Origin: a virus | Lineage: Duplodnaviria; Heunggongvirae; Uroviricota; Caudoviricetes | Direction: 5' to 3' (one strand) | Length of the DNA stretch: 30,877 nt | IMG/VR virus record: IMGVR_UViG_2778261069_000012 | Span: 1 to 30,877 of that record | Shown: one piece after another, positions 1 to 30,877 of the stretch | How the letters are laid out: the number at the start of each line of letters is the position of its first letter | Position numbering within the stretch: the stretch's first letter is position 1 | Notes under the pieces: generated by a model | Databases searched by the model: none | Seen by the model: the letters and a program-made list of their open reading frames with translations, nothing else | Told to the model about the DNA's origin: nothing | Translations under genes and position numbers: made by a program

Positions 1-450
1 ATGATCAATACTAAAACTCCTTTCGTACTTCTGGGTCTGAACCATGATGATAATCTGGATATGATGCATGTTTTCGCTAATCGTGGTTATAACATCATTC
101 GTCATTCCGAAGACTCCAATTTCTCAACTGCTTTCTATGCTCTTAAACGTAATGGTCGCCCTACGGTGATCGTAGACTGCTTTACTGATGAAGGTCGTGA
201 ACAATACAACAACATTCCGGCAATTATTGTTCGTGATGACCTGCCGTTTGATGTTCGTGAATATGACGTTGATTTAGGCTCTTACTATGGGATCGCCGAT
301 CTTGACCAGATTATGGCTGATTACGGTAAACAACCCGCTCAGGAAGCCCCAGAAGAAGATGAACAAGACGAAGATGACGACTACGCACCAATCTGTTTCT
401 CTTCTCAGAATGGCTTCTACGGTTACGATGAAGGCTTAGATATGCTGTAA
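1..450 (+). CDS. hypothetical protein with acidic C-terminus; may be 5'-truncated by the window edge
   Basis: 149-codon ORF starting at nt 1; E/D-rich tail (EEDEQDEDDDY); no motif recognised. Confidence 0.5.
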   Translation: MINTKTPFVLLGLNHDDNLDMMHVFANRGYNIIRHSEDSNFSTAFYALKRNGRPTVIVDCFTDEGREQYNNIPAIIVRDDLPFDVREYDVDLGSYYGIADLDQIMADYGKQPAQEAPEEDEQDEDDDYAPICFSSQNGFYGYDEGLDML

Positions 451-486
451 GTTAGGTCAACCCTTTGGCGTCTTGTCAAGGGGGTG

Positions 487-515
487 TTGACAAAATTTTC
501 TGACTTTTTTATGAT
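487..515 (+). promoter_or_regulatory. sigma70-like promoter candidate
   Basis: TTGACA (487-492), 17-nt spacer, TATGAT (510-515), about 55 nt upstream of the ATG at 572; sits in a cluster of TTGAC-type hexamers. Confidence 0.4.
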
Positions 516-571
516 TATCGCACTTGACAATTTTGAACCTATTTGACCTAGATTTGTAAAGAGGATGTAAC

Positions 572-904
572 ATGAAAGAATTTACCATCACTAAATCCCT
601 GTATGACTGGACTGTTAAAATCTCCGGCAAAACCGTTTCTGTAAGCCCTAGCCATGTAGAAAATGATTGGGGCGTATCCCGTGAAACAATCTCCCGTAGT
701 ATGCATGTTCCGTTTGATCTGATGTCCTTAACTGGTATTCATGCAATGCTGGAAGTTCGCGAACAATTCGAAGCTGGTAATCACAATGCGGCTCCAGTTA
801 GCAATCACCTTCTTACCAATGAAGAACGTGAAATCATCGAAAACTGGCGTTATGAGTATGCGATTCCTTACTACGAAGAAGATCAGGTAGAAATCGATTG
901 GTGA
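572..904 (+). CDS. hypothetical protein (110 aa)
   Basis: ORF preceded by AGAGGA Shine-Dalgarno about 7 nt upstream; no motif recognised. Confidence 0.55.
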   Translation: MKEFTITKSLYDWTVKISGKTVSVSPSHVENDWGVSRETISRSMHVPFDLMSLTGIHAMLEVREQFEAGNHNAAPVSNHLLTNEEREIIENWRYEYAIPYYEEDQVEIDW

Positions 905-993
905 TAAATTTCTATTATAAATAAAATTGTTCCGGTGATGCTGCCGGAACTAGGAGGACCAAATCACTAAACCGTTTAAGGGGAATTTTTACT

Positions 994-1869
994 ATGAATA
1001 CTGTTACTACTATGAATACTGCTACCGTTTCTTTTGATGCTTCTCTGACTGCTACAAAGAAAGAATGGCAAATCGCTAAACCTGCTTCAATGTCTCTGGT
1101 TGTTGATAACACCAAACCGCTTACCATGTCTACTTTGCAGATCGCGCAAATGATGAATCGCGTAGACCGTCATCGTGATATTAAGCGAACTGTTGATCGC
1201 CTTGTTGCTTCTGGTGTAATCGTCCACACGCCAACGGCGCGCGAACAATTAGAGGATAAATTTGGTCGTTCTCGTGAAATTGAAGTTTACCTTCTTGATG
1301 AACGTTCCTCTTACATTGTTGTTGCTCAGATTTCGCCAGAATTTACCGCTTTTATTGTTGATGAATGGAAACGACTGAAAGAAGAAAATGAAAAACTTCG
1401 CTCGACTCCTGTTAATCCATACGAAAACTTCGAAGAAACAGATTGGATTGAACTGGCGTTAGAGAAAACCCGCGAAAATAAACGCCTTGTTGAATTGCAT
1501 GTACGTAAAGCTATCGACACTCACAGCTTAACCCGTCTTCTGGGCGAAAAACGCGGCTCTGTGAAGGTACAAATGATTCTGAAAGGGTTATGTGCTGCTG
1601 GTGTCCTTGAGCGTCGTCTGGATGCTTCTGGTAAGCCTAACGGCTATGATCTGCTGCCTCCTGGCTATATGTTCGCTCGTATGTCGGCACACGGTCAGAT
1701 CGAGTTCACTGCTGATGCTATCCCGCATCTCGTAAAACTCGGATTGCTTGAAGAAGAAAAGGCAGCAACTTTGAAATTGCCACAGCCTAACAACTCACGA
1801 GCAATCGTCAATAATACTGCTTTGCTGATTCGTCAGAATGCTGGATCACTGGAACACTTCGGATTGTAA
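994..1869 (+). CDS. Rha-family phage regulatory protein (antirepressor-like)
   Basis: Residues 45-115 (LTMSTLQIAQMMNRVDRHRDIKRTVDRL ... YLLDERSSYIVVAQISPEF) resemble the Phage_pRha domain from memory; SD AAGGGGA upstream; intrinsic terminator follows. Confidence 0.6.
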   Translation: MNTVTTMNTATVSFDASLTATKKEWQIAKPASMSLVVDNTKPLTMSTLQIAQMMNRVDRHRDIKRTVDRLVASGVIVHTPTAREQLEDKFGRSREIEVYLLDERSSYIVVAQISPEFTAFIVDEWKRLKEENEKLRSTPVNPYENFEETDWIELALEKTRENKRLVELHVRKAIDTHSLTRLLGEKRGSVKVQMILKGLCAAGVLERRLDASGKPNGYDLLPPGYMFARMSAHGQIEFTADAIPHLVKLGLLEEEKAATLKLPQPNNSRAIVNNTALLIRQNAGSLEHFGL

Positions 1870-1877
1870 TAATTTTT

Positions 1878-1903
1878 GCCCCTGAATTTCAGGGGCTTTT
1901 TTG
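1878..1903 (+). terminator. rho-independent terminator after the Rha-like gene
   Basis: GCCCCT / AGGGGC stem, 7-nt loop, then TTTTTT. Confidence 0.7.
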
Positions 1904-1988
1904 TATCTGGAGTTTTTCGCTGAAACCCTGCAATACAGATTTTCGAAATAATCAATGACTTAGAGATGTGCTCAGTTTTGAGCGGATA

Positions 1989-2018
1989 TAAAAAAAGGCC
2001 AACCCCGAAGGATTGGCC
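1989..2018 (-). terminator. rho-independent terminator for the minus-strand cassette
   Basis: GGCCAA / TTGGCC stem with 10-nt loop; the minus-strand transcript follows it with a U-run (A8 on the + strand at 1989-1996). Confidence 0.6.
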
Positions 2019-2025
2019 TAGAGAA

Positions 2026-2256
2026 TCAAATTCCTGTTGCTTCTACCATTTCACCATCAACCTGAACAAAGAATTTCAAATCAACTTTATGGAGTGATTT
2101 GTAGAATTGAGCGATTGAAATACCGTGTTCGCTCAATACTTGTTCTTTTTCGGCTTTACCTTTCGGTGCTTGATAGTACGCTTTTACAATCGCTGCCAGT
2201 TGTTCACGATCAAAACGGCAAGGACGACCGCGAGTAGCTTTAGTAGTCATAGTCAT
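2026..2256 (-). CDS. small basic protein, putative DNA-binding (AT-hook-like RGRP motif)
   Basis: 76-aa ORF; N-terminal TRGRPCRFDREQL and HTH-like EHGISIAQFYKSL; co-oriented with the 200-aa ORF upstream of it. Confidence 0.5.
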   Translation of the reverse strand: MTMTTKATRGRPCRFDREQLAAIVKAYYQAPKGKAEKEQVLSEHGISIAQFYKSLHKVDLKFFVQVDGEMVEATGI

Positions 2257-2284
2257 TTCTCCAAATTAAAGTGAATGTTCACCT

Positions 2285-2887
2285 TTATTTAGAGGACTTA
2301 CATTTTATCGGAAAAAGTTCTCCATCGTCAACCGACATAAAGAACTCTGCCTTAATCCCGTACTTCTTCAACCGTGAATAGTATGTACCCCGACTTATAT
2401 CAACCTTGCGCAGCACTTCGAAGAACTCTTTAGGATCGTTGTAATAATGGCTATATCGCACGTTAGCGAGTTCAACGAACAATTCCCTTGTATCACCATA
2501 CCCTTTCTTGAATGCCTCGTTACGATAGCGTGTAACAGCGTGATTCAATCTCTTCTGTTTCAACACTTCTCGGATCGGCTTCCACTGCAACCTATAGATA
2601 GGACCGTCATCAATGCGATAATAACGCTTGATATCAAAATCAAACCAATCTCGGACTCTCCGAAACTCTGTATGTGATGTTCTATGCTTCTTAAAGAAGT
2701 TGTGAACGTCTGTATAACCATTATCACGGTAAAATTCTATTAAAATCTCTTTCGCTTCCTCACGACTAAAACCGGATGTTGTGTAATCAGTCTTTAAGTG
2801 CTTATGCTTGACTGGCAAACGGTATTCATGATCGGTACAAGACAAGGCTAATTCTAATTCATCTCTTTGTTTCTGATTAATTAGCAT
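2285..2887 (-). CDS. hypothetical basic, aromatic-rich protein with C-terminal HTH-like segment
   Basis: 200-aa ORF; SD AAGGGGG directly upstream on the minus strand; C-terminal [17 protein letters not shown] looks HTH-like; divergent from terL. Confidence 0.55.
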
Positions 2888-2974
2888 ACAACCCCCTTAA
2901 ATCTTAATACCCGTATTTATCAGAAAATCAACAATTTAATAAATACCTTCATATTTCGTAATGAGGGTAATTAC

Positions 2975-4879
2975 ATGAAACTGATTTCTAATAAGGCCAA
3001 ATTAAAAAAGATTCTCAGAAATGCAGCCAAATATATTACGCCACCGCCTAAGCTCCTTCCTTCTGAATGGTGCGAAGCGAATATGGTGCTGGTAGATGGT
3101 CCTCAAGCTGGGGATAAAGTTAAATTGCTGTCATTTCAGAAAGGTATGATTGATGCTCCTTTCCTTGAGAATAAGAAAAAATATGTTCTGATGACCAGTG
3201 CGCAGATCGGAAAGACTACCATCTTGAACGGTATCCTGTTTAACCAGATGGCTAACGATCCATGCAATATGATTATCGGACAATCAACCGCTAAAGAAAT
3301 GTCTCAATATCTCGCTGGTAAGATCCGACCGTCTATCGAAGCATGTGATGCATTAAAAGACGTGGTTACAGACAAGAATGATCGCAATGCTGTTAACAAC
3401 AATAACCAGCTACAGCTAAAAACGAATCACTTCCTATACATGGTATCGCTTACCAGTCCATCAACCCTACGTGGTAAGACCGCAAAGGTTGGATTGCTTG
3501 ACGAAATCGATGCTGCTACAGCCTCAGAAGAAGGTGATCCGGTGGCACTTGCTGCTAACCGTTTAACTACCTTTGGCGATGAAGGTCGATTAGTCGTATC
3601 CAGTACCCCGACCAGTAAGCTCGGAAGCATTAACCAGCAATGGTTATCAAGTGACATGCGTATGTTTTTTGTTCCGTGTCCTCATTGTGGGGAGCATCAA
3701 GTAATCGAGTGGGAAAACGTACAGTTTGAATGGCGTAACATCGATGGCAAGAACTTACCCGATCCTGATACCGCTCGTTATATTTGCCCACACTGTAAGC
3801 AATCATGGACAGAAGGGGAACGAATCAGGGCAGTAGCGCAAGGCGAGTGGAGAGCAACCCGTGAAAGTGAAGTAGCAGGATTCTGGATTAGCCGTCTGTA
3901 TTCACCTTTCAGCACGATCCGCGCTTGTGTGGTTGATTTTAGTCATGCGTGGCAATCCTTTGATTTACAATCATTTTATAACACCGTGTTAGGTAAGGTA
4001 TACGATGATCAGGACACGGCAGTAGAAGCAAATGAACTGGAACAACTCAAAACAGATGTTTCTATCGAGAATATCCCTGATGACGTGATTTTCTTGTGTT
4101 CGGGAATTGACCAGCAATTGGACCGCGCAGAATCTACCATCTTAGGTGTCGCGAAAGATAAGGTTTACATTCTGGATCACCGCAGCTTTTACGATCATAA
4201 CTGTGAACGATATGAATCACCTGTATGGGATAGATTAATCAACTTCCATAAAACCAAATTTACTACTGTATCGGGTGATCGTGTTCCTATGCTCGCCAGC
4301 TTCCTTGATACATCGAACGGTCGATTCACTCAAGCTGGATACCGTATTTGCGGCAAGTGGAAGAACTTACACGCTATCAAAGGTAGTTCTGCTGGTAACG
4401 CTCCGATCATTCCGGTTAAACCTACCCGCACAGGTGGTCATGAATTGCTTATGTTGGGTGTTAACGTGGGTAAAACTGCATTTCGTGAAATGTTGGCTAG
4501 GAACCTGAAAGATAATCCTCATATTGGCTTAGAAATATCAGACACCGTTCCTGATGATTATCTCGATCAGCTTTTAAGTGAATCTGTCAAGCGTACTACT
4601 ACTGGCGTGAGATGGGTAAAGAACCCAGGCGTTAGGAACGAGGCGCTCGACTGCGCCGTGTATGCTACAGCGGCTTCTCGCTACGTCCTTTCAAAAATGT
4701 CATGGGATAAACTCATTGCAATGAAAGACAGCTTAAACCGTGTTGTCGAAGAACCCGTAAAAGCTCCTAAATCGCAATCTAACGAGCAAATCGAAGAAAC
4801 TAAGCCAATCACACGACCGCAACGTCAAAACATCGCCAGACGCCCAAATAGAGGCCGTAGCTGGGTAACATCGTTCTAA
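2975..4879 (+). CDS. terL: terminase large subunit, lambda GpA-like family
   Basis: 634 aa; P-loop-like [10 protein letters not shown] near the N-terminus; CPHCGEHQ ... CPHCKQSW zinc-ribbon pair; position upstream of the portal gene; SD GAGGGTAA. Confidence 0.88.
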
Positions 4880-4885
4880 TAACTC

Positions 4886-4903
4886 GCCGTCCTTCGGGGC
4901 GGC
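4886..4903 (+). other. stem-loop with UUCG tetraloop just after terL
   Basis: GCCGTCC-TTCG-GGGCGGC (one G.U pair); no U-tract follows, so probably not an efficient terminator. Confidence 0.35.
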
Positions 4904-4951
4904 TTACTCCTAAATATTGTTAATCCAATAACAATTAAATAAGGGGTAATT

Positions 4952-5446
4952 ATGAGTTTAGAACTAATTCCCTTAGTAATTCGTAAAGGCGAAAAAATCA
5001 CGCTGGCGAATGAAGAGGGTGTAACAATTCAGGTAGGAAATAATAAAGGTATCATTTATCAGGTTGATGATTCTCCGGCTAATCACGAGATTAAAACCTT
5101 AGATTTTGCCGAGGGTAAATATACCATCGTAATAACTTTGGATGAAGAACTGGTATCAATGCAGGAACTAACTGTTTTGCCAGTATTCGCCAAACAATCC
5201 AAAAAAGAATATCTGCGGGAAATTATCGCCTTAATCGAGCAAGTTATTTTCGCCCGTTTATCTGGGGACGAAGCCGCATTATCTGCAATGACCGTGAAAG
5301 GGAATACTTTCGCCTATGAGTCATTGGGTGTTCTCCAGCAATTGAAGACTGATTATGAACGTCAGTTATCTAAAGTAATTCAAGCCGAACGACGTAAACA
5401 GGGAATTAGCCCTATTAAAAATATCAAATTACGTCTGACGCGATAA
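4952..5446 (+). CDS. hypothetical protein between terminase and portal
   Basis: 164-aa ORF with SD AAGGGGTAA; function assigned by position only. Confidence 0.5.
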   Translation: MSLELIPLVIRKGEKITLANEEGVTIQVGNNKGIIYQVDDSPANHEIKTLDFAEGKYTIVITLDEELVSMQELTVLPVFAKQSKKEYLREIIALIEQVIFARLSGDEAALSAMTVKGNTFAYESLGVLQQLKTDYERQLSKVIQAERRKQGISPIKNIKLRLTR

Positions 5447-5456
5447 GGGGTAAATC

Positions 5457-6968
5457 ATGTTTAATCTTTTTCGACGCAAAAAGGCGGTAGAAACTCCAGT
5501 TAAAACTAATCACCGCCAGCAACAACAAAAAATCTTTATCGACAAACAAGTAGAAAAATTCCAGAAATCTCTGGCGACTCGTAGTTTAGGACTGGTTGGT
5601 GATCGTATTGATGGATCACTTCAACAAGACACCATTACAGGAACCTTCAATAAGGCTCTCAAATCGAACGGTAAGCGCCTTTATGATCAGGGTCGTACTC
5701 TGGCCTTAAACACTTCCGTTGGCAGTCGCTACACGCAATACATCACCGATATGGTGGTTGGTACTGGTCTAGATCCGAAGCCGTCAATCGTTAAATCGAA
5801 TGGCAAACTTGATAGCGCACTGAATAAGCAGATCGAGAATGCTTTCTGGAAGTGGGCGCAGAATGCTAAACGCTTCTCTCGTAACGGTCGCTTTAACTTC
5901 CGTGAACTGCTGGTAATGGCTGAACGTGAGCGCGTTATGGGTGGTGAGTGCTTCATCGTTTTAACCAAAGAAAACAATGAGTTAAATGTTTCTATCCTGT
6001 CTGCTGATAAATGCGACTGGACGCTCAACCGTGAAGTAAGCAAAGAACGCGCTATCTATCAGGGGATCGAGTATGACGTAGAAACAATGCGCCCTGTTGC
6101 ATACTGGTTTCGTAAAATCAACCTACTGACTCAGACTTACACAGGTGATAACTATAGAGTCGAGGCTTCGCAAGTATGCCATTATTATCAACCACTTGCG
6201 GCTGAATCTCTGCGTGGTGTGACCGACTTCCTGCCAGTGATTAAGGATATCGCACATCAAGACGCATTCCGCTTAACTGCTATCGTCCAGAAACGTATTG
6301 CGGCTAGTTCTATGGGCTTTATCGAGCGTCCGAAAGATTCTGGTGACGATTTTGATACTGGTGAAGATGATGAACAATATCAAGCGCCGGAAGTAGTACA
6401 GGATTTTGCACCGGGTACTATTCAGGAATTACCGGAAGGGGCAACGATCAAGAGCATCCAGGCGACGCAAAGCGGTGATGACTTTAACAGCTTCAATGAT
6501 GCGATGTTTACTAGCGTATCAATGGGCTTAGGCGTGTTTAAACAGGGCTTAACGGGAGATTGTTCACAGATCAACTACTCAGCCGCACGTTTTGGTGAAC
6601 TACTTCAACGTAACCGCGTTAAAGCACTTCAAAACAAATTGATTGAAACAGTGGTGTTGCCAATTTTCGAAGCGTATCTACGCCATTATTCCGCGCGTGG
6701 TGTTGTTCCGATTCGTATTACTGCAATTCCACATATTATCGATAATACAACTATTATTCGTCCGCGTTTCGAGTCTGTCGATGTTATTAAAGACGTAAAC
6801 GCTGATATTGCTTTAATTGATAAAGGACTTAAATCACGTACTGCCGTTATTCTTGAACGTGGTGATGATCCTGAAAAAGTATTCTCAGAGATTCAAGCCG
6901 AAAAGAGCGCACTAAATATTATCGTTAATGGCGAGGGTGAAGAAAAAAATTCCCCAGCCGATCCCTAA
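5457..6968 (+). CDS. portal protein (lambda gpB-like family)
   Basis: 503 aa; follows terL; central and C-terminal segments (e.g. SGDDFNSFNDAMFTSVSMGLGVFKQGLTGDCSQINYSAARF) resemble the lambda-type portal family from memory. Confidence 0.82.
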   Translation: MFNLFRRKKAVETPVKTNHRQQQQKIFIDKQVEKFQKSLATRSLGLVGDRIDGSLQQDTITGTFNKALKSNGKRLYDQGRTLALNTSVGSRYTQYITDMVVGTGLDPKPSIVKSNGKLDSALNKQIENAFWKWAQNAKRFSRNGRFNFRELLVMAERERVMGGECFIVLTKENNELNVSILSADKCDWTLNREVSKERAIYQGIEYDVETMRPVAYWFRKINLLTQTYTGDNYRVEASQVCHYYQPLAAESLRGVTDFLPVIKDIAHQDAFRLTAIVQKRIAASSMGFIERPKDSGDDFDTGEDDEQYQAPEVVQDFAPGTIQELPEGATIKSIQATQSGDDFNSFNDAMFTSVSMGLGVFKQGLTGDCSQINYSAARFGELLQRNRVKALQNKLIETVVLPIFEAYLRHYSARGVVPIRITAIPHIIDNTTIIRPRFESVDVIKDVNADIALIDKGLKSRTAVILERGDDPEKVFSEIQAEKSALNIIVNGEGEEKNSPADP

Positions 6969-7013
6969 TAACCAACGGGGGCGCAATGCCCCCAATTAAT
7001 TAAAGGTGATTAA

Positions 7014-9017
7014 ATGCTTAAATTTCGCCGCGATCTTAACGGTTACGGTGGAGTTATTAATGAAGGGCATAACGATCAATACGAATTTGAAATTGCTTTC
7101 TCAAGTACACAGCCTTATCAGCGCCAATTTTGGGATGAGCAAAATCAAGAAATGGTGGTATTAGATGAAATTCTGGTACATACACCGGAAGCGGTTGATC
7201 TGTCTCGTCTGAATAATAACGCTCCGTTGCTGTTCAATCATAATTTCGATAATCACATTGGTGTTGTTTGTAACGCTCGAATCGATGCGGATAACGTAGG
7301 TCGTGCTCTGGTTAAATTCTCCAAGCATGGGACTTTGGCTAATGATATTCGTAATAAAGTCATTGAAGGTACGATGGAAAAAATTTCTGTCGGTTATGAC
7401 ATTAAAGAATATCACATCGATTATGCCAAAGGACAATTGATTGTTACTAAGTGGGCACCCTATGAACTCTCATTTGTCACCGTTCCCGCAGACGATACGG
7501 TCGGTTTAAATCGCTCTCTAAATACTATCACAGTTAATTTGGAGGCTAAACGCGATATGACTAAAGAACAAATCGAAGAAATCAAAAACGAAGAACCCGC
7601 TCAGGTTGAAGAAACTCCGGTAGAAGAAAATAAAGAACTGGAAGTTGAAGAAACTCAAGAGCGCCAAGTTGAAGAGAATAAAGAAAATGAAAATCTCGAA
7701 GACGGAAAAGACGCTGAACATCCTGAAAGTGTTGATGATGATAGTTCAACTGTTCGGGAAACAGAAGAAGTAAAAGAAGAACGTGAAGCCGCTCCGATTG
7801 AAGAAGAAAAAATCGAAGAAGTGGCTGAACGTTCCGAAGAAGACGAATTAGAAATCCGCGAGATCGCGCGGGAACTAAATATTGACGACGAAGAGTTAAA
7901 ACGCGCATTGGCAATTAAAGACATGACGCCGGAAGCATTCCGAACTAAGGCACTAAATAATCTTGTCAATGCTCAACGTAATAACGAACAACAAATTAAG
8001 GACTCTAAAATGGAAAAAACTTTTGACCTGAACAACGTAATTCGCTCTCTGGTAGATGGTGCTGCTCTGGGTGCTAACGAAGCTGAATATTCCGCAATGG
8101 CTGCTACTGCAACTATGCAGCGTGGTCGTGCTGCTCGTGGTGGCTCTGTATTCGTTCCGGCTGCTGCTATGCGTGCTGCTTCTGCTGGTAACACCAAAGC
8201 TGACCTGACCGCTATCACTGACGAAAAACTGATGACTGAATCCTACATCGAAATGCTGATGCCGGAATCTGTTCTGGGTCGTCTGGGTGTGACTGTTTAC
8301 AGTGGCTTGAACTCCCCGACCGCTATTCCAAAAATGACTAAATCCAGCGTTGACGCTTTCGGCTTCGTTGATGAAAACGGTGCTGCACCGGAAAGCAAAG
8401 CTGAATTTGCGAACGTGAAACTGTCTCCGAAAACTTTTGCTGGTGGCAACCCGATCAGCCGTCAGTCGCTGAAAACCGTTCCGGGCATCGCTACCCTGAT
8501 CACCGATCACATTAACAAATCTGTTCGGATCAAACTGGAACAACTGATTCTGTCTGATAAAGAAAATGCTCGTGGTCCGGCTGGTCTGGTTAAGCAACTG
8601 GTAGACGCTAGCCGCGTTACCAAGAAAGCTGCTTTCTCTTATAAAGATTTCCTCAAGGAGATTGCTCAGCTTACGGACGCTGGCGTTCCTGCTCAGGCGA
8701 TCAAGTTTGCAATGAGCGGTGCAACTGCTGCTGAACTGGAATCTACCCTGAAAGATAACGGCGTTTCCGGTTATATCATCGAAAACGGCAAACTGGCTGG
8801 TTACGAAGTAGTTACTTCTGGCGTTATCCCGGCAGACCACATCGTTCTGGGTGACTTCTCCGGTATTACTATCGGTGAGTGGGGAGGTCTGGAACTCGAC
8901 ATGGATCTAACTACATATAGGGATCGTGGTGCGGTAGTGCCTCGTATCTTTGTAGATTTGGACTACGTTGTAGCACAGCCGGAAGCCCTGAAAGTTCTTC
9001 ACATCTCCGCTGAATGA
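7014..9017 (+). CDS. prohead protease / scaffold-like linker / major capsid protein fusion (HK97 fold)
   Basis: 667 aa; N-terminal about 170 aa with LLFNHNFDNHIG motif typical of HK97-family prohead proteases; E/K-rich acidic linker (aa 185-300); C-terminal about 340 aa capsid-like; position after the portal gene. Confidence 0.78.
   Translation: MLKFRRDLNGYGGVINEGHNDQYEFEIAFSSTQPYQRQFWDEQNQEMVVLDEILVHTPEAVDLSRLNNNAPLLFNHNFDNHIGVVCNARIDADNVGRALVKFSKHGTLANDIRNKVIEGTMEKISVGYDIKEYHIDYAKGQLIVTKWAPYELSFVTVPADDTVGLNRSLNTITVNLEAKRDMTKEQIEEIKNEEPAQVEETPVEENKELEVEETQERQVEENKENENLEDGKDAEHPESVDDDSSTVRETEEVKEEREAAPIEEEKIEEVAERSEEDELEIREIARELNIDDEELKRALAIKDMTPEAFRTKALNNLVNAQRNNEQQIKDSKMEKTFDLNNVIRSLVDGAALGANEAEYSAMAATATMQRGRAARGGSVFVPAAAMRAASAGNTKADLTAITDEKLMTESYIEMLMPESVLGRLGVTVYSGLNSPTAIPKMTKSSVDAFGFVDENGAAPESKAEFANVKLSPKTFAGGNPISRQSLKTVPGIATLITDHINKSVRIKLEQLILSDKENARGPAGLVKQLVDASRVTKKAAFSYKDFLKEIAQLTDAGVPAQAIKFAMSGATAAELESTLKDNGVSGYIIENGKLAGYEVVTSGVIPADHIVLGDFSGITIGEWGGLELDMDLTTYRDRGAVVPRIFVDLDYVVAQPEALKVLHISAE
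7556..7900 (+). repeat. low-complexity acidic E/K/V-rich linker inside the capsid fusion ORF
   Basis: Reiterated GAAGAA / EE(x)K(E) motifs; generates spurious antisense ORFs. Confidence 0.6.
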
Positions 9018-9151
9018 ACTCCTGTAGAACCATCTGAACCTTCCCCCGATTTGGGGGAAGAAAATCTGATTCCTAAACCGGAAGAAGATTCCCAGACGGT
9101 TACGGCGAAAGCCACAGTTAAAAAACAACGTAAAACTAAAGAATAATAATT

Positions 9152-9178
9152 AGCCCTGCCTAACGGTGGGGCTTTTTT
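9152..9178 (+). terminator. rho-independent terminator downstream of the capsid gene
   Basis: AGCCCTGCC / GGTGGGGCT stem (two G.U pairs), TAAC loop, then TTTTTT. Confidence 0.7.
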
Positions 9179-9208
9179 GTATGTAAATACTCCATAAAGG
9201 GGGTAACT

Positions 9209-9499
9209 ATGTTCAAATTATCAGAATCACAATTATCAAGAATGTTCCGAAGTGCTCCTGTATTTTCGGTGGAAGGTGGTAAATCAATTCGTGCTTATCA
9301 TGAAATTACCACTACCGACGAACAAGGGGTAATTACAGAATCAGAATTTCTATTTTGTCGTGAGGGAGACTTAAATCAGGGTGATGTTGTCATTGTAGAC
9401 GGTGAACGCTTCAAAGTTCAATACGTTAAGCGCAATGGTGATAATACTTCTGATTGCTTTATTGCTCGTGCAGGGGGTACACATGCTCGCTACCGTTAA
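9209..9499 (+). CDS. hypothetical protein, head completion or head-tail joining candidate by position
   Basis: 96-aa ORF with SD AAGGGGGTAA; between the capsid and tail genes. Confidence 0.5.
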   Translation: MFKLSESQLSRMFRSAPVFSVEGGKSIRAYHEITTTDEQGVITESEFLFCREGDLNQGDVVIVDGERFKVQYVKRNGDNTSDCFIARAGGTHARYR

Positions 9500-9905
9500 T
9501 AATATGCCTAGACTGAAAATCAAACGCGCCTTGCAGGATATTATCGAACAAGATTTAGGTCTGGCTTTAAACGTAGAACAAACTCAGCAAGGCTTTAGTG
9601 ATGACGTGGTTTGTTGGATTACTGGCATGAATGAGACTTACACAAGGGTCCGTGGTGGTAATGCAATGCAAGCTGAATGCGTTATCGAAATGCAGTTGTA
9701 TTCTCAGAATCATGAAACCAAAATTCATGAGGGTATTTGCCAGATAATCCAGATTCAGCCTGATAATCCACGTTTTAAAGATTTGGGCTTCTCTATTTCA
9801 GATATCACTCCAGTAGCTTCTAATACCGATTATGACGATGATTCTAGTGATGGGGGTATCGTTGGGACACTTAGCCTTAAATTTTCTTATCTAGCGCGTT
9901 TTTAA
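9483..9905 (+). CDS. hypothetical protein, head-tail connector or tail completion candidate by position
   Basis: Start chosen at ATG 9483 (SD AGGGGG 5 nt upstream) rather than the SD-less ATG at 9402; overlaps the previous ORF by 17 nt. Confidence 0.5.
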   Translation: MLATVNNMPRLKIKRALQDIIEQDLGLALNVEQTQQGFSDDVVCWITGMNETYTRVRGGNAMQAECVIEMQLYSQNHETKIHEGICQIIQIQPDNPRFKDLGFSISDITPVASNTDYDDDSSDGGIVGTLSLKFSYLARF

Positions 9906-9914
9906 GGGGTAATA

Positions 9915-10748
9915 ATGAATATTACACAAGATAACTTAGACATTTTCACGGGGTCACATGTTGAAGTCTCCGTGTCTACTATGGTGGATAACCAGCCGGA
10001 CTTTTTCGATCCTGCATTTAGTCCTATCGAGAACATCGCAGCATTCCCGACGATAACCGAATCCACAGAGATCCAGACGTTAGAAGAGTATGATCAGGAC
10101 GCTACGGGGAAACTTGCTGGTTATCGTAAACTTGAATCAACTACGTTAGTAGTAAACCGTGTTCTGGATGACGAACATCAAGACATGTTGATGAAAGCGG
10201 TGAATGATAAAACTCCTTTACGCTTTCGTATGTTCTATGTTGTGAACTCTGGCTATAGTGCTGCTAACACAGGTTACTACGTCATTTTTGACGCTTATGT
10301 CTCGTCACATAAAACAAAATCCGGTGATAACAAAGTTACTACAATCGAGTTTAAATTAGAACCTGATGGCGGGATTCTAGATCGCGGTATTGCTACCGAA
10401 GGCCGGATCTTACGTCAAGGTGATTTTGGTTTGGGCGCTGGTGTACATCCATTCACAGGTCCGATTGATAGCGAAGCATTAGCCGGAAACCGTTTCGTAA
10501 CTTATCAGGGATCGAGCGTATCTAATCCATTTAGTGCTGATACTTCACTAATTCACGTTCAACCTAATGAAGATGGTGGATGGCAATTAACTTGCACCGC
10601 TTCCGGCGCACCACGTTTACGAGTTCGCACAGTCCAGAAAGACGGTAATTCTGGATGGGTGAAAGTGTATTCCACAGAAGAAAAACCGACACCAGCCGAG
10701 ATTGAAGCCGTTTCTATCCATGACCGGATCGACTTCGGGGAATACTGA
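9915..10748 (+). CDS. virion structural protein candidate (277 aa) with C-terminal KPTPAEI motif
   Basis: SD AAGGGGTAA; C-terminal EEKPTPAEIEAVS matches a motif in the downstream tail fiber; position just upstream of the fiber gene. Confidence 0.5.
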   Translation: MNITQDNLDIFTGSHVEVSVSTMVDNQPDFFDPAFSPIENIAAFPTITESTEIQTLEEYDQDATGKLAGYRKLESTTLVVNRVLDDEHQDMLMKAVNDKTPLRFRMFYVVNSGYSAANTGYYVIFDAYVSSHKTKSGDNKVTTIEFKLEPDGGILDRGIATEGRILRQGDFGLGAGVHPFTGPIDSEALAGNRFVTYQGSSVSNPFSADTSLIHVQPNEDGGWQLTCTASGAPRLRVRTVQKDGNSGWVKVYSTEEKPTPAEIEAVSIHDRIDFGEY

Positions 10749-10772
10749 TTGCTTCTCTAAATAAAACATGAC

Positions 10773-10806
10773 GCGGGAGGTTAACGCCTCCCTTATTCCT
10801 GTTTTA
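10773..10806 (+). terminator. rho-independent terminator
   Basis: GGGAGG-TTAACG-CCTCCC stem-loop followed by a T-rich tract (TTATTCCTGTTTTA). Confidence 0.6.
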
Positions 10807-10821
10807 TAGTGAGGTGATTCG

Positions 10822-13800
10822 ATGCAGTCGATCCAATTTAAACGAACAAATGTTTCTGGCAAAAAACCAACACCGGAACAATTACAGGTCGGTGAGGTAG
10901 CAATCAACCTTAAAGACCATGTTATTTTCACCAAAGACCGAGATCATGAAGTAGTTCAAATCTCTGTTTCTCCTGAAACTCACGCGGCACTAGAATCTAA
11001 AGTTGATGCTAACAAACAAGAATTGGATAGCACAATTGCAGTAAATGACCGCAATATTCACGCTAAAGTAGATGAAATTAAACAAACTACTGATGCAACC
11101 ATCGCAGCAAATCACGCAGAAATTAACAATAAAGTTGATGTAATTAAACGCGAAACCGACGCGACAATCGAGGCCAATAAAAATAAAGCTGCTTCCGATC
11201 TTGCTGGTGTTAAAGCTGAATTGTCGGATACCATCAACGCTAATAAAAATGCGGCTGCTGTAGCAACTCAGGAACTGGACACCCGCATCAATAAAAAAGT
11301 TGATGATATTAAATCCCGTACCGATGCAACCATCGTAAGCAATCACAAAGCAATCAATGACAAAGTTGATTTGATTAAGGCAGAAACTGACCGCACTATC
11401 GCAGCAAATCACGCCTATGCGGAAAATCAGTTAACTGACACCTACAATAACCTTACTGGTGTGATTGCAGCCAATAAGCAAGAGGCAGCGGATAACGTCG
11501 CAGCATTAACCCGTGATGTTGAAGCCAAAAATACAGCAATTCATAGCAAAGTTGACAATAACAAGTCTTACACTGATTCTGAATTGGCACGCTTAGAAAG
11601 CCGTATTGATGCAGCCGATGGATCAAGTGATGGTAAGTACATCAAAAAGCACGTAAACACTTGCACTGATGGCTATTTGCTGTCTAAGACCGCAAACCCT
11701 TTTGATGATCCGAGTGCTCTTAATCTTGATTACTTTGGTGCATTTCGCATGAATGACCTGGCGGGTCATATTGCAATGATCTTGCATGTTCCGCACCCAT
11801 CCGGCGTTAATCATGCTCGTGGTTTTGAGTTCACTTATGGGTCTAATCCGGTTCATACGGTAAGAACATACGGCTATGATGAATTGGGACATTTGGCATA
11901 TTCTCACCGCATGTATCATGAAGGTGATAAACCTACTCCGGCTGAAATTGGCGCATATTCGAAAGCAGAAATTGACCGCCTGTTCCAGAAGACGCTTAAT
12001 TTTGGGATCGAGGGCGGTTGGTTTAAACTCGGTAGTTTAACACTGCCACAGCAACACGGTCGCACGGCTAAGATTCGTTTAGTGGGTGGTAACGGTTATA
12101 ACGTCGGACAGAATGGACAAGCCAATATTATTGAACTGGTGATCCGTTGCGGCAACAATAGCCCGAAAGGTGTTGTATTCAATGCGTATTATACTATTTG
12201 GTATTATGAACAACATTTTTGTGCAATTCCTACCGATGGTGATAATTACGATCTTTACGCTTACTATGGTGCACATACAGGATTTGTTTTAGCAGAATAT
12301 CAAGTTTCTTCCGGTGGTGTTTCTTTAAACCTGTTGGATACTCCTGAATACCTGGGCGGTGAAAAACCTGTTGCAGATGAAATTTTTGATGCTCTTAACA
12401 TTTCATCGTTCAATAACTTTAGCAACCGTGGAACGTTAAATTTTGGTGGAAACCATCAAGGTCAATATGACATTGAGCATTTGAACGAACAACCGACAAA
12501 TGCTAAAAAGATGTTGCGTCGCTTCCGTAGTTCTGCTCCTGCCACTATCTGGCATGAGACAGTTGATGATAACGCATATCGTCTTGCTACTGGATACGAA
12601 GATACAAATCAGGAATTATTGCTGACAGCAACATCCGGGTTACATGTCAAGAAATTAACATTGGATGGCGGTGTTACTGGAAATTCTGGTATTGATATTC
12701 GTCGAGGACCAAACGAATCAAGTCATTTTAATTTCATGGATTATCGCACTGGACAAGATGTTCGTAATGGTTGGTTTGGTTTTGGTGATGGAACAACCAA
12801 AGATTTTATTTGGTGGAACGATAACGGTCAAAACTCTATAAACCTGATTGAAGATGGTGAATTGCATATTACTGGCGGTAAAGGCCAGAAAATTGTAATG
12901 AATAGCGAAGTTGCATTATCTGAAAATGCTCGTTTGGCTGTTAAAGGTGGCAATTATGGCTTAATTTTTAGAAATGATGGCGTTGGCTTCCATATTCTTA
13001 CCACAGATCTCGGTGATTCATTTGGACCGTGGAATACTCGTAGACCATTCAGCTATAATTTTGCGGACGGTGGATTATATTTAGGTGGTACTGAAACTGC
13101 TCGTTGTTTGCATCTGGGAATTGATGGTAGCACTCGTCTCGAAGACAACCTGTTCTTTAAAGCTGGTTCTCGTCAATCTATGGACTATATGGAACTCGTC
13201 CATTGGGGGGCAAGCAATACAGGTCGAAATAACGTTTTAAGTCTTCGTGACTCAAAAGGATTTTTCGCAGAATTTGAACGATTGGGTGATGATACCATTA
13301 AAAACACCTTCTTCGGGAAACTTAAAGTTAATCGTGGATCTGACGCAATCATCATGAATGCCGAAAGTGGCGATTCGTCTATATATTTGTTGGGTACTTG
13401 TGCTGATAATAACAACTGGTATATCGGTAAAGGTGGTGCTGATAATGGATTAGCGTTCTATAGCTATGCTACTAATGCTGCTATCAATATTACAAACGCG
13501 GGTGATATCGCGCTAAGTCCGAAAGGCGTCGAAATGACTCATGTCAATAACGTTCGGTTCTATGTTCATGGTGAACGTTGGACTGCTAGCCAATCTGGAG
13601 GCTGGGGCGATCAATGGGGATTAGAAGCGCCGATATTTGTCGATCATGGTTATGTTGGACCAGATAGCTATTATCCAATTATTAAAGGAAGAAGTTTAAT
13701 CACCAATCAAGGGTATACAACTGCCGTCGATTTTGGTATGCGTCGTGTTCCTCAAAATTGGGGGCAAGCTATTATTCGTGTTGGATCTGCGGAGGCATCG

Positions 13801-14232
13801 CCAGCGGCTGGTCATCCTCAAGCTGTATTCGAGTTCCATCATGATGGTACTTTCTATTCTCCTGGTAATGGTAACTTTAACGATGTTTATATTCGTTCCG
13901 ATGGTCGTCTGAAAATTAATGTTGAAGATTACGAAGAAAATGCGGTGGATAAGGTAAATAAACTCAAAGTTAAAACCTACGATAAAGTTAAATCTCTTAA
14001 TGACCGAGAAGTTATAGGTCATGAGATTGGTATTATCGCACAGGATTTACAAGAGGTATTACCGGAAGCTGTTAAAACCGCAAAAATTGGTGGTCTTGAT
14101 AACCCAGAAGAAATTTTAACAATTTCAAACTCCGCAGTGAACGCGCTTTTAATTAAAGCGGTCCAAGAAATGAGCGAAGAAAATAAACTTCTTCGTGAAC
14201 GTCTTGCTGCAATTGAAGCTAAATTAGGGTAA
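10822..14232 (+). CDS. tail fiber protein with C-terminal intramolecular chaperone (peptidase S74-like) domain
   Basis: 1136 aa; N-terminal KKPTPEQLQVGEVAINLKDHVIF fiber-type motif; four 22-aa KVDxIKxxTDATIxANH repeats; C-terminal GHEIGIIAQDLQEVLPEAV ... LLIKAVQEMSEENKLL typical of self-cleaving fiber chaperone domains. Confidence 0.85.
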   Translation: MQSIQFKRTNVSGKKPTPEQLQVGEVAINLKDHVIFTKDRDHEVVQISVSPETHAALESKVDANKQELDSTIAVNDRNIHAKVDEIKQTTDATIAANHAEINNKVDVIKRETDATIEANKNKAASDLAGVKAELSDTINANKNAAAVATQELDTRINKKVDDIKSRTDATIVSNHKAINDKVDLIKAETDRTIAANHAYAENQLTDTYNNLTGVIAANKQEAADNVAALTRDVEAKNTAIHSKVDNNKSYTDSELARLESRIDAADGSSDGKYIKKHVNTCTDGYLLSKTANPFDDPSALNLDYFGAFRMNDLAGHIAMILHVPHPSGVNHARGFEFTYGSNPVHTVRTYGYDELGHLAYSHRMYHEGDKPTPAEIGAYSKAEIDRLFQKTLNFGIEGGWFKLGSLTLPQQHGRTAKIRLVGGNGYNVGQNGQANIIELVIRCGNNSPKGVVFNAYYTIWYYEQHFCAIPTDGDNYDLYAYYGAHTGFVLAEYQVSSGGVSLNLLDTPEYLGGEKPVADEIFDALNISSFNNFSNRGTLNFGGNHQGQYDIEHLNEQPTNAKKMLRRFRSSAPATIWHETVDDNAYRLATGYEDTNQELLLTATSGLHVKKLTLDGGVTGNSGIDIRRGPNESSHFNFMDYRTGQDVRNGWFGFGDGTTKDFIWWNDNGQNSINLIEDGELHITGGKGQKIVMNSEVALSENARLAVKGGNYGLIFRNDGVGFHILTTDLGDSFGPWNTRRPFSYNFADGGLYLGGTETARCLHLGIDGSTRLEDNLFFKAGSRQSMDYMELVHWGASNTGRNNVLSLRDSKGFFAEFERLGDDTIKNTFFGKLKVNRGSDAIIMNAESGDSSIYLLGTCADNNNWYIGKGGADNGLAFYSYATNAAINITNAGDIALSPKGVEMTHVNNVRFYVHGERWTASQSGGWGDQWGLEAPIFVDHGYVGPDSYYPIIKGRSLITNQGYTTAVDFGMRRVPQNWGQAIIRVGSAEASPAAGHPQAVFEFHHDGTFYSPGNGNFNDVYIRSDGRLKINVEDYEENAVDKVNKLKVKTYDKVKSLNDREVIGHEIGIIAQDLQEVLPEAVKTAKIGGLDNPEEILTISNSAVNALLIKAVQEMSEENKLLRERLAAIEAKLG
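11065..11430 (+). repeat. in-frame tandem repeats (about 22-aa units) in the tail fiber shaft
   Basis: Four copies of KVD(E/V/D/L)IK(Q/R/S/A)xTD(A/R)TI(A/E/V)(A/S)N(H/K). Confidence 0.6.
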
Positions 14233-14238
14233 TTGGAA

Positions 14239-14258
14239 AGCGGGGAGAAATCTCCGCT
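14239..14258 (+). other. stem-loop with GAAA tetraloop between the fiber gene and the paralog cluster
   Basis: AGCGGGGA-GAAA-TCTCCGCT (8-bp stem, one G.U); no U-tract. Confidence 0.4.
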
Positions 14259-14270
14259 AAGGATTCTTAT

Positions 14271-14567
14271 ATGGGATATTGGGTAAGTAGTGAAATTAAT
14301 ACTAAAATCGATGCTTTAAAATGGCATGTATTTGATATTCCTAACGGCTATGGTACTGCTCGTGCTGGTGTCGCTGTAATGCGTCATAATGCTGGTGGTG
14401 GGTGGTCTGATGCACATATTAACGTAGATGGTTTGACCGTTGCTCGTCGTCGTGGTGGGACCAATTGGGGATCTACTATAAATTCGTTTGTTCCTGCTGG
14501 CTGCACCGTCTCCTTTGGTTTAGGGGGTGAAGGTGGTGTTGAATATTTTAAATTCATGGAGTTTTAA
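14271..14567 (+). CDS. small FDIPNGW-motif protein, paralog 1 of 3 (unknown function)
   Basis: 98 aa; SD AAGGA; shares WxxFDIPNG(W/Y), Gly-rich core and C-terminal TVSF ... YFKF with the two ORFs downstream. Confidence 0.65.
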   Translation: MGYWVSSEINTKIDALKWHVFDIPNGYGTARAGVAVMRHNAGGGWSDAHINVDGLTVARRRGGTNWGSTINSFVPAGCTVSFGLGGEGGVEYFKFMEF

Positions 14568-14569
14568 TT

Positions 14570-14876
14570 ATGGCTGGATGGATAAATCAAAGAATGTCAA
14601 ACGCTATTAGTATTTGGGCTAATGGTGGATATTTTGATATCCCCAACGGCTGGGTTACTGATTCATGCGGAATTGTTTTTGCTCATATGGAAGCCATTAA
14701 CGGTGCTGGTGATCTTGATTCTGAATTGGCTGTAAATGGATTGATTGAATCAGGTCATCATGCTGGTGATACTGGGAGTTGGGGGCGCTAGTTCTTTAGT
14801 TGGCGCTGGTGCTACCGTTAGCTTTACATTGGGTAAAGGTAGTTTGCATTATTTTAAATTCAGGAGAATGCACTAA
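14570..14876 (+). pseudogene. small FDIPNGW-motif protein, paralog 2 of 3, interrupted by a +1 frameshift at a G5 run
   Basis: Frame 2 reads M...GDTGSWGR then stops at 14789-14791; frame 0 continues ASSLVGAGATVSFTLGKGSLHYFKFRRMH to a TAA at 14874-14876, matching the paralog C-termini; the shift maps to GGGGG at 14781-14785. Confidence 0.6.
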
Positions 14877-15178
14877 TGGCATTTTGGGTAGATGGCGCTT
14901 TGGGGAATAGGGCGGGTAAAGCAAATCAAGGATGGTTTGATATTCCTAACGGTTGGACAGCCGACGCTTTCGGGACTATTTCATTCTGTGCTCATTCTTC
15001 CGGTGGTGGCGGTGGTGACTCTGAATTGCTTATTCATGGTTTGTGTGTTTCTGGAAGCCATAAGGGTCATGATTGGGGACAGATTCATTCTTGTATTGCA
15101 CCGCAAGGGGCGGTAATTACCGTTAGCACAAATAGGGGGATCGCTCATCTTCGTTATAGACGTTTGAGCAACCGCTAA
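14876..15178 (+). CDS. small FDIPNGW-motif protein, paralog 3 of 3 (unknown function)
   Basis: 100 aa; SD AGGAGA; ATG overlaps the restored stop of paralog 2 (TAATG). Confidence 0.65.
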   Translation: MAFWVDGALGNRAGKANQGWFDIPNGWTADAFGTISFCAHSSGGGGGDSELLIHGLCVSGSHKGHDWGQIHSCIAPQGAVITVSTNRGIAHLRYRRLSNR

Positions 15179-15232
15179 ATAAATAGAATTACGGGTATGT
15201 GCCCTATTGTTTAAAATAGAAGGAAAAGAATA

Positions 15233-15703
15233 ATGACTACTAAATTTGATATTTTTTCTGGTGGCCTCGTTGGTCTGTTTCTGCATGAAGAAGTAACTAA
15301 CACCGATCTAGACAGTGAAAGCTATCTGGAAATTCCAGAATGTGCGGCTTTCCCGGAAACTGGTGTAGAACGTTCTACTGTCGATGTTCCTAACTTCGGT
15401 GGTCCGTATAACCGTAAGCTGGTTGGTCGTATGTCTGTACCGGATATCGAACTTTCGATCAACTACATGCCGGGTAACGAAGTACACGAAAAACTGATTA
15501 AAGCAACCGAAGACGGTAAGCGCGTACAGATTAAAATTGCTTACTACATCGACGCTACGAAAAAATCTGGTGTACATATCGCTTATAACGGCTTCCTGTC
15601 TAAAACTACCATGACTGGTGGTGAGGATGCTGTAGTAGGCCGTACCTTCACCTTTGTAGTAGATGGTGCTCCGGTTAAACAAGCTGTTTTCCAGAAACTC
15701 TAA
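15233..15703 (+). CDS. major tail (tube) protein candidate
   Basis: 156 aa; directly upstream of the chaperone-position ORFs and tape measure gene; followed by a strong terminator, as expected for a highly expressed structural gene. Confidence 0.6.
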   Translation: MTTKFDIFSGGLVGLFLHEEVTNTDLDSESYLEIPECAAFPETGVERSTVDVPNFGGPYNRKLVGRMSVPDIELSINYMPGNEVHEKLIKATEDGKRVQIKIAYYIDATKKSGVHIAYNGFLSKTTMTGGEDAVVGRTFTFVVDGAPVKQAVFQKL

Positions 15704-15712
15704 TATTATCTA

Positions 15713-15737
15713 GCCATCCTTCGGGGTGGCTTTTTTG
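15713..15737 (+). terminator. rho-independent terminator with UUCG tetraloop
   Basis: GCCATCC-TTCG-GGGTGGC followed by TTTTTT. Confidence 0.75.
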
Positions 15738-15785
15738 TTTCCAATTCTAAATAAACATATCTAATTAACTTAAGAGGAAACAATA

Positions 15786-16094
15786 ATGAATATTAATGAA
15801 ATGTTAGCCGCACTTTCTCCGAAACGCGAATCTCTGACCATCGGTGGATTTACTTTCTATGCTCGCCCTATGTCAGTAAAAGAATTTAACGAACATGTTT
15901 TCAATACCGATAAAGAAGACCGTGATGAACGTTCTATTCTTCGTTGTATTGAAGATGAAGACGGTAAGCCAGTATTTGAATCTATTGAACAAGTTAAGGC
16001 ACTGTATACTAACGTCCGCAGTGAATTAATCGGTTTGGTTGCTCAAGCGTCATTGATGCAAGATCCGGCGGTAATTGAAAACGAGGTAAAGTAA
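15786..16094 (+). CDS. tail assembly chaperone candidate (gpG-position)
   Basis: 102-aa ORF immediately upstream of the tape measure gene; assigned by position only. Confidence 0.45.
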   Translation: MNINEMLAALSPKRESLTIGGFTFYARPMSVKEFNEHVFNTDKEDRDERSILRCIEDEDGKPVFESIEQVKALYTNVRSELIGLVAQASLMQDPAVIENEVK

Positions 16095-16123
16095 ACCCGC
16101 TTCTGAATTTCTATTTCCGGCAA

Positions 16124-16465
16124 ATGATGAGATCGGGGCTTAGTAAAGATGAAATGGATAATATGCCAATCACTCTATTTTGGAAATTATACATTTTCGA
16201 CACCTACTTAGAACCACAAAGCCCCGCGTTTCATGATATGCAGAATGCGATGTTGCAATATTCCATGTATATGACGTCGCAAGGAATGACACGCGAAACT
16301 GCAAAGAAACTCAAGCCTAGCCAATTCCAATTAATTAGAGAAGAAAAACTCTTTAAAACTAAAGAAGAACTGGAAGAAATTGCACGCAAGAAAGAAGAAG
16401 AACGTAAAGCGGCAATGCTGAACATGTTTGATCCATCTTTGCTTGAGAAACTCAGAAGCGGTTAA
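16124..16465 (+). CDS. second tail assembly chaperone candidate (gpT-position)
   Basis: 113-aa ORF in the -1 frame relative to the previous ORF; weak SD; assigned by position only. Confidence 0.4.
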   Translation: MMRSGLSKDEMDNMPITLFWKLYIFDTYLEPQSPAFHDMQNAMLQYSMYMTSQGMTRETAKKLKPSQFQLIREEKLFKTKEELEEIARKKEEERKAAMLNMFDPSLLEKLRSG

Positions 16466-16476
16466 AGGGGTAATTT

Positions 16477-18906
16477 ATGACAAAACATATAGTAACAATA
16501 GAAGGGGATAATAAAGGGCTAAAGAGAAGTACCAATGAAGCCGCCGACCTTCTCGATAGTTTGTCTGAAAAGGCAAGTAATATTGATTTTGGTGGTGGCT
16601 TATCTGGTCTGACTGGATCTCTTCGTGGGATCGCTGGCTCTGCTGGTTTAGCTGCTGGTGGTATCGGCTTAGTTGCGACCGCAGTGGTTGCAGCCGCTAA
16701 AGCTGGCGCGGAATACGTTAAACAATATTCAGAAGTATCTAAGGCGACCGGACTCTCGATTGAATCCCTTCAAAGACTGGAAAAGGAATTTTCTGGTACT
16801 GGCCTAACAGTTGAAAAATTCGGTGATATCAACAAAGACACCTTAGATAAGATGGGTGATGCATGGGCTAACGGTGGTGGTATTGCTGATGACTTAGAAT
16901 CGGTTGGCCTTAAGTTAGAAAACTATGCTCACTTCATGACTGATCCGCAAGGTGGTATGAAAGCGGCGATCCAAGTGTTCTATGACATGAAGAAAGCCGG
17001 AAAATCAATGGCTGAAATCAAGTTCATGATGGAATCTTTAGCCAGTGATTCAAGCCATATGACCAGCCAGCTTGAGAAATATAATACTGCTCAAGAGGCG
17101 ATGATCGCTATTCAGAATCAATCTGTTAACGTCACCGAAGAAAACGCTAAAAAATATGATAAATTTTCTCAAAATATCAATAAGCTGGAAAATAACCTGA
17201 AAGGTGTCGGTATGACCATTTCTGGTCCGCTGGTTGATAGTTTAAACTGGTTATTTGACTGGTTTAATATTGATTGGGAAAAGAGTTCTCTATTCAGGGC
17301 ATTAGATCGACTGAATAAAGAAGGCAAGACCGCAACTGGCGGTATTCTTAACGCCAACCATAAAGACGCTCAAAAAATTATTGACAAGTACAATAAAGAA
17401 AAGCGTTGGAATAATCTGGCAGATTGGGAAAAGGCCGCGATCCGTGGTGCTGGTGTCGATCCTCGTACTGCTGGCTTTGATGTTGAAGGATTTAAGAAAC
17501 GTTTTGGTGATTCTTATAAGAAAAATGGCTCTCTGATTGTTGTCGATAACGGGGAACATCTAACCCGCAAGGCAGATCCTAACCGTGATTTGACTATACC
17601 AAATAAACCAGTAAGACCAGAATCATTGGGTAAGTCTGGTAATGAGAAGAAAGCCGAAGAAGAAGCACGCAAGAAAGCGGAAGAGGCAGCTAAAAAGGCT
17701 AAGGAAGCCGCAGAAAAAGCACAGAAAGCACGCGAGGATGCAATCAAGCGACTGAATGCACTTGATGTTAAATTGCAAGGGCAAGTTGCAGCGTCTATCA
17801 CTTCTCAAAATAGCCAGTTGCAAAACAGCTTAAAAGATGTGAACGACGCGTTAGCTCTGGGCTTAATCTCTCAGGAAGACGCAGCCGCGAAACGCCAGGC
17901 GCTAATCGATCAGAATACTGAAAACGTTTATAAAATGATGTTGGGTGCTGATCCGATTGATGCTCTGAATGCTTTAACACAATTGCAACAAATCAGGGAC
18001 AACGAGCTAGAAAGCCATAAACGGTTACTTGATGGTAAAGCTATCTCCTACGAAGAATATATGCGTCGTGTGAACGATACCGAGCAAAACTATTCTCAGA
18101 TTGAAAATTCTTTACAGGGAATGGATGGTTATAAAACCAATCAATTAACTAGTAGTTATGATTATCAAGACTCAAATAATCCGTTTGCTAAATTTAATGC
18201 AATCGATAAAGAGAAATCGGATGCTGAACAAGATTATAAGACCGATAAACTCAAGATTGATGGGATCACCGATCCGGCTAAACGGATGGAAGCATTAGAA
18301 AAACTCAATGAAAACCATCAAAAACGAATGGCTGCAATTGAGAAGAAATATGCTGATGCTCGCCAGTCAATAGCCGATGATATGTACGGCGGTTTTGCTG
18401 CTGCAATGACTCTCTTCGGGCAGGAAAACACTAAAGCTATGCAGATGGCTTTCAATGCTCATAAAGCATTCTCTATCGGACAAGCGACGGTGAACATGTG
18501 GACGGCTGCTACCGATGCATGGAACGATCCGACCAACGTCACCACAGGTCAAAAAATCGCGGCTGCTGCATTGGCTGTTTCTCAGAACATGGGGAACATC
18601 GCAAACATCAAGTCTACTAACGTTAGCGGTATGGCTCATGATGGTATTGATAACATCCCTCGTGAGGGTACATGGTTGCTTGATAAGGGTGAACGAGTAG
18701 TTGATCAGCGTACTAACGGTGATTTGAAAGACTTCCTTGCTGCTCAAAAATCAGGTGGTGGTAACTCTCAGCCGATTGAAGTTAATGCGCCTTTGAACAT
18801 TAACGGCAACGTTAATAGCTCAGACAAGATGGTCATGGATGCTATCAAACGTCACGCTAAGTTTGTTGCTCAGGCGATAGAAGACGTTCAGCGTCGTAAG
18901 ATGTAA
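16477..18906 (+). CDS. tail tape measure protein
   Basis: 809 aa; Gly/Ala-rich hydrophobic segment (GIAGSAGLAAGGIGLVATAVVAAAKAG); long coiled-coil-like regions (EKKAEEEARKKAEEAAKKAKEAAEKAQKARE); position between the chaperones and the tip genes; SD AAAGGGGTAA. Confidence 0.82.
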   Translation: MTKHIVTIEGDNKGLKRSTNEAADLLDSLSEKASNIDFGGGLSGLTGSLRGIAGSAGLAAGGIGLVATAVVAAAKAGAEYVKQYSEVSKATGLSIESLQRLEKEFSGTGLTVEKFGDINKDTLDKMGDAWANGGGIADDLESVGLKLENYAHFMTDPQGGMKAAIQVFYDMKKAGKSMAEIKFMMESLASDSSHMTSQLEKYNTAQEAMIAIQNQSVNVTEENAKKYDKFSQNINKLENNLKGVGMTISGPLVDSLNWLFDWFNIDWEKSSLFRALDRLNKEGKTATGGILNANHKDAQKIIDKYNKEKRWNNLADWEKAAIRGAGVDPRTAGFDVEGFKKRFGDSYKKNGSLIVVDNGEHLTRKADPNRDLTIPNKPVRPESLGKSGNEKKAEEEARKKAEEAAKKAKEAAEKAQKAREDAIKRLNALDVKLQGQVAASITSQNSQLQNSLKDVNDALALGLISQEDAAAKRQALIDQNTENVYKMMLGADPIDALNALTQLQQIRDNELESHKRLLDGKAISYEEYMRRVNDTEQNYSQIENSLQGMDGYKTNQLTSSYDYQDSNNPFAKFNAIDKEKSDAEQDYKTDKLKIDGITDPAKRMEALEKLNENHQKRMAAIEKKYADARQSIADDMYGGFAAAMTLFGQENTKAMQMAFNAHKAFSIGQATVNMWTAATDAWNDPTNVTTGQKIAAAALAVSQNMGNIANIKSTNVSGMAHDGIDNIPREGTWLLDKGERVVDQRTNGDLKDFLAAQKSGGGNSQPIEVNAPLNINGNVNSSDKMVMDAIKRHAKFVAQAIEDVQRRKM

Positions 18907-18912
18907 TTAAAA

Positions 18913-18955
18913 GCCCCCATAGTGATAAATAATCATAAAACTATGGGGGCTTTTC
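18913..18955 (+). terminator. long hairpin plus U4 after the tape measure gene; its 3' arm contains the SD of the next gene
   Basis: GCCCCCATAG ... CTATGGGGGC 10-bp stem with 18-nt loop, then TTTT and the ATG at 18957. Confidence 0.5.
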
Positions 18956-18956
18956 T

Positions 18957-19517
18957 ATGTTCAAATCCAAGAATATTAAAATCACAGATTTTACTCTTAA
19001 ATCAAAACAGCCTTTCTTCAAGGCGCAATCTATCTCCGGTAAGTTCCAGCGTCGCTTTACTGGCATCCATTTTTACGAAGCAGAATTTACCGCGAATTAC
19101 ATGGCTCAGGATATTAACGAAGTAAAAGAATTTGTAGCACGTCACCTTTTTGGTCGTCCTTTTAGTGTGCCACTGTCTTACTTTTCAAAATATACAGGCG
19201 ATGTACGCCAGATGGTTACGGCTGCTGCTGGTACTGCTCGCGGTGGGCGTAAGGTAAGACTCTCCAACTTCACCGGAACACTGAAAGCGGGAACTGTCAT
19301 CCAGTTTGAGAACCACAAGAAAATCTACACGATCACCGAAGACGTGAAATCAGGTGGTGAAATGAAACTCTTCCCTAACTTGCGTCAAAACGTCCTGGCT
19401 GGTGAGGTGATCAAGTATCAGAACGTAGAAGGTGAATTTGTTCTCAAAACTGAAAACATCGATTGGAAGATCGCCCAGATTGGCAAGATGAAATTCGAAT
19501 TAGTGGAGAATGTATAA
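18957..19517 (+). CDS. minor tail protein (lambda gpM-position, distal tail candidate)
   Basis: 186-aa ORF directly after the tape measure gene; assigned by position. Confidence 0.5.
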   Translation: MFKSKNIKITDFTLKSKQPFFKAQSISGKFQRRFTGIHFYEAEFTANYMAQDINEVKEFVARHLFGRPFSVPLSYFSKYTGDVRQMVTAAAGTARGGRKVRLSNFTGTLKAGTVIQFENHKKIYTITEDVKSGGEMKLFPNLRQNVLAGEVIKYQNVEGEFVLKTENIDWKIAQIGKMKFELVENV

Positions 19518-20170
19518 TGGCAACTATTCAGGAATCATTCAGCAAACTATGCACTAATCTGGACTTCATCGAGGTCTACAACGACCAGACAGGTCAGAAC
19601 GTGTCTAGATTGACGCTACCGCAGCTTTTTTCCACTGGATCGATGTTTCACATTATCGAAGTGATTACCGCGTCAGGGGACGTTCTACGGCTTACAGATG
19701 GGTACTTCGATTTGGACTATAACGGATTTACATATCTCGCAACGGGTGATTTTCTTCAAATCTCATCAAATACCGAAGAGAAGGAGATCAACAACAACGG
19801 GATTAACGTAACCGTTTCTAACGTTCGCGAGGAATACATTACCCTGATTCGAAACAAGCAATTCGATAAATCAGATGTGAAAATCGAAATGGTGTTCCTG
19901 AACCCTAACACGGGCAAGGTTGAAACAACTTACCCTGTTTTCCGTGGGGTAGTCGATTCCATCGGGATTAACATCGAACATGAAGATGATGAGTGTAAAA
20001 ACGAATCAGAATTTCAGCTTAATAGTATCTGGGAAGTTCTAGATAAAAACGCTCGTAGTCATGCCTCCGATGGTATCCACCGTTCCTATGTTGGAAACGA
20101 GAACGATCTATTCTTCTCAAGGACCGGGCGCTGGCAATCGGAAAGCAAGTGGCATTCATCGAAGAAATAA
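19517..20170 (+). CDS. minor tail protein (lambda gpL-position)
   Basis: Start at ATG 19517 (SD GGAGA; TAATG overlap with the previous stop) rather than the upstream extension at 19463; 217 aa, close to lambda gpL size. Confidence 0.5.
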   Translation: MATIQESFSKLCTNLDFIEVYNDQTGQNVSRLTLPQLFSTGSMFHIIEVITASGDVLRLTDGYFDLDYNGFTYLATGDFLQISSNTEEKEINNNGINVTVSNVREEYITLIRNKQFDKSDVKIEMVFLNPNTGKVETTYPVFRGVVDSIGINIEHEDDECKNESEFQLNSIWEVLDKNARSHASDGIHRSYVGNENDLFFSRTGRWQSESKWHSSKK

Positions 20171-20216
20171 TCCCTTCTCCCTAAGCCTAGTAAATAACAG
20201 CATGGAGGTATTCAAC

Positions 20217-20636
20217 ATGCTAAAAACTAGGCTTATCACCGATTACATCAATTCTTTAATAGGTCAGGAGTTCGTTCAAGGCGAGAATGATTGCAATATA
20301 ATTGCATGTAAGATCATCGATATTCTCGCTGGTACTGACCTATATAATTCTCTTTATAAAAAATATTCAACTAAAGAAGAAGGCTTGAAAATCTGCAAAG
20401 AATTAAGCGGATACACAAATATCCTTCAACCAATTAAGAAACATTTCAAATTAGTCACTGATGATTTACAGGACGGCGACTTACTGGTCACAGCCCACAA
20501 ATTAGGAAACCGCAAATATTATTCCGTAGTTCCTCATTATTCCGGTTATGGCCTCGTTGAAGAAGATGGTATCTGGATGACCATTCCTGTTTCAGACATT
20601 GACTATGAACAAGTTTATAGATTCGGGGGTGAATAA
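20217..20636 (+). CDS. tail tip assembly protein, gpK-like NlpC/P60-type cysteine peptidase domain
   Basis: Start at ATG 20217 (SD GGAGG 8 nt upstream); ENDC catalytic-Cys motif near the N-terminus with His residues downstream; stop overlaps the next start (TAATG). Confidence 0.5.
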   Translation: MLKTRLITDYINSLIGQEFVQGENDCNIIACKIIDILAGTDLYNSLYKKYSTKEEGLKICKELSGYTNILQPIKKHFKLVTDDLQDGDLLVTAHKLGNRKYYSVVPHYSGYGLVEEDGIWMTIPVSDIDYEQVYRFGGE

Positions 20637-23600
20637 TGGGATTTGAAATATTAGTAGGCGCGGTTATTGCTGGTGCGTCTGCTGGGATGGCTGCTGCTGC
20701 AACGTTTTCTGTTATGACCGCAGTCGCTATCGGTATGGCTGCTGGTGCAATGACCTTGATCGCTTCCACTGTAGGCGCACCAAAAACACCGAAAGTACAA
20801 AGCCCAGATAATGCGGTGACACTAGGAACATCAAACGATCCTAAGACAGTATTACCCGTTCTTTTTGGTACTACCCGCACGGGTGCAATCTGCGTTTACA
20901 AGGCAATTTCACAGCGTGAAAATAACAAGCTGGTACAAATTTTTGCTATTGCCGAAGGTGAGATCGATCACTTTAAAGCACTGCACATCGATAATAAAAA
21001 CGTTCTCATTAGCCAGAATATGACAATTCGTGATGGCATTCTCGATAAAGGAAACATTAAAGACGAATACCGCAAAGTTTTAGAAGTCGAGTTTCGCACG
21101 GGTAAAAATCCTAACACTGCATTGGATTTAGCTAAACATCATTTGGGCGCTGATTGGGATGATCGGTATCAGGGTAACGGCATTGCGACCATGTGTATTG
21201 TTTTACGTCGTGATGACAAATCTTTGGCTGCTGGTGTTGATATTCTCCAGCCTAATAGCCAGGTAGCGGTCGATGTTATGGGCTTAAAGATTCGTAACCT
21301 TGAAACCAATGCTATTGAGGCTAGCACTAACGGCGTGGACCAGATTTTCCATTATCTGACAAATACAAAGTATGGTCTTAGTGTACCGATTGAAAATATT
21401 AACGTTGATTCATTCCTGAAAGTGCGTAAACAAGTACGCCAGATGGATTTACATTCCAACGGTGCATGTGATCCGAACGCCAGCTTTAAAGAGAACTTAA
21501 CTAGCCTTATGCAGACTTTCGGCGGGGTGATGTTCGAATCCTTTGGACGTATTACGCTGAAACTGGATGCTCCTGATATTGTTAAGCATACCTTCAATGA
21601 AGACAATATCATGATGGGTAAGGTATCACTGAAAACAGGTGGCACTAACGGTTATTTCAATACCATTAACGCGATGTATCAAGAACCATCAATCGACTAT
21701 TCAGAGCAAATGCTACGTTATCCGGCTGATGCTGAAAACGATGCTACTATTCGTCAAGATGGTCGAATTATCGCTAAAGACATTGAATATCGTTTTGTTA
21801 AGTCTAAAGCCCAGATTGATAAACTAGCGAGTGTAGAACGAAATAAATCTCGTATCACTCAGGTTATCAGCTTTATGACTACTGACGCATTCACTGCCGA
21901 AGTGTGGGATGTTATTAGCGTTACCTATGATGAATTAAAACTGAATAATTCACTTTGGCGCATTACTGCAATTGATCGTTCTATTGATTCTGGTATTGCT
22001 GGGATGATGACTATCACCGCTACAGAATATAATTCTCAGGTTTATACTGACCTGAACTATGCGGCTAACCCAGATAACCGACCAAGTGGTTTACCGGATT
22101 CAATGACAGTACAGAAGCCTACTAATTTCAGAATTAAGGCAACTGGTGAAACCATCCACGGTAAAAACGTAACTTTGACATGGGATGCACCGGAAGATTT
22201 CAACCGCTACGGTTTCCAGATTGATTATCGTGTGAGTGGATCACCTAACTGGATTAAGCTGGGACAGACTTCACAGCAAATTTTCAATATCAATGCACTG
22301 GCAAAAGATCGCTCCTACGATTACCGCGTTTGTGCTTTCGGTATTATTGCTCGTTCCGAATGGGTGGAACTGGTTAACCAGAATCCTACTGTTACCTATG
22401 AATTGCCGACTCCGGTTATTCGAATCAAAAATCAGGGTAGCACGCCTGGTACTTTCGAAGGCAATGATCTGATTATCGAATGGGAAAATCAGCAACAATT
22501 AGATGTGATGATCAACGGTGAAGCTAACAAGTTTAGTGACCTGTTTGAAGCATACATTATCAAGGTAACTAACAAGGCTGGTAAGTCTATTCAGTACCGT
22601 ACCCGCGATCCTGAATCATGGACTTATACGCTTGATATGAACCAGTTTAACGGCCTTTCCCGTGAATTGACGGTAGAAGTATCAGTCAAGGGCTATAACA
22701 ACTCAGAGAGCGCCCCAGCGCGTTTAGTGGCTATCAACCCACAACATAAGCCGATGAAAGGTTTTAGTGCGCGTGGTGGCTTTAATACTGCGTTTGTTAG
22801 CTGGGCGGATGACGTAGAACATGACTATGCAGGGTCAATCATCCAGTATGCAACCGATAATACTTTCTCCGATGCAAGGGCAGTGACTACCAATAGCGTT
22901 AGTCATACTTCCTTTGATTTGGCTGACGGTGATTATTATATCCGTGGTGCTCACTATGATATTTTCGGTATGGATGATGCTGTTTGGTCTGAACCGTATT
23001 TCATGCAAATGAAATCTACCATTAGCTGGGACGATCAGGACAAAGAAGCACTGGAAGACCTGATTGGTTTACAAGATCGCTTAGATGAAACCATCGCGGA
23101 TGCTATTGCTCAAGCTGGCGCTAATGCCGATGCTAAGATTGATGCAATGCATAAACAGATTACTACCGAGACAGGGCAGACGGTCCAAGCCTCAGCCGAT
23201 ACTCTCAAGAGTCTGATTGCTACCAGTGAGCAAGCCAGCGCAACTAAGATTGATCAGGTTAAAGCTGAACTGAAAGGCGATATCACCAAAGAAGTTAGCG
23301 CATCCGCTACTACCCTGAAACAAGCAATTGCTACCAGTGAGGCAGCAAGCGCAAGTAAGATTGATCAAGTTCGGGTAGAAATGGATGGCAAGATTGCTGG
23401 TGTGAATCAGGAAGCAGATGTAAAAATCGATGCTTTGAAGGGAACCATTAACAGCAAATATAATCTGGCAGTTAATGCAGATGGTCGCGTGGCTGGTATT
23501 CATATGAGCGCAACCAATGATCCGGCAGAACCGACAAGAATCATCTTTACGGCTGATAAAATCGCGGTAGCTCCACAAGACGGATCAGAAGTTTGTCCGT

Positions 23601-24412
23601 TTGGTATCGAAGGTAACAAGGTTTATCTCGATAATGCCATGATTCGTAATGGGGCGATCGGAACAGCCCAGATCAACGATGCTAGCATCACCACGGCTAA
23701 AATCGGCACAGCCCAGATTAACGGTGCTCACATCCAGCACGCCCAGATCGGAACAGGTCATATTATTGATGGCTCTATCGATAATGCTAAAATTGGTAAC
23801 TATATCCAGTCTTATAACTGGAATGGTAACGATGGATGGTATATCGGCAAAGATGGCACTTGTCATTTTAGACACGCTAATATTCGTGGTCATTTGGTGG
23901 CTGATTCCGGCGAAATGAACAACGTAACGATTAATTCAAGTTGCCGCATTTTGGGTATGCTTGATGCTAATCAGGTGCGTGGTGACTTCGTGAAAGCTAT
24001 TGGTCGTCGATTCCCACATTGGGACGAAAACCCATCATTGGGCTATCCCGGTTATCCGCAAGGTACAATCACTGTTCGAATTGAAGATGATCACCCGTTT
24101 GATCGTCAGATTATCGTTCCGGCTATTAGCTTTGGTGGTCTTAATGCGCGTGAAGGCTCGAATAACAATACTTACTATGATAACTGTCGCTTGATTGTTC
24201 GCAAGAACGGTGCTGAATTATATAACCGTGCATATGGCAGACAGACTGGATTGTATAGTGCTGTTATTGATATGCCAGCCGGACACGGACCAGTTACGCT
24301 AACTTTTGAAGTAAGTTCAAGCGCAATCAACAACTGGACTCCCAGCACATGGATCAGCGATCTTTCTGTAATTGTTACTAAGAAAGCCGCTACGGGTATT
24401 TCTGTTTCTTAA
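20636..24412 (+). CDS. tail tip / host-specificity protein, gpJ-like, with an N-terminal gpI-C-like hydrophobic domain fused in frame
   Basis: 1258 aa; N-terminal about 95 aa (Gly/Ala-rich hydrophobic stretch, PKTPKVQSPDN, VLPVLFGTTRTGA) resembles the C-terminal half of lambda gpI; C-terminal about 150 aa (DDHPFDRQIIVP ... VIDMPAGHGPVTLTF ... ATGISVS) resembles the lambda gpJ C-terminus from memory. Confidence 0.88.
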   Translation: MGFEILVGAVIAGASAGMAAAATFSVMTAVAIGMAAGAMTLIASTVGAPKTPKVQSPDNAVTLGTSNDPKTVLPVLFGTTRTGAICVYKAISQRENNKLVQIFAIAEGEIDHFKALHIDNKNVLISQNMTIRDGILDKGNIKDEYRKVLEVEFRTGKNPNTALDLAKHHLGADWDDRYQGNGIATMCIVLRRDDKSLAAGVDILQPNSQVAVDVMGLKIRNLETNAIEASTNGVDQIFHYLTNTKYGLSVPIENINVDSFLKVRKQVRQMDLHSNGACDPNASFKENLTSLMQTFGGVMFESFGRITLKLDAPDIVKHTFNEDNIMMGKVSLKTGGTNGYFNTINAMYQEPSIDYSEQMLRYPADAENDATIRQDGRIIAKDIEYRFVKSKAQIDKLASVERNKSRITQVISFMTTDAFTAEVWDVISVTYDELKLNNSLWRITAIDRSIDSGIAGMMTITATEYNSQVYTDLNYAANPDNRPSGLPDSMTVQKPTNFRIKATGETIHGKNVTLTWDAPEDFNRYGFQIDYRVSGSPNWIKLGQTSQQIFNINALAKDRSYDYRVCAFGIIARSEWVELVNQNPTVTYELPTPVIRIKNQGSTPGTFEGNDLIIEWENQQQLDVMINGEANKFSDLFEAYIIKVTNKAGKSIQYRTRDPESWTYTLDMNQFNGLSRELTVEVSVKGYNNSESAPARLVAINPQHKPMKGFSARGGFNTAFVSWADDVEHDYAGSIIQYATDNTFSDARAVTTNSVSHTSFDLADGDYYIRGAHYDIFGMDDAVWSEPYFMQMKSTISWDDQDKEALEDLIGLQDRLDETIADAIAQAGANADAKIDAMHKQITTETGQTVQASADTLKSLIATSEQASATKIDQVKAELKGDITKEVSASATTLKQAIATSEAASASKIDQVRVEMDGKIAGVNQEADVKIDALKGTINSKYNLAVNADGRVAGIHMSATNDPAEPTRIIFTADKIAVAPQDGSEVCPFGIEGNKVYLDNAMIRNGAIGTAQINDASITTAKIGTAQINGAHIQHAQIGTGHIIDGSIDNAKIGNYIQSYNWNGNDGWYIGKDGTCHFRHANIRGHLVADSGEMNNVTINSSCRILGMLDANQVRGDFVKAIGRRFPHWDENPSLGYPGYPQGTITVRIEDDHPFDRQIIVPAISFGGLNAREGSNNNTYYDNCRLIVRKNGAELYNRAYGRQTGLYSAVIDMPAGHGPVTLTFEVSSSAINNWTPSTWISDLSVIVTKKAATGISVS
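23189..23410 (+). repeat. in-frame tandem duplication (about 111 nt / 37 aa) within the gpJ-like gene
   Basis: SADTLKSLIATSEQASATKIDQVKAELKG versus SATTLKQAIATSEAASASKIDQVRVEMDG; the nearby IGTAQIN motif also occurs twice. Confidence 0.6.
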
Positions 24413-24430
24413 AATTTAATTCTAATAATT

Positions 24431-24471
24431 AATCCCGCTTAATTCTTTTGAGTTAAGCGGGATTATTTTTA
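24431..24471 (+). terminator. rho-independent terminator after the gpJ-like gene
   Basis: AATCCCGCTTAA / TTAAGCGGGATT 12-bp stem, 10-nt loop, then ATTTTTAT. Confidence 0.8.
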
Positions 24472-24517
24472 TCTAAATAATTTTGCCATTAAACCATATA
24501 AAAATATCGGGGGCGTA

Positions 24518-24796
24518 ATGACTGAAATTATATATGGCGGTATCGGTGTTATCGCCTTAATTTGCGGTGGATTATGGAGACTTCACCGAAATCAATTAGC
24601 AACTGAAAATAGATTGTCGAAATTGGAATCCAGCGACGCATTGTTAAACCAGAAGTTTGAGACGATGCAGAATAACCATACTCAGATTGCTGAACGTGTT
24701 TACCAAATGGAACAAACACTACACGGTATAGAGAAGAAAGTGGTTGCGATGGACGCTAAGTTTGACCAAGTTCTCGACATACTCAAACAAAAATAA
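24518..24796 (+). CDS. membrane protein with N-terminal transmembrane segment and coiled-coil tail (holin-like or spanin-like candidate)
   Basis: 92 aa; hydrophobic IIYGGIGVIALICGGLW followed by a heptad-like region; position upstream of the endolysin. Confidence 0.5.
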   Translation: MTEIIYGGIGVIALICGGLWRLHRNQLATENRLSKLESSDALLNQKFETMQNNHTQIAERVYQMEQTLHGIEKKVVAMDAKFDQVLDILKQK

Positions 24797-24815
24797 TAAT
24801 AAAAGGGGTGAATAT

Positions 24816-24986
24816 ATGAAGAATAAACTTAAGAAATATTTTGGTTATCTCTTGATTGTCGCCCTCACTTATAACGTAGCAATTAGACCTCTGCTTACGT
24901 CCTTTGGGCTTGAACTCCCGGCTATGACCGTGGATGAACAATTGCTAAGGACACTGGCGGGGGTCTTTTCGTTATTAGGGGGCTAA
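24816..24986 (+). CDS. small hydrophobic protein (holin candidate)
   Basis: Start at ATG 24816 (SD AAAAGGGG) rather than the upstream extension at 24744; 56 aa with two hydrophobic stretches. Confidence 0.4.
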   Translation: MKNKLKKYFGYLLIVALTYNVAIRPLLTSFGLELPAMTVDEQLLRTLAGVFSLLGG

Positions 24987-24987
24987 C

Positions 24988-25671
24988 ATGGCAACCAGTA
25001 CCAATAAACGAAACGCTCTAAGGACTAAGAAAGCGTTACGGCAATGGTCTGAAAAGGCAACCGATACATTCGAAAGGGCACTAGGGGAAGGGGCGATCTT
25101 TGCTTCCAGAGCACTCCAGAAGAAGATTAACAAGAATGTTGATAGACCTACTCGCTGGACTCAGCAAGCTGTAGGTAATACCAACTACAAGAACCGATCA
25201 GGGACGAGACACCAAATCTTCATCAAGGGCGCAAGGGATAAGGATAAGAAGATCGGCAGTCAGGACGACTATCTGAAACACTATTTCGATGGGGGCAAAA
25301 TCAATAAGCTAGTTCCAATCGCCAACGGTAAGGTCTTAGACGCCCACGGGAACATTAAGGCCATCAAAGGCGGTAAGATGATGCGTAACCTCGAAAACGG
25401 CAACTTCATCAAGGTAGAGAACAAGGAAGGGACTTTTATCATGAAGAAGTACAAGCCTAAGAAATCCCGAACCAAACGCGCTAGGAATGGATCGGCGGTG
25501 GCAAAACGTCGCTTAGAGAAACGCATACAGAAACAGAGCAAGCGAATTGTTGCCGTTAAATCGGATAAAATTTCTACTCGTTATTCGACGCTAGGATCGT
25601 GGGAAAGCAACGAAGCAATGATGCTTGAAAACATCAATAAGCACATTAAATCGCGCATGAAATACGTTTAA
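24988..25671 (+). CDS. hypothetical highly basic (K/R-rich) protein
   Basis: 227 aa; SD AGGGGG; no motif recognised. Confidence 0.55.
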   Translation: MATSTNKRNALRTKKALRQWSEKATDTFERALGEGAIFASRALQKKINKNVDRPTRWTQQAVGNTNYKNRSGTRHQIFIKGARDKDKKIGSQDDYLKHYFDGGKINKLVPIANGKVLDAHGNIKAIKGGKMMRNLENGNFIKVENKEGTFIMKKYKPKKSRTKRARNGSAVAKRRLEKRIQKQSKRIVAVKSDKISTRYSTLGSWESNEAMMLENINKHIKSRMKYV

Positions 25672-25681
25672 TCCATAAATA

Positions 25682-25703
25682 CCCTCATAGAAACTTATGG
25701 GGG
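25682..25703 (+). promoter_or_regulatory. stem-loop that sequesters the SD of the downstream gene
   Basis: CCCTCATA-GAAACT-TATGGGGG; the GGGGG is the only SD for the ATG at 25710. Confidence 0.4.
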
Positions 25704-25709
25704 TATAAC

Positions 25710-26057
25710 ATGGCTAAAAATATTTTCACTGAATTTCCTACTTATCCGGTCGATCAGCTTTCCGGTATTTTTATTAATGGCATTAGCCCAGAATCTATGA
25801 CACATGATTTTGAGGCGAAGAGAGTTAAACATAAACAATATAAAGAATGTATCCGCGATCATGAAAAAGGGACCGTGTTTTGTGTCGCTACATTGGCTAA
25901 ACGTCCTAAATATCGTTTTCGTGTCGGACAAGAAGTTGATGTGGTTAATCCTTATAGCTTTAACTGTCTGGGCGATGCACGCGCGGTGTGTGTAGGCACT
26001 GCTCCTTATTATATCAAGGGTATGCGCTTTATTGGTTATATCTTCGAAATGATCTAA
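25710..26057 (+). CDS. hypothetical protein (115 aa)
   Basis: ORF with SD GGGGG; no motif recognised. Confidence 0.5.
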   Translation: MAKNIFTEFPTYPVDQLSGIFINGISPESMTHDFEAKRVKHKQYKECIRDHEKGTVFCVATLAKRPKYRFRVGQEVDVVNPYSFNCLGDARAVCVGTAPYYIKGMRFIGYIFEMI

Positions 26058-26066
26058 GGGGGTAAT

Positions 26067-26420
26067 ATGTTAAGTAAGCATTTTTCTCGCAAGGAATTTA
26101 AATGTAAATGCGGAAAATGTGATTATGATACAATCGACGCTGAATTACTGGTGATTCTTGAGGATGTACGAGAGCACTTCGGTAAACCAGTGATTATTAA
26201 CAGTGGCAACCGTTGCCCGACTCATAACAAGAATGTAGGCGGGGCAGCCAATAGCTATCACGTTCGAGGCCGCGCGGCTGACATTGTTATCAAGGGTGTC
26301 TCGCCTGATATTGTTCATGCTTATCTTGATGGGAAATATCCTACTCAATACGGCTTAGGAAAATATAAAACCTTTACGCATATTGATTCCAGATCAAAAA
26401 AATCACGGTGGAATGGATAA
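26067..26420 (+). CDS. endolysin candidate, peptidase M15-type zinc peptidase
   Basis: 117 aa; SGNRCPTHNKNVGGAANSYHVRGRAADI ... THID matches the H/D/H zinc-binding signature of small M15 cell-wall peptidases; SD AAGGGGGTAA; no signal peptide. Confidence 0.78.
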   Translation: MLSKHFSRKEFKCKCGKCDYDTIDAELLVILEDVREHFGKPVIINSGNRCPTHNKNVGGAANSYHVRGRAADIVIKGVSPDIVHAYLDGKYPTQYGLGKYKTFTHIDSRSKKSRWNG

Positions 26421-26784
26421 AACAAAAGCGCCTCTGGTGGGCGCTTTTTTGTTAGAATATGCTGGCGACGTTAGCTATATTTCTGACCATTTTTTCATTA
26501 TAGACAAATATACCGCAGATGATAAAGTGGTATTCGACGAAGTTGATCCGTCTCTGGTTGAAGCAATGAAAGAACCTGAGATCGTCATTGAAGAAACAAA
26601 AGAAGAATCTCCAGAAGTTGAACCAGTGGTCGAAGAAGTTAAGTCAGTTGTTGAAGAAGCACTGGAAGTTAAAGTGGAATCTCCGGTAGCCAACATTTTC
26701 TCTGACGAAGCAGAGCATCGTTCTCCTGCACATGACACTGATTCATTTTGCGATCTTACTGGTTTCCAAAACTACAATAATTAA
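26413..26784 (+). CDS. hypothetical acidic protein; start uncertain
   Basis: 123-codon open frame, E/V-rich; the only in-frame ATG near the 5' end overlaps the endolysin stop, and the terminator hairpin lies inside the putative 5' end. Confidence 0.3.
   Translation: MDKTKAPLVGAFLLEYAGDVSYISDHFFIIDKYTADDKVVFDEVDPSLVEAMKEPEIVIEETKEESPEVEPVVEEVKSVVEEALEVKVESPVANIFSDEAEHRSPAHDTDSFCDLTGFQNYNN
26427..26451 (+). terminator. rho-independent terminator after the endolysin gene
   Basis: AGCGCC-TCTGGTG-GGCGCT followed by TTTTTT. Confidence 0.8.
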
Positions 26785-26793
26785 TTCTTATAA

Positions 26794-26832
26794 ATAGTAG
26801 TGAATATTATTTTATTGAGGATTCACTACTAT
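26794..26832 (+). promoter_or_regulatory. 12-bp stem enclosing the SD and start codon of the downstream nuclease gene
   Basis: ATAGTAGTGAAT (26794-26805) pairs perfectly with ATTCACTACTAT (26821-26832); loop contains GAGG; the 3' arm includes the AT of the ATG at 26831. Confidence 0.55.
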
Positions 26833-27829
26833 GAATACTACTTTAGCAAAGGATATCGAATTTACCGCAAAAAGCAAACGTGCGACCCCTCCGGTCGAAT
26901 ATGAAACCAGAATCATTAAAGTTTGTCAAGTGCATGGATGGTTATACAGTGGTTTTGTGCTTCCTGTAAAGAAACCATTCCAGAACACCAAAGTTTGCAT
27001 AGAAGTTAACGGAAAGGTTAAAACGCCATGTATTAGTCATGTTCTAACTGGTCAGTTTACTGGCAAAGATAGAGTATCACCGCCTAAGAAGAAGTTTAGA
27101 TTTACCGAAGAAGAACACTTAGAAAACGCTCGCAAGTTCTACAAGCCGATAGGGTGGGATGTGTTAGGTCTGGCTGAACCTTATCAGGGTGTTGACACTA
27201 AACTAATTCTTCGTTGTAAGTGCCACGGAAAGATTCACAAGAAAGGTGATTTACACAATAACCGCAGACAAGGCGGGTTAACATGCCCTTTGGTTAGGGG
27301 TGTACTTAAATCAATTCAGAATGGTAGAAAACAGGTTATCAGAAACAAGTTTGCACAGCGCCCTATGCACTTTTATCTAATTCGTGTTGGTGAGAAGTTT
27401 TTCAAATATGGAATTACCACTCGCAAAGATCCGATGCAACGGGTAAGAGAACACCAGAAGCACACCAGCGAGAAAATCACCTTTGAATGCTCACATTTGT
27501 TTAACATTGGATGGAAAGCTGGTGATTTAGAAATGGGGATTAAAAAGAATATTCAGGGCAAGAAAATCCCACGTAAGGTAATGAATAGCGGATTCACAGA
27601 AACGCTACCGATTAGCAAGCTGAAAGATGTTAAATCATTCATCAATGAATACATCCACACCAACCCATCTAAGCCAATGTATTTTGATGATACCAACGCA
27701 ATCAATCTGAACAACTACATTAGTGATGAAGACATAGAACGAGATTTATCGCAGTGGATGAATGCACCGTTAGCTGATTTAACACCGGAAGACTTAGAAC
27801 TCGATTTAAGCCCTTTAGAGGCTCTTTAA
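26831..27829 (+). CDS. GIY-YIG / T5orf172-like nuclease-domain protein with N-terminal Cys/His-rich region (homing-endonuclease-like)
   Basis: 332 aa; FYLIRVGEKFFKYGITTRKDPMQRVREH matches the GIY-(9-11 aa)-YIG-R-H pattern with conserved downstream FECS and SGFTE; N-terminal CxxH / CxCH clusters. Confidence 0.5.
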   Translation: MNTTLAKDIEFTAKSKRATPPVEYETRIIKVCQVHGWLYSGFVLPVKKPFQNTKVCIEVNGKVKTPCISHVLTGQFTGKDRVSPPKKKFRFTEEEHLENARKFYKPIGWDVLGLAEPYQGVDTKLILRCKCHGKIHKKGDLHNNRRQGGLTCPLVRGVLKSIQNGRKQVIRNKFAQRPMHFYLIRVGEKFFKYGITTRKDPMQRVREHQKHTSEKITFECSHLFNIGWKAGDLEMGIKKNIQGKKIPRKVMNSGFTETLPISKLKDVKSFINEYIHTNPSKPMYFDDTNAINLNNYISDEDIERDLSQWMNAPLADLTPEDLELDLSPLEAL

Positions 27830-27844
27830 TACAATTAAATTAAA

Positions 27845-27866
27845 AAGGGGTACGGATGTACCCCTT
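27845..27866. terminator. bidirectional terminator between convergent genes
   Basis: AAGGGGTAC-GGAT-GTACCCCTT 9-bp stem; U-rich on the minus-strand side, weaker U-tract on the + side. Confidence 0.7.
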
Positions 27867-27902
27867 AACTGTTTTAGCTCGTTATACGTCGATTTAGGCC
27901 GC

Positions 27903-29582
27903 TTAAATTCCAAATTCCTGTAATGGACCTGGTATTTCCTCTTCTGGTTTCCAGTTCTTATCTGTCAGCATGTCTAAACATGGATGCAAAACAAGCCCGT
28001 TACTCTCCAGAATCTGCCTATCATTGATAGTTTTCAAATCAATGAATATCCGGCCTTTCCTCGTTCCTCTTGAATTTTCTATTACAACTCTCTGGGTCTT
28101 TCCATCGATGTATTCCAGCACAAACAAGTTTTTATTTCTGTCAATCCTGCTACACCCGATCCGCTTTAGAGCTTGCTTAATCTTAAACCGGACCTTTAGT
28201 CGTTCCTCGTTATAAACATCTTCTAAATCAAATTCTGCGAGCTTCTCCCAGCCTTGAGAGTCCACAGAATACATTTCCTCTTCTGCCATCTTGATCTGAT
28301 TGTAGAGTGTTTCACGCTCGCTATTGAGGGTAGTAATCTGATCGGCTAGCTCCTTCGTTGCTCCTGTCATAGCAGAAAGGGCAATCAGGTTATCAATCTT
28401 GCGTGATATTTCATCAACCTGTACTTTCAACGCCGGAACCGGATTAGCCTTGTCCTCAGCAATCCAGATTTTATCAGCCAGCAATTGCAATACAGCTTTC
28501 TCTAATTGATCACCTCGAAAACTCCAGTTTGGATGCTCGCAATCAAGTCTACGTGAACGGGTCGCATCACATGTATAACGATACTGGTCAGAACGTTTGT
28601 TCGTTCCCTTCACTTTAACCATAGCGCAACCGCAATGATCACATTTCAATAGGCCAATACCACTAAGCAGGGGGATCGGTTTAACTTCTTCCTTGTCTCC
28701 AAAGTTCCATGCTCTAGCACCAATATTTTTCTTAAGGTGATAGAACGTAGCATCATCAATAACACGAGGGTAATAATTCTTTAACTCATAGTTAACACCA
28801 TCTACAGAGACTTCCTTGATACCAATCAAAGCGCGGGTATGGAACAACCTTTCAACCATTGCCCGTGACCATTTTGAATGCTTCTTATTACTAACCGCTG
28901 GTGGCGGTGTATATGTCTCGTTAAGGTGATCCAGTATTTCGGCGGTTGAACGTCCATTCTTCCGTAATTCCACAATCTCCTGAACAACAGGGAAGTACAC
29001 CGGATGAGGCAGCACATAACCGGAAGTGGTATCAGTCCACCACATATTCTTTCCAACTTCCTCGATAGCCACTGCCGGATTTTGTGGATTTTCTTGATGA
29101 GCTTTAATCTTAATCAATGCGCTTGAGTTAGTACGATTGCGCTTAGTCTGACTTTCCTCATTACCACGGATGAATAAAAGGATGGAGAACATCAGGTCCA
29201 TCGGATTAGCGGTAACAGTATCCAGCGAGTAGATCTTGTTATCCATGCCAGTAACAATGGTTATTCCCCTACGGATGATTGAAAGGAATAACTCCTGCGC
29301 ACTGACAATATCGGCACGGGATAAGCGGTCCAAGTTTTCAATGAATAGCCAGCTACCAACAGGAACGGATCTACCAATTGCATCAAGGAAACGAGATAGC
29401 GCCCCTGTTTTAGAGTTAGCACCCTTAAACGCAGATACACCCAGATCCTGATAATCATTTACCAGTTCAAGGTCATACTTTGCCGCAACCTCTCTCGCCA
29501 TCCTGATTTGTCGTTCATAACTCGAACCATCATTCTGACGCATAGACGAGAAGCGAATATACGAATACAGTTTAGTTTTCAT
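27903..29582 (-). CDS. large serine recombinase (integrase-type)
   Basis: 559 aa from ATG 29582 (the ORF track begins at an upstream TTG at 29597); N-terminal resolvase-type catalytic domain (YSYIRFSSMRQ ... ENLDRLSR); Cys-rich zinc-ribbon (CDHCGCAM ... C ... C); C-terminal coiled coil. Confidence 0.85.
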   Translation of the reverse strand: MKTKLYSYIRFSSMRQNDGSSYERQIRMAREVAAKYDLELVNDYQDLGVSAFKGANSKTGALSRFLDAIGRSVPVGSWLFIENLDRLSRADIVSAQELFLSIIRRGITIVTGMDNKIYSLDTVTANPMDLMFSILLFIRGNEESQTKRNRTNSSALIKIKAHQENPQNPAVAIEEVGKNMWWTDTTSGYVLPHPVYFPVVQEIVELRKNGRSTAEILDHLNETYTPPPAVSNKKHSKWSRAMVERLFHTRALIGIKEVSVDGVNYELKNYYPRVIDDATFYHLKKNIGARAWNFGDKEEVKPIPLLSGIGLLKCDHCGCAMVKVKGTNKRSDQYRYTCDATRSRRLDCEHPNWSFRGDQLEKAVLQLLADKIWIAEDKANPVPALKVQVDEISRKIDNLIALSAMTGATKELADQITTLNSERETLYNQIKMAEEEMYSVDSQGWEKLAEFDLEDVYNEERLKVRFKIKQALKRIGCSRIDRNKNLFVLEYIDGKTQRVVIENSRGTRKGRIFIDLKTINDRQILESNGLVLHPCLDMLTDKNWKPEEEIPGPLQEFGI

Positions 29583-29601
29583 ACCATTTCCAAACAAAAA
29601 C

Positions 29602-29631
29602 GCCCCTACCGCGTATTATAACGATAGGGGC
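29602..29631 (-). terminator. intrinsic terminator on the minus strand ending about 13 nt before the recombinase start codon
   Basis: GCCCCTA / TAGGGGC 7-bp stem with 16-nt loop containing TATAAT-like TTATAAT; U-run follows on the minus-strand transcript. Confidence 0.5.
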
Positions 29632-29647
29632 ATTGGTTAGTAAGTCA

Positions 29648-29893
29648 TTAATATTTCTTTCCAGTTAGTTTTGCATCACGTTTATTAATATCCTCGATAT
29701 GACTCCATACACACGCAGTAATAAAGTCGTCATCGTCACCAACTCCGGCAACCTGTGCTAATTCAGTACACAGTTGATTTAAAGAAGGTGCAACGGCAGC
29801 ACGCTTGACACTATCACCCTGTACATATTGTTCGGCATTTGCAGCACCAACCAAACCCAGAGCAAGAACAACACCCGCGATAATCTTTTTCAT
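29648..29893 (-). CDS. small secreted protein (signal-peptide-bearing; unknown function)
   Basis: 81 aa; N-terminal MKKIIAGVVLALGLVGAANA (type I signal peptide, AxA site); two Cys in the mature part; SD GAGGAA 8 nt upstream. Confidence 0.62.
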   Translation of the reverse strand: MKKIIAGVVLALGLVGAANAEQYVQGDSVKRAAVAPSLNQLCTELAQVAGVGDDDDFITACVWSHIEDINKRDAKLTGKKY

Positions 29894-29922
29894 AGTAGAA
29901 TTTCCTCTTGTTATTTTAATTA

Positions 29923-29938
29923 CGATATATTTATATCG
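29923..29938. promoter_or_regulatory. candidate operator: inverted repeat CGATATA-TT-TATATCG
   Basis: 7-bp arms with 2-bp spacer, 30-45 nt upstream of the secreted-protein start codon. Confidence 0.3.
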
Positions 29939-30064
29939 TTAAAAGTTGATGCTGATTACCAGACCAAACACAACCGCACCAATCAAATCAATCCAGTTAA
30001 TACACAATCCGCTATATTCTTTCTTGAATGTCTTGGATGAAATGCCATCATGAAATTGTTTCAT
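29939..30064 (-). CDS. small membrane peptide candidate (41 aa)
   Basis: MKQFHDGISSKTFKKEYSGLCINWIDLIGAVVFGLVISINF; hydrophobic C-terminal segment; SD GGGGTGAG upstream; not in the supplied ORF track (below its length cutoff). Confidence 0.35.
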   Translation of the reverse strand: MKQFHDGISSKTFKKEYSGLCINWIDLIGAVVFGLVISINF

Positions 30065-30067
30065 TGC

Positions 30068-30148
30068 TCACCCCATACTAACGACAATATAAGAAAGACT
30101 AATCATAGTTGTGAGACTACCTCCCACGAATGAGATAAAAGCTAACAT
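30068..30148 (-). CDS. tiny hydrophobic peptide candidate (26 aa)
   Basis: MLAFISFVGGSLTTMISLSYIVVSMG; SD GGAGA 7 nt upstream; stop lies 3 nt from the next ATG. Confidence 0.25.
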   Translation of the reverse strand: MLAFISFVGGSLTTMISLSYIVVSMG

Positions 30149-30161
30149 GTTTGATTCTCCA

Positions 30162-30191
30162 GTTTAAAAAGCGGTGGGAATTGCACCCACC
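30162..30191 (-). terminator. rho-independent terminator on the minus strand after the 128-aa gene
   Basis: GGTGGG-AATTGCA-CCCACC stem-loop with a U-run on the minus-strand transcript. Confidence 0.65.
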
Positions 30192-30205
30192 AAATTAGAA
30201 ATTAA

Positions 30206-30592
30206 TTAAGCGCGAACGATGGTCAGAGTATCCAGCAAACCTTTTTCGTATAATTCGAAACACGTTTTATATTGCTCAATCTGGAAACCATAGCGGGTGA
30301 TCTTATTCAGTAGGACAATCGCGCTATTCTCATCTAGGTATTGTCCTTGCTGTCCAATGACATAAGTCTCGCGGGATAGTTTCAGCTTACGGAAACCTTT
30401 AACACCTAATTCCTTAGCAACCGCTTTAATCTCTTTAATCTCACCCTCAGCCGCAACATATTCAGCGTCGATAATCTCAGGTGATGATCTCAGTGCTACC
30501 AGAACTAAGGCCATTGCTTCTTCTTCTGTACGCGCAACACCAGCTTTCTCGAAAGTCATCTCACCAAATTTACGAATCATGATATTGAACAT
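30206..30592 (-). CDS. hypothetical protein (128 aa)
   Basis: ORF with coding-like composition; no motif recognised. Confidence 0.55.
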   Translation of the reverse strand: MFNIMIRKFGEMTFEKAGVARTEEEAMALVLVALRSSPEIIDAEYVAAEGEIKEIKAVAKELGVKGFRKLKLSRETYVIGQQGQYLDENSAIVLLNKITRYGFQIEQYKTCFELYEKGLLDTLTIVRA

Positions 30593-30604
30593 TGTTTTGC
30601 TGCC

Positions 30605-30877
30605 TTACTTCTTGCTGATAAACTCTTTAGCGATAAAGTTGATTACTTCTTTCAGCTTCTTGTCTGTATCGATGCACGCCGGTAATTCTTCTTTAATCTC
30701 CTGCGGCAGATACACATTGCCTTTAAAGTGGAGGAAACCATCATTACCAATCATGTAGGAGAACATCCATTCACAATCGTTATCCGCTTCCCAGAACGCC
30801 ACGGCCTCATCGCCAATCAAGGTAATGTCCATGTTGCGACGTGCTGCGTAGTTGATGATTGCTTTACCGATGTTCAT
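30605..30877 (-). CDS. hypothetical protein; may extend beyond the window edge
   Basis: 90-codon ORF whose first ATG is at the last 3 nt of the window, so the true start may lie outside. Confidence 0.5.
   Translation of the reverse strand: MNIGKAIINYAARRNMDITLIGDEAVAFWEADNDCEWMFSYMIGNDGFLHFKGNVYLPQEIKEELPACIDTDKKLKEVINFIAKEFISKK

Follow-up and report, generated by a model that had tools for sequence, protein, structure and literature searches.

The region at positions 451-571 of the window, a 30,877-nt stretch of temperate prophage DNA, is predicted to hold the strongest promoter of the prophage, driving a small variable gene and a Rha-like regulator gene. We hold, with slightly more belief than doubt, that this promoter is gated by an array of TTGAC half-sites for a putative repressor, probably encoded by the prophage, and that the left sites of the array serve at the same time as a 3' hairpin of the upstream gene. 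A protein that recognizes the hexamers by sequence, probably this repressor, would occupy them, compete with sigma-70 for the -35, and block the start site. The very strong promoter would thereby be silent in the lysogen, and the operon would fire upon loss of repressor binding. The left three hexamers also make up a stem-loop at the 3' end of the transcript from the upstream gene, orf149. The features of the region and of its neighbors are collected in Table 1.

Table 1. Features of the promoter region, the operon, and the candidate regulator genes (window coordinates)
Feature	Position	Strand	Remarks
orf149	1-450	+	Upstream gene, co-oriented with the operon
Site A, TTGACC	455-460	-	Outer left site; plus strand TAGGTCAA at 453-460; invariant in 46 variants
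Inner stem-loop, CCCTTTGGC-gtctt-GTCAAGGGG	461-483	+	Directly after the orf149 stop codon
Site B, TTGACA	474-479	-	Left half of the palindrome TGTCAA-N6/7-TTGACA; invariant in 46 variants
Site C (-35 hexamer), TTGACA	487-492	+	Kept in 45 of 46 variants; TTGGCA in one
-10 hexamer, TATGAT	510-515	+	17-nt spacer; TTTTTATGAT invariant in 46 variants
Site D, TTGACA	524-529	+	About +2 to +8 of the predicted transcript; CACTTGACA invariant in 46 variants
Site E, TTGACC	543-548	+	Outer right site, 13 nt after D; TTGACCTA at 543-550; invariant in 46 variants
Shine-Dalgarno (SD) AAGAGGA and ATG (572) of the first gene	560-574	+	Junction at which alternative first genes are joined
orf110	572-904	+	First gene of the operon; no family, no fold match
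Rha/Ant-like gene	994-1869	+	Second gene of the operon; PHROG 63 'anti-repressor Ant', 1.5e-15
Terminator-like palindrome GCCCCTGAAtTTCAGGGGC and T-run	1878-1896	+	Closes the two-gene operon; convergent genes beyond
p76	2026-2256	-	Small; Fis/NtrC-like HTH motif; candidate regulator
p200	2285-2887	-	Two tandem three-helix plus beta-hairpin units, p76-related; candidate regulator

Core promoter and hexamer array

The near-consensus promoter TTGACA-17-TATGAT of the original prediction is confirmed. It matches sigma-70 at 11 of 12 positions and is the only 11/12 match that a promoter scan finds in 30.9 kb. A good SD and ATG lie downstream, and the -35 and -10 are essentially invariant in the 46 variants compared below. 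Transcription would start near 522-523, as judged from the usual 7-nt distance to the -10. Sigma-70 promoter-like sites are under-represented relative to shuffles, with 27 against 44.2+/-6.8 in 1-20000 and 19 against an expected 25.8+/-4.2 in 20001-30877. The standing of this promoter as the sole 11/12 match, together with the depletion of promoter-like sites elsewhere, argues for the operator reading.

The core promoter is surrounded by copies of TTGAC[A/C], five in 94 bp, of which two are on the minus strand (455, 474) and three on the plus strand (487, 524, 543). Every hexamer named in the original prediction is found (GGTCAA 455-460, TTGTCA 473-478, TTGACA 487-492, TTGACA 524-529, and TTGACC 543-548), with one change of reading: TTGTCA at 473 is present, yet the minus strand offers a better reading, a perfect TTGACA at 474-479. 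The 8-bp inverted pair said to bracket the promoter, TAGGTCAA (453-460) and TTGACCTA (543-550), is 100% complementary. Concentric with it is a second 8-bp inverted pair that had been overlooked, TTGTCAAG (473-480) and CTTGACAA (523-530). Each flank, read 5' to 3', is TTGACA-N13-TTGACCTA, and these two units are inverted about the core promoter. Within a unit, TTGACA and TTGACC are 19 bp apart from start to start, so that the members of the outer pair, A and E, each lie exactly 13 nt beyond B and D, respectively. The -35 is the fifth copy of the hexamer, located between the two flank units. Sites B and C together make a palindrome, TGTCAA-N6/7-TTGACA, of 18-19 bp over the -35.

It is hardly credible that this cluster is an AT-rich word that piled up between genes by accident. 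TTGACA is not enriched across the window (15 found, 21 expected), which would fit chance, but none of 2000 dinucleotide-preserving shuffles reaches five sites per 100 bp, and only 8 reach four. The hexamer columns are moreover selectively invariant, and sites are kept in more than one genus. Of TTGAC[AC], the window contains 27 copies, and nowhere else are there at least 3 per 100 bp. The composite pattern TTGAC[AC]-N8-25-TTGAC[AC] occurs twice in the window, both times within 451-571. The density of the cluster, matched in 0 of 2000 shuffles, argues for operators.

A search for the same repeat elsewhere in the genome, proposed with the original prediction, covered the window and the left arm of the prophage of E. 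coli strain KSC64 and finds no second TTGAC[AC] cluster. A further operator set, such as lambda-type switches have at their repressor gene, is thus missing from the prophage, and this counts against the operator reading.

The hexamers had also been suggested to be reiterated -35 elements. The sequence does not support this: no -10-like hexamer lies 16-18 bp from A, B, D, or E on either strand, and the scan finds a single promoter. By reading, the would-be partners are CCTAAC for B, AAGCCT or TAAGCC for A, and CCTAGA or CTAGAT for D. The partner of E would be TGTAAC, and its start would fall inside the coding region. The lack of -10 partners for the extra hexamers is a further argument for operators.

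The hexamer is nonetheless the sigma-70 -35 consensus, and a possible objection to the operator reading is that RNA polymerase itself is the ligand. A host factor or sigma-70 region 4 is, for the same reason, a possible reader of the hexamers. In the fullest form of this explanation, the hexamers are true -35-type elements for sigma-70 region 4. They would act as weak tandem or divergent promoters, as sites where polymerase docks or is trapped and so becomes locally concentrated, or, in the case of D, by slowing escape or causing an early pause. Sites B, C, and D are exactly the sigma-70 consensus and are invariant across E. coli and Salmonella while most phage proteins diverge to 40-60% identity; sigma-70 is essentially the same in the two hosts. 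In the E. coli lineage, site D also has as its best partner a -10-like TAGATT, separated from it by a 19-bp spacer. This pairing is lost in the Salmonella relatives, however, and it is not obvious what use polymerase would have for the strict 13-nt gaps or for the inverted symmetry. A pause element of the sigma-dependent kind behind D was considered and rejected, since the bases there are not conserved and the variants have AATTTT, AACTTT, AACATT, or ATCTTT in place of a -10-like element. Together with the missing -10 partners, these points leave direct use by polymerase rather improbable.

Conservation in the E. coli lineage

A total of 46 distinct variants of the region was assembled from IMG/VR contigs, metagenome contigs, Logan/NCBI contigs, and E. 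coli genomes. The IMG/VR loci were collected by protein and by the composite DNA pattern, the latter giving 31 loci. From the stop codon to the SD, variation is seen in 1 of the 30 hexamer columns and in 47 of the 79 other columns (Fisher p=1.8e-8), and the four hexamers other than the -35 have no variable column in 24 (p=7e-8); the E. coli variants are closely related, and these column counts are therefore not independent events, but the contrast is strong all the same. The -10 is invariant along with its T-run. Both 13-nt gaps never change in length, and the sequence inside them varies freely. Indels fall between B and C, where the gap is 6 nt in most variants and 7 nt in the window, and in the promoter spacer, which is 16 nt in 4 of the 46 variants.

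The hexamers thus outconserve their surroundings at fixed spacing, and they overlap the -35 and the +1 region, which argues for the operator reading. Of the two roles originally proposed for them, that of regulator-binding sites agrees best with this selective conservation at constant spacing, and it makes the hexamers putative operators.

In the 5426 complete E. coli genomes, the cassette is found at 56 places in 54 genomes, with at most 2 per genome and a median of 1, and none of these places is on a plasmid. A mobile promoter cassette or MITE was rejected, as every examined locus is located between an orf149-type gene and the first gene of the operon. A pattern scan of the GTDB species representatives gives one match, in a Falkowbacteria MAG, which is chance-like (~0.3 expected).

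Relatives in Salmonella and Proteus

Syntenic prophages of Salmonella, of Proteus, and of one unassigned sample were recovered through homologs of the 200-aa protein p200. The Salmonella relatives have the layout TGTCAA-N6/7-TTGACA(-35)-N30/31-TTGACA. All five Salmonella loci with the Rha operon keep sites B and C as TGTCAA-(GGGG(G)TA/TGT)-TTGACA, followed by a -10 of TATCAT, TAACAT, or TAGCAT at a 17-18 bp spacer. Site D lies 36-37 bp after C, start to start, with a spacer of 17 or 18 alike. Site A (GGTCAA) is found 13 nt upstream of B in two of the five, and E is absent from all five. In three of the five, a GGTCAA in the orientation opposite to E lies over the SD. Since Salmonella keeps B, C, and D, lacks E, and has A in two loci, the core of the array (B, C, and D) is old and the outer pair A/E lineage-specific. 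The loss of E in Salmonella counts against the operator reading.

The conserved core is set in a diverged genome. The Salmonella proteins are 38-60% identical to those of the window (TerL 56-57%, Rha-like protein 43-52%), except for p76 (74-93%) and for some of the homologs of p200 (as high as 74%) and of p60 (as high as 80%). That the spacing of B, C, and D is kept despite this divergence is an additional argument for operators.

The Proteus relative has neither the operon nor the promoter. The most divergent relative, L072 (sample SRR6474907), has a plain TTGACA-17-TAGTAT at the equivalent promoter position. It uses the same words at another consensus promoter, a point that also favors operators. 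This second promoter, TTGACA-18-TATAAT at L072 5753-5806, sits in a non-coding region upstream of a p60-type gene; its -35 overlaps an inverted GGTCAA (TTGACAgcaGGTCAA), and a further TTGACA lies downstream.

The hairpin downstream of orf149

The original prediction had overlooked a hairpin that follows the upstream gene and is built from sites A, B, and C. The inner stem-loop extends to 456-491 through the pairing of A (GGTCAA) with C (TTGAC). Site A is thus the outer 5' arm of the hairpin, and site B is part of the 3' arm of the inner stem. E. coli, Proteus, and two Salmonella lineages all have a stable hairpin at this position, after the orf149 stop, but with differing sequences (-17 to -21 kcal/mol; z -2.6 to -4.1). 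Among the 46 variants, the hairpin is retained in most, at -14 to -20 kcal/mol, and weakened in a few; the changes are C->U opposite G, plus one compensatory change of C-G to A-U.

These hairpins speak for an explanation that needs no dedicated regulator. Sites A, B, and C would build the orf149 stem-loop, which would end or stabilize the transcript and insulate the promoter, and D and E would be conserved as 5' untranslated leader, with a role in mRNA stability or translation, or as initially transcribed sequence. The shared TTGAC word would then stem from complementarity to the constrained -35. The Proteus relative, which retains the hairpin without any promoter, fits this explanation, as does the pairing of A with C in every lineage that has A. 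It does not explain why D and E are invariant though they lie outside the hairpin, or why D is the same hexamer as C at a distance that is conserved in Salmonella. Site B is TGTCAA even where it is in the loop and not in the stem (L068, L070), while other loops vary freely; it is partly or wholly in the loop in all five Salmonella relatives. In Salmonella, A cannot pair with E because the two copies are oriented alike, and the whole region folds no better than shuffles (z -0.44). The hairpin is also probably no canonical terminator, as no U-run adjoins it: a U-run begins only 4-5 nt beyond the extended stem, Proteus has none at all, and the terminator scan makes no call. We consider an array without a regulator unlikely, though it deserves more weight than the other alternatives.

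The hairpin accounts in part for the conservation of A, B, and C, and to that extent it weakens the operator reading. It is not the full explanation, because D and E lie outside it and because B is kept in loops that otherwise vary. The same two facts, B retained in the loop and D and E outside any hairpin, speak for operators. No Rfam match was found over the homologous cassette in the KSC64 prophage (L018, 9400-17000 scanned, E<=1).

The operon and its exchangeable first gene

The upstream gene orf149 belongs to no family, and its product has a strongly acidic tail, EEDEQDEDDDY, at the end. The 3' third of the gene forms a single conserved block with the cassette behind it, while its N-terminal part differs between relatives.

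The first position of the operon is occupied by unrelated genes behind an identical cassette: orf110, a 48/51-aa basic ORF (MNTTKKIDGRKNPNRKPW...), or a 59-aa ORF. The exchange junction lies right at the RBS (window 560-575; L045 3130-3150; L063 1600-1630). In the Salmonella relatives, ORFs of 57-64 aa share a VDFxERQRR..EEIDR motif with the 48/51-aa ORF. No relative of orf110 was found among the GTDB species representatives. The 110-aa gene is thus a swappable cargo position, which the original prediction had missed. A cassette that stays constant while the first gene is swapped at the RBS is expected of a self-contained regulatory module.

Homologs of the Rha/Ant-like protein are annotated as Rha family or match PF09669. 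Alleles of this gene with different N-terminal domains are found behind the same cassette. An 85-bp segment, 1311-1395, has 77.6% DNA identity to the gene of a 'Roi'/DNA-binding protein in Vibrio phage ICP1 and its relatives. This cross-genus match of Roi type, which was unexpected, comprises 82 records.

The composition of the operon raises the question of autoregulation, in which one of the operon's own products, the Rha-like or the small first protein, would bind the hexamers. Arc at P22 Pant and Aca proteins at anti-CRISPR promoters are parallels. A strong promoter with inverted repeats, followed by a variable small gene and a conserved gene with DNA-binding-type domains, fits such a circuit, and a motif cluster unique to this promoter fits a regulator from the same operon. 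Against it, the hexamers remain identical where the first gene is replaced by unrelated ORFs, and the Rha-like protein has differing N-terminal domains behind the same cassette and the low identity in Salmonella given above. Since the hexamers stay constant when the genes change, the first gene product and the variable Rha domain are poor binder candidates, and autoregulation has a slim chance. As a regulator, orf110 was rejected: it has no family and no DNA-binding fold in its model, and it is exchanged in relatives. The Rha-like protein, mosaic behind an invariant cassette, is an unlikely binder.

Candidate binding proteins

The putative repressor that would gate the promoter may be sought among three paralogous proteins with an HTH-like motif, whose presence in the prophage is in keeping with the operator reading. 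These are p76, p200, and p60, the last encoded in relatives (L018 12429-12611, minus strand). The p76 protein and the p60 homolog are paralogs (BLASTP 6e-7), and p200 contains a p76-related unit (E=0.017). The AlphaFold model of p200 has a mean pLDDT of 77 and consists of two tandem units of three helices plus a beta-hairpin, for which a fold search gives no significant match. A profile of p76 and p60 against PDB sequences has an NtrC-family, Fis-type HTH as its best match, at a non-significant E=0.55. All three proteins are HTH-like by motif only and are candidate regulators on that basis. The family carries the Fis-like motif 'GIS..FYK.LKK.DIK', and its database members are all 'hypothetical' and restricted to Enterobacterales.

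The GISIAQFYK segment of p76 is almost invariant across E. coli, Salmonella, Proteus, and Providencia, while neighboring genes diverge to ~50%. A near-invariant putative recognition helix would be compatible with an invariant DNA target. The helix is equally conserved in relatives without B and D at this promoter, and this weakens p76 as the specific binder. The link of p76 to the hexamers is only a lead.

A bolder proposal joins the polymerase and repressor ideas. The extra hexamers would be deliberate copies of the host -35, read by sigma-70 region 4 or by a TTGACA-recognizing HTH-like protein of the prophage, with p76 as the best candidate, and the promoter would be gated by direct competition. 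This proposal is a long shot.

Several other proteins were considered as binders. LexA is unlikely, as the LexA box CTGT-N8-ACAG has 0 matches in the whole window. By comparison with their consensus sequences by eye, neither IHF (WATCAANNNNTTR), Fur, CRP/FNR, CusR, and MarA nor promoters for sigma-32, sigma-E, and sigma-54 fit both the word and the arrangement. The RutR box (TTGACCAnnTGGTCAA), compared in the same way, shares the half-site TTGACC alone.

Upstream of the p60 gene, outside the window, L018 12799-12904 has AGCAC..TTGCTAAAGCGG twice and a palindrome TTTAGCAAAAAG-N8-CTTTTTGCTAAA. These repeats may be a separate operator set.

Comparison with known control regions

One close layout is that of P22 immI (Pant, arc-ant, Arc/Mnt operators), where, as here, a very strong promoter is followed by a small first gene and then by an Ant/Rha-like gene. 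Pant must be off in the lysogen, and short symmetric operators overlap the core promoter, as the putative ones do here. The differences lie in the parts. There is no sequence or fold similarity between orf110 and Arc. P22 has a divergent mnt, whereas here the upstream gene is co-oriented and no mnt-like gene is present. P22 has two compact operators, and here there are five dispersed hexamers with unrelated operator words. The arc product is an autorepressor, whereas the first gene here is exchangeable and therefore cannot be an autoregulator as in P22.

The P2-type C repressor binds two direct repeats that flank part of the early promoter, and in heteroimmune relatives the sequence, length, position, and spacing of the repeats differ (PMC1904268). 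These operators are similar to the present array in being short direct repeats at a fixed distance around a core promoter. Here, however, two direct-repeat units are inverted on both sides of the promoter, and the fifth copy is the -35. A gene for a C-like repressor was not recognized in the prophage.

Lambdoid CI/Cro operators at PR and PL resemble the array in having a palindromic element of 18-19 bp over the -35 and more sites nearby. What sets it apart from lambdoid phages is the lack of a CI/Cro homolog, of a second operator region elsewhere in the prophage, and of a divergent promoter for a repressor. The spacer of the palindrome also varies by 1 bp among relatives, unlike that of lambdoid operators.

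Antirepressors controlled by LexA (Gifsy-type, PMC3121763; 186 Tum) share with this region an antirepressor-type gene under tight transcriptional control that would serve as the induction trigger; the window differs from them in having no CTGT-N8-ACAG box. The acr-aca operons (PMC12658196) have, as here, a strong promoter bracketed by inverted repeats and a hypervariable first gene swapped at the RBS. Their downstream gene is a conserved HTH autorepressor, whereas the gene here is Rha-like, more conserved than the first gene, and has DNA-binding-type domains. Aca or Acr homology is not seen here, and the Rha-like protein is mosaic while the repeats are invariant. The region thus works like P22 immI-type or P2-type control regions but is a member of neither by the features compared above.

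Should the hexamers be operators, this 100-bp cassette would offer the best way into the silencing and induction of this E. coli/Salmonella prophage family. If the copies of the -35 do act by competition, the module would decide between lysis and lysogeny as the master switch in a type of enterobacterial temperate phage not described before. In addition, the cassette is the mark of a cargo position: unrelated small genes replace one another there, and the promoter in front of them is unchanging, very strong, and presumably tightly gated. Swap positions behind such promoters often hold anti-defense or host-takeover genes. Otherwise, it is a conventional promoter-operator region, and its value is mainly one of local annotation.

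The prophage and its host range

The content of the window is that of a temperate prophage, with a gpA-type large terminase (2975-4879), a portal, a protease-capsid fusion, tail genes, an endolysin, and a large serine recombinase (27903-29597). Among 50,697 deposited phage genomes, DNA searches for near and for distant matches find neither a close relative of the prophage nor a DNA relative of 451-571, and the best TerL match is 44.6% identical. The first 3 kb is matched in 58 of the 5426 complete E. coli genomes (~1%). In E. coli strain KSC64 (L018/L019), the prophage interrupts ycdX. Members of the prophage family (the window; L018/L019 of KSC64) are ~35-38 kb with a serine recombinase and a full head, tail, and lysis set. 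Neither a CI/Cro-type repressor nor a replication gene was recognized in the prophage, and no homolog of C, Arc, or Mnt was found in it.

Terminator-like sites are over-represented in the window relative to shuffles, with 24 against 16.4 in 1-20000 and 22 against 8.4 in 20001-30877. The palindrome that closes the operon, GCCCCTGAAtTTCAGGGGC, is built from the same word as a set of iteron-like repeats, TTTTTGCCCCTGAAA, located outside the window. In L018, 7 copies of this repeat lie ~21 or 42 bp apart at 13129-13317, and in the relatives the repeats occupy an ORF-free stretch of ~1.4 kb upstream of orf149, directly left of window position 1. The repeats might mark an origin or a packaging site, or else form an array for a regulator. 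One Salmonella relative, L068, has 5 copies of the repeat at the equivalent place.

Follow-up and report, generated by a model that had tools for sequence, protein, structure and literature searches.

The two minus-strand genes lying directly upstream of the large terminase gene (terL) in the 30,877-nucleotide stretch of viral DNA analysed here, referred to below as the window, are best explained as a regulatory module of DNA-binding proteins in an Escherichia coli prophage, a function that we infer and to which we assign a probability of roughly 0.55. We hold with high confidence that this cassette is not the small terminase (TerS) and that the gene for TerS lies outside the window. The cassette proteins constitute a new, narrow family within a familiar class, that of the phage helix-turn-helix (HTH) DNA-binding proteins, the binding of DNA being predicted.

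The window covers about 31 kb of an E. coli prophage of about 35 kb, starting approximately 5 kb in from the left end and reaching almost to the right end. Matches to the first 7 kb of the window, at 90 to 95% identity, occur in 58 of 5,426 complete E. coli genomes. In strain ETEC4090 (NZ_CP122620), the prophage of about 35 kb splits ycdX, a PHP-domain gene, and its recombinase corresponds to the large serine recombinase of the window (Table 1); the Proteus and Salmonella relatives adjoin a truncated PHP-domain gene too, so that the same target gene family is involved. The prophage is integrated in ycdX by this recombinase, and a search of the literature on ycdX prophages returned nothing relevant. 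The host element would be a temperate, siphophage-like prophage. The region downstream of terL encodes a 164-aa protein of the head-tail-joining-like type (phrog_5774, 2.5e-8) and a portal of the lambda family (3e-63), and it contains a 667-aa ORF, whose homologues in the relatives carry a protease-capsid fusion (Peptidase_S78 plus Phage_capsid). A megablast search with 6 kb of this DNA against cultured phages gave no match.

Table 1. Positions of the features discussed in the text (numbering of the window unless a relative's locus is named)
Feature	Position	Strand	Remarks
Rha/Ant-like gene, 291 aa	994-1896	+	phrog_63 anti-repressor Ant, 1.5e-15; terminator at 1878-1896
Cassette intrinsic terminator	1996-2019	-	10-bp stem with 6 GC pairs, 4-nt loop, T7 tail
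Small cassette gene	2026-2256	-	76-aa ORF; RGRP arm, then one HTH plus beta-hairpin module
200-aa cassette gene	2285-2887	-	basic protein; two tandem HTH plus beta-hairpin modules, residues ~40-100 and ~130-195
Divergent control region between cassette and terL	2888-2974	.	87 bp; conserved core motifs
ATAAATAC box of the cassette, candidate -10-like	2913-2920	-	25 nt upstream of the 200-aa start codon
ATAAATAC box, candidate promoter of packaging/head operon	2939-2946	+	28 nt upstream of the terL start codon
Leader hairpin pairing with the terL Shine-Dalgarno (SD)	2944-2969	+	dG -10.4 kcal/mol, z -3.3
terL, lambda gpA type, 634 aa	2975-4879	+	GpA_ATPase 8e-57, GpA_nuclease 7e-45 (Pfam); phrog_15 2.8e-140
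Third ATAAATAC box (25675-25682) with SD-pairing hairpin	25675-25705	+	ahead of 115-aa gene and endolysin
Leader hairpin of the lysis genes, same design	25680-25705	+	dG -13.8 kcal/mol, z -4.2
Large serine recombinase	27903-29597	-	corresponds to ETEC4090 prophage recombinase
Small terminase, Nu1-type, 183 aa	L002:15180-15731		outside the window; first gene at the prophage left end

Location of the small terminase gene

The preliminary description reported that there is no plus-strand gene immediately upstream of terL and that no terS-like ORF is recognisable in the window, and both observations hold. The plus strand between 1989 and 2974 contains only short antisense ORFs within the two genes; Pfam and PHROG scans of the 76-, 200-, 110-, 149-, 164- and 291-aa proteins gave no terminase-small-subunit match, with no hit of the 76-aa and 200-aa proteins to the Pfam or PHROG TerS families at E <= 1, and an HMM built from the lineage's own TerS found no match in the six-frame translation of the window. 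The same description allowed that the gene might lie elsewhere, for instance among the small unknown ORFs. It is not one of those in the window, since the 110-, 149- and 164-aa proteins carry no TerS signal and the last of these matches instead the head-tail joining family named above; the suggestion that terS could lie elsewhere was the right one, because in the relatives a Nu1-type gene is found at the left end of the prophage, outside the window.

This gene was seen in the genomes of the relatives (loci designated L002 and following), at a place that corresponds to DNA upstream of window position 1. The 183-aa TerS of locus L002 matches phrog_57 ("terminase small subunit") at 1.5e-16, and the Proteus and metagenomic orthologues give full-length matches to the same family at 1.3e-22 and 3.2e-19, respectively. 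Furthermore, hhalign pairs the protein over 132 columns with the TerS of Nu1 type found in Jilinvirus and Foxunavirus (probability 95.7%, E 9.8e-9), and sub-threshold Phage_Nu1 matches occur in 9 of 16 members of the TerS family. The gene, located in the relatives about 7.1 kb upstream of terL and 3.3 to 4.8 kb beyond the window, is present in all six relatives that had been retrieved without using terS (L002 to L004 and L006 to L008, by way of the 200-aa protein or DNA similarity), as well as in an Atlantibacter prophage and in the first 30 kb of the Escherichia phage DCP80 record, so that in all relatives the TerS role is filled by a phrog_57/Nu1-like gene. For comparison, the Nu1-type terS is upstream of terL and on the same strand in Jilinvirus, Foxunavirus and CRP-701, being adjacent to it in ECO1230-10 and CRP-701 and one gene away in FoX1.

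Thus, the apparent absence of terS is due to the boundary of the window combined with a group-wide separation of terS from terL, a feature that extends to the Atlantibacter and DCP80 relatives. An anomaly of annotation is thereby removed, as this phage group has a conventional Nu1-type TerS, encoded 7 kb from terL. Since terS is at the left end, at this distance from terL, the early/control region is placed between the two genes, with the cassette at its terL edge. An Rfam scan of the terS-to-terL interval returned nothing. In L002, a conserved, GC-rich segment of about 250 bp that contains a GGTCGCTACGCGAC dyad comes before terS and is a plausible candidate for cos, at the position that cos has in lambda; with terS as the first gene of the left end, attL would therefore be no more than a few hundred base pairs from the putative cos.

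The DCP80 record itself (PQ671644.1) carries the label of a Straboviridae genome of 141 kb. Over the first ~30 kb it encodes a phage of the present type (TerL 45%, TerS 34%, endolysin), and T4-like genes, such as motA, are found past 30.8 kb, which gives it the look of a chimeric assembly.

The cassette genes and the family of their products

As initially described, two minus-strand genes are transcribed away from terL and end at a terminator of their own, which begins 7 nt past the stop codon of the small gene and faces the plus-strand terminator of the upstream Rha/Ant-like gene. The protein features read from the sequence at that stage were likewise recovered: the 200-aa protein is basic and rich in Tyr and Arg (pI 9.4, 20 Arg, 15 Tyr), the RGRP motif is present in the small protein, and the HTH-like character of both is borne out by AlphaFold (AF2) models with three helices and a beta-hairpin. 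Because all homologues of the small protein, 72 to 75 aa in length, begin at the second ATG (2250), the protein probably has 74 aa rather than 76, and it is called the 74-aa protein from here on. Both genes are real and conserved and not chance ORFs, as indicated by 42 and 26 homologous clusters for the two genes and by dN/dS values of 0.16 to 0.23 for the 200-aa gene and 0.05 to 0.37 for the 74-aa gene. A promoter-like match, TTGACG-18-TAAAAT (10/12), was noticed at 2302-2331 on the minus strand, within the 3' end of the 200-aa gene and ahead of the 74-aa gene; it may be due to chance, such sites being rarer in the scan than in shuffled sequence.

The AF2 models are of fair quality (pLDDT 77 and 78.7). 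In the 200-aa protein the unit of three helices and a beta-hairpin is repeated twice, and in the 74-aa protein a single unit follows the RGRP arm. Both models thus contain the three-helix bundle with a helix-turn-helix of the homeodomain-like and transposase-type proteins, and the bipartite HTH proteins of this kind (Hin, Tc3, CENP-B, Myb repeats; HTH_23, HTH_28 and HTH_Tnp_1) are among the closest known to the cassette. In comparisons with the Pfam, PHROG, NCBIfam and PADLOC models, no family was matched, the best curated candidate being HTH_Tnp_1 (E 0.13), whose score of 12.9 bits falls short of the cut-off of 24.1. The two proteins match, weakly and independently (E 0.09 and 0.05), the same region of the NCBIfam model PA0613_fam, an uncharacterised family named after a Pseudomonas aeruginosa gene of the pyocin regulatory region; nothing relevant was found in the literature on PA0613.

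The 74-aa and 200-aa families are homologous (profile comparison 93.9%, E 1.6e-7), and the HMM of the small family matches both modules of the 200-aa protein and, in addition, a 60-aa protein encoded elsewhere in the prophage (L002:18546-18728), which supports the view, drawn from profile similarity, that the three proteins are paralogues. The distant sequence matches of the family profile are only poly-HTH_23/HTH_28 proteins (E 1e-4), and a profile search of 1.84 billion representatives retrieved the family itself together with poly-HTH and choline-binding repeat proteins only. A tblastn search of 50,697 phage records with the 200-aa and 74-aa proteins gave no match, profile searches of PDB sequences with both families gave nothing meaningful, and a Foldseek comparison of the models with BFVD gave nothing at E <= 0.1. 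Judged by these searches, the family is narrow, previously unnamed and confined to this prophage group.

The pair is divergent from terL and 70 to 104 bp away from it in all carriers, be they E. coli, Salmonella, Proteus or metagenomic contigs, and this synteny holds across identities of 41 to 98%. In particular, it was found in 23 of 23 IMG/VR loci anchored on terS, as well as in L002, L004 and L006 to L008. The gene on its far side varies among the relatives (Rha, DUF2158 or others). The distribution among close relatives is not sporadic, the pair being missing only from distant outgroups, namely the Atlantibacter relative (TerL 49%), where an endonuclease-VII-like gene precedes terL in its place, DCP80, Jilinvirus and Foxunavirus. 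The idea, put forward before relatives were consulted, that the cassette is an inserted accessory module is therefore right only in part: it is clade-specific and absent from the next relatives, Atlantibacter and DCP80, but its place and orientation are unchanged in all the relatives examined from E. coli, Salmonella, Proteus and metagenomes. The opposite expectation, a cassette conserved as a core feature of the relatives, found partial support in the synteny comparison, within one clade. As far as the compared sequences allow us to judge, the pair is a fixed feature of that clade and neither a sporadic insertion nor part of the ancestral packaging module; the nearest outgroups lack it, so that the wider group can complete its basic life cycle without it.

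We looked for covariation between the alleles of TerL and those of TerS and of the 74-aa and 200-aa proteins that might point to a physical partnership. Two TerL alleles exist, with only about 54% identity along the full protein (loci L046 to L068); the pair is found with both, and the alleles of the four genes are freely combined, with all combinations occurring, among prophages that are otherwise 90 to 98% similar. A scan of genome contigs with TerL alone found nothing, and one with an alignment as the query found three loci.

The divergent spacer and the candidate promoter boxes

The spacer between the cassette and terL has 76 of 85 aligned bases identical to those of the Salmonella locus L008 (shuffle mean, 58), and its core motifs are conserved where the flanking proteins are 41 to 55% identical and dS is saturated; the region is highly mosaic, and part of this conservation may stem from recent recombination. 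A scan of the spacer for the sigma-70 consensus found no promoter scoring 9/12 or more. The 8-mer ATAAATAC has three exact copies in the window, each 25 to 28 nt upstream of a start codon on the same strand. When one mismatch is admitted, 10 of 37 matches fall no more than 70 nt upstream of a gene start, a location for which only 3.9% of positions qualify. The cassette box is kept in L002, L006, L007 and L008, and the box, often as TATAAATAC, is seen in the relatives L002, L006, L007, L047, L048 and L069. In relatives it is found ahead of early units too; there it precedes the 60-aa-type gene, directly after a LexA-box-like cluster, as well as the 149-aa operon and the gene for the tail fibre. 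The Atlantibacter relative, which has no cassette, carries a related AATAAATA ahead of terL, and the cassette proteins therefore need not recognise the box.

The core motifs of the spacer form an inverted repeat, GTATTTAT...ATAAATAC, which we considered as an operator or a cos element and rejected as such: the spacing of its arms varies from 0 to 38 bp among the relatives, the 8-mer is also found ahead of other genes, equally far from their starts, and the motif is not enriched as a pair elsewhere. For these reasons, the repeat is read, from its sequence pattern, as two back-to-back copies of a phage-wide candidate -10-like promoter box.

The two boxes of the spacer differ in what follows them. 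Downstream of the cassette box there is a dyad, AATAC-GG-GTATT, as at some other sites, without an SD-pairing hairpin. The late units, that is, terL, the lysis genes (the 115-aa gene and the endolysin, phrog_894 1.7e-45) and the Salmonella tail-fibre gene, have a leader hairpin of which the 3' arm is the Shine-Dalgarno sequence itself. Hairpins were located in the relatives at L008:7890-7930(-), L004:2878-2915(-) and near position 195(-) of L007, and that of L004 bears one change on both sides of the stem, from CAT/ATG to CAC/GTG. This design suggests a translational control of the late genes. The box, with or without the SD-pairing hairpin, provides a concrete and testable promoter signature.

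A proposed regulatory role and its alternatives

The regulatory reading of the cassette is based on several observations taken together. The cassette forms a transcription unit by itself, combining the promoter box used throughout the phage with a terminator of its own; its proteins are paralogues of the product of a control-region gene that lies behind LexA-like boxes; the lytic genes are on the other strand, whereas the recombinase shares the strand of the cassette, and the Ant-like gene, whose copies in the relatives are annotated as Rha family regulators, converges on it; and its alleles are shuffled among close relatives. In addition, no CI-like repressor was recognised in the scanned ORFs of the prophage, which were those of the left arm and the cassette, the minus-strand genes of the right end and a number of late ORFs.

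It is possible to hypothesize a self-contained leftward unit running from the promoter box through the 200-aa and 74-aa genes to the terminator, which would encode two paralogous, sequence-specific DNA-binding proteins belonging to the regulatory gene set and not a packaging enzyme. The 200-aa protein, with its two HTH modules, and the 74-aa protein, with one module and an RGRP arm that may contact the minor groove, would control transcription by binding to the DNA of the phage. They would most plausibly serve as maintenance or switch regulators, perhaps as an arm of the lysis-lysogeny circuit, working against the 60-aa paralogue and the neighbouring Rha/Ant-like protein. The DNA targets of the proteins, the direction of regulation and any role in immunity are what we infer from this context.

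Among the known systems, the switch regulators lambda CI/Cro, 186 CI/Apl with the LexA-controlled Tum, and P1 C1 with its small modulators are encoded opposite the lytic genes. The cassette resembles them in its opposite-strand proteins with a predicted HTH fold, in the divergent arrangement of candidate promoters, with conserved boxes in the 87-bp spacer, in the antirepressor-like neighbour, in the LexA-like boxes of the control region and in the shuffled alleles. However, it has no sequence or clear fold relationship to them, and its site beside terL, not beside the integrase or replication genes, is unusual.

Considering the slot that the cassette occupies, a packaging function has to be weighed, in which the tandem-HTH protein would recognise cos or pac and pass the DNA to TerL, as an accessory to the Nu1-type protein or in its stead. 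The pair is locked beside terL in all relatives carrying it, TerS proteins generally use HTH domains, and the canonical terS is unusually far from terL; like the lambda gpNu1-type TerS (PF07471, PHROG 57), moreover, the cassette proteins are small, basic HTH proteins encoded upstream of a gpA-type terL. Nevertheless, they match no TerS profile and lie on the opposite strand with a terminator of their own, not co-directionally with terL, and their tandem three-helix HTH and hairpin architecture lacks the N-terminal winged HTH, the helical, coiled-coil oligomerisation region and the C-terminal TerL-binding tail of the gpNu1 type. As a full and genuine TerS is encoded 7 kb away in the same element of the relatives, TerS features are absent from the cassette and the outgroups manage without it, we regard this function as quite improbable. 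Even more so, a recombination directionality factor (RDF), or a control of excision, for the large serine recombinase appears very improbable indeed: RDFs are diverse and often unannotated, and the size, basic character and HTH fold of the proteins would fit a prophage with a serine recombinase, but on the prophage map the cassette is beside terL and about 25 kb away from the gene for the recombinase, three paralogues with four modules exceed the needs of an RDF, and the RDFs of large serine integrases usually bind the integrase, not DNA.

A moron-type accessory, expressed by the prophage for the benefit of the lysogen, for instance as a DNA-binding silencer of incoming phages or host genes, and with no role in the phage cycle, is on balance unlikely. 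The cassette shares with the lambdoid prophage morons the organisation of an independent promoter-gene-terminator unit that runs against the flow of the late genes, with its candidate box and its terminator; its GC content is slightly low (0.386 at 2001-3000, versus about 0.42 for the window), and it is absent from the Atlantibacter and DCP80 relatives. Different from morons, however, its position is fixed across every E. coli, Salmonella and Proteus member of the clade while the true variable slots alongside it change, its products are DNA-binding paralogues of the core-region 60-aa gene beside the LexA-like boxes, and it uses the phage's own promoter box; a PADLOC search for a defence or conversion function gave nothing below E 0.03.

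A bolder form of the regulatory reading, which we offer tentatively and consider doubtful, is that the 60-aa, 74-aa and 200-aa paralogues make up an undescribed lysis-lysogeny switch replacing CI/Cro, with the cassette as the maintenance arm acting at the ATAAATAC promoters. Such a switch would be built from one HTH and hairpin module and found only in this group of ycdX-integrating serine-recombinase prophages. The unnamed tandem-HTH family and its paralogues are in any case the best regulator candidates for a widespread prophage. If they are ordinary regulators, they lengthen the list of phage HTH proteins in a routine way; the interest of the finding is modest and would rise if the three paralogues truly represented a new kind of switch.

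Directly upstream of the position corresponding to window position 1, L002 has a non-coding stretch of 1.3 kb (L002:18729-20000), found likewise in L007, L048 and L056. It contains about 18 TCCCCG repeats with a spacing of 11 bp, which flank an AT-rich core and resemble the iteron array of an origin. The iteron word varies by lineage, being ATCCCTAG in Proteus and Salmonella and TTCTAGTA in a metagenomic relative, whereas the motif of the terL spacer is constant, and the latter was for this reason rejected as a copy of the iterons. The same stretch holds three LexA-box-like CTG-N10-CAG sequences, clustered beside the gene for the 60-aa paralogue.

Follow-up and report, generated by a model that had tools for sequence, protein, structure and literature searches.

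A candidate UGA read-through extension behind the major capsid gene of an Escherichia coli prophage family

We analyzed a 30,877-nucleotide stretch of viral DNA (hereafter the window; Caudoviricetes, IMG/VR virus record IMGVR_UViG_2778261069_000012), focusing on an HK97-type capsid gene and the sequence behind its stop codon. The features at this locus are as follows:

7014-9017, plus strand: ORF of 667 aa ending in TGA, with S78 prohead protease, acidic scaffold-like linker and HK97-type major capsid protein (Pfam)
8010-9014, plus strand: major capsid protein domain, 335 aa (codon bias, GC content, structure match)
9015-9018, plus strand: UGA followed by A (UGA-ACU), a candidate leaky stop (TGA-A conserved in relatives; Qbeta context)
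9018-9143, plus strand: 42-codon in-frame extension TPVEPSEPSPDLGEENLIPKPEEDSQTVTAKATVKKQRKTKE (frame 0 outscores the other frames in 27 of 27 haplotypes)
9028-9101, plus strand: predicted forked stem-loop domain (folding against shuffles; closing helix AACC.UCUG / CAGA.GGUU)
9040-9060, plus strand: 8-bp G+C-rich hairpin CTTCCCCC-GATTT-GGGGGAAG (invariant in long-type extensions, missing from short-type ones)
9104-9113, plus strand: GGC-GAAA-GCC hairpin with a GNRA loop (in 23 of 23 aligned haplotypes)
9144-9149, plus strand: tandem stop TAA TAA ending the extension (TAATAA in 42 of 45 loci)
9152-9179, plus strand: intrinsic terminator, its 9-bp stem capped by a 4-nt loop and trailed by a T-run (conserved; 1-nt loop indels among relatives)
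9209-9499, plus strand: following gene of 96 aa, weakly matching the gpW-type head-tail attachment family (bounds the intergenic stretch)

Pfam assigned both Peptidase_S78 (PF04586, residues 40-162, E 2.4e-10) and Phage_capsid (PF05065, residues 409-663, E 5e-26) to the 667-aa ORF, each above the curated cut-off. The presence of the two domains within a single ORF identifies an HK97-type fusion of major capsid protein and S78 protease. Homologues of this ORF in RefSeq relatives are annotated as 'phage major capsid (family) protein', and the closest solved structure for the capsid domain is 8gta_A, a major capsid protein (E 2.8e-24). An internal start is probable at the ATG at 8010, which has AAGGA upstream. 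Codon bias is far stronger in the capsid domain than before it (Fop 0.86 at 8010-8879 vs. 0.58 at 7014-8009), suggesting that no other part of the window is translated as heavily; its GC content is 0.49, compared with 0.40 in the rest of the ORF.

Behind the capsid TGA, the reading frame continues for 42 codons, as the sequence-only reading of this DNA had claimed. In the extension, an acidic linker rich in Pro and Ser, TPVEPSEPSPDLGEENLIPKPEEDSQ, precedes a basic tip, TVTAKATVKKQRKTKE. That reading had also placed a triple stop, TAATAATAA, at its end; tandem stops are indeed present, but the letters at 9144-9152 are TAA TAA TTA, so there are two stops and not three. The terminator lies beyond the extension as described, with the stem-loop AGCCCTGCC-TAAC-GGTGGGGCT at 9152-9173 and a T-run after it. 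PGAP annotation of the RefSeq relatives assigns no feature to the extension.

Within the window, 7.2% of all inter-stop stretches reach at least 42 codons, and when the extension was shuffled with its dinucleotides preserved, frame 0 stayed open in 10% of the shuffles. The earlier estimate of about a one-in-ten chance of an accidental open frame is thus right for one sequence. Because such a frame arises by chance at 7-10%, its presence in a single sequence is not significant, and only comparison with relatives is. We therefore relied on a scored set of 57 copies of an E. coli prophage family (the window and 56 relatives; 35 distinct sequences among the first 49). Frame conservation in relatives had been named beforehand as a check, and all 57 scored copies keep frame 0 open past the TGA. 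Frames +1 and +2 are open in none of the 27 distinct haplotypes, which are related and recombining and hence not independent, and contain 50 and 118 stops, respectively. In codon statistics, frame 0 scored +14.5 bits in the window, while the other five frames scored at most +1.7 and four of them were negative.

Changes in length follow the same frame. The extension has 27, 28, 33, 42, 43, 44 or 45 codons (81, 84, 99, 126, 129, 132 or 135 nt), and all six alignment gaps within it (48, 27, 3, 3, 3 and 3 nt) are multiples of 3. In contrast, the adjacent downstream non-coding stretch measures 64, 65, 66, 67 or 68 nt and thus carries 1-nt indels; the difference between in-frame gaps in the extension (6/6) and in the spacer (1/5) gave a Fisher estimate of p ~0.015. 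A tandem stop is always present at the end of the extension, with TAATAA at 42 of 45 loci, TGATAA at two and TAATAATAA at one; the last of these endings was found in two relatives, L045 and L160. The tail variants QRKTKE, ERKTKAK, VGRPPKAK and GRKPKE are basic in every case. The module of TGA-A and extension also stands behind a second capsid allele with only 37% protein identity to the first (L006-L008, L088-L091). Weighing against the gap pattern, repeat-mediated deletions in once-coding GAA-rich sequence are biased to multiples of 3.

The stop codon itself is constant. TGA followed by A occurs in 57 of 57 scored copies, though the flanking codons vary (GAA, GAC or GAG before; ACT or AAT after), and this heavily codon-biased gene has no back-up stop for 27-45 codons past its leaky-type stop. 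Among the 31 gene stops in the window, 28 are TAA and three are TGA; the capsid gene has the sole TGA-A, the other two being TGA-T. The hexamer UGA-ACU is found in 32 of 45 copies, matching the coat gene of Qbeta, whose stop context is UAC UGA ACU (PMC13517186) and whose read-through is about 5% (PMC7026636). UGAA is bound relatively weakly by RF2, and with the RF2 variant of non-K-12 strains the UGA read-through products of nudL and pheL are undetectable (PMC5373646). Given such efficient termination at UGA by wild-type RF2, basal read-through in natural hosts may be very low unless structure stimulates it. No suppressor tRNA was found in the window, which takes in all but a few kb of the prophage.

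Substitution patterns are less distinctive. pN/pS is 0.67-0.75 in the extension vs. 0.27 in the capsid domain, and substitutions are spread evenly over the three codon positions (16, 21 and 23); these values alone are therefore not proof of coding. Composition, an acidic/Pro linker and a basic tip, is conserved, whereas individual residues are not. The avoidance of stops over ~60 substitutions is mildly unlikely by chance (P ~0.07). Nucleotide divergence is lower in the extension (0.145) than at capsid synonymous sites (0.28).

We searched for relatives in other contexts. A query joining the capsid C-terminus, W and the extension turned up no relative whose TGA is replaced by a sense codon; its four matches, at 67-69% coverage, all stop at the TGA position. 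Megablast of 7014-9200 against GenBank phages gave no match, the element being known as a prophage only, and a scan of genome contigs, with one genome per species, yielded no relatives. A pattern search of IMG/VR with the conserved extension core returned nothing beyond contigs already collected, and no other context. The prophage family occurs in about 1% of complete E. coli genomes. In more distant relatives without the long extension, the capsid gene ends in TAA. A similar tail is fused directly to the capsid protein in a Salmonella relative (...KAPAGRSK-TAA) and in the group C relatives (...GTPAEAKAAKQ-TAA), and two distant relatives, L086 and L123, have a candidate -1-frame tail behind the slippery sequence A_AAA_AAG. 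We also considered the basic tip as an AT-hook (PF02178) and rejected this identity: the window's tail had no match, and the VGRPPKAK and AGRPPKAK alleles, at 14.2-14.7 bits (E 0.03-0.04), fell short of the 17.4 cut-off.

Folding predictions revealed a structured region after the stop. For 9015-9150, the minimum free energy was -38 kcal/mol vs. -21.8 +/- 3.0 in shuffles (z -5.3), and z ranged from -2.8 to -5.3 across eight folded haplotypes (the window and seven others). The closing helix of the forked domain begins at +14 from the U of UGA, leaving a 10-nt spacer; it was predicted in all eight folded haplotypes, including the 27-, 28- and 33-codon forms, and the large indels fall inside the domain. 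The stimulatory stem-loops of animal-virus UGA read-through signals begin at +9 to +16 (PMC13517186). The 8-bp hairpin was rejected as a stimulator by itself: it begins 22 nt past the stop and is missing in short types. The conserved feature is the +14 closing helix. In the GGC-GAAA-GCC hairpin we found one compensatory change from C-G to A-U (L004) and one G-U pair. Compensation keeps the pairs, while altering amino acids, where GGC/GCC has become GGA/TCC and where GGTGG/CCACC has become GGCGG/CCGCC; covariation, scored outside the closing helix, amounts to two pairs in three cells. Over 8700-9400, Rfam gave no known family at E up to 1 save a chance terminator match (E 0.4).

The pattern in these sequences makes it probable that programmed UGA read-through gives rise to a minor form of the capsid protein, its C-terminus lengthened by an acidic/proline linker and a basic tip. 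Read-through had been proposed from the single sequence and gains support from the conservation of frame 0, the multiple-of-3 length changes, the constant TGA-A and the constant tandem stop. Under this model, the UGA at 9015-9017 would act as a programmed leaky stop at which most ribosomes end, producing the major capsid protein in its normal form. A minority of ribosomes, presumably well under 10%, would insert an amino acid, most likely Trp through near-cognate tRNA-Trp, translate 42 further codons and halt firmly at TAA TAA. The predicted junction of the extended protein is ...VLHISAE-X-TPVEPSEPSPDLGEENLIPK, and the product would be a minor capsid species whose C-terminal appendage is flexible and made up of an acidic spacer, rich in proline, that carries a Lys/Arg-rich tip. 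The signal would combine the weak UGA-A (most copies have it within the Qbeta hexamer), an acidic residue just before the stop and the stem-loop domain, whose base, 10 nt past the stop, would sit at the entrance to the mRNA channel of the ribosome. C-termini of HK97-fold encapsulins point outward; by analogy with these and with T7 10B, each particle probably displays a few copies of the tail on the outside of its capsid. We infer electrostatic or DNA-type binding as candidate roles for the tail. A more specific proposal is that temperate tailed coliphages decorate an HK97-type capsid with a few flexible tails by means of a bipartite bacterial signal, Qbeta-type UGA-ACU plus a forked stem-loop 10 nt downstream (an arrangement so far known from alphaviruses and coltiviruses), and that sister lineages reach an equivalent tail by -1 frameshift at A_AAA_AAG or by direct fusion; we advance this tentatively, as a possibility that is rather doubtful in its entirety.

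The conservation could have other sources. The extension might be an untranslated relic, either a 3' UTR left by nonsense truncation of a longer capsid gene or an accidental open frame, tolerated without function and persisting through close kinship. The pN/pS of about 0.7 without a third-position excess would suit a relic, as would haplotypes of recent shared, recombining ancestry, the modest significance of stop avoidance by itself and the fact that chance alone keeps a single sequence open in 7-26% of trials. It would leave unexplained, however, why gaps keep the frame when the neighbouring spacer has 1-nt indels, why TGA is never swapped for the phage-preferred TAA or joined by a near back-up stop in 35 distinct sequences, why the module stands in frame behind two such divergent capsid alleles, and why the far-end tandem stop is maintained and the tail variants are all basic; we consider a relic unlikely. 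We judge it just as unlikely that the region is conserved solely as RNA, as an untranslated, structured 3' UTR serving as an exonuclease-protecting stem-loop array for the abundant capsid mRNA or as a source of a 3'-UTR-derived small RNA. Folding that strongly beats shuffles, the universal GGC-GAAA-GCC hairpin, the extension's lower divergence than that of capsid synonymous sites and the compensatory changes at the expense of amino acids all favor this explanation, and the last could account for part of the conservation. Yet a purely structural role gives no reason for a stop-free frame 0 next to the many stops in +1 and +2, for multiple-of-3 indels, or for an upstream UGA-A paired with a downstream tandem stop, and it comes with thin covariation and no Rfam match. 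RNA conservation and read-through are compatible readings, as the structure would fit as a stimulator.

Other ways of decoding the region appear far less probable. A separate coding unit, either a small gene with its own start or an antisense ORF at 8907-9128 (73 aa, TTG start), is very improbable. TTG-started ORFs are listed at 9051-9146 on the plus strand and 8907-9128 on the minus strand, and the codon-register antisense frame is open in 25 of 27 haplotypes; however, frame 0 of the extension contains no ATG or GTG, and its TTG has no Shine-Dalgarno sequence upstream, is TCG in L007 and L089 and is replaced by CTG or TTA at the short-type position. The antisense frame, broken in the other two haplotypes, scores -14.5 bits, and its ORF would overlap the capsid C-terminus and oppose the direction of the operon. 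Frameshifting, which the sequence-only reading had offered as an alternative, is superfluous here: the extension shares the frame of the capsid gene, which fits read-through, and with +1 and +2 closed in 27 of 27 haplotypes a shift would lead away from it. Although the capsid extensions of T7, T3, A2, A118 and PSA arise by frameshifting (PMC5009743), and the group C relatives combine an A-rich slippery patch with a candidate tail in the -1 frame, we regard this route to the window's extension as scarcely credible. Selenocysteine insertion at the UGA, with the downstream hairpin as a SECIS, is equally remote. In bacteria, the SECIS takes the form of a stem-loop immediately 3' of UGA (PMC7026636), and a stem-loop does stand about 10 nt past this UGA, but no Rfam family was matched at E up to 1. 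The apical loops (GAUUU or GAAA) differ between long and short types, leaving no conserved SelB-binding loop, and no relative has Cys at the UGA position, where the gene ends in TAA or unrelated residues follow.

The textbook phage example of read-through is an RNA phage, and to our knowledge no RNA structure has been established as a stimulator of UGA read-through in bacteria. Our comparison suggests that the prophages described here would likewise make a share of longer capsid proteins by read-through, as Qbeta does; we found no case from a tailed DNA phage in the literature. In bacteria, read-through is regarded as uncommon next to frameshifting (PMC5373646). If the model is true, read-through capsid extension reaches tailed DNA phages, in widespread E. 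coli prophages, and its product has been overlooked by annotation pipelines. It would also provide an E. coli system for a 3' RNA structure stimulating near-cognate tRNA read-through on bacterial ribosomes, as well as a natural low-copy display site at the capsid C-terminus for phage engineering. If the bipartite proposal is correct, bacteria would gain their first described case of near-cognate stop read-through stimulated by an RNA structure, and dsDNA phages their first capsid extension made by read-through.

Natural zero-frame UGA read-through giving an extended protein without a SECIS is known from E. coli nudL and pheL (PMC5373646, PMC10570021). It is attributed to the weakened RF2 of K-12, is absent with RF2-B and is not reported to involve conserved extensions, whereas the extension described here is conserved in frame across natural isolates. 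The type II signal of alphaviruses and Colorado tick fever virus shares the order of UGA, spacer and extended stem-loop (+9 to +16 there; here forked, ~74 nt, at +14). Those animal-virus signals work with eukaryotic ribosomes and eRF1 and have C at +4 (UGA-CGG or UGA-CUA), whereas ours would be bacterial, would involve RF2 and has A at +4, with the structure as a presumed stimulator.

Qbeta A1 offers the closest parallel in decoding. The coat gene UGA has an identical hexamer context (UAC UGA ACU in Qbeta, GAA UGA ACU here), and in our proposal near-cognate tRNA-Trp would read the stop as in Qbeta; Qbeta makes, and the prophages in the same host would make, a minor C-terminally extended coat species, the extension having a proline-rich beginning. 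No downstream RNA stimulator is recorded for Qbeta ('ND' in PMC13517186), whereas we predict a stem-loop domain here. Qbeta further differs in being a 4.2-kb RNA phage whose coat fold is unrelated, and its extension of ~196 aa contains a folded domain needed for infectivity, whereas that of the prophages has 27-45 aa and looks disordered. In architecture, the closest parallels are T7 10A/10B, T3, Lactobacillus A2 and Listeria A118, A500 and PSA, which are likewise dsDNA tailed phages with an HK97-type major capsid protein. These phages make two products per gene and incorporate the minor, extended one in the capsid (PMC5009743), as would be predicted here, but they do so by a -1 or +1 shift instead of the zero-frame stop read-through that we propose, and the extension of T3 and A2 is an Ig-like domain, while ours is short and of low complexity. 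The recoding route varies among relatives of those phages (PMC5009743), and it appears to vary here too, with a candidate -1-frame tail behind A_AAA_AAG in group C.

The capsid gene of the window lies in one ORF with the prohead protease, and large terminase and lambda-family portal genes are located 5' of it. The features around its stop are as follows.

7014-9017: prohead protease and capsid ORF, 667 aa, ending in the TGA at 9015-9017
9018-9143: extension, frame 0 translation TPVEPSEPSPDLGEENLIPKPEEDSQTVTAKATVKKQRKTKE, followed by TAA TAA TTA
9152-9173: terminator, 3' of the extension

Pfam placed PF04586 (Caudovirus prohead protease) at residues 40-162 of the ORF and PF05065 (HK97-type capsid) at residues 409-663. 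Because the latter match extends to profile position 279/280, the TGA falls where the capsid fold naturally ends. The sequence-only reading had described this layout, and its 42-codon frame-0 extension, its terminator and all else stand except "TAATAATAA", which contains one stop too many. Judged from one sequence alone, the open extension would not be worth much; of all inter-stop stretches in the window, 7.2% are at least 42 codons long, and frame 0 stays open in 10% of dinucleotide shuffles of the extension. TAA ends 28 of the 31 window genes, and the two other TGA stops are both TGA-T, each with a second stop at most three codons on. Using a log-likelihood model trained on the codon usage of the window's other genes, frame 0 of the extension scored +14.5 bits, and the other five frames at most +1.7, four of them being negative. 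Frame 0 was also the top-scoring frame in 27 of 27 haplotypes (distinct extension sequences).

Codon bias steps up within the ORF at ~8010, with an Fop of 0.58 in the protease/scaffold part vs. 0.86 in 8010-8879 (0.53-0.59 in the window's other genes), and AAGGA precedes ATG 8010. The jump and this AAGGA-ATG together suggest a nested internal start at ~8010, which would produce capsid protein alone in bulk and the full protease-scaffold-capsid fusion in low amount. In the capsid gene's final 45 codons (8880-9014), the strong bias is gone (Fop 0.65), and pS among relatives is 0.42 vs. 0.26 in the remainder of the gene; this segment may be a recombination boundary or be under relaxed or different selection directly before the stop. 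Beyond the terminator, genes 9209-9499 and 9402-9905 overlap; RefSeq relatives annotate the start of the second 17 nt within the first, and a longer GTG-started ORF begins at 9402.

We found no close match among deposited phages. The prophage was present at 80-96% identity, in the chromosome, in 55 of 5,426 complete E. coli genomes, with further copies in IMG/VR. We gathered 22 RefSeq and 36 IMG/VR copies. One RefSeq locus (L009, NZ_CP122923) was left unscored because the A-run just 5' of the TGA has lost 1 nt, which shifts the capsid frame, and one IMG/VR locus (L044, IMGVR_UViG_2877285697_000006) was excluded for a disrupted capsid frame, giving a scored set of 57 copies including the window. 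Decay was thus seen in both, and IS1A or IS903B had inserted into the capsid gene of two genomes (hits H58 and H60). In locus L004 (NZ_CP042903), a GIY-YIG nuclease gene at 3944-4353, possibly a homing-endonuclease insertion, occupies the site where the long tail-fibre gene starts in other copies.

The expectation that the frame would be conserved in homologues was borne out, as TGA-A, an open frame 0 and a tandem stop were present in all 57 copies (window plus 56 scored relatives). The first 45 loci contained 27 distinct extension sequences, in none of which frame +1 or +2 was open (50 and 118 stops in total). Extension lengths were 27, 28, 33, 42, 43, 44 and 45 codons, and the six alignment gaps measured 48, 27, 3, 3, 3 and 3 nt. 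The distance from the tandem stop to the next start codon ranged from 64 to 68 nt, with all lengths between seen through 1-nt indels, in a spacer otherwise better conserved than the extension. TGA-A was invariant, and its neighbouring codons differed (5' GAA/GAC/GAG, 3' ACT/AAT). The double stop was lost in no copy; a 3-nt TAA duplication creates a third in-frame stop (TAATAATAA) in L045 and L160, and TGA TAA closes the extension in several others, including L007, L008 and L088-L090. In seven copies (L006-L008, L088-L091), the capsid domain is just 37% identical to that of the window. It ends in ...KKVD, ...KKSD or ...KKGE, and even here TGA-A comes next and an in-frame extension of the same family lies behind it. 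The tail variants QRKTKE, ERKTKAK, VGRPPKAK, AGRPPKAKE and GRKPKE are joined to differing linkers, which shows that recombination has occurred within the extension and has left the frame intact every time. Tips of the VGRPPKAK or AGRPPKAK(E) type (e.g., L003, L013 and L023) resemble the Pfam AT_hook below threshold (14.2-14.7 bits vs. a cut-off of 17.4), and the window's KKQRKTKE tip gave no AT_hook match. A search for a long form with a sense codon replacing the TGA found none.

The predicted fold of 9015-9150 reaches -38 kcal/mol, compared with -21.8 +/- 3.0 in shuffled sequences (z -5.3); z was -4.8 for one short-type extension (27-28 codons) and -2.8 to -4.8 for six other haplotypes. In every predicted fold, the 5' strand of the closing helix begins at +14 (U of UGA = +1), pairing AACC.UCUG with CAGA.GGUU in the long forms (42-45 codons) and AAUUGCCGGAA with UUCCGGUAGUU in the short forms. 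Both large indels (48 nt and 27 nt) fall within the helix-closed domain, and a GGC-GAAA-GCC hairpin comes next in all haplotypes. Covariation is thin, with double changes at two pairs and an observed score reached by 1 of 500 shuffles; two of the covarying changes alter the amino acid and keep the pairing. We read these predictions as a sign of genuine RNA-level constraint that would overlie the open frame.

An element acting only as RNA would account for this folding but for no frame feature, and we consider it unlikely. An untranslated relic would suit the pN/pS of ~0.7 (0.67 in 27 haplotypes or 0.75 in 42 loci, vs. 0.27 in the capsid domain), the even spread of changes over the three codon positions, and a P of ~0.07 for stop avoidance given ~60 substitutions among non-independent haplotypes. 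These observations, like the failure to find a long form, count against read-through. However, a relic would not account for gaps that all keep the frame, an invariant TGA-A, the distant tandem stop or the in-frame junction with two highly divergent capsid alleles, making it an improbable reading. The likeliest reading of these comparisons, and one we hold to be probable, is programmed UGA read-through that yields a minor form of the capsid protein bearing a flexible tail (acidic spacer, basic tip). Judging from T7 display and from encapsulins, the tail would probably lie on the capsid exterior, and it may serve in binding. Among other candidates, an internal start in the extension was ruled out, there being no conserved start codon; an antisense ORF has a score of -14.5 bits, and two haplotypes interrupt it; and selenocysteine insertion would have neither a conserved SECIS loop nor any Cys homologue.

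More distant relatives differ at this site. A Salmonella relative (52% identity) has a directly fused tail (...VMKAPAGRSK) followed by TAA and a terminator, as do some members of group C, a third group at ~41% capsid identity, with short tails (...KGTPAEAKAAKQ, ...KGTPAEVKAALKASA). In other group C members, a TAA is followed by a gap to the terminator that is open in the -1 frame only, encoding ...DTGAQAAPVRKPRALKVTK or ...NTGEQASPAKVKKPRALKVK. An in-frame A_AAA_AAG heptamer, which we take to be a dnaX-type slippery site, lies three codons 5' of the TAA in locus L086 and, independently, in metagenome contig L123. In the IMG/VR and metagenome relatives L086 (at 2478-2562), L123, L080, L078 and L085, the capsid gene is TAA-ended, and a -1-frame ORF of 21-33 codons, encoding Ala/Pro/Lys-rich tails, overlaps its final 6-12 codons and extends to the terminator. 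L085 has A_AAA_AAA in place of A_AAA_AAG, and the hairpin CAGGAGCA/UGCUCCUG of L086 becomes CAGGAGAA/UUCUCCUG in L080, a compensatory change. These five loci are candidate -1 frameshift capsid extensions. The window's extension is not a member of this class; a frameshift there would take the ribosome away from it. Related phages gain capsid extensions via differing decoding routes (PMC5009743), and our data from distant relatives, though few, fit this picture. The extension was absent in high-G+C relatives at 25-31% identity. Locus L124 (Escherichia phage DCP80, PQ671644.1, 141 kb), classified as a T4-like Gaprivervirus, has at one record end (~1.7-13 kb) the module of this prophage family that comprises a lambda-type terminase, a portal and the protease-capsid ORF, and its capsid shares 64.6% identity with group C; the combination suggests that the assembly is chimeric. 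Reading through its post-capsid tail takes two frame changes near an A7 run, possibly homopolymer errors.

Our literature searches turned up no dsDNA phage with a capsid extended by read-through; such an extension here would be new for these phages, the Qbeta-type mechanism itself being already known. The stem-loops by which UGA read-through is stimulated in alphaviruses and Colorado tick fever virus begin at +9 to +16 (PMC13517186), and the stem-loop predicted here at +14 matches them in position, which corresponds to where the mRNA channel ends. The Qbeta coat gene ends in UAC UGA ACU (PMC13517186), compared with GAA UGA ACU in the window, and is read through at ~5% with Trp inserted (PMC7026636). 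One study gives 2-4% for a plain UGA reporter in K-12 (PMC10570021); another describes the nudL and pheL UGA read-through products as undetectable with the RF2 variant usual in non-K-12 strains (PMC5373646), so the K-12 and Qbeta figures may not hold in natural hosts. Assuming a capsid of ~400 subunits, read-through of ~0.25% would give ~1 extended subunit per particle. Among known systems, Qbeta A1 is the closest in function, being alike in mechanism, stop context and host, and T7 10B, the minor, extended capsid protein of a tailed phage, is the closest in biology.

Follow-up and report, generated by a model that had tools for sequence, protein, structure and literature searches.

Results

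The window analysed here, a 30,877-nt stretch of a Caudoviricetes genome (IMG/VR record IMGVR_UViG_2778261069_000012), contains an open reading frame (ORF) of 667 amino acids (aa) and 73.6 kDa on the forward strand (7014..9017). The gene is part of an Escherichia albertii/E. coli prophage. It has an ATG start and no internal stops, and it is preceded by a Shine-Dalgarno (SD) sequence, AGGTGA (7004..7009, + strand), which is separated from the ATG at 7014 by a 4-nt spacer and is invariant in 8 close copies. From the N terminus to the C terminus, the ORF comprises a protease, an acidic linker, a helical domain and an HK97-fold capsid protein. A lambda-family portal gene lies directly upstream, and neither a separate protease gene nor a separate scaffold gene was found in the prophage head module.

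The original prediction placed protease, linker and capsid in a single 667-aa ORF, and this organization is borne out. The protease and capsid domains are not separated by a frameshift or a hidden stop in the window ORF, in 120 database proteins nearly identical to it (665-671 aa, each a single uninterrupted ORF) or across 49 complete E. coli genomes. The prophage copies in these genomes are intact as one ORF in 48 of the 49, and the sole split copy (strain FXCREC043) carries an annotated IS1 insertion that leaves two pseudogene halves. The same fused ORF, aligned end to end, recurs in hundreds of independent phage genomes and metagenomic contigs, and the 667-aa protein is identical to an NCBI entry named 'phage major capsid protein [Escherichia albertii]'.

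The N-terminal domain (aa 21-169; 7074..7520, + strand) is a prohead serine protease of the S78/HK97 gp4 type with an assemblin fold. Residues 40-162 match the Pfam Peptidase_S78 profile (PF04586) at 41.2 bits (gathering score 21; E-value 2.4e-10), while the score for the stricter NCBIfam HK97 proheadase equivalog (TIGR01543) stays below threshold (35.5 against a cutoff of 59). A fold test confirms the assemblin fold shared by herpesvirus protease and T4 gp21. The catalytic residues His76 (codon at 7239..7241, + strand) and Ser125 (7386..7388, + strand) align with His65 and Ser114 of HK97 gp4, and a third invariant residue, Glu151 (7464..7466, + strand), may complete a triad. No variation is seen at these three positions in 79 diverse homologs (24-43% identical to the query) or in the 120 close copies, and the positions make up three of the only five invariant columns across the 79 homologs. 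The Pfam profile, the two catalytic residues and the fold thus agree with the assignment of this domain as a prohead protease.

The protease is followed by a disordered acidic linker (aa 170-270; 7521..7823, + strand) with AF2 pLDDT values below 50, although the charge profile shows that the acidic character reaches approximately aa 295. This segment had been described as a highly acidic, E/K-rich linker of about 115 aa, and its length and acidity hold (aa 181-295, 115 aa, pI 4.05). Its composition differs from that description: since Asp and Glu make up 43% of the residues and Lys and Arg only 11%, the linker is Glu-rich rather than E/K-rich. The linker is also hypervariable and prone to indels, with most indels among the 120 close copies falling at aa 191-326.

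Capsid sequence had been expected directly after the acidic stretch. Domain boundary prediction instead places a helical domain in between (aa 271-392; 7824..8189, + strand), defined by AF2 and by motifs conserved across clades. Its predicted helices span aa 275-287, 292-300, 306-335, 339-348, 354-369 and 383-390, with pLDDT of about 80-97. Searched alone, this domain has no PHROG match. A scaffold role had been proposed for the linker, but this is unlikely because the acidic stretch is unalignable between clades and absent from most relatives. The conserved helices are the better scaffold candidate, and the structural model makes this domain a probable equivalent of a scaffold or delta domain.

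The HK97-fold major capsid protein body occupies aa 408-667 (8235..9014, + strand). Residues 409-663 match Pfam Phage_capsid (PF05065; E 5e-26), phmmer finds PDB 8gta (E 7.8e-24), and Foldseek matches the R4C (E 2.7e-18), D3, SaPI1, GTA and HK97 capsids, all with a probability of 1.00. Upstream of the body lies a flexible hinge (aa 393-407; 8190..8234, + strand; AF2 pLDDT below 50), the predicted region of maturation cleavage. The PDB 8gta chain, which is the R4C virion capsid, contains 268 aa and corresponds to positions 362-629 of a 629-aa homolog, which can be aligned with the query from end to end. By homology mapping to the first residue deposited for R4C, the start of this chain (aa 362) corresponds to about aa 396-400 here. 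The AF2 hinge coincides with this position. The capsid fold begins near aa 408, and the mature capsid N terminus likely lies at approximately aa 386-407, with a cut after Lys395 as the best guess. The R4C structure paper mentions neither a protease domain nor cleavage, and our literature search returned no usable study in which a fused capsid precursor had been N-terminally sequenced or analysed by mass spectrometry.

Several antisense ORFs overlap the linker and capsid regions (7518..8840, − strand), at 7518-7721, 7582-7914, 7655-7969, 7973-8218 and 7953-8840, the last encoding 295 aa. A further antisense ORF (7161-7436, − strand) lies outside this span. No significant Pfam or PHROG match was obtained for any of them; the only match listed, to Anp1 for 7161-7436, has an E-value of 0.049 and falls far below cutoff. 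The antisense ORFs arise because the sense codons TTA, CTA and TCA are scarce, and these codons are absent altogether from codons 315-631. We therefore reject the antisense ORFs as genes, in agreement with the earlier view that those over the linker are spurious.

The fusion of protease, scaffold and capsid protein is already known from a large, named phage family, and the rarity implied by the original prediction was overstated. PHROG 617 matches the protein over nearly its full length (E 4.8e-93), with aa 23-662 aligned to positions 26-621 of a profile of 626. NCBIfam NF045541 (scaf_prot_MCP2, prohead protease/major capsid protein fusion protein) matches aa 22-350 with 132.2 bits against a cutoff of 525; this score is far below cutoff and so places the window gene in a different sub-lineage with the same architecture. 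Relatives with this architecture include Dinoroseobacter phage R4C gp6, Rhodobacter RcCronus gp7, Halomonas phiHAP-1 ORF5, E. coli phages ECO1230-10, ep3 and Bas97, and Burkholderia phage Mica. Like the window gene, these relatives encode an S78 protease, a variable linker, a helical segment and a PF05065 capsid protein directly after a lambda-family portal gene, and they align with it end to end at 25-43% identity. Only the DCP80-like clade has the long, disordered and Glu-rich insertion in common with the window gene, whereas most relatives carry a small 'KILRDAAGNLV' module in its place.

Two candidate internal translation starts lie in frame downstream of the protease. At the junction of protease and linker, GGAGG (7541-7545; predicted anti-SD duplex dG -9.3) precedes ATG codon 182 (7557-7559) by an 11-nt spacer (7541..7559, + strand). 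Met182 is invariant in the 120 copies, and initiation here would yield a product of 486 aa and 53.0 kDa. The second candidate lies within the helical domain, where AAGGA (7998-8002) precedes ATG codon 333 (8010-8012) by a 7-nt spacer (7998..8012, + strand); its product would be 335 aa and 35.4 kDa. The AAGGA-N7-ATG333 arrangement is kept in all 8 close copies while 10 of 23 upstream positions vary, and a start homologous to ATG-333 is found in loci L108, L122, L127 and L132. In L108 and L122, the codon-bias change point coincides with this start or adjoins it.

Across the family, 39 of 62 non-redundant fused genes have an ATG with an upstream SD 5-50 codons past the protease motif, whereas other windows in these ORFs predict 11.2; none of 200,000 simulations reached 39 (maximum 26). 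By the criteria used, such a junction start is absent from the other 23 genes. An SD lies upstream of 56% of junction ATGs; the figure is 22% for the non-ATG codons of that window (Fisher p 4.7e-10) and 17% for ATGs elsewhere. The comparison controls for, but does not eliminate, the ease with which Glu-Glu codon pairs of acidic linkers generate SD-like strings. No nested coding sequence (CDS) is annotated in any of ten GenBank phage records inspected.

Codon usage also changes along the gene. Fop is 0.50 in codons 1-181, near the values of the terminase (0.52) and portal (0.58) genes, and 0.77 in codons 182-667 (p 1.2e-10). When the uninformative Glu and Lys codons are removed, the linker has a Fop of 0.53, close to the protease at 0.46, and the maximum-likelihood change point of the window gene is codon 330 (support 328-340), beside ATG-333. 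In other fused genes, too, change points lie at internal ATG+SD codons or at distances on the order of 10 codons from them, with Fop based on E. coli optimal codons, which may not suit the hosts of the IMG/VR loci. The change points and ATG+SD codons are, respectively, 344 and 336 in L094, 204 and 180 in DCP80, 196 and 181 in L100, 221 and 217 in Bas97, 267 and 258 in Arya, 329 and 314 in L102, 298 and 296 in L108, and 288 and 277 in L122. Likelihood gains in these genes and the window gene are 8.6-33, against permutation 95th and 99.9th percentiles of 4.7 and 9.2, respectively. L132 and L128 have no localisable step.

The structured helices at aa 271-330 have low Fop, and Fop is high from codon 333 onward. 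For this gene, these values rule out poor codon usage in disordered regions as the cause of the step. Part of the step could nevertheless stem from weaker selection for accuracy in a segment destined for destruction, or from mosaicism of modules. Codon bias does not step up at ATG-182, and the two lines of evidence therefore point to different starts in the window gene. A role for ATG-182 as a high-flux start here is unsupported; since its homologous site is the one found family-wide, ATG-182 is retained as a possible minor start.

Discussion

The best explanation of these data, to which we assign a probability of roughly 70%, is a three-in-one head gene, of a family known from HK97-like tailed phages, that most likely also uses internal initiation. 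The full-length chain would carry an active S78 serine protease built on His76 and Ser125, probably with Glu151, and a flexible acidic tether would connect it to the scaffold-like helices and the capsid protein. The covalent link between protease and capsid subunit means that co-assembly would carry the enzyme into the procapsid. There it would cut the hinge at approximately aa 386-407, free the mature capsid protein (about 272 aa, 29 kDa) and degrade the N-terminal parts. Ribosomes most likely also initiate inside the ORF, with ATG-333 as the best candidate here and ATG-182 as a possible second start, and as proposed most capsid subunits would thus be made without the protease, leaving the full-length form as a minority subunit that delivers the enzyme.

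The comparative start signals and the codon-bias step suggest that translation of most capsid subunits begins within the ORF, past the protease. Whether the fusion genes are nested in this way, with ATG-333 and/or the family-wide junction start yielding the bulk of the protease-free capsid protein and the full-length chain serving as a minority carrier, we regard as evenly balanced. The literature that we searched contains no description of nested translation of fused protease-capsid genes, which is not proof of absence.

Alternatively, every subunit could be made as a 73.6-kDa polyprotein with protease and capsid in a 1:1 ratio and self-processed N-terminal parts, the internal ATG+SD pairs being chance or relics of an ancestral fusion of genes and the codon-bias step reflecting relaxed selection on the discarded half. 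The continuous ORF, annotated as one CDS in every record examined, and a literature that describes the fusion as a single protein both fit this account, as does the abundance of SD-like strings in Glu-rich sequence, where they precede 22% of junction-window codons. A relic, however, would not stay 3.5-fold enriched in a region that is unalignable between clades, and AAGGA-N7-ATG333 survives amid local hypervariability. The step falls inside the structured helical domain rather than at a disordered/ordered or discarded/kept boundary, and selection on elongation cost should be uniform along an ORF with one start. By a rough estimate, 415 copies of a 44.7-kDa N-terminal part would also place 18.5 MDa in a T=7 procapsid, a very dense packing. 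We consider a single polyprotein unlikely on these grounds. Removal of the N-terminal part during maturation, as in the self-processing originally proposed, is consistent with the R4C chain, which retains only residues 362-629 of 629, but the original picture of one translation product is probably incomplete given the candidate internal starts and the codon-bias step.

Other readings fare worse. The N-domain might be a degenerate, inactive protease fold kept as a scaffold or assembly module, with a host protease or another phage protease performing the cleavage, and the sub-threshold proheadase equivalog score would be in line with such a loss. This is very improbable: His76, Ser125 and Glu151 are invariant in homologs that share almost nothing else to that degree, the S78 score exceeds its gathering threshold, the assemblin fold is confirmed and the head module holds no other protease gene. 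That a sequencing or assembly error joined a protease gene to a capsid gene draws its only support from the separate genes of most HK97-like phages, and it is ruled out for practical purposes by the recurrence of the continuous ORF in independent copies, of which only one is split, by an annotated IS1 element.

The architecture itself is well catalogued, and public databases already include an identical protein; of somewhat more significance is internal initiation, should it prove true. The covalent fusion would then avoid packing 415 protease domains into each procapsid, and the protease dose would be set without a separate gene. More than 1,000 matching stretches in viral contigs, treated as one 'major capsid protein' CDS in the records examined, would hide a second product, and a large family of phage genes would have its annotation corrected. 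Such a gene would also offer a compact single-gene system, combining protease delivery, scaffold and shell, for the study and engineering of HK97-type assembly.

In HK97, protease and capsid protein come from two genes, and recruitment of the protease is non-covalent. The N-domain of the window gene belongs to the same protease family as HK97 gp4, with aligned catalytic His and Ser residues, and its capsid part has the same fold as HK97 gp5, whose N-terminal assembly (delta) domain is removed by the protease. Unlike in HK97, the protease of the window gene is covalently linked to the capsid protein. Other parallels are the nested protease/scaffold genes lambda C/Nu3, HSV-1 UL26/UL26.5 and Haloferax virus HFTV1 gp17/gp17.5, in which an in-frame start past an assemblin-fold protease yields an abundant protease-less protein that shares its C terminus with the rarer full-length product (bioRxiv 10.64898/2026.09.13.751334). 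As in the lambda C/Nu3 type, a conserved in-frame ATG with an SD lies past the protease domain of the window gene, here together with a codon-bias step. In lambda C/Nu3, UL26/UL26.5 and gp17/gp17.5, the two products have a scaffold as their common C-terminal part, and the capsid protein has a gene of its own, whereas in the window gene the part shared through the putative internal start would be the capsid protein. Internal initiation here would thus extend the principle of lambda C/Nu3 and herpesvirus UL26/UL26.5 to the capsid protein itself.

Domain architecture of the fused gene

In our ORF survey of the window, the gene at 7014..9017 (+) is an uninterrupted 667-aa frame whose ATG start at 7014 has the Shine–Dalgarno (SD) sequence AGGTGA 4 nt upstream. 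Pfam assigns aa 40–162 to Peptidase_S78 ('Caudovirus prohead serine protease'; E 2.4e-10, 41.2 bits vs a gathering score of 21) and aa 409–663 to Phage_capsid (PF05065; E 5e-26), bearing out the original prediction, made from sequence alone, that both domains share one frame. Modelled with AlphaFold2 from 79 diverse homologs (mean pLDDT 82), the protein comprises a beta-rich domain (aa 21–169, pLDDT >90), a disordered segment (aa 170–270, pLDDT <50), an all-helical domain (aa 271–392, pLDDT ~80–97), a low-confidence hinge (aa 393–407) and an HK97 fold (aa 408–667). The N-domain is shown to be an S78 protease of assemblin fold whose catalytic residues are conserved, and the earlier domain boundaries are corrected, the helical domain having been counted as capsid.

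The linker (aa 181–295, 115 aa) is as acidic as had been described (43% Asp+Glu, pI 4.05), and is Glu-rich rather than E/K-rich (11% Lys+Arg). When eleven homologs from phages and prophages are aligned, the protease is conserved and the next region cannot be aligned between clades: the long Glu-rich insertion occurs only in the window and the clade of Escherichia phage DCP80, and most other homologs carry a small 'KILRDAAGNLV' module at that position. Next comes a segment that all clades keep, equivalent to helical aa 271–392, and after it the capsid N-arm. Indels among 120 near-identical proteins (665–671 aa) fall mostly between aa 191 and 326. Because it is indel-prone and unalignable between clades, the acidic stretch behaves as a length-tolerant tether; the conserved helices are the better candidate for a scaffold or delta-domain function, displacing the linker from the scaffold-like role first proposed for it. 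Residues 333–395 (8010–8198; 63 residues from Met333 to the predicted cleavage region) are basic, with a pI of 9.7 against 4.05 for the linker (7554–7898), and this charge complementarity could matter for scaffold–scaffold or tether–scaffold contacts in the procapsid.

Genomic context and family breadth

Upstream lie a lambda-type large terminase (2975–4879), a head-tail joining protein (4952–5446) and, directly before the fused gene, a lambda-family portal (5457–6968; PF05136, E 3e-63); small ORFs of no known function and then tail genes follow it. Pfam and PHROG annotation of the window's ORFs revealed no separate protease or scaffold gene. Ahead of the packaging genes, the ORF at 994–1869 matches anti-repressor Ant families (phrog_63, E 1.5e-15). 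The distal part of a 1,136-aa tail-fibre gene (10822–14232) and small ORFs downstream (together 11685–15194) share 79–97% DNA identity with T4-like coliphages, with the best match (97%) in phage KFS-EC, at the region for the distal subunit of the long tail fibre; downstream of the fibre gene, PGAP calls a 'receptor recognizing protein Gp38' in the E. coli copy. Judged by its sequence, a T-even gp37/gp38 adhesin cassette seems to have entered a temperate lambda/HK97-like prophage here by recombination. ORFs on either side of the cassette (9915–10748 and 15233–15703) both match the 'major tail protein' family phrog_158, and the fibre gene has the head genes on one side and the genes for tail tube and tape measure on the other, an unusual position.

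The fused protein matches PHROG 617 from one end to the other (E 4.8e-93); PHROG 4523 carries the name 'major head and protease protein'. The query scores below the narrow cutoff of the NCBIfam model 'prohead protease/major capsid protein fusion protein' and therefore belongs to another sub-lineage. Relatives covering both halves were found by tblastn in 93 phage records (hosts Rhodobacter, Xanthomonas, Escherichia, Roseobacter, Pseudomonas, Halomonas, Burkholderia and others), and in all those inspected the gene is a single 600–685-aa CDS directly 3′ of the portal. Representatives of 50%-identity clusters, searched exhaustively, gave 478 clusters at E ≤ 1e-30, the best 150 of which are nearly all 565–700 aa with both ends matched, and in two scans at least 585 and at least 558 viral-contig stretches, among ~600 listed in each, encode relatives. 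The closest cultured-phage relative, at 43% identity, is in DCP80 (L001, PQ671644.1). That 140,978-bp record is classified Straboviridae/Gaprivervirus, its first ~14 kb (1–13786) carry a lambda-type terminase, portal and fused capsid gene, all annotated 'hypothetical protein', and the record may join two phages as a chimeric assembly.

An identical protein is deposited at NCBI as 'phage major capsid protein [Escherichia albertii]'. The portal and capsid segment is present in 49 of 5,426 complete E. coli genomes (~93–95% nucleotide identity, chromosomal in every case), where PGAP names the product 'phage major capsid (family) protein'. Among these 49 a single disrupted copy was seen, in FXCREC043 (L003, NZ_CP195866.1, 3058–5838); it has an IS1A after about codon 238, in the acidic linker, leaving two pseudogene halves named 'HK97 family phage prohead protease' and 'phage major capsid protein'; this annotation is an independent, accidental confirmation of the two-domain reading. 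Given a catalogued family and an identical database protein, the architecture is already known and the query is an ordinary member.

Predicted capsid maturation

Gene 006 of Dinoroseobacter phage R4C (629 aa) aligns with the query end to end at 27% identity. The virion capsid chain of R4C (PDB 8gta) has 268 residues, corresponding to residues 362–629, and from its residue 11 matches query 408–660; the relative's virion thus holds the C-terminal fold only. Numbering of the R4C protein in the structure paper (PMC10276861) agrees with this; the shell described there is T=7 with 415 copies, and its text does not take up the protease part. By this alignment, the mature N-terminus of the query would lie at about aa 396–400, within the predicted hinge, and we infer that ~395 residues (44.7 kDa) would be removed from the full-length chain to leave a capsid protein of ~272 aa (29 kDa).

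Candidate internal translation starts

At the protease/linker boundary, codon 182 is an in-frame ATG (+) preceded by GGAGG, and an ATG with an upstream SD occurs at this junction in 10 of 11 homolog DNAs, although the region is otherwise unalignable. We added 160 further viral-contig loci, reduced the set to 62 non-redundant genes, and scored ATGs 5–50 codons past the protease motif whose anti-SD duplex is at least as strong as −4 kcal/mol. Such an ATG is present in 39 of 62 genes, where the remaining windows of these ORFs predict 11.2; the highest count in 200,000 simulations was 26. Mimicry of the SD by Glu codons is controlled for by taking the non-ATG codons of that window as a reference: 56% of junction ATGs have an SD before them, vs 22% of the reference codons (Fisher p 4.7e-10) and 17% of ATGs outside the junction. 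A second, weaker bump of in-frame ATG+SD appears 340–399 codons past the motif, inside the capsid domain (10–14 of 62 genes per 20-codon bin, where most of the remaining bins past the junction have ~1–7), and may reflect no more than a conserved Met beside Gly-rich codons.

Were the ORF read from its first codon alone, elongation-cost selection should be equal along its whole length. Optimal E. coli codons make up a fraction (Fop) of 0.50 in codons 1–181 (terminase 0.52, portal 0.58, other prophage genes 0.50–0.62) vs 0.77 for codons 182–667 (Fisher p 1.2e-10; helical part 0.76, capsid part 0.79). Comparable steps occur in DCP80 (0.50 vs 0.80, p 3e-13), in other phages with the fused gene, Bas97 (0.62 vs 0.80) and Arya (0.63 vs 0.72), and at homologous loci L100 (0.43 vs 0.71) and L102 (0.51 vs 0.78). 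Maximum-likelihood change points, computed without the uninformative Glu/Lys codons (2-lnL support in brackets), lie near internal ATG+SD sites: 204 (188–240) in DCP80, nearest Met180; 196 (180–220) in L100, Met181; 221 (210–242) in Bas97, Met217; 267 (257–309) in Arya, Met258; 329 (272–333) in L102, Met314; 298 (290–309) in L108, Met296; 288 (279–304) in L122, Met277; 330 (328–340) in the window gene, Met333; and 344 (334–357) in L094, a 94% relative, Met336. Likelihood gains in these nine genes are 8.6–33 (permutation null 95th percentile 4.7, 99.9th 9.2).

In the window lineage the step lies away from Met182 and coincides with ATG-333 (+), which has AAGGA upstream at 7-nt spacing. Without Glu/Lys codons, linker Fop (0.53) is close to that of the protease (0.46), and the structured helices at aa 271–330 are poorly optimised too. 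AAGGA-N7-ATG is kept in all eight close copies, while 10 of the 23 nt 5′ of ATG-333 vary among them, with amino-acid changes; a subclade lacking the junction ATG (L108, L122, L127, L132) has a homologous AAGGA-N7-10-ATG directly 5′ of 'M-E-x-F-S-L'. Both Met182 and Met333 are invariant in 120 close proteins. Our reading is that Met333 is probably the main internal start here, with a 35.4-kDa product, and that Met182 (53.0 kDa) may be minor or vestigial.

The GC content of 8001–9000 (0.49, vs 0.39–0.45 elsewhere in the window) is likewise explained by the strong translational bias of the capsid codons, and a foreign origin is rejected. Antisense ORFs cross the linker, and a 295-aa one (7953–8840), codon-aligned with the sense frame, crosses the capsid part; it exists because TTA, CTA and TCA are missing from sense codons 315–631, a side effect of the same bias. 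None of the antisense ORFs has a significant Pfam or PHROG match, and they are spurious, as originally described.

Discussion

Two independent comparative signals, ATG+SD enrichment and codon usage, argue for a nested start in the fused gene, to which we give a probability of roughly 65%; that it is both real and so far undescribed is about an even bet. We found no description of internal starts in this triple fusion, in a literature search of incomplete coverage, and an earlier account is possible. Of the original prediction the observation and most of the interpretation stand; besides its boundaries and likely scaffold, its assumption of one polyprotein probably needs correcting in the light of these signals. 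The nested start is the only part with some discovery value, the fused architecture itself being catalogued.

Under such a scheme, full-length chains and abundant protease-less precursors would co-assemble into a procapsid, so that the protease would be encapsidated as part of a capsid subunit; it would then cut the hinge of all subunits and degrade the internal parts, after which the shell would mature. If all subunits were full length, 415 copies × 44.7 kDa would amount by rough estimate to ~18.5 MDa of internal protein, which would be very dense inside a T=7 procapsid, whereas 415 × 6.4 kDa (residues 333–395) is a modest load; this supports mixed assembly. In lambda C/Nu3, HSV-1 UL26/UL26.5 and HFTV1 gp17/gp17.5, an in-frame internal start yields abundant scaffold (bioRxiv 10.64898/2026.09.13.751334). 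The same internal-start logic is proposed for the fused gene, with the difference that its shared C-terminal part is the capsid protein.

Follow-up and report, generated by a model that had tools for sequence, protein, structure and literature searches.

The window analysed here is a 30,877-nt stretch of DNA from a tailed phage (IMG/VR record IMGVR_UViG_2778261069_000012), and all of the features described below lie on its plus strand. The ORF at 10822–14232 was found to be intact and open across 1136 codons (3.4 kb), with a ribosome-binding site (GAGGTGA) 5 nt upstream of its ATG, which confirmed the 1136-aa long fibre proposed in the initial annotation as a real ORF. Domain and homology searches indicated that the protein is a mosaic, consisting of a joint, a coiled-coil-like insert, a gp37 shaft and tip, and a chaperone. 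Residues 1–50 (10822–10971) were assigned to a gp37-type N-terminal joint domain, because aa 3–46 matched positions 6–49 of phrog_1699 (long tail fibre distal subunit) with an E-value of 6e-19. The joint domain could be aligned with gp37 of T4, G37-3 and KFS-EC, and was 36–41% identical to the N-termini of Krischvirus gp37 proteins. Residues 280–1025 (11659–13896) were assigned to a gp37-type, beta-structured shaft and tip by alignment with gp37 of KFS-EC and G37-3 and by Pfam and PDB matches. This part was collinear with gp37 (phrog_1699, E 2e-125). With the chaperone included, aa 280–1136 showed 87.5% protein identity over 857 aa to aa 66–920 of KFS-EC gp37, and the protein identity between the fibre and G37-3 gp37 was 60%. 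Pfam Gp34_trimer was matched at aa 644–745 and, weakly, gp37_trimer at aa 843–906; the PDB sequence matches were to Mu S, T4 gp34 and the tip region of T7 gp17. A check of the central domain for glycosidase or lectin folds had been suggested; Pfam, PHROG and PDB sequence searches found no such domain, and the body is of gp34/gp37 type. NCBIfam gave zero matches for the fibre or the neighbouring genes. A word-indexed protein search with the N-terminal 392 aa of the fibre returned 29 enterobacterial proteins, mostly partial.

Between the joint and the shaft, aa 53–266 (10978–11619) showed an 11-residue (22-residue) periodicity. Identity at lag 22 in the fibre protein was 25.7%, compared with a maximum of 18.3% over 500 shuffles, and autocorrelation peaks were observed at lags of 11, 22, 33, 44 and 55. 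The region (aa ∼53–266) was proline-free with a hydrophobic period of 3.67, and only 2 of 300 shuffles were equally strong. The four 22-aa repeats reported earlier were clearly present in the protein (aa 79–122 and 156–199), nested in this longer periodicity. Tandem Repeats Finder detected no array in the fibre DNA, so the repeat was confined to the protein level. The periodicity suggested that aa 53–266 are probably an alpha-helical coiled coil. Alignments with Krischvirus gp37 identified the region as an insertion relative to T-even gp37, in which it is absent.

The S74 intramolecular chaperone, aa 1026–1136 (13897–14232), had also been correctly recognised: Pfam PF13884 matched aa 1026–1085, at the C-terminal end of the 1136 aa, with an E-value of 5e-14 and 52.7 bits (cut-off of 22). 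The domain begins with the motif SDGRLK (1026–1031), which places Ser1026 at the domain boundary and Lys1031 at i/i+5. The catalytic pair of T5 pb1, Ser1264/Lys1269, has the same spacing (PMC4690869). By this analogy, self-cleavage was predicted at Arg1025/Ser1026, and would give a mature fibre of 1025 aa with 111 residues shed. The endosialidase/S74 family (K1F endoNF, phi29 gp12, T5 pb1) likewise has PF13884 at the extreme C-terminus and Ser-x4-Lys at the start of the domain; the body here is a gp37-type fibre instead of a sialidase or beta-helical spike, and the cleavage is a predicted one.

As the initial annotation had noted, the fibre gene is located upstream of the tail tube gene and not after the J-type gene. 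The major tail tube protein (156 aa, 15233–15703) was identified by a PHROG major tail protein match (E 4e-20) and, weakly, by Pfam models of lambda tube families. The chaperone pair and tape measure genes come after it, and a hairpin resembling a terminator was found nearby at 15712–15731. One relative of the tube protein (L005) has an Ig-like C-terminal domain. The J-type tail tip or central fibre protein (1258 aa, 20636–24412) was matched by Pfam Ig_GpJ_C (E 2e-35) and Phage_Tail_Tip (E 4e-18) and by PHROG tail fibre families; it is distinct from the 1136-aa fibre, as had been stated. The fibre gene had further been placed between the head and tail genes. It does precede the tube gene, but a tail terminator gene (140 aa, 9483–9905; terminator fold of the lambda gpU/T5 p142 type) and a second tube-fold gene (9915–10748) come earlier, and the fibre gene therefore lies inside the tail module. 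The module is of the lambda-like siphophage type, without the contractile-tail baseplate context of a gp34-gp35-gp36-gp37 fibre. In PHROG and Pfam scans, no ORF in the window was identified as gp34 or gp35, and neither a further fibre or collar protein nor a Tfa-like ORF was named among the other tail-module ORFs.

The 277-aa product of the gene at 9915–10748 has a tube fold and homology to the tube protein of the phage itself, and is a tail-tube paralog derived by duplication. As a tube duplicate it is single-domain and 29% identical to a related tube. Its last 28 aa matched the 28 aa at the C-terminus of Krischvirus gp36 (E 3e-5), and the gp36-like match spans these 28 residues only. The C-terminus of the 277-aa protein and the N-terminus of the fibre could be aligned with T4 gp36 and gp37, respectively. 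In T4, the C-terminus of gp36 faces gp37. By analogy, the fibre appears to plug via a T4-style joint onto the 277-aa paralog, the proposed proximal subunit or anchor. In the AF2 model, the C-terminal half of the 277-aa protein was of low confidence (pLDDT <50 at aa 163–224), and PDB sequence searches with the protein, by single sequence or profile, gave no meaningful match. It was also considered whether this protein could be the tail terminator, which would favour a neck fibre; this was rejected because the 140-aa protein has the terminator fold. One fibre variant carried the annotation 'phage head spike fiber domain', and the idea of a head fibre was dropped because of the tube fold of the partner protein. 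A consensus scan alone indicated a weak terminator-like hairpin (10775–10792) in the gap that separates the anchor gene from the fibre gene.

IMG/VR yielded 38 complete related loci, with identities as low as 35%, and the two genes were paired in every one of them. In each locus, a tube paralog ending in (I/V/L)D(F/L/A)G.(Y/F) was followed after 43–83 nt by a fibre with the gp37-type motif. Metagenome relatives with 39% identity also showed the pairing, as did the DCP80 record, in which the paralog bears a 699-aa fibre-like extension. A locus search seeded with the terminator, performed to find relatives without the pair, returned only very close relatives, all of which had it. In E. coli genomes, the paralog gene and the first ∼50–65 fibre codons were conserved and the remainder of the fibre was replaced, so that the recombination boundary lies just past the joint domain. 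Fibre aa ∼280–1136 and the small ORFs downstream showed 80–97% DNA identity to Krischvirus long-tail-fibre regions, with 97% identity to KFS-EC over 1.9 kb of the gp37 region and across 2.2 kb when reaching into the downstream ORFs. This identity indicates that most of the fibre was exchanged recently, as a cassette, with virulent T4-like phages. The suggestion of a transplanted module was thus borne out for the distal three quarters of the fibre (aa ∼280–1136) and the small ORFs, but a transplant does not account for the position of the gene, as the slot, the partner gene and the first ∼50–65 fibre codons were kept in 38 of 38 loci. Because all of these loci keep the pair while the distal fibre is swapped, the gene position is considered ancestral and the cassette transplanted.

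Three small ORFs downstream of the fibre gene are mutually paralogous. Paralog A (98 aa, 14271–14567) occupies the slot held by gp38 in T-even phages and is 99% identical to the ORF after gp37 in Krischvirus G37-3. Paralog B (14570–14876) is frameshifted and open to 14791 only; DNA alignment attributed this to one extra G in a G-run (GGGGG vs GGGG), and intact 101-aa versions are present in E. coli UTME-8 and in G37-3. Paralog C (100 aa) is located at 14876–15178. Several relatives have IS elements within the fibre region, which together with the frameshifted paralog B implies that some copies of the region may be decaying. These two observations, and the near-identity of the fibre to a gene of a virulent phage, would also be expected if the cassette were decaying cargo, captured from a T-even phage and unused by the prophage. 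Such an explanation is hardly credible for a 3.4-kb ORF that has stayed intact behind a good ribosome-binding site. Moreover, the fibre was intact in every complete relative examined and occurred in many variants, and we therefore conclude that there is selection for a working, diversifying receptor-binding protein.

Compared with the T-even gp36 + gp37 fibre (T2/Krischvirus type), the locus has the same gp37 N-terminal joint, collinear shaft and tip and S74-type C-terminal chaperone; likewise, the partner of the fibre ends in a gp36-type peptide, and the place of gp38 is taken by accessory genes. It differs in that no gp34 or gp35 was named and no myovirus baseplate is present, the host of the fibre being a temperate lambda-like siphophage; that gp36 is represented by its last 28 aa only, fused to a tail-tube domain; and that the ∼214-aa region of 11-residue periodicity is inserted after the joint. 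In what we consider a fairly likely reading, a temperate lambda-like E. coli siphophage builds its side tail fibre from two proteins, and the product of this ORF would be the distal half, which faces the receptor and is docked on the upstream tube paralog. Three fibre chains would fold with the aid of the C-terminal S74 chaperone, followed by self-cleavage at the predicted site. The gp36-like peptide at the C-terminus of the 277-aa protein (...KPTPAEIEAVSIHDRIDFGEY) would then receive the N-terminal 50 residues of the fibre; this contact is modelled on the T4 gp36-gp37 joint, while the end homologies and the strict co-occurrence were observed. The N-terminal tube-duplicate domain of the 277-aa protein would form one tube-like ring in the tail, on which the fibre is probably anchored as judged from the sequences, and the six C-terminal arms of the ring could give two trimeric docking sites. 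The ∼214-residue periodic stretch, as a probable coiled coil of ∼30 nm, would act as a spacer between the joint and the shaft and tip of gp37 type. The conserved joint would serve as a socket, with the distal parts, including the one shared with Krischvirus, exchanged by recombination.

Alternatively, the fibre might bypass the upstream protein and be attached elsewhere, for instance to J, the distal tail protein or a collar not recognised as such, and the 277-aa protein might be a minor or decorated tube variant along the tail. This is very unlikely in view of the co-occurrence of the two genes in every complete locus, the retention of both end motifs across lineages and in T-even gp36/gp37, the recombination boundary just past the joint domain, and the scans of the other tail-module ORFs, which named no extra fibre or collar protein. 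Docked on the paralog, the fibre would mediate reversible primary adsorption next to the J-type tip protein. The idea that the phage has two recognition devices gains support from the J-type protein, for which the role of second device is plausible, as in Ur-lambda and T5.

In T5, the pb1 fibres, which bear an S74 domain, are attached through a collar carried by the tube duplicate p140 (PMC10038345). The T5 system (pb1, p132 and p140) shares with the present one a siphophage side fibre whose C-terminal chaperone has Ser/Lys at i/i+5 (cleavage being predicted here), a duplicated tube protein as the attachment level (proposed here) and a separate central receptor-binding device. In contrast to T5, no collar protein was named here by PHROG and Pfam scans and the tube duplicate itself would bear the fibre socket; the duplicate is single-domain and 29% identical to a related tube, compared with 9% for T5 p140 vs pb6; the gene precedes that of the tube; and homology to p140/pb1 was seen in the chaperone alone. 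The side fibres of Ur-lambda, which are attached at the gpV/gpM junction, are dispensable and gp37-related and accompany a J tip in a lambda-like phage, and both genes are recombination hot-spots (PMC12617516). The gene of Ur-lambda Stf is downstream of J; the protein builds its own 12-mer collar from the N-terminal domain and needs Tfa as a separate chaperone, whereas the present fibre has a gp37-type N-terminus, a gene upstream of the tube gene and an intramolecular chaperone. By sequence comparison, these features and the lack of a named Tfa-like ORF led us to reject a lambda Stf-type side tail fibre.

The favoured site of the ring would be the junction between the tube and the distal tail protein, as T5 p140 and the collar of Ur-lambda suggest by analogy. 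To our knowledge, the specialised non-terminator rings with a tube fold, T5 p140 and T4 gp54, are all found at the distal end, and the solved side fibres of coliphage siphoviruses (T5, DT57C, Ur-lambda) are all at this junction. The gene order argues for a proximal ring and against this distal one, since terminator (9483–9905), paralog (9915–10748), fibre and tube follow the usual siphophage head-to-tip order, and gene position was likewise used by the T5 authors to place p140 (PMC10038345). A paralog ring added last, directly below the terminator, would place the origin of the fibres at the head-tail junction, where they would resemble whiskers or a collar. However, a bona fide terminator is already present in the 140-aa protein, and a fibre of ∼80 nm starting at the neck would, by a rough estimate from the 809-aa tape measure, fall short of the tail tip. 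A neck fibre is therefore regarded as unlikely, although it keeps an appreciable probability. 'Collar', as proposed in the initial annotation, is nonetheless a fair word, given the apparent docking of the fibre on a protein with a tube fold.

Recent structures demonstrated that T5 and Ur-lambda anchor their side fibres differently (PMC10038345, PMC12617516), and, according to the T5 authors, lambdoid phages must anchor theirs in another way than T5 does (PMC10038345). If the proposed docking is true, a tube duplicate with a gp36-type socket would be a third anchoring solution. Such a solution would be modular by nature, as distal fibres are exchanged freely while the socket is kept. The identity of 97% in DNA to the fibre of a virulent Krischvirus phage shows that host-range cassettes have recently moved between temperate E. 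coli siphophages and lytic T4-like phages, which bears on host-range prediction and therapeutic phage engineering. Mosaicism of tail fibres in general has been recognised since the 1990s, and these results leave that picture unaltered.

Paralogs A, B and C may be tip accessories. A representative-library search with paralog A gave 13 clusters with no informative relatives. The conserved Trp at position 4 of the three proteins was compared with the three Trp anchors of gp38, but it was not invariant in distant homologs and is a weak lead. It is conceivable, though we think it doubtful, that the tube duplicate with its own gp36 socket forms the ring anchoring T-even-type distal half fibres and that, once the chaperone has been released, their three-fold tip is capped not by monomeric gp38 but by the ∼100-aa paralogs A, B and C, of which at most three would bind, each to its own symmetry-related site. 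If true, the tube-duplicate anchor and the A/B/C cap would constitute an undescribed fibre apparatus in this prophage lineage, and the cap would represent a new class of tripartite adhesin common to a few Krischvirus phages.

The ORF at 10822-14232 (+) consisted of 1136 open codons with a GAGGTGA ribosome-binding site. A Pfam search located an S74 chaperone at its C-terminus (aa 1026-1085, E 5e-14), and a 22-residue repeat was present at the protein level, with a lag-22 identity of 25.7% compared with a shuffle maximum of 18.3%. The gene lay upstream of the major tail tube gene (15233-15703 (+)), and the J-type gene was found further on (20636-24412). The initial annotation, which described a repeat-bearing, self-chaperoning fibre encoded ahead of the tube gene, was therefore confirmed on these points. 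The 22-residue repeat belonged to an 11-residue periodicity over fibre aa 53-266, a stretch with a hydrophobic period of 3.67, two glycines and no proline; this periodicity suggests an α-helical coiled coil of ∼30 nm. An SDGRLK motif supplied Ser1026 and Lys1031, which have the same i/i+5 spacing as the scissile Ser1264 and the activating Lys1269 of T5 pb1 (PMC4690869). After the predicted self-cleavage, the mature fibre would be 1025 aa long.

It was found that the fibre was collinear with gp37, the distal subunit of the long tail fibre of Krischvirus (RB49-like T-even) phages. Residues 1-50 matched the gp37 N-terminus (PHROG 1699 positions 6-49, E 6e-19), with 36-41% identity to gp37 of G37-3 and KFS-EC, and aa 280-1136 showed 87.5% protein identity to aa 66-920 of KFS-EC gp37. 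At the DNA level, KFS-EC and the fibre gene of the window were 97% identical over 1.9 kb. Judged from sequence, the prophage and virulent Krischvirus phages have shared the distal cassette recently. T-even gp37 is without a counterpart of the periodic stretch that separates the two matching segments. Pfam and PDB sequence searches matched the fibre body to the T4 gp34 trimerisation domain, Mu S and the T7 gp17 tip region, and detected no enzyme or lectin domain in it.

The 277-aa product of the gene directly upstream (9915-10748 (+)) had a tail-tube fold in its N-terminal domain (PHROG major tail protein, E 2e-10). The phage's tube protein was its paralog: the tube of the window gave E 3e-4, and that of a related prophage was 29% identical over 157 aa (E 2e-16). 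Its last 28 residues, KVYSTEEKPTPAEIEAVSIHDRIDFGEY, aligned end to end with the final 28 residues of Krischvirus gp36, ELYHEGHKPTPAEVGAVPLNAVIDFGTF (46% identity, E 3e-5); the C-terminal end of T4 gp36 is ...VIKDSVQDFGYY. In the distal half fibre of T-even phages, the gp36 trimer adjoins gp37, and in T4 the N-terminal end of gp37 is the side joined by gp36. Two neighbouring genes therefore reproduce both halves of this joint, in the gp37-type N-terminus of the fibre and the gp36-like end of the tube paralog, except that in the prophage the gp36 half is fused to a tube domain. On sequence grounds, the gene encodes a self-chaperoning side fibre of the T-even type, which appears to plug into a lineage-conserved socket on a duplicated tube protein.

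Across E. coli genomes, the paralog gene and the first ∼50-65 fibre codons were kept and the remainder was replaced, by other S74 fibres, 'pyocin knob' fibres and, in one variant, a 'head spike fiber domain'. In all 38 complete lineage loci in IMG/VR (paralog identity 35-99%), the paralog was 277-485 aa long and terminated in (I/V/L)D(F/L/A)G.(Y/F); 43-83 nt after it came a 685-1207-aa fibre whose N-terminus bore the gp37-type motif. Metagenome relatives at 39% identity had the same synteny, with an Ig-like domain on their tube gene. Because the pair is kept across the lineage, the fibre position is ancestral to it, and the transplanted part is the distal cassette. The initial annotation had thus pointed to a real finding with an interpretation that was right in part: a transplanted module holds for the cassette but not for its position, a slot kept in 38/38 loci. 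The sole homolog in the phage collection, the DCP80 record, encoded a paralog with a 699-aa fibre-like extension, then a gp37-N-type fibre. This record (PQ671644, 'Escherichia phage DCP80', 141 kb) is classed as a T4-like Gaprivervirus, yet starts with a siphophage module homologous to this prophage, and may be a chimeric assembly. In E. coli OkiPb01713, a free-standing GIY-YIG nuclease gene (1465-2502 of the locus, L012) lay between the tube-paralog and fibre genes, beside the recombination boundary, and the CFSAN061761 listing includes an identically annotated gene; the nuclease may be a homing endonuclease promoting cassette exchange. Transposase genes of IS421, the IS3 family and IS903B were annotated inside the matched paralog-to-tube stretch of 14EC017, L3Cip3 and OW848980, so some related prophage copies may be inactivated.

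The fibre gene was followed by three tandem paralogous ORFs of ∼100 aa each, A (14271-14567), B (14570-14876) and C (14876-15178), all on the (+) strand. Compared with UTME-8 and G37-3, an additional G in a G-run (14781-14785) shifted the reading frame of B in the window; either B is a true pseudogene or the additional base is a sequencing error in the homopolymer. In Krischvirus G37-3 and G2248 the trio also followed gp37, between gene 37 and the holin gene, and the G37-3 proteins differed from the prophage copies by 1-3 substitutions each. In other T-evens, exactly this slot is occupied by the adhesin gp38. KFS-EC carried a single truncated chimera (L003 5926-6249), whose first ∼89 aa matched A and were followed by a C-like segment; this looks like a deletion through recombination between A and C. 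KFS-EC is a viable isolate despite the truncation. The family was rare, occurring in only 4 distinct phages among 50,697 records and in only 13 clusters of the representative library. In a set of 42 distinct fibres, the chaperone type that ends in RERLAAIEAKLG occurred in 11/11 with the trio and in 0/31 of the others. In prophage ETEC4085 the fibre was ∼96% identical through aa 1000 but its chaperone differed, and the place of the trio was taken by a T2-type gp38 adhesin. Gp38-like proteins were present in other prophage variants; in one (L063 13583-14089), a 168-aa ORF whose N-terminus (PGWVGSS...QRWMS) was gp38-like lay after the tube gene, not directly after the fibre. In phage S16, three tryptophan-bearing helices of gp38 cap the gp37 tip. 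It may be hypothesized that the trio is an alternative fibre cap or assembly factor. There are precedents for mosaic fibres, S74 chaperones and dual recognition devices; in the literature searched, neither a tube-paralog-gp36 fusion as an anchor nor the occupation of the gp38 slot by the trio appears to have been described.

By analogy, a fibre ring at the tail's distal end would be somewhat ahead of a neck position. In T5, the collar that carries the S74-bearing side fibres surrounds p140, a duplicated tube protein between the tube and the distal tail protein (PMC10038345), and in Ur-lambda Stf is anchored at the gpV/gpM junction (PMC12617516). The distal end is favoured by these precedents, by the ease of single-position specificity beside the distal tail protein, and because a true terminator (9483-9905 (+)) already exists. 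The main rival, attachment at the proximal end, draws on the gene order terminator-paralog-fibre-tube.

The structural module of the window was lambda-ordered: gpA-type large terminase, head-tail joining protein, portal, a 667-aa prohead protease and capsid protein fusion, an FII-like protein, the fibre region, tube, two chaperone ORFs, 809-aa tape measure, distal tail protein, hub-associated proteins and the 1258-aa J-type tip protein, then lysis genes and a large serine recombinase. Outside the fibre region, none of the 50,697 records in the phage collection matched the window by megablast. Prophages 92-95% identical to it were present in ∼60 of 5,426 complete E. coli genomes; in strain UTME-8, a related prophage interrupted ycdX, with ghrA and tRNA-Ser adjoining. 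A 564-aa ORF (27903-29597 (-)) occupied the same place as a UTME-8 prophage gene annotated as recombinase family protein. In the capsid fusion (7014-9017), a highly acidic linker connected an S78 prohead protease domain (aa 40-162) to an HK97-type capsid domain (aa 409-663). Terminator-like sites numbered 11 over 8900-16000 against 5.2 expected, and strong hairpins with T-runs followed the capsid gene (9152-9173) and the tube gene (15712-15731), a placement expected 3' of abundant structural genes.

Follow-up and report, generated by a model that had tools for sequence, protein, structure and literature searches.

In T-even-like phages and many others, the structure at the extreme end of the tail fibre determines host range. 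The C1q/TNF-type jelly roll builds trimeric knobs on many phage fibres. For fibres processed by a Peptidase_S74 (S74) domain, a self-sufficient intramolecular chaperone in known cases, we know of two ways to finish the end: a knob built into the fibre chain, or a monomeric gp38 cap. T2/S16-type fibres that carry an S74 chaperone domain are normally fitted with an adhesin from a separate gene (PMC9569957, PMC6851490). Gp37 of the RB49 type sheds its chaperone domain, and one gp38 monomer then attaches (PMC9569957). To dock, gp38 inserts three tryptophans, each at the apex of a helix, into equivalent pockets that the gp37 trimer offers at 120-degree intervals (PMC6851490). The gp38 of T4 is a chaperone, not an adhesin (PMC6851490).

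We analyzed a 30,877-nucleotide stretch of caudovirus DNA, referred to below as the window, in which three small genes follow a tail-fibre gene (positions 10822 to 14232, plus strand; 1136 aa). The fibre has Pfam matches to Gp34_trimer, Peptidase_S74 and, weakly, gp37_trimer, and DNA matches to gp37 of Krischvirus and Tequatrovirus. It is mosaic: the distal ~630 codons are 97% identical in nucleotide sequence to gp37 of the T4-like phage KFS-EC, and comparison of C termini assigns the tip to the T2/S16 type, which normally receives gp38. The S74 domain, with its S|D motif, matches PF13884 over residues 1026 to 1085 (E = 5.2e-14), confirming the chaperone that a preliminary description of this DNA had read in the fibre. 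That description had also treated an S74-bearing fibre as needing nothing more, which overlooks that T2/S16-type fibres with the same domain normally get a separate adhesin (PMC9569957, PMC6851490).

The motif NDVYIRSD (residues 1020 to 1027; 13879 to 13902, plus strand) is conserved in all triplet-linked fibres and is the presumed autoproteolysis site (Ser1026|Asp1027), by analogy with the known S74 mechanism. The C-terminal chaperone domain (13897 to 14229, plus strand) is made up of the Peptidase_S74 core (13897 to 14076) and a coiled-coil tail. The tail here ends in ...ENKLLRERLAAIEAKLG; fibres preceding gp38 end in ...KTPFFTKIARKISKYFKF instead. In most E. coli relatives, similarity to the window begins only at position ~13862, and by these alignments NDVYIRSD is also the breakpoint where recombination links the module of chaperone and triplet to different fibre tips. 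The chaperone domain is always co-inherited with the triplet; tips swap at the cleavage motif, and chaperone plus triplet move as a unit. Between the fibre stop codon and the first small gene is a stem-loop (14239 to 14258, plus strand; 8-bp stem, dG of -13.3 kcal/mol, no U-tract) that may attenuate transcription or stabilize the RNA. Its margin over shuffled sequences is small (z = -2.0; 12 of 200 shuffles fold as well) and a terminator scan did not call it; in phage G2248 the equivalent site is annotated as a putative terminator.

The triplet itself consists of ORF1 (class 1, 14271 to 14567, 98 aa), ORF2 (class 2, 14570 to 14876, 101 aa in its intact form) and ORF3 (class 3, 14876 to 15178, 100 aa), all on the plus strand. 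The ORF1/ORF2 junction reads TAA-TT-ATG, ORF2 and ORF3 overlap at TAATG, and Shine-Dalgarno-like sites (AAGGA, GGAG and AGGAG, respectively) lie 8 to 9 nt upstream of each. The tail tube gene (15233 to 15703, plus strand; weak Pfam TTP matches and the RefSeq annotation of relatives) forms the downstream edge of the cassette and lies outside the exchanged module. Alignments of the three products show M-x-x-W, FDIPNG(W/Y), a central stretch rich in Gly and an aromatic strand at the C terminus in common. Pairwise BLASTP returned E values of 6e-9, 2e-12 and 9e-15 at 24 to 43% identity, a similarity far above chance, and by this measure they are true paralogs. On rechecking the sequence, the coordinates, tight packing, individual Shine-Dalgarno sites and shared motifs of the preliminary description all held, and its phrase "strongly diverged" is apt between the paralogs.

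Database searches gave the family no name. Pfam had no significant match for the three proteins; at E <= 10 it returned one unrelated sub-threshold match and nothing to C1q (PF00386) or TNF (PF00229). No PHROGs or NCBIfam model matched them, nor did the profiles of tail fibre assembly chaperones (Tfa/Caudo_TAP, T4 gp38, gp57A) in Pfam, PHROGs and NCBIfam, and PADLOC gave no match to a defence or counter-defence system. A PDB sequence search yielded nothing significant: a hit to designed "Pizza" proteins (E ~3e-3 over 19 residues) was spurious, and entries 6F45 and 9V85, which a true gp38 query returned, did not come up. The triplet sequences contain no signal peptides or transmembrane segments. 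In Pfam, PHROGs, NCBIfam and PADLOC the family is nameless, its members being annotated only as "hypothetical protein," and we found no description of these genes in the literature on gp38/gp37, Krischvirus, KFS-EC, UPWr_E1 or heterotrimeric fibre tips. This is a previously undescribed gene family. The preliminary description, which could place the proteins in no known family and doubted a Tfa-type role, was right on both counts as far as these searches reach.

The 25+ related loci that we examined included E. coli and Salmonella prophages, IMG/VR contigs, Krischvirus, a T7-like podovirus and other metagenomic phages. The cassette occurs in siphovirus-type prophages of E. coli together with IMG/VR contigs, in siphovirus-type prophages of Salmonella, in the T4-like Krischvirus phages G37-3, G2248 and UPWr_E1, in a T7-like podovirus (gp17-type fibre, holin 17.5), and in other metagenomic phages. 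In every locus it lies directly 3' of a tail-fibre gene ending in a self-cleaving Peptidase_S74 domain, while its other neighbours, such as tail tube, holin or second-fibre genes, are unrelated from one of these myo-, sipho- or podovirus genomes to the next. Copy number, which the preliminary description had proposed to compare, is the same in every intact cassette examined: three genes, no more and no fewer, in all four phage backgrounds, packed closely and with tight translational coupling conserved. E. coli and Salmonella orthologues comprise one gene per class in the same order, and scoring with class HMMs showed this order to be kept in the T7-like locus and mostly in locus L019. Most loci share this class order. 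The triplication is old, because the 1-2-3 order is kept in the T7-like phage. For loci L032 to L035 the scoring covered the single proteins P0046, P0050 and P0056 rather than whole loci, and P0046, the third gene of L032, scored ambiguously between classes 2 and 3. Some prophages lack the cassette.

A profile search that covered 1.84 billion representatives turned up no more than ~15 real clusters. Long multi-stretch matches to P0048, P0051, P0057 and P0058 were judged spurious; domain scans, which covered three of these, identified P0048 as an ankyrin-repeat, P0057 as a DUF4347 and P0058 as an Ig-like-domain protein. A scan of species-representative genomes gave one 20-residue match in a Bryobacteraceae MAG, which is no family member. 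Orthologue dN/dS is 0.2 to 0.3 for ORF1, 0.13 to 0.2 for ORF2 and 0.08 to 0.15 for ORF3, with dS up to ~1.3. All three are real coding genes under purifying selection, and the earlier picture of rapidly evolving proteins finds no support. ORF3 is the most conserved and ORF1 evolves faster than ORF3. The ORF3 of locus L008 is a mosaic, produced by recombination inside the cassette.

The slot of the triplet is also that of gp38. Krischvirus and Tequatrovirus phages whose gp37 is ~80% identical in nucleotide sequence up to window position 14187 have gp38 in this place, and prophages ETEC4085 and TO6 have a gp38 "receptor-recognizing protein" there together with a leftover 3' piece of ORF3. Judged from gene arrangement, cassette and gp38 replace each other reciprocally in the same slot. 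N-terminal "GW" motifs and the likeness of DIPNGWV to DTPNEYV had prompted the idea of homology with gp38, a protein with an N-terminal attachment domain that is conserved and with hypervariable segments between its glycine-rich motifs. After a profile-profile comparison of the triplet and gp38 alignments by hhalign (probability of 0.4%, 9 aligned columns), we rejected homology and retained the resemblance as an analogy only. Neither gp38 nor ORF2 is found in the lytic phage KFS-EC, which has the same fibre tip as the window (97% nucleotide identity) followed by a fused and frameshifted ORF1/ORF3 remnant. Since KFS-EC holds only this remnant, plaque formation does not depend on the cassette, at least on the laboratory host of this phage. 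In three E. coli prophages, nothing follows the T2-like tip. Between triplet sequence and tip type there is no co-variation: the triplet of PK8568 is nearly identical to that of the window, and the tips of the two are unrelated.

In the window, ORF2 is disrupted, which the preliminary description missed in taking it as one open frame. Translation from 14570 reaches a TAG at 14789 to 14791 after 73 codons. A run of five G residues (14781 to 14785, plus strand) contains a 1-nt insertion over the four G residues of relatives, as seen in direct comparison with PK8568; the part encoding TVSF...YFKF sits in the +1 frame (14745 to 14876) and ends at a TAA (14874 to 14876). With one G deleted from the run, the frame reads through to a protein of 101 aa, a single residue away from the PK8568 orthologue. 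The insertion is absent from all relatives examined, ORF2 orthologues being intact in L001, L003, L006 to L009 and L022 to L031, and an intact ORF2 (99 to 130 aa) is present in all of the 25+ loci save KFS-EC with its degenerate remnant. We rejected programmed frameshifting, since every other full-length cassette examined has four G residues and an open frame. This, and the fact that GGGGGC is not a known slippery site, led us to prefer mutation or sequencing error. ORF1 is identical and ORF3 nearly identical to those of intact relatives, and because the rest of ORF2 is also a single residue away from PK8568, the five-G run would represent either a very recent inactivating mutation or a homopolymer sequencing error.

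Because ORF2 is frameshifted, the cassette may be inactive in this window. We consider it a serious possibility, if somewhat short of an even chance, that it is a decaying, non-functional remnant here, whatever the family does elsewhere. The insertion is private to the window among the relatives examined, KFS-EC shows that decay can occur on the same fibre background, and prophage side fibres, such as lambda stf, are often dispensable. The near-perfect preservation of the rest of the cassette argues against this, as do the other structural genes checked in the window, all of which are intact. The window and KFS-EC together had suggested that the triplet decays once recombined onto a T2-like tip; we rejected this, since the triplets of UTAK-14 and of the IMG/VR loci L024 and L029 are intact behind such a tip.

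In AlphaFold models, a short helix at the N terminus is predicted to lead into a compact jelly-roll beta-sandwich, with seven strands in ORF1 and the same helix and jelly roll in ORF3. The best structural matches of two independently modelled paralogs were C1q/TNF trimer domains, mostly homotrimers, and the viral matches were phage tail fibre proteins and C1q or collagen-repeat proteins. The gp38 adhesin slot and a predicted jelly roll like that of phage fibre ends make a structural role at the fibre tip, one of several suggested in the preliminary description, the best reading; its other suggestions, decoration proteins or general host-interaction factors, found no specific support. We propose, tentatively and just below an even chance, that the triplet encodes a separate knob, probably a 1:1:1 heterotrimer, which caps the processed fibre tip as a positional analogue of gp38. 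A trimer is favoured, indirectly, by the constant set of three genes and by their conserved coupling. The fibre would trimerize with the aid of its own S74 chaperone domain, which would then cleave itself off at ...YIRS|D. ORF1, ORF2 and ORF3, made in equal amounts through translational coupling, would assemble, one copy each, into a pseudo-threefold heterotrimer on the exposed fibre end and form the distal, receptor-facing tip. The triplet would then be a three-gene, trans-encoded counterpart of the monomeric gp38 adhesin that caps T2/S16-type gp37. We infer virion location, 1:1:1 stoichiometry, docking on the fibre end and receptor binding. A broader claim, possible but rather doubtful, is that the family would be a class of phage adhesin not recognized before: an obligate 1:1:1 heterotrimer of anciently diverged C1q/TNF-like subunits, made in trans for the end of any S74-processed fibre, interchangeable with gp38 by recombination and common to myo-, sipho- and podoviruses. 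Several findings count against the knob model: the KFS-EC remnant, the bare T2-like tips of three prophages, the lack of co-variation between triplet and tip, the absence of gp38 homology, the ORF2 frameshift, and the loss of Trp4 in some members.

This Trp4 starts the predicted N-terminal helix of each paralog in the E. coli and Salmonella cassettes. Distant class 1 and class 3 members have L, M, Q, Y or N in its place, and no part of the proteins varies more or is modelled with less confidence than this helix (pLDDT of 53 to 60), which rules out a universal "three-Trp plug"; a plug specific to the E. coli and Salmonella lineages is a possibility. The C termini differ by class, a pattern kept across lineages: acidic in class 1 (...FMEF; ...YFKFMEF in ORF1), basic in class 2 (...RRM) and class 3 (...RRL; ...LRYRRLSNR in ORF3). 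Such class-specific ends are compatible with a heteromeric interface.

The three proteins could instead form three alternative homotrimeric knobs that compete for one fibre end, giving each virion mixed specificities and a built-in broad host range. C1q/TNF-like domains are usually homotrimers, as were most of the fold matches; equivalence with the slot of gp38, a host-range determinant, applies equally to such knobs, and the faster evolution of ORF1 relative to ORF3 and the mosaic ORF3 of L008 hint at some independence of the genes. With interchangeable adhesins, however, one would expect the number to vary and single genes to be lost or duplicated. All intact cassettes have exactly three genes, their class order is fixed in the T7-like locus and mostly in L019, their tight coupling is conserved, and the acidic and basic C termini suggest complementary rather than equivalent subunits. 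We regard separate homotrimers as unlikely.

Improbable to a similar degree is a role for the proteins as non-structural assembly factors that stay in the infected cell, outside the virion, and help the tip to fold or release the cleaved S74 chaperone trimer. This would account for strict co-inheritance with the chaperone domain rather than the mature tip, for the lack of co-variation with tip type and for dispensability in KFS-EC, and T4 gp38, which occupies this slot too, is a chaperone and not an adhesin (PMC6851490). The co-inheritance has, though, a simple second explanation in physical linkage and a hotspot of recombination at the conserved cleavage motif, and the proteins resemble neither Tfa, T4 gp38 nor other chaperone models. 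The self-sufficiency of known S74 domains also argues against such helpers, and a jelly roll with matches among the tail fibre proteins of phages typically marks a binding or structural module. Very unlikely, finally, is cargo unrelated to the fibre, a late accessory module for host takeover, anti-defence or exclusion hitch-hiking on the recombination hotspot: the proteins belong to no recognizable family, the gene-slot arguments are circumstantial, and the cassette is dispensable in KFS-EC and missing from some prophages, but it is linked to an S74 fibre in every locus examined, amid otherwise unrelated neighbours in myo-, sipho- and podovirus genomes, has neither the signal peptides nor the transmembrane segments required of an exclusion factor acting at the envelope, has no PADLOC match, is predicted to fold like fibre knobs and has gp38 as its reciprocal replacement.

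On the heterotrimeric knob reading, the cassette looks like a third option for S74-processed fibres: three small, separately encoded knob subunits. The module moves with the chaperone domain among virulent T4-like phages, T7-like phages and prophages, with up to 97% nucleotide identity between prophage and lytic phage. If this reading is true, it would explain how the Krischvirus phages without gp38 (G37-3, G2248 and UPWr_E1) recognize their hosts, provide a compact, portable and swappable module for host-range engineering, and add a bacterial-virus example of a C1q-style heterotrimeric head. Being heterotrimeric, the receptor-binding tip would also be asymmetric; on a homotrimeric fibre, this would be a new answer to a symmetry mismatch for which gp38 has a monomeric solution.

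Compared with known systems, the triplet most resembles T2/S16-type gp38 (PDB 6F45) in position. Each lies right after a gp37-type fibre that ends in a self-cleaving S74 domain, one slot serves for both among sister prophages and sister T4-like phages, and each is exchanged as a unit of chaperone domain plus downstream gene or genes. With three helices that each carry a Trp at the tip, gp38 caps the threefold end of the fibre (PMC6851490), and the E. coli and Salmonella triplets encode three proteins, each with Trp4 before a predicted helix. They differ in build: gp38 is one ~260-aa monomer (a three-helix bundle, a five-ring beta-helix and a polyglycine-II sandwich), whereas the triplet comprises three ~100-aa predicted jelly rolls, and the chaperone tail of the fibre ends in ...KYFKF with the triplet and in ...AIEAKLG with gp38. 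The tail-fibre chaperones (lambda Tfa/Mu gpU, T4 gp38, T4 gp57A) are likewise small genes directly downstream of a fibre gene; the triplet departs from them in having no sequence match, a fibre with its own S74 chaperone and a predicted fold of the binding-type jelly roll. Fibres annotated as "pyocin knob domain-containing S74 family peptidase" share the prophage backbone and the S74 processing logic and represent an alternative solution, with the knob in cis on the fibre chain and nothing encoded downstream. Their knob is covalent and necessarily homotrimeric; that of the triplet would be non-covalent and built of three different chains. In predicted structure, the best matches are the C1q/TNF knobs (the gC1q A/B/C head, TNF ligands, the BclA C-terminal domain and C1q-like phage fibre ends). 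C1q brings three paralogous chains together in one head, and the triplet has, in its genes, three paralogs that could be arranged in the same way.

The three small genes lie on the plus strand directly 3′ of a tail-fibre gene (10822-14232, 1136 aa in the ORF list), with ORF1 at 14271-14567 (98 aa), ORF2 starting at 14570 and ORF3 at 14876-15178 (100 aa). We confirmed the TAA-TT-ATG and TAATG junctions reported in the preliminary description, as well as a Shine-Dalgarno-like site upstream of every start. That description had also presented the genes as three consecutive paralogs. Judged by sequence comparison, the paralogy is real: pairwise BLASTP gave E values of 6e-9, 2e-12 and 9e-15 at 24-43% identity, and the proteins align colinearly, with M1, W4, F21, P24, G26 and G33 invariant and the FDIPNG(W/Y) motif nearly so. 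The middle gene, however, is not a single open frame. Its first frame (14570-14791, 73 aa) stops at TAG, and the remainder, including the TVSF...YFKF portion, continues in the +1 frame up to 14876. Direct comparison with E. coli PK8568 places the frameshift in a G-run at 14781-14785, which reads GGGGG in the window versus GGGG in PK8568. Removing one G restores a 101-aa protein, and the extra G was found in no other full-length cassette examined; it would reflect a sequencing error or else a mutation that inactivated the gene very recently. We lean somewhat away from the view that the window's own cassette is inactive, the alternative being a homopolymer sequencing error. A GC-rich stem-loop with no U-tract (14239-14258, dG -13.3 kcal/mol) separates the fibre stop codon from the start of ORF1 and might reduce triplet expression relative to the fibre; the equivalent site in phage G2248 carries a terminator annotation.

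Comparison of orthologues at a synonymous divergence of 0.3-1.3 gave dN/dS values of 0.19-0.32 for ORF1, 0.13-0.21 for ORF2 and 0.08-0.15 for ORF3. On these ratios the ORFs are real genes under purifying selection, and the rapid evolution proposed earlier did not hold up. Searches agreed with the first impression that they fall in no familiar family: there was no significant match to Pfam, PHROGs, NCBIfam or PADLOC models, a sequence search of the PDB returned no matching chain, and we found no description of the genes in the searchable literature. The 39 clusters returned by an indexed search of 5.8 billion proteins come from E. coli, Shigella and Salmonella, and none of them has a name. When 1.84 billion representatives were searched exhaustively with a HMMER profile, only 19 matched at E <= 1e-3, and 15 of these are small proteins of 97-129 aa. 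The remaining four are long and were judged spurious; the three that we scanned were an ankyrin-repeat, an Ig-like-domain and a DUF4347 protein. The triplet belongs to no existing database family.

The window's tail module is present in 57 of 5426 complete E. coli genomes, and 22-28 of these 57 carry the triplet. We examined intact relatives in E. coli prophages and IMG/VR contigs, Salmonella, Krischvirus, a T7-like podovirus and four further metagenomic lineages. They always have three genes (~98, 99-130 and 99-110 aa) at near-zero spacing, with a fibre ending in a Peptidase_S74 chaperone domain immediately 5′; in Salmonella prophages, one copy had been missed or truncated by gene calling. 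The order in the T4-like Krischvirus phages G37-3, G2248 and UPWr_E1 is gp37, triplet and holin region, and in the podovirus contig the triplet lies between a gp17-type fibre (Phage_T7_tail plus Peptidase_S74) and a T7-type holin 17.5. Class-specific HMMs trained on enterobacterial members scored the T7-like genes as classes 1, 2 and 3, in that order; at the metagenomic locus L019, gene 1 is class 1, gene 3 is class 3, and gene 2 could be assigned to either class 2 or class 3. These assignments indicate that the triplication is old, with every class retained, which argues for non-redundant roles. At L019, a second large fibre-like gene (1375-4083, 902 aa) lies directly 3′ of the triplet, and two fibre genes flank the cassette.

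By its gene content, the window is a temperate siphovirus-like prophage, with further genes for a gpA-type terminase, a lambda-type portal, a protease-capsid fusion, a tail tube, tail assembly chaperones, a tape measure protein, a gpJ-type tip, an M15 endolysin and a large serine recombinase. Its fibre has a T2/S16-type tip, normally capped by the separately encoded adhesin gp38, with the presumed cleavage motif NDVYIRSD at residues 1020-1027 and the Peptidase_S74 domain at 1026-1085 (E 5e-14). When we compared window 12343-14538 with KFS-EC and G37-3, the fibre gene shared 97% nucleotide identity over ~2.2 kb with gp37 of KFS-EC, a virulent, plaque-forming T4-like Krischvirus. This indicates that fibre modules have recently been exchanged between strictly lytic and temperate phages that differ in morphotype. 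In most E. coli relatives, the match to the window begins only at ~13862, the position of the cleavage motif, and the exchanged unit is therefore the chaperone domain plus the triplet. That unit is found behind mature tips of at least three unrelated types: T2-like in the window, a type common to G37-3, PK8568, Salmonella and the T7-like contig, and that of G2248. Some sister prophages, FDAARGOS_946 (L005 11073-11846), ETEC1703 and 14EC017, have a homing-endonuclease-like gene with a NUMOD3 domain, absent from the window, between their DUF2163 and DUF6950 tail genes; others carry IS1, IS4 or IS421 insertions in or near the fibre.

The position 3′ of the fibre can be filled by gp38. Prophages ETEC4085 and TO6 have the window's backbone, and behind their fibre lies a ~260-aa "receptor-recognizing protein" closely related to the PP01 and S16 gp38 adhesins (PDB 9V85, 6F45). 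Next comes a 70-aa chimeric ORF (ETEC4085, L004 5915-6260; TO6, L036 5485-5697; also seen as proteins P0036 and P0038), in which the first codons of a Krischvirus downstream gene (MVYNI...) are joined to the 3′ half of ORF3. This recombination scar shows that a gp38 cassette coming from a T4-like phage overwrote the first two ORFs and the 5′ portion of ORF3. In DalCa, MIZ4 and kvi (RB49 species; Krischvirus/Tequatrovirus), gp37 is ~80% nucleotide-identical to the window fibre up to 14187, and gp38 follows. Comparison of C-termini showed that fibres preceding gp38 end in ...KTPFFTKIARKISKYFKF, and enterobacterial fibres preceding the triplet in ...ENKLLRERLAAIEAKL(F)G or a similar coiled coil. 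The slot is empty in prophages FDAARGOS_946, DEC5A and EC416, and others of the family have a "pyocin knob" domain built into the fibre instead. The gp37 chaperone domains before gp38 (L004, L014-L016) end in ISKYFKF, and YFKF recurs near the ends of ORF1 (...EYFKFMEF, 14556-14567) and ORF2 (...HYFKFRRMH, 14856-14876); either chance or a common contact could account for this.

A model of ORF1 built from a 25-sequence family alignment (pLDDT 81.7) has a low-confidence helix at residues 3-15 (pLDDT 55-59) followed by seven strands at pLDDT ~90, and ORF3, modeled separately, has the same architecture (pLDDT 80.3). Foldseek against predicted viral structures retrieved phage tail fibre proteins and C1q or collagen-repeat proteins (E 5e-5 to 1e-3). 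The predicted likeness is at the level of fold and is not proof of homology; Pfam gave no C1q or TNF match. Homology to gp38 was rejected (hhalign probability 0.4%).

Taken together, a constant set of three paralogs that diverged long ago, their conserved translational coupling, the strict linkage to S74-cleaved fibres, the positional interchange with gp38, and a fold typical of trimeric knobs, including the C1q A/B/C heterotrimer, find their best explanation in a knob encoded in trans, a reading to which we give nearly an even chance. S74 self-cleavage would expose the fibre end, coupling would give equimolar synthesis, and the three proteins, most likely as a 1:1:1 heterotrimer, would cap the processed fibre as its receptor-facing end. 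We infer each of these points: incorporation into virions, stoichiometry, docking and receptor binding. Class 1 has an acidic C-terminus (...FMEF) and classes 2 and 3 a basic one (...RRM or ...RRL), a pattern kept across lineages that could reflect a heteromeric contact.

The same trimeric fold would also suit three alternative homotrimeric knobs, which we consider unlikely given the fixed, coupled set of three. The triplet does not co-vary with fibre tip type, and in certain prophages nothing is encoded behind a T2-like tip; both observations count against the capping knob. The missing co-variation would fit non-structural assembly factors, for which we see a similarly small chance. KFS-EC, moreover, retains only a remnant (L002 6072-6560), an in-frame ORF1(1-89)::ORF3(48-64) fusion with a later frameshift, and lacks both ORF2 and gp38; the deletion corresponds to window 14539-15016, and its end-points share the microhomology GGTGGTG. 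Because KFS-EC still forms plaques, the cassette would not be essential on its host, provided that the sequence is correct. Cargo unrelated to the fibre could be lost in this way, and is the least probable reading beside the constant S74 fibre upstream.

The proposed trans-encoded knob can be set against gp38 itself. In RB49-type gp37, the chaperone domain is removed and one gp38 monomer then attaches per fibre (PMC9569957). The attachment domain of S16 gp38 has three helices, each with a Trp at its apex; these Trp residues insert, 120 degrees apart, into hydrophobic pockets of the gp37 trimer that are equivalent to one another (PMC6851490). These helices are echoed by Trp4 ahead of the N-terminal helix in each E. 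coli and Salmonella paralog. Trp4 is not kept in distant class-1 and class-3 members, and the helix is the most variable segment (column entropy 1.79; the DIPNG loop, the NAFVPAG segment and the C-terminal strand have 0.9-1.1). Class-2 proteins of Salmonella (L011-L013) and other lineages have an N-terminal extension of 15-30 aa, missing from E. coli versions, whose end (...R/K-I-P-x-x-G-W) resembles the VPGW and VPCW motifs ahead of the Trp-tipped helices of gp38. The triplet, its function inferred, bears on host-range engineering, and three cultured phages carry the cassette. gp38 is already an example of a tip protein encoded apart from the S74-processed fibre that bears it, and phage fibres are known to carry C1q-like knobs in cis; what would be new is a three-gene knob made in trans, probably heterotrimeric and common to myo-, sipho- and podoviruses.

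Follow-up and report, generated by a model that had tools for sequence, protein, structure and literature searches.

A private homopolymer frameshift in the middle gene of a conserved trio of predicted C1q/TNF-like paralogs beside an S74-type prophage tail fibre

Changes of reading frame at short runs of identical nucleotides are known from several systems. In the contingency loci of Neisseria, Haemophilus and Campylobacter, surface genes carry runs of G within the coding region that gain and lose single bases, and the known contingency tracts are typically 7–8 nt long or longer. In prfB, the RF2 gene, a +1 ribosomal frameshift completes the protein, and the site combines a Shine–Dalgarno-like element ∼3 nt upstream, a slippery P-site codon with a slow or stop codon in the A site, and a nearby stop. 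Homopolymer-slippage pseudogenes in bacteria and prophages show a gain of one base in a short run followed by a prompt stop, are private to one genome and have intact orthologues. Homopolymers are also a classic place for indel errors. Two protein systems are relevant as well. C1q/TNF domains include the C1q-like heads of phage tail fibres and BclA. The gp38 protein of T-even phages, which has glycine-rich motifs and hypervariable segments, is a fibre-tip adhesin in T2/T6/S16-type phages and an assembly chaperone in T4. The locus presented here was compared with these systems. Its frameshift is an ordinary, private homopolymer lesion in one draft genome and very probably no genetic switch; in nothing substantive does it differ from the homopolymer-slippage pseudogenes, its only unusual aspects being that it lies in an uncharacterised family and that the resulting stump is annotated as a normal protein.

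The window, i.e. the whole stretch of 30,877 nt that was analysed, represents a siphovirus-type prophage with genes for terminase, portal, capsid, tail tube, tape measure, tail tip, endolysin and a large serine recombinase. Exact look-up of the 73-aa product of the disrupted gene in 153 billion gene positions finds it on one contig only, PTRS01000044.1 (GCA_002965725.1; 35.1 kb). This contig, from a draft assembly of Escherichia albertii, equals window positions 11570–17791 base for base, with its positions 14832–14836 corresponding to 14781–14785 and its position 14822 to 14771 of the window. The tail-fibre gene of the prophage has a match to Gp34_trimer in Pfam and to the PHROG long tail fiber distal subunit (E 2e-125), in addition to the domain listed below, and its protein is 87.5% identical at the amino acid level to gp37 of phage KFS-EC. 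Three small genes lie directly 3′ of it, all equipped with a ribosome-binding site of their own. The features of this region are the following.

10822–14232, + strand: tail-fibre gene, 1136 aa, with a C-terminal Peptidase_S74 intramolecular-chaperone domain (Pfam PF13884, residues 1026–1085, E 5e-14)
14271–14567, + strand: paralog 1, 98 aa, intact, identical to WP_000542618.1 of the closest prophages
14558–14561, + strand: Shine–Dalgarno GGAG of the middle gene, 8 nt 5′ of its ATG
14570–14791, + strand: 5′ part of the middle paralog, 73 aa (72 native residues and one aberrant Arg), ending in GDTGSWGR
14771, + strand: private G-to-A change (GCT to ACT, Ala68 to Thr), 10 nt 5′ of the G run
14781–14785, + strand: G5 run, site of the 1-nt insertion, from the sequence and its alignment to relatives
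14786–14876, + strand: 3′ part of the middle paralog, shifted to the +1 frame, comprising codons 73–101 of the intact gene and TAA 14874–14876
14789–14791, + strand: premature TAG, a product of the frameshift, read from the sequence
14863–14866, + strand: Shine–Dalgarno GGAG of paralog 3, 9 nt 5′ of its ATG
14876–15178, + strand: paralog 3, 100 aa, intact, identical to WP_021515503.1, its ATG overlapping the TAA of the repaired middle gene
15233–15703, + strand: tail-tube-like gene, downstream limit of the fibre-plus-trio module (PHROG 158 major tail protein, E 4e-20)

In relatives, the counterparts of the last of these genes are annotated as phage tail tube protein. The cassette is flanked by two phrog_158 major-tail-protein genes (277 aa at 9915–10748 and 156 aa at 15233–15703), an arrangement that is kept in two Salmonella prophages. 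In a tail cluster of the siphovirus type, it is unusual to find the tail-fibre module between two such genes. Within its tail gene cluster, ETEC1703 carries an additional insertion of ∼0.9 kb (3153642–3154412), a homing-endonuclease-like gene for a NUMOD3 domain-containing DNA-binding protein, which is absent from the window (around 20118–20162).

Direct reading of the middle ORF, from ATG 14570 onwards, leads to GGT GAT ACT GGG AGT TGG GGG CGC TAG, where TGG (14780–14782) is codon 71, GGG (14783–14785) codon 72 and CGC (14786–14788) codon 73, followed by TAG at 14789–14791. The first-pass annotation, made from the sequence alone, had described a G5 run at 14781–14785 and a protein that ends in GDTGSWGR before TAG 14789–14791, and the re-read sequence agrees with it to the base. 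It agrees also on the continuation in the +1 frame (frame 0 of the window), which reads ASSLVGAGATVSFTLGKGSLHYFKFRRMH after the break and runs to TAA 14874–14876, whose final A doubles as the first base of the paralog 3 start codon, ATG 14876–14878. When one G is removed in silico, which had been predicted to restore a protein of ∼101 aa, a 306-nt ORF of 101 aa results, and its product is identical to WP_000929469.1, the orthologue from the closest prophages, at 100 of 101 positions. The 29 residues that follow the shift correspond to residues 73–101 of this intact orthologue with 29/29 matches, which excludes a chance resemblance. At the DNA level, alignment with G37-3, G2248 and ETEC1703 opens a 1-base gap precisely at the G run.

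The flanking genes had been taken for paralogs of the middle one, and all three are truly paralogous: their full-length identities in pairs are 28–37%, and a W...FxIPNG core is invariant among them. With values of dN/dS (Nei–Gojobori, distinct alleles) of 0.26 for paralog 1, 0.20 for paralog 2 and 0.16 for paralog 3, all three genes are under purifying selection. Their arrangement recurs in Salmonella prophages that encode proteins ∼50–60% identical, in the order tube-like gene, S74 fibre, three genes of ∼100 aa and tube-like gene. Across the genera, identities within the first, second and third position are 54–58%, 49–50% and 61–62%, versus 21–43% between positions. Because within-position orthology exceeds between-position identity, the triplication is old, the order is fixed and the copies have been separately maintained. 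This separate maintenance of each copy argues against redundancy. Judged by such conservation, the intact middle gene appears to be normally functional in the family. In paralog 3 of ETEC1717 and ETEC1718, one Gly of the GGGGGD loop is missing (99 versus 100 aa; segment 743–1042 of ETEC1717), which reflects the in-frame loss of 3 nt from a (GGT/GGC)n stretch.

The family is small. Clustering at 90% identity in 5.8 billion proteins gives 10 clusters, and clustering at 50% identity in 1.84 billion representatives gives 17; all members with a source name come from E. coli, Shigella or Salmonella. Comparison of the trio with Pfam, PHROGs, NCBIfam, PADLOC and PDB sequences gave no credible family match. 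Matches to designed ‘Pizza’ proteins among the PDB sequences were discarded as spurious since they cover only a short motif in the FDIPNG region, and so were two long repeat proteins found in homologue searches, which share only a short motif (in one of them, again in the FDIPNG region). Structural prediction was more informative. The AlphaFold2 model of the intact middle protein as a monomer (pLDDT 84, pTM 0.70) has a helix at residues 2–17 and seven strands that form a β-sandwich. Searched with Foldseek against viral models, it matches C1q-domain and tail-fibre head domains, a similarity at the level of the fold only. The intact middle protein is a predicted C1q/TNF-type jelly-roll β-sandwich, and for each of the three paralogs the prediction is an N-terminal helix followed by a small C1q/TNF-like β jelly-roll. 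Relative to C1q/TNF domains, including the C1q-like heads of phage tail fibres and BclA, the trio is shorter, with a barrel of ∼80 residues and seven predicted strands. Its proteins have no collagen stalk and stand alone instead of being fused to the fibre; matches in Pfam, NCBIfam or PDB sequences that would make them members of the superfamily at the sequence level are missing. Position and predicted fold point to a conserved fibre-associated accessory. A heterotrimer would be in keeping with the fixed 1-2-3 order and with the separate conservation of the orthologues at each position, and the trio possibly assembles with one copy of each paralog.

The frameshift would be severe for such a structure. 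In the model, strands 70–77, 82–89 and 91–99 lie across or beyond the break, so that most of the first and all of the other two are lost. The lost segment, i.e. the last two and a half strands, is also the most strongly constrained part of the protein, with a dN/dS of 0.145 for the middle gene 3′ of the frameshift site in intact alleles. As these strands are gone, a folded jelly-roll is not expected and the allele should be effectively null; the truncated product is, on the model, probably non-functional. The stop/start translational coupling of the middle gene to paralog 3 is lost as well, and polarity on paralog 3 should be limited because this gene has its own GGAG. The 73-aa stump is entered in RefSeq as WP_241957584.1, an ordinary hypothetical protein, with no flag for a frameshifted pseudogene.

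The same site was followed in 19 relatives, comprising 17 E. coli prophage copies (96–99.8% and 81–84% nucleotide identity) together with G37-3 (97%) and G2248 (81%), which are lytic, T4-like phages of the genus Krischvirus. In all 19 the middle gene is a single 306-nt ORF and the site reads TGG-GGN in frame, with G4 (Gly = GGC, GGT or GGA) in 17 copies and G6 (Gly = GGG) in two; G5 is seen in the window alone. The annotation of E. coli isolate 23 (NZ_OW848980.1) gives the middle gene (segment 454–735) a length of 282 nt, 24 nt less than elsewhere (93 aa, WP_265892397.1); its DNA contains the complete 306-nt ORF with the ATG, and the difference is one of annotated start site, not a lesion. Of 5,426 complete E. 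coli genomes, 56 harbour related prophages, and the full three-gene array is present in 22 of these. In exact look-ups, which count up to 1,000 contigs, the nearest intact allele is found on 950 contigs and other intact alleles on several hundred more (∼1,500 in total), and the truncated 73-aa product on one. A second out-of-frame allele is the −1 (G3) product of the commonest allele, a protein of 75 aa ending in ...SWALVL, which was found once, in E. coli (MFX1230820.1, on a 91-kb contig). Out-of-frame alleles thus amount to two singletons versus ∼1,500 contigs (∼0.1%), to 0/19 among the relatives and to 0/22 among the full-length matches in complete genomes. Exact DNA scans of metagenome contigs and of GTDB representative genomes returned no G5 allele; these scans are low in power and carry little weight, since the G4 control gave just 2 and 0 matches.

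This census bears directly on a slippage-prone switch, one of the three options left by the first-pass annotation. The G run would then be a contingency tract, and frequent slippage would toggle the middle gene and hence a property of the fibre. The same run has indeed been altered both ways in independent genomes, by +1 in the window and by −1 in MFX1230820.1, each as a singleton; a separate G run in paralog 3 has a +1 change in KFS-EC, and the genes, rich in Gly and Trp, contain several runs of G4–G5. The likeness to the contingency loci lies in a coding-region G run, in a probable surface or adsorption-related gene and in the presence of both +1 and −1 indels. However, the ancestral tract is G4 (17 relatives) or G6 (two relatives), and a tract of 4–5 nt falls below the ≥7 nt of contingency loci. 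Nor are its nucleotides conserved, as the tract is not preserved against synonymous interruption and the codon of Gly72 is GGC, GGT, GGA or GGG depending on the allele. The frequency of out-of-frame alleles is far under the tens of percent at real phase-variable loci, and eight other predicted +1/−1 products of the common alleles are missing from 15 billion proteins (exact look-up). A phase-variable switch is, on this evidence, very improbable. The same holds for a more elaborate proposal, by which the trio would form a C1q-like heterotrimeric cap or adhesin, with one copy of each paralog, on S74-type fibres, and indels at the short G runs would, rarely but heritably, switch adsorption or host range instead of simply reflecting decay; little credence can be given to it.

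Rescue at the level of translation would require a programmed or leaky +1 ribosomal frameshift on GGG-G at codon 72, by which a full-length protein is made from the G5 template. Several features of the site resemble prfB. If the P-site tRNA-Gly slipped from GGG to GGC, the wild-type sequence ...SWG-ASS... would result; an upstream Shine–Dalgarno-like element (GGGAG, 14774–14778) lies 4 nt 5′ of codon 72, which is potentially slippery, an in-frame stop follows two codons later and the +1 frame completes the protein. Re-pairing on GGG-G is possible at 2/3 positions, and re-pairing at CGC/TAG would be poor. In contrast to prfB, the arrangement is not conserved, since the split is found in no orthologue and each of these is one uninterrupted ORF of 101 aa. 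CGC, a common codon and neither a stop nor rare, occupies the A site, and the stop is placed one codon further, outside the A site of the slippery codon. A stimulatory structure is lacking too, as the downstream RNA shows no unusual structure (z = −1.26). With every orthologue in frame, an evolved recoding site is ruled out, and the GGGAG is coincidental because the intact alleles carry it too. Recoding at this site is therefore an extremely remote prospect.

What is left of the three options is a recent inactivating mutation or a sequencing or assembly error, and both stand. The former is favoured: it is rather probable that a recent slippage mutation inactivated a normally functional gene. 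In this scheme, replication slippage would add one G to the G4 run of codons 71–72 (TGG-GGC), and translation would stop two codons on, leaving 72 native residues and Arg as an unfolded product of a null allele. The G run is one of three homopolymers of at least 4 nt in the middle gene. Only two changes in the 1-kb array, the extra G and the G-to-A change at 14771, separate the window from PK8568 and ETEC1703, which are its nearest relatives. The substitution affects a residue, Ala68, that is invariant across all other middle-paralog orthologues, and only the window has Thr68; an intact protein with Thr68 is absent from 15 billion proteins (exact look-up). This private substitution in the same gene fits a relaxed constraint. 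Other independent lesions are known in the gene family, namely a gene fusion in KFS-EC with a +1 G, the −1 allele MFX1230820.1 and IS insertions adjoining the cassette. These insertions are IS4-family elements, IS421 and ISVsa5, found in or beside the tail-fibre gene just 5′ of the trio in 14EC017 (segment 1–46) and KSC64.

Alternatively, the strain may truly have G4 and an intact gene, the extra G, and perhaps the nearby G-to-A change too, being an artefact of the draft consensus. The allele is a singleton among ∼1,500 contigs and is known solely from an NCBI record; it is absent from the independent Logan assemblies, which hold most of the intact alleles. Both private changes fall within 14 nt in a G-rich stretch, and the remainder of the 1-kb array is identical to the nearest relatives; at a background divergence of 0.4%, a mismatch so close to the insertion has an estimated chance probability of ∼0.08. 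The −1 singleton MFX1230820.1, which also comes from an NCBI-only assembly, could be a like artefact. On the other hand, the extra G is the sole single-base homopolymer indel in ∼12.5 kb that are 98.7–99.6% identical to ETEC1703, and a search for other split genes across the 30.9-kb window found none apparent. The absence of other homopolymer indels and broken genes indicates that the assembly is not generally indel-prone. Moreover, if a short-read platform was used, errors at the consensus level would be expected at runs longer than G5; a literature search on PTRS00000000 and GCA_002965725 found no publication, reads or sequencing platform. Gene conversion from paralog 1 or 3, considered as a source of the clustered changes, was rejected, as GATACTGGGAGTTGGGGGCGC has no counterpart in either paralog. 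Collectively, an error of consensus is possible, though a minority reading, and we infer a real mutation with slippage as its cause.

The distribution of the trio among phages adds a further dimension. Among 50,697 phage records it is present in three, all of them Krischvirus (G37-3, G2248 and UPWr_E1), where it sits between gp37 and the holin gene t (G37-3, G2248). The gp38 gene adjoins the holin gene in most Krischvirus phages (PMC12032242). Thus, the trio takes the slot that is normally that of gp38, downstream of gp37 and upstream of holin t (PMC12032242). It differs from gp38 in the absence of a sequence match to any gp38 family (Pfam, PHROGs), in comprising three small genes versus one and in its predicted fold, a C1q/TNF-like jelly-roll; in addition, the gp37 that accompanies it bears its own S74 intramolecular chaperone. 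The accompanying fibres all terminate in this Peptidase_S74 domain. In the comparison with G2248, identity is ∼75% for the trio versus 39–50% for the fibre tip. A role of the trio as a receptor-specificity determinant that co-varies with the fibre tip was considered and is weakened by this result, the trio being much more conserved than the tip. On such sequence comparisons, the trio is probably not a hypervariable specificity determinant.

A segment of the window (12343–15194), which covers the distal half of the tail-fibre gene and the trio, is ∼97% identical at the nucleotide level to the Krischvirus phages KFS-EC and G37-3, and the remaining window has no near match in the 50,697 phage records. 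A shared segment of this similarity, with no match elsewhere, indicates that phages of very different types have recently exchanged a fibre-tip cassette. In KFS-EC (NC_055757.1, 98605–98928), the array has been reduced to one chimeric gene in which paralog 1 (to about residue 89) is joined to paralog 3 (from about residue 47). The fusion is in frame but out of register, lies at a GGTGGTG microhomology and has deleted the middle gene; a +1 G of its own (AAGGG to AAGGGG), followed by a stop, then cuts it short. As KFS-EC is a viable lytic isolate, the array seems to be dispensable on at least one host.

For annotation, which is where the frameshift chiefly matters, WP_241957584.1 is a disrupted copy of a conserved gene of 101 aa. 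If the mutation is real, the tail fibre of this prophage may be short of one of three conserved accessory subunits. Of broader value is a very narrow, uncharacterised family of three ancient C1q/TNF-like paralogs in fixed order that travel with S74-type tail fibres. The shared cassettes suggest that the trio passes from temperate siphovirus-like prophages to lytic, T4-like phages of the genus Krischvirus, in which it would replace gp38, or the other way round, and it is a reasonable target for structural and host-range work.

Follow-up and report, generated by a model that had tools for sequence, protein, structure and literature searches.

A tail-tip cassette from a temperate E. coli siphophage, with a gpI-like segment at the start of its J-like protein and a single-domain peptidase at the K position

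Known tail tips and the layout of the cassette

In phage lambda, residues 134-223 of gpI form a trimeric plug, which is bound to gpJ by β-augmentation and to the C terminus of the tape measure; the plug is a hydrophobic element, presumed to move into the outer membrane (PMC10721106, PMC12617516). C-terminal helices of the tape measure rest on this plug in lambda and on the pb3 plug in T5 (PMC10721106, PMC12617516, PMC10038345). Iyer, Burroughs and Aravind described TAPI in 2006 as a ubiquitin-like domain followed by a Gly-rich linker and TAPI-C, with the ubiquitin-like domain at the N-terminal end of lambda tail protein I, and they proposed that a JAB domain releases that domain from TAPI (PMC1779556). 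TAPI-TAPJ fusions in some prophages, as well as NlpC/P60-only versions of TAPK, were already noted in the same study (PMC1779556). In RcGTA and roseophage R4C, a single-domain peptidase of ~150 aa is encoded between the hub and the 'megatron', a protein with a hydrophobic N-terminal iris/penetration domain that shuts the channel and has been suggested to pierce the outer membrane (PMC7296036, PMC10276861).

The stretch of DNA analyzed here, referred to as the window, is the 30,877 nucleotides of IMG/VR record IMGVR_UViG_2778261069_000012, and its source element is a prophage. Positions 18957-24412 encode the tail tip (baseplate) of a temperate E. coli siphophage in four genes of the same orientation (+), with products of 186, 217, 139 and 1258 aa. 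Our ORF list agrees with the gene positions given in the first-pass annotation. The cassette and the gene for the tape measure are as follows.

16477..18906, + strand: tape measure protein, 809 aa (phrog_13674 tail length tape measure protein, E 2.9e-67)
18957..19517, + strand: distal tail protein (Dit), gpM position, 186 aa (phrog_1302 distal tail protein, E 1.3e-16)
19517..20170, + strand: baseplate hub N-terminal (attachment, HDI-type) protein, gpL position, 217 aa (PGAP start)
20217..20636, + strand: K-position peptidase, DUF6950, 139 aa (PGAP start)
20636..24412, + strand: central tail-tip protein, J-like, 1258 aa (PGAP 'phage tail tip protein')

The stop codon of K and the start codon of J overlap (TAATG), a translational-coupling arrangement, and a terminator with a 16-bp stem lies at 24430-24465, 3' of J, which is the final gene of the tail operon. 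Since the two genes overlap and the terminator stands directly behind J, an I gene is found neither at the K/J boundary nor 3' of J, as had been claimed from the sequence. J itself is a single uninterrupted ORF, which is retained by distant relatives and by the 51 E. coli genomes with coverage of the region of at least 80%. Elsewhere in the window, a small gene at 14570-14876 contains a probable frameshift.

The cassette was originally called a lambda-type module, a description that appears to fit it in part only. The gene order and the fibre/receptor-binding end of J bear it out, but Dit is not gpM-like, the hub is of the PF09931 type, and the J body is nearer to T5 pb3. Dit is longer than gpM (109 aa), has no similarity to the gpM family detectable with hhalign, and gives a weak, below-cutoff match to the B domain of T5 pb9 (PF21430, E 0.0026). 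The hub matches PF09931, Phage_phiJL001_Gp84_N (E 1e-5, 26.2 bits against a cutoff of 26), and hence is of the phiJL001 gp84 / GTA g13 type, not Phage_tail_L; PGAP names it 'DUF2163 / baseplate hub domain-containing'. Comparison of the hub with the gpL family gave a weak hhalign score (E 9e-4, probability 22%). The hub has two cysteines and its relatives zero to three, compared to five to eight in gpL family members, and by this count the four-cysteine iron-sulfur site is absent. In the tape measure protein, no lytic domain was found, all Pfam matches being weak and below their cutoffs.

The K-position peptidase

The K-position protein belongs to Pfam family DUF6950 (PF22262; 45.2 bits against a cutoff of 27, profile positions 10-126 of 134). 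All of its DUF6950 homologues carry PF22262 as well, and the name given by PGAP is 'DUF6950 family protein'. AlphaFold2 models the protein as a single domain with a pLDDT of 91.7, and the nearest folds are, without exception, peptidoglycan endopeptidases. Among 20 aligned homologues, lengths range from 128 to 148 aa (20/20), Cys26 is invariant and His94 is kept in at least 90%; the protein has the NlpC/P60 papain-like domain with catalytic Cys and His. These data agree with the earlier description of a short K (~139 aa) with nothing other than an NlpC/P60-type Cys/His domain. The peptidase did not match the phage NlpC family TIGR02219, and when DUF6950 was aligned with the NlpC/P60 half of gpK, the register was correct but the score was low (hhalign E 0.006, probability 6%). 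Kinship to this half of gpK is at the level of fold only.

The peptidase may be delivered with the virion to cleave peptidoglycan, the endopeptidase role proposed for RcGTA g14 and R4C gp15, or it may be an assembly factor like gpK, and to extrapolate to virion delivery is unsafe because gpK has not been found in lambda virions (PMC10721106). It is possible, if somewhat doubtful, that DUF6950 is a non-enzymatic or assembly-phase factor of the gpK kind, or that it processes a phage protein (the tape measure or J), and is not an ejected hydrolase. Mass spectrometry and cryo-EM of lambda virions failed to reveal gpK, yet tail assembly needs it (PMC10721106, PMC12617516); deletion of RcGTA g14 abolished tail formation (PMC7296036); and an unknown protease cleaves lambda gpH (PMC12617516). 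On the other hand, RcGTA g14 degrades peptidoglycan (PMC7296036), the tail lumen of RcGTA, like that of R4C, contains unassigned density of the right size (PMC7296036, PMC10276861), and the folds closest to DUF6950 are all those of peptidoglycan endopeptidases. A lytic domain would still be needed, as none is recognisable in the tape measure. Assembly and hydrolase roles are not mutually exclusive.

The J-like protein and its N terminus

The first-pass annotation held that J begins with ~95 aa resembling the C-terminal half of gpI. Two parts of this region can be distinguished.

20636..20776, + strand: J residues 1-47, Gly/Ala-rich hydrophobic segment by Kyte-Doolittle analysis, matching the hydrophobic stretch of gpI (~100-155)
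20777..20929, + strand: J residues 48-98, polar linker and 'LPVLFG..R.G' strand region, homologous to gpI 156-215 (TAPI-C)

Residues 1-47 are of low complexity (Gly/Ala/Ile/Val). Kyte-Doolittle means over 19 residues are 1.4-1.7 at centres 10-40, compared to a maximum of 0.93 in the rest of J, and a scan of the whole protein found no second hydrophobic stretch of that strength. In J 1-98, as in TAPI, a hydrophobic, Gly-rich region is succeeded by the TAPI-C motif (..PVP..YG..R.GG..); the strand follows the pattern 'LPV(L/V)(F/Y)G..R.G'.

Several comparisons link this region to gpI. With BLASTP and composition adjustment, gpI 156-223 aligns to J 48-107 at 35% identity (E 2e-6), and with hhalign the J N-terminus family aligns to the gpI family at J 62-98 (E 6.5e-7, probability 92%). 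We also searched a profile built from 10 J N-termini against 177,635 PDB sequences, keeping matches to E ≤ 10. The sole matches were lambda gpI (E 6.8e-5, profile 11-105 versus gpI 119-222) and T5 pb3 (residues 263-311, E 1.7e-4); the pb3 segment comes immediately after the plug hairpin, the tip of which is at 233-236 (PMC10038345). In the reverse direction, the gpI-family HMM matched the first ~90 residues in 31 of the best 150 J-family representatives, always through HMM positions ~86-197, the C-terminal half, and never through the ubiquitin-like half. Similarity is significant in both search directions, and these data show homology between J ~6-105 and the gpI C-terminal half (~118-222), as had been claimed. 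The similarity is modest (24-26 bits in the PDB profile search), and the aligned region is partly compositionally biased. An AlphaFold2 model of J 1-480 is of low confidence (pLDDT 40, with residues 1-84 below 50). By its match to gpI, J 1-47 may serve as a lumen plug and outer-membrane insertion element.

Such a composition raises the question of whether the likeness is a compositional artefact, the J N terminus being a signal- or anchor-like segment unrelated to gpI. The low complexity of residues 1-47, the 4.3-5.0 bits that HMMER assigned to bias in the match to gpI, and the E of only 0.19 for the full gpI HMM on the window's J in a six-frame search would fit this idea. However, the significant alignments fall in the non-hydrophobic part (J 48-107 with BLASTP, J 62-98 with hhalign), and the match to pb3 involves no hydrophobic stretch at all. 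The PDB set includes thousands of membrane proteins, yet gpI and pb3 alone were retrieved at E ≤ 10, and the gpI HMM matches at one constant place in 31 independent family members. We consider an artefact very unlikely.

Downstream of the gpI-like region, J has a hub body and a lambda-type C terminus.

20843..22099, + strand: J residues 70-488, hub body (~T5 pb3 261-739; central part ~lambda gpJ 266-499)
22151..22360, + strand: J residues 506-575, fibronectin type III-like (Pfam fn3 E 0.015, below cutoff; weak FNIII matches in PDB)
23426..23716, + strand: J residues 931-1027, lambda-type tail tip fibre segment (Pfam Phage_Tail_Tip, PF09327, E 3.6e-18)
23837..24409, + strand: J residues 1068-1258, lambda-type C-terminal receptor-binding domain (Pfam Ig_GpJ_C, PF12421, E 2.2e-35)

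A profile of the J-body family searched against the PDB matched pb3 261-739 with E 6.6e-44 and lambda gpJ 266-499 with E 1.3e-10. Lambda gpJ itself strongly matches FNIII-A_GpJ, Phage-tail_3, Ig_J and Ig_J_second, whereas the window's J matches only Phage-tail_3, and that below cutoff (J 285-447, E 8e-4, 19.7 bits against 23). Likewise, the NCBIfam model lambda_TipJ scores 212.9 bits on J, compared to a cutoff of 1950. The C terminus is 41% identical to lambda gpJ 952-1131 over 186 aligned residues. By these matches, the clearly lambda-like part of J appears to be the C-terminal ~330 aa only (fibre and receptor-binding domain). The top PDB match of the receptor-binding domain is 'A8 gpJ' (9wca, E 6.6e-51), a natural gpJ variant employed for OmpC targeting (PMC11338833). 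The receptor is probably an outer-membrane porin, OmpC, similarity to A8 gpJ being the one ground for this assignment. On the practical side, the domain is near an OmpC-targeting gpJ variant that is already in engineered delivery particles.

Missing domains, distribution and comparison with known systems

The lambda architecture given in the first-pass annotation (K with JAB and NlpC/P60, I with ubiquitin-like and C-terminal domains) is correct, according to Pfam scans of the lambda proteins and the literature (PMC1779556). Both partner domains, JAB and ubiquitin-like, were said to be missing from the window, and our searches agree. Pfam scans of all substantial window ORFs found neither a JAB/MPN domain nor the ubiquitin-like domain of gpI, and a six-frame search with lambda-type K and I HMMs gave the same result, with no JAB/MPN in the K-like ORF, the adjacent ORFs or any other frame of the window. 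No six-frame segment matched positions 1-95 of the gpI-family HMM. PF06805 (Lambda_tail_I) matched no window ORF, compared to E 1.1e-28 for the lambda gpI control. Lambda K, as reference, matched NLPC_P60 and, partially, Prok-JAB (23.3 bits against a cutoff of 25), and the full N-terminal JAB region is present in six lambda-type K homologues. We extended the search to 20 related IMG/VR loci, where no match to JAB or to the ubiquitin-like domain lies within 4 kb (0/20), and to the best 150 J-family representatives, in which neither domain was found.

The cassette is present in 57 of 5426 complete E. coli genomes and also in phage DCP80, Vibrio phages henriette, 2.058.O and V6Aob, and Pseudomonas phage Lebethron. 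DUF6950 is encoded directly 5' of J in all five of these phage loci, and gene sizes and order are kept at 20-50% protein identity across isolated Vibrio, Pseudomonas and E. coli phages. Of the 20 IMG/VR loci, 19 have DUF6950 immediately followed by a J whose N terminus fits the plug profile. One exception to the pairing of J with an NlpC/P60-fold peptidase is Pelagibacter phage HTVC202P. At 50% identity, the J family comprises no fewer than 1217 clusters (E ≤ 1e-10); at E ≤ 1e-3 the count is 3448 clusters. Among the 137 full-length sequences in the best 150 representatives, 134 have the N-terminal profile within the first 120 residues and 113 have an N-terminal hydrophobic stretch comparable to that of J. 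With regard to the 'domain rearrangements' originally seen here, gpI-C is fused to J and K has a single domain, but in the J family the fused form is the norm and nothing out of the ordinary; such a layout is widespread, with precedents in T5 and gene transfer agents. That a deletion in a decaying, defective prophage joined I and J with loss of the ubiquitin-like domain, and truncated K with loss of JAB, is highly improbable: the element is a prophage, the small gene at 14570-14876 probably has a frameshift, and Iyer et al. speculated that NlpC/P60-only TAPK are perhaps degenerate prophage variants (PMC1779556), but the conserved sizes and order at 20-50% identity in isolated phages and many IMG/VR contigs, the uniform length (20/20) and the invariant Cys26 and well-kept His94 (≥90%) of DUF6950, the large J family with the plug region at the start of most members, and the coupled K/J overlap all argue against decay.

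We think it likely that the locus is a cassette of the T5/RcGTA/R4C kind, consisting of Dit, hub, small peptidase and 'megatron'/J, with a gpI-C plug element at the N terminus of J and a plug mechanism to match. By homology to lambda and T5 and by analogy with RcGTA, the three J N-termini would fold back into the lumen of the cone, where the plug would close the tail with the tape-measure C terminus seated on it; as in those phages, this C terminus may be the partner of the plug. By binding an outer-membrane porin (probably OmpC), the C-terminal domain would open the cone, the hydrophobic J N-termini would be freed to insert into the outer membrane, and the tape measure and DNA would exit after them. 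Because the plug would be made in cis as part of J, neither a ubiquitin-like carrier nor a JAB protease would be required.

The plug in cis goes together with the absence of both the ubiquitin-like and JAB domains in the window, in the related loci (20/20) and in the best 150 representatives, while an NlpC/P60-fold peptidase stays beside J in the window and in nearly all 20 related loci. This joint absence provides comparative support for the hypothesis that the JAB domain of gpK processes gpI, and it separates NlpC/P60 from that role. We tentatively suggest, at a little under even chances, that the ubiquitin-like and JAB domains are a two-part device that solely delivers a separate membrane-active plug, one being the carrier and the other removing it, and that NlpC/P60 is independent and older and does not process the ubiquitin-like protein. 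If true, the role of NlpC/P60 contradicts one suggestion of Iyer et al. (2006), namely processing of the ubiquitin-like protein. For annotation, the N-terminal ~100 residues of a large 'phage tail tip' family could be labeled as the equivalent of gpI-C or the pb3 plug, and DUF6950 as a single-domain NlpC/P60 counterpart of gpK and GTA g14. Current understanding of siphophage tail tips is unchanged by these findings.

The window shares with lambda the functional gene order (gpM-gpL-gpK-gpI-gpJ) and the NlpC/P60 fold at the K position. Lambda, however, has a separate I gene, the ubiquitin-like domain (PF06805) and the JAB domain, all three of which the window is without, and the window's receptor-binding domain is nearer to that of OmpC-specific A8 gpJ than to that of LamB-specific lambda gpJ. 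The fusions of Iyer et al. involve whole TAPI, whereas J contains TAPI-C only; the NlpC/P60-only versions, possibly degenerate in their account, are here conserved across phages, in the divergent family DUF6950.

T5 pb3 (PDB 7ZHJ/7ZQB) is the strongest sequence relative of the J body, which has the hdII to hdIV body with the hdII insertion. The two proteins are collinear: in pb3, the 'PVVYG' strand is contiguous with the 'EGEID' ('AEGEID') strand (PMC10038345), as the equivalent strands are in J. The pb3 plug sits directly before these strands and takes on a new fold that anchors it in the outer membrane (PMC10038345). As an internal helix/hairpin, the T5 plug contrasts with the N-terminal Gly/Ala-rich hydrophobic segment of J. 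Moreover, pb3 includes hdI (HDI/hub, the first tail-tube-like domain) in the same polypeptide, whereas the window has a separate 217-aa gene and the pb3 match begins at 261. In T5, the muralytic domain is on the tape measure pb2, with no separate NlpC/P60 gene in that account of the tip (PMC10038345), and two further proteins, pb4 and pb5, are the central fibre and the receptor-binding protein.

RcGTA g12-g15 and roseophage R4C 013-016 have the identical order of Dit, separate hub, single-domain peptidase of ~130-150 aa and protein of >1000 aa, and their hub, like that of the window, is PF09931/DUF2163. No RcGTA chain in the PDB matched J (N-terminal profile at E ≤ 10, body profile at E ≤ 1), and since sequence similarity between J and g15 was not detected, the likeness is one of layout and function only. 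The window also differs in that its peptidase is DUF6950, not TIGR02219, its hub is without the four-cysteine iron-sulfur site, and its J ends in a lambda-type fibre and receptor-binding domain, where theirs has a fibre-binding domain. Across these systems, there would be three routes by which the plug is provided: in cis, from the N terminus of J in this cassette and likewise in the GTA megatron; from an internal position in T5 pb3; or in trans with a ubiquitin-like carrier, as in gpI.

The tail tip cassette and the N-terminus of J

The tail tip cassette consists of four co-oriented genes downstream of the tape measure gene.

Genes of the tail tip cassette and the preceding tape measure gene (window coordinates)
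16477–18906, tape measure gene (phrog tape measure, E = 2.9e-67)
18957–19517, Dit (distal tail protein), 186 aa (phrog_1302; weak match to the pb9 B-domain)
19517–20170, hub, 217 aa (PF09931)
20217–20636, K-position peptidase, 139 aa (DUF6950)
20636–24412, J (central tail-tip protein), 1258 aa (Phage_Tail_Tip, Ig_GpJ_C)

An ORF check agreed with the coordinates and sizes given in the first-pass annotation, and the PGAP annotation (NCBI) of identical prophages uses the same gene starts. The peptidase and J genes share one base (TAATG), and a strong terminator (24430–24465; 16-bp stem plus T run) follows J. The cassette has no room for a separate I gene and holds no trace of one. The gap that separates the tape measure stop (18906) from the Dit start codon (18957) is filled by a perfect 10-bp inverted repeat (18913–18956; GCCCCCATAG ... 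CTATGGGGGC, 18-nt loop, then TTTTCT), which the terminator scan left uncalled because of its long loop.

J carries a region equivalent to the lambda plug. Its only hydrophobic stretch is residues 1–47, where 19-residue Kyte-Doolittle means are 1.4–1.7 (centres 10–40), compared to at most 0.93 in the rest of the protein. A stretch of this kind is also found in lambda gpI, at residues ~100–155. J residues 48–107 align with gpI 156–223 (35% identity, E = 2e-6, composition-adjusted), and an hhalign comparison of 11 J N-termini with 10 gpI proteins gave E = 6.5e-7 (probability 92%) across the motif region, which is not hydrophobic. When a profile from 10 diverse J N-termini was run against every distinct PDB sequence (E ≤ 10), only two proteins were matched: lambda gpI (6.8e-5; profile 11–105, gpI 119–222) and T5 pb3 (1.7e-4; profile 71–119, pb3 263–311). 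In the reverse test, a gpI-family HMM matched the first ~90 residues in 31/150 family representatives and in one IMG/VR relative, always at model positions ~86–197 and never in the ubiquitin-like half. BLAST-type alignment, hhalign and profile searches in both directions thus confirm the earlier proposal that ~95 residues at the start of J resemble the C-terminal half of gpI. We weighed and rejected two other explanations, namely that this likeness is a compositional artefact and that the arrangement reflects prophage decay.

Word-indexed protein searches with the N-terminus of J brought up only close enterobacterial relatives, most of them truncated. Because such searches gave a shallow multiple alignment, the AlphaFold2 model of J 1–480 was poor (mean pLDDT 40) and was left out of the fold search. 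When lambda-type I and J sequences are joined, the J N-terminal profile matches them collinearly. Taken alone, however, gpJ's N-terminal part does not reach significance (best E = 0.007, Mannheimia phage; lambda, 0.47), and hence the exact I/J split point is suggestive rather than proven.

Peptidase, hub and missing domains

The peptidase of the cassette consists of one NlpC/P60-fold domain, in which a Cys and a His are conserved. Its sole Pfam match is DUF6950, above threshold (45.2 bits versus 27). All 20 homologues in our alignment are 128–148 aa long; G22, N24, D25, C26, N27, G87 and D88 are shared by all, and H94 by ≥90%. The AlphaFold2 model is confident (pLDDT 91.7, 18 input sequences) and places C26 at a helix N-terminus and H94 in a beta strand, a predicted arrangement like that of papain-like enzymes. 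A fold search against predicted viral structures ranked other phage DUF6950 proteins (130–150 aa) first, followed by NlpC/P60 proteins. The description of a short, single-domain K was therefore right: the protein has 139 residues and DUF6950 alone. Lambda gpK, by contrast, has a Prok-JAB region followed by NLPC_P60, and six aligned lambda-type K homologues (236–250 aa) have a full JAB region. Hhalign of DUF6950 with gpK gave a weak match (E = 0.006, probability 6%) in the right register (GxNDC/HGxxDC, DGDLLV/PGDVLL). We regard the DUF6950 protein as having gpK's fold in gpK's position; we do not claim sequence-level homology or orthology. NCBIfam held nothing for the peptidase, Dit or hub, and neither the peptidase family profile nor the hub had a match in PDB sequence searches.

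Lambda K itself (locus L001; NC_001416, 4777–5376) is without the N-terminal ~50 residues of its homologues, including a conserved 'E.CG' segment. Either its annotated start lies too far downstream or its JAB domain is truncated.

The ubiquitin-like and JAB domains are both absent. In lambda, the N-terminal region of tail protein I is a ubiquitin-like beta-grasp domain, and K pairs JAB with NlpC/P60 (Iyer et al. 2006, PMC1779556); lambda gpI matches PF06805. Pfam scans of the window's substantial ORFs found neither domain. Likewise, HMMs of lambda-type K and I, searched against all six-frame window segments of ≥25 aa, left the JAB and ubiquitin-like parts unmatched. These searches uphold the view that both partner domains are missing from the window.

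Labelling the module 'lambda-type' suits the C-terminal end of J and not the J body, hub or Dit. Phage_Tail_Tip and Ig_GpJ_C are strong Pfam matches in J, and residues 1073–1257 are 41% identical to lambda gpJ. However, a profile covering the ~490 N-terminal residues matches T5 pb3 261–739 with E = 6.6e-44, and lambda gpJ 266–499 with only 1.3e-10. The hub gene belongs to PF09931 (attachment domain of phiJL001 gp84/GTA g13 hub), not Phage_tail_L. Hub and gpL give a weak hhalign match in the right register (E = 9e-4, probability 22%), and Dit and gpM show no similarity by hhalign; sequence-level homology is claimed for neither pair. A four-cysteine iron-sulfur cluster has been described as universal in gpL homologues, and also occurs in the RcGTA and R4C hubs. 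The hub here has only two cysteines, and hence no such site; its relatives have 0–3, versus 5–8 in gpL relatives. Judged from these sequences, the cluster is missing from this hub lineage.

The best PDB match of J 1068–1258 is 'A8 gpJ' (9wca; E = 6.6e-51, compared to 1e-35 for lambda gpJ). With A8, a naturally occurring gpJ variant from E. coli, Brodel et al. 2024 retargeted lambda particles to OmpC (PMC11338833). Because the receptor-binding domain (23837–24409) is nearer to A8 gpJ, the prophage receptor is probably OmpC rather than LamB.

Relatives and carriers

Cassettes with DUF6950 directly upstream of J are found in E. coli phage DCP80, Vibrio phages henriette 12B8, 2.058.O and V6Aob, and Pseudomonas phage Lebethron. 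In 19/20 IMG/VR loci examined, the gene after the DUF6950 relative is a J with a plug-profile N-terminus; on complete contigs, this J is about 800–1260 aa. Within 4 kb, no match to JAB or to the ubiquitin-like domain was seen at any of the 20. Across 1.84 billion cluster representatives (HMMER), the N-terminal half of J has 3448 relatives at E ≤ 1e-3 and 1217 at E ≤ 1e-10. The best 150 J-family representatives include no ubiquitin-like or JAB region. Full-length proteins among them number 137; in 134 of these the N-terminal profile is matched within residues 1–120, and 113 carry a strongly hydrophobic stretch at the N-terminus. By comparison, gpI is encoded by a gene of its own in 1734 phage records; fused and separate forms of the plug are both common.

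Pelagibacter phage HTVC202P (locus L016, 2544–6790) encodes Dit, a protein in the hub position and a J that includes the N-terminal region. Neither DUF6950 nor another peptidase gene lies between its hub and J, and hence the cassette does not always include the peptidase. A subgroup of very long J-family representatives (P0063, P0065, P0082, P0083 and P0085; 1228–3055 aa) starts with an 'IPVCYGE' strand and has no hydrophobic stretch; its membrane-active part may be encoded elsewhere or missing.

The window is a prophage of ~35 kb. The region is present in 57/5426 complete E. coli genomes (80–99% nucleotide identity), chromosomal in every case. In strain BS74R-D, the prophage adjoins hicB/ydcR and is flanked by a large serine recombinase. 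Megablast of the region against phage and plasmid collections gave no isolated phage or plasmid match; only E. coli chromosomes matched at the DNA level. Two scans of GTDB species genomes found no relatives. In some carriers (E. coli ETEC1703, NZ_CP122923; 14EC017, NZ_CP024134), a gene with a NUMOD3 domain (homing-endonuclease-like) interrupts or expands the same tail-tip region, and IS1A is also found there in one carrier strain.

Several other features of the window were noted. A single 667-aa ORF (7014–9017) fuses protease and capsid, with Peptidase_S78 (prohead serine protease) at residues 40–162 and Phage_capsid (major capsid) at 409–663. The 1136-aa side tail fibre gene (10822–14232), with T4 gp34/gp37-type trimerisation regions and, at its C-terminus, a Peptidase_S74 intramolecular chaperone, lies between the head-completion and tail tube genes, far upstream of the tail tip cassette. 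At 14570–14876, two overlapping short ORFs (73 and 43 aa) stand where the related prophage BS74R-D has one 102-aa gene, which suggests that this small head-tail gene is frameshifted in the window. Two small neighbouring ORFs (15786–16465), lying between the tail tube gene and that for the tape measure, match tail assembly chaperone phrog_344 and, weakly, Phage_tail_T; they occupy the usual G/T position, site of an expected programmed frameshift.

Comparison with solved tail tips

In lambda, gpI 134/135–223 forms a trimeric 'tripod' plug in the tip lumen, which holds the tape measure C-terminal helices and makes three beta-sheet augmentations with gpJ; its hydrophobic start (137–152) is thought to enter the outer membrane, and gpK is absent from the virion (PMC10721106, PMC12617516). 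By analogy with homologous structures, Dit would form the last hexameric ring, and three hub and three J proteins the cone. The three J N-termini would fold back into the lumen, closing it and seating the tape measure C-terminus. The cone would open once the C-terminal domain binds a porin, which the likeness to A8 suggests is probably OmpC; the hydrophobic N-termini would then enter the outer membrane, followed by the tape measure and DNA.

The DUF6950 enzyme could either be carried in the tail lumen and cut peptidoglycan, as proposed for the RcGTA peptidase gene g14, or act during assembly like gpK. A virion-associated role is modestly favoured because a Pfam search found no lytic domain in the tape measure and lysis has its own endolysin, an M15 peptidase (26067–26420).

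Cassettes of this kind are already known, and PGAP names the genes (DUF6950, DUF2163/baseplate hub, phage tail tip protein). TAPI–TAPJ (gpI–gpJ) fusions and NlpC/P60-only versions of K were noted earlier by Iyer et al. (PMC1779556). Our analysis adds three points. The N-terminus of J is clearly assigned as TAPI-C (the C-terminal half of gpI) and no more of TAPI; this N-terminus is collinear with pb3; and wherever the plug is made in cis, the ubiquitin-like and JAB domains are consistently missing together. The third point lends support to the earlier idea that gpI is processed by JAB, and suggests that NlpC/P60 may have a function of its own; this reading is plausible.

It has already been proposed that gpL, gpI and gpJ's N-terminal part together correspond to T5 pb3 (PMC10721106). 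The pb3 plug (hairpin tip 233–236) unfolds and then anchors in the outer membrane (PMC10038345). It directly precedes residue 263, where the J N-terminal profile match starts, and the match continues through 'AFAEGEIDGF' of pb3, which corresponds to 'AIAEGEIDHF' of J in the window and to the 'EGE' motif that lambda-type J proteins have close to their start. In RcGTA and roseophage R4C, Dit is followed by the hub, a ~150-aa peptidase and the megatron, whose N-terminus is a hydrophobic, channel-closing iris/penetration domain (PMC7296036, PMC10276861). As read from sequence comparisons, the window combines this RcGTA/R4C layout with a pb3-like body and a lambda-like receptor end.
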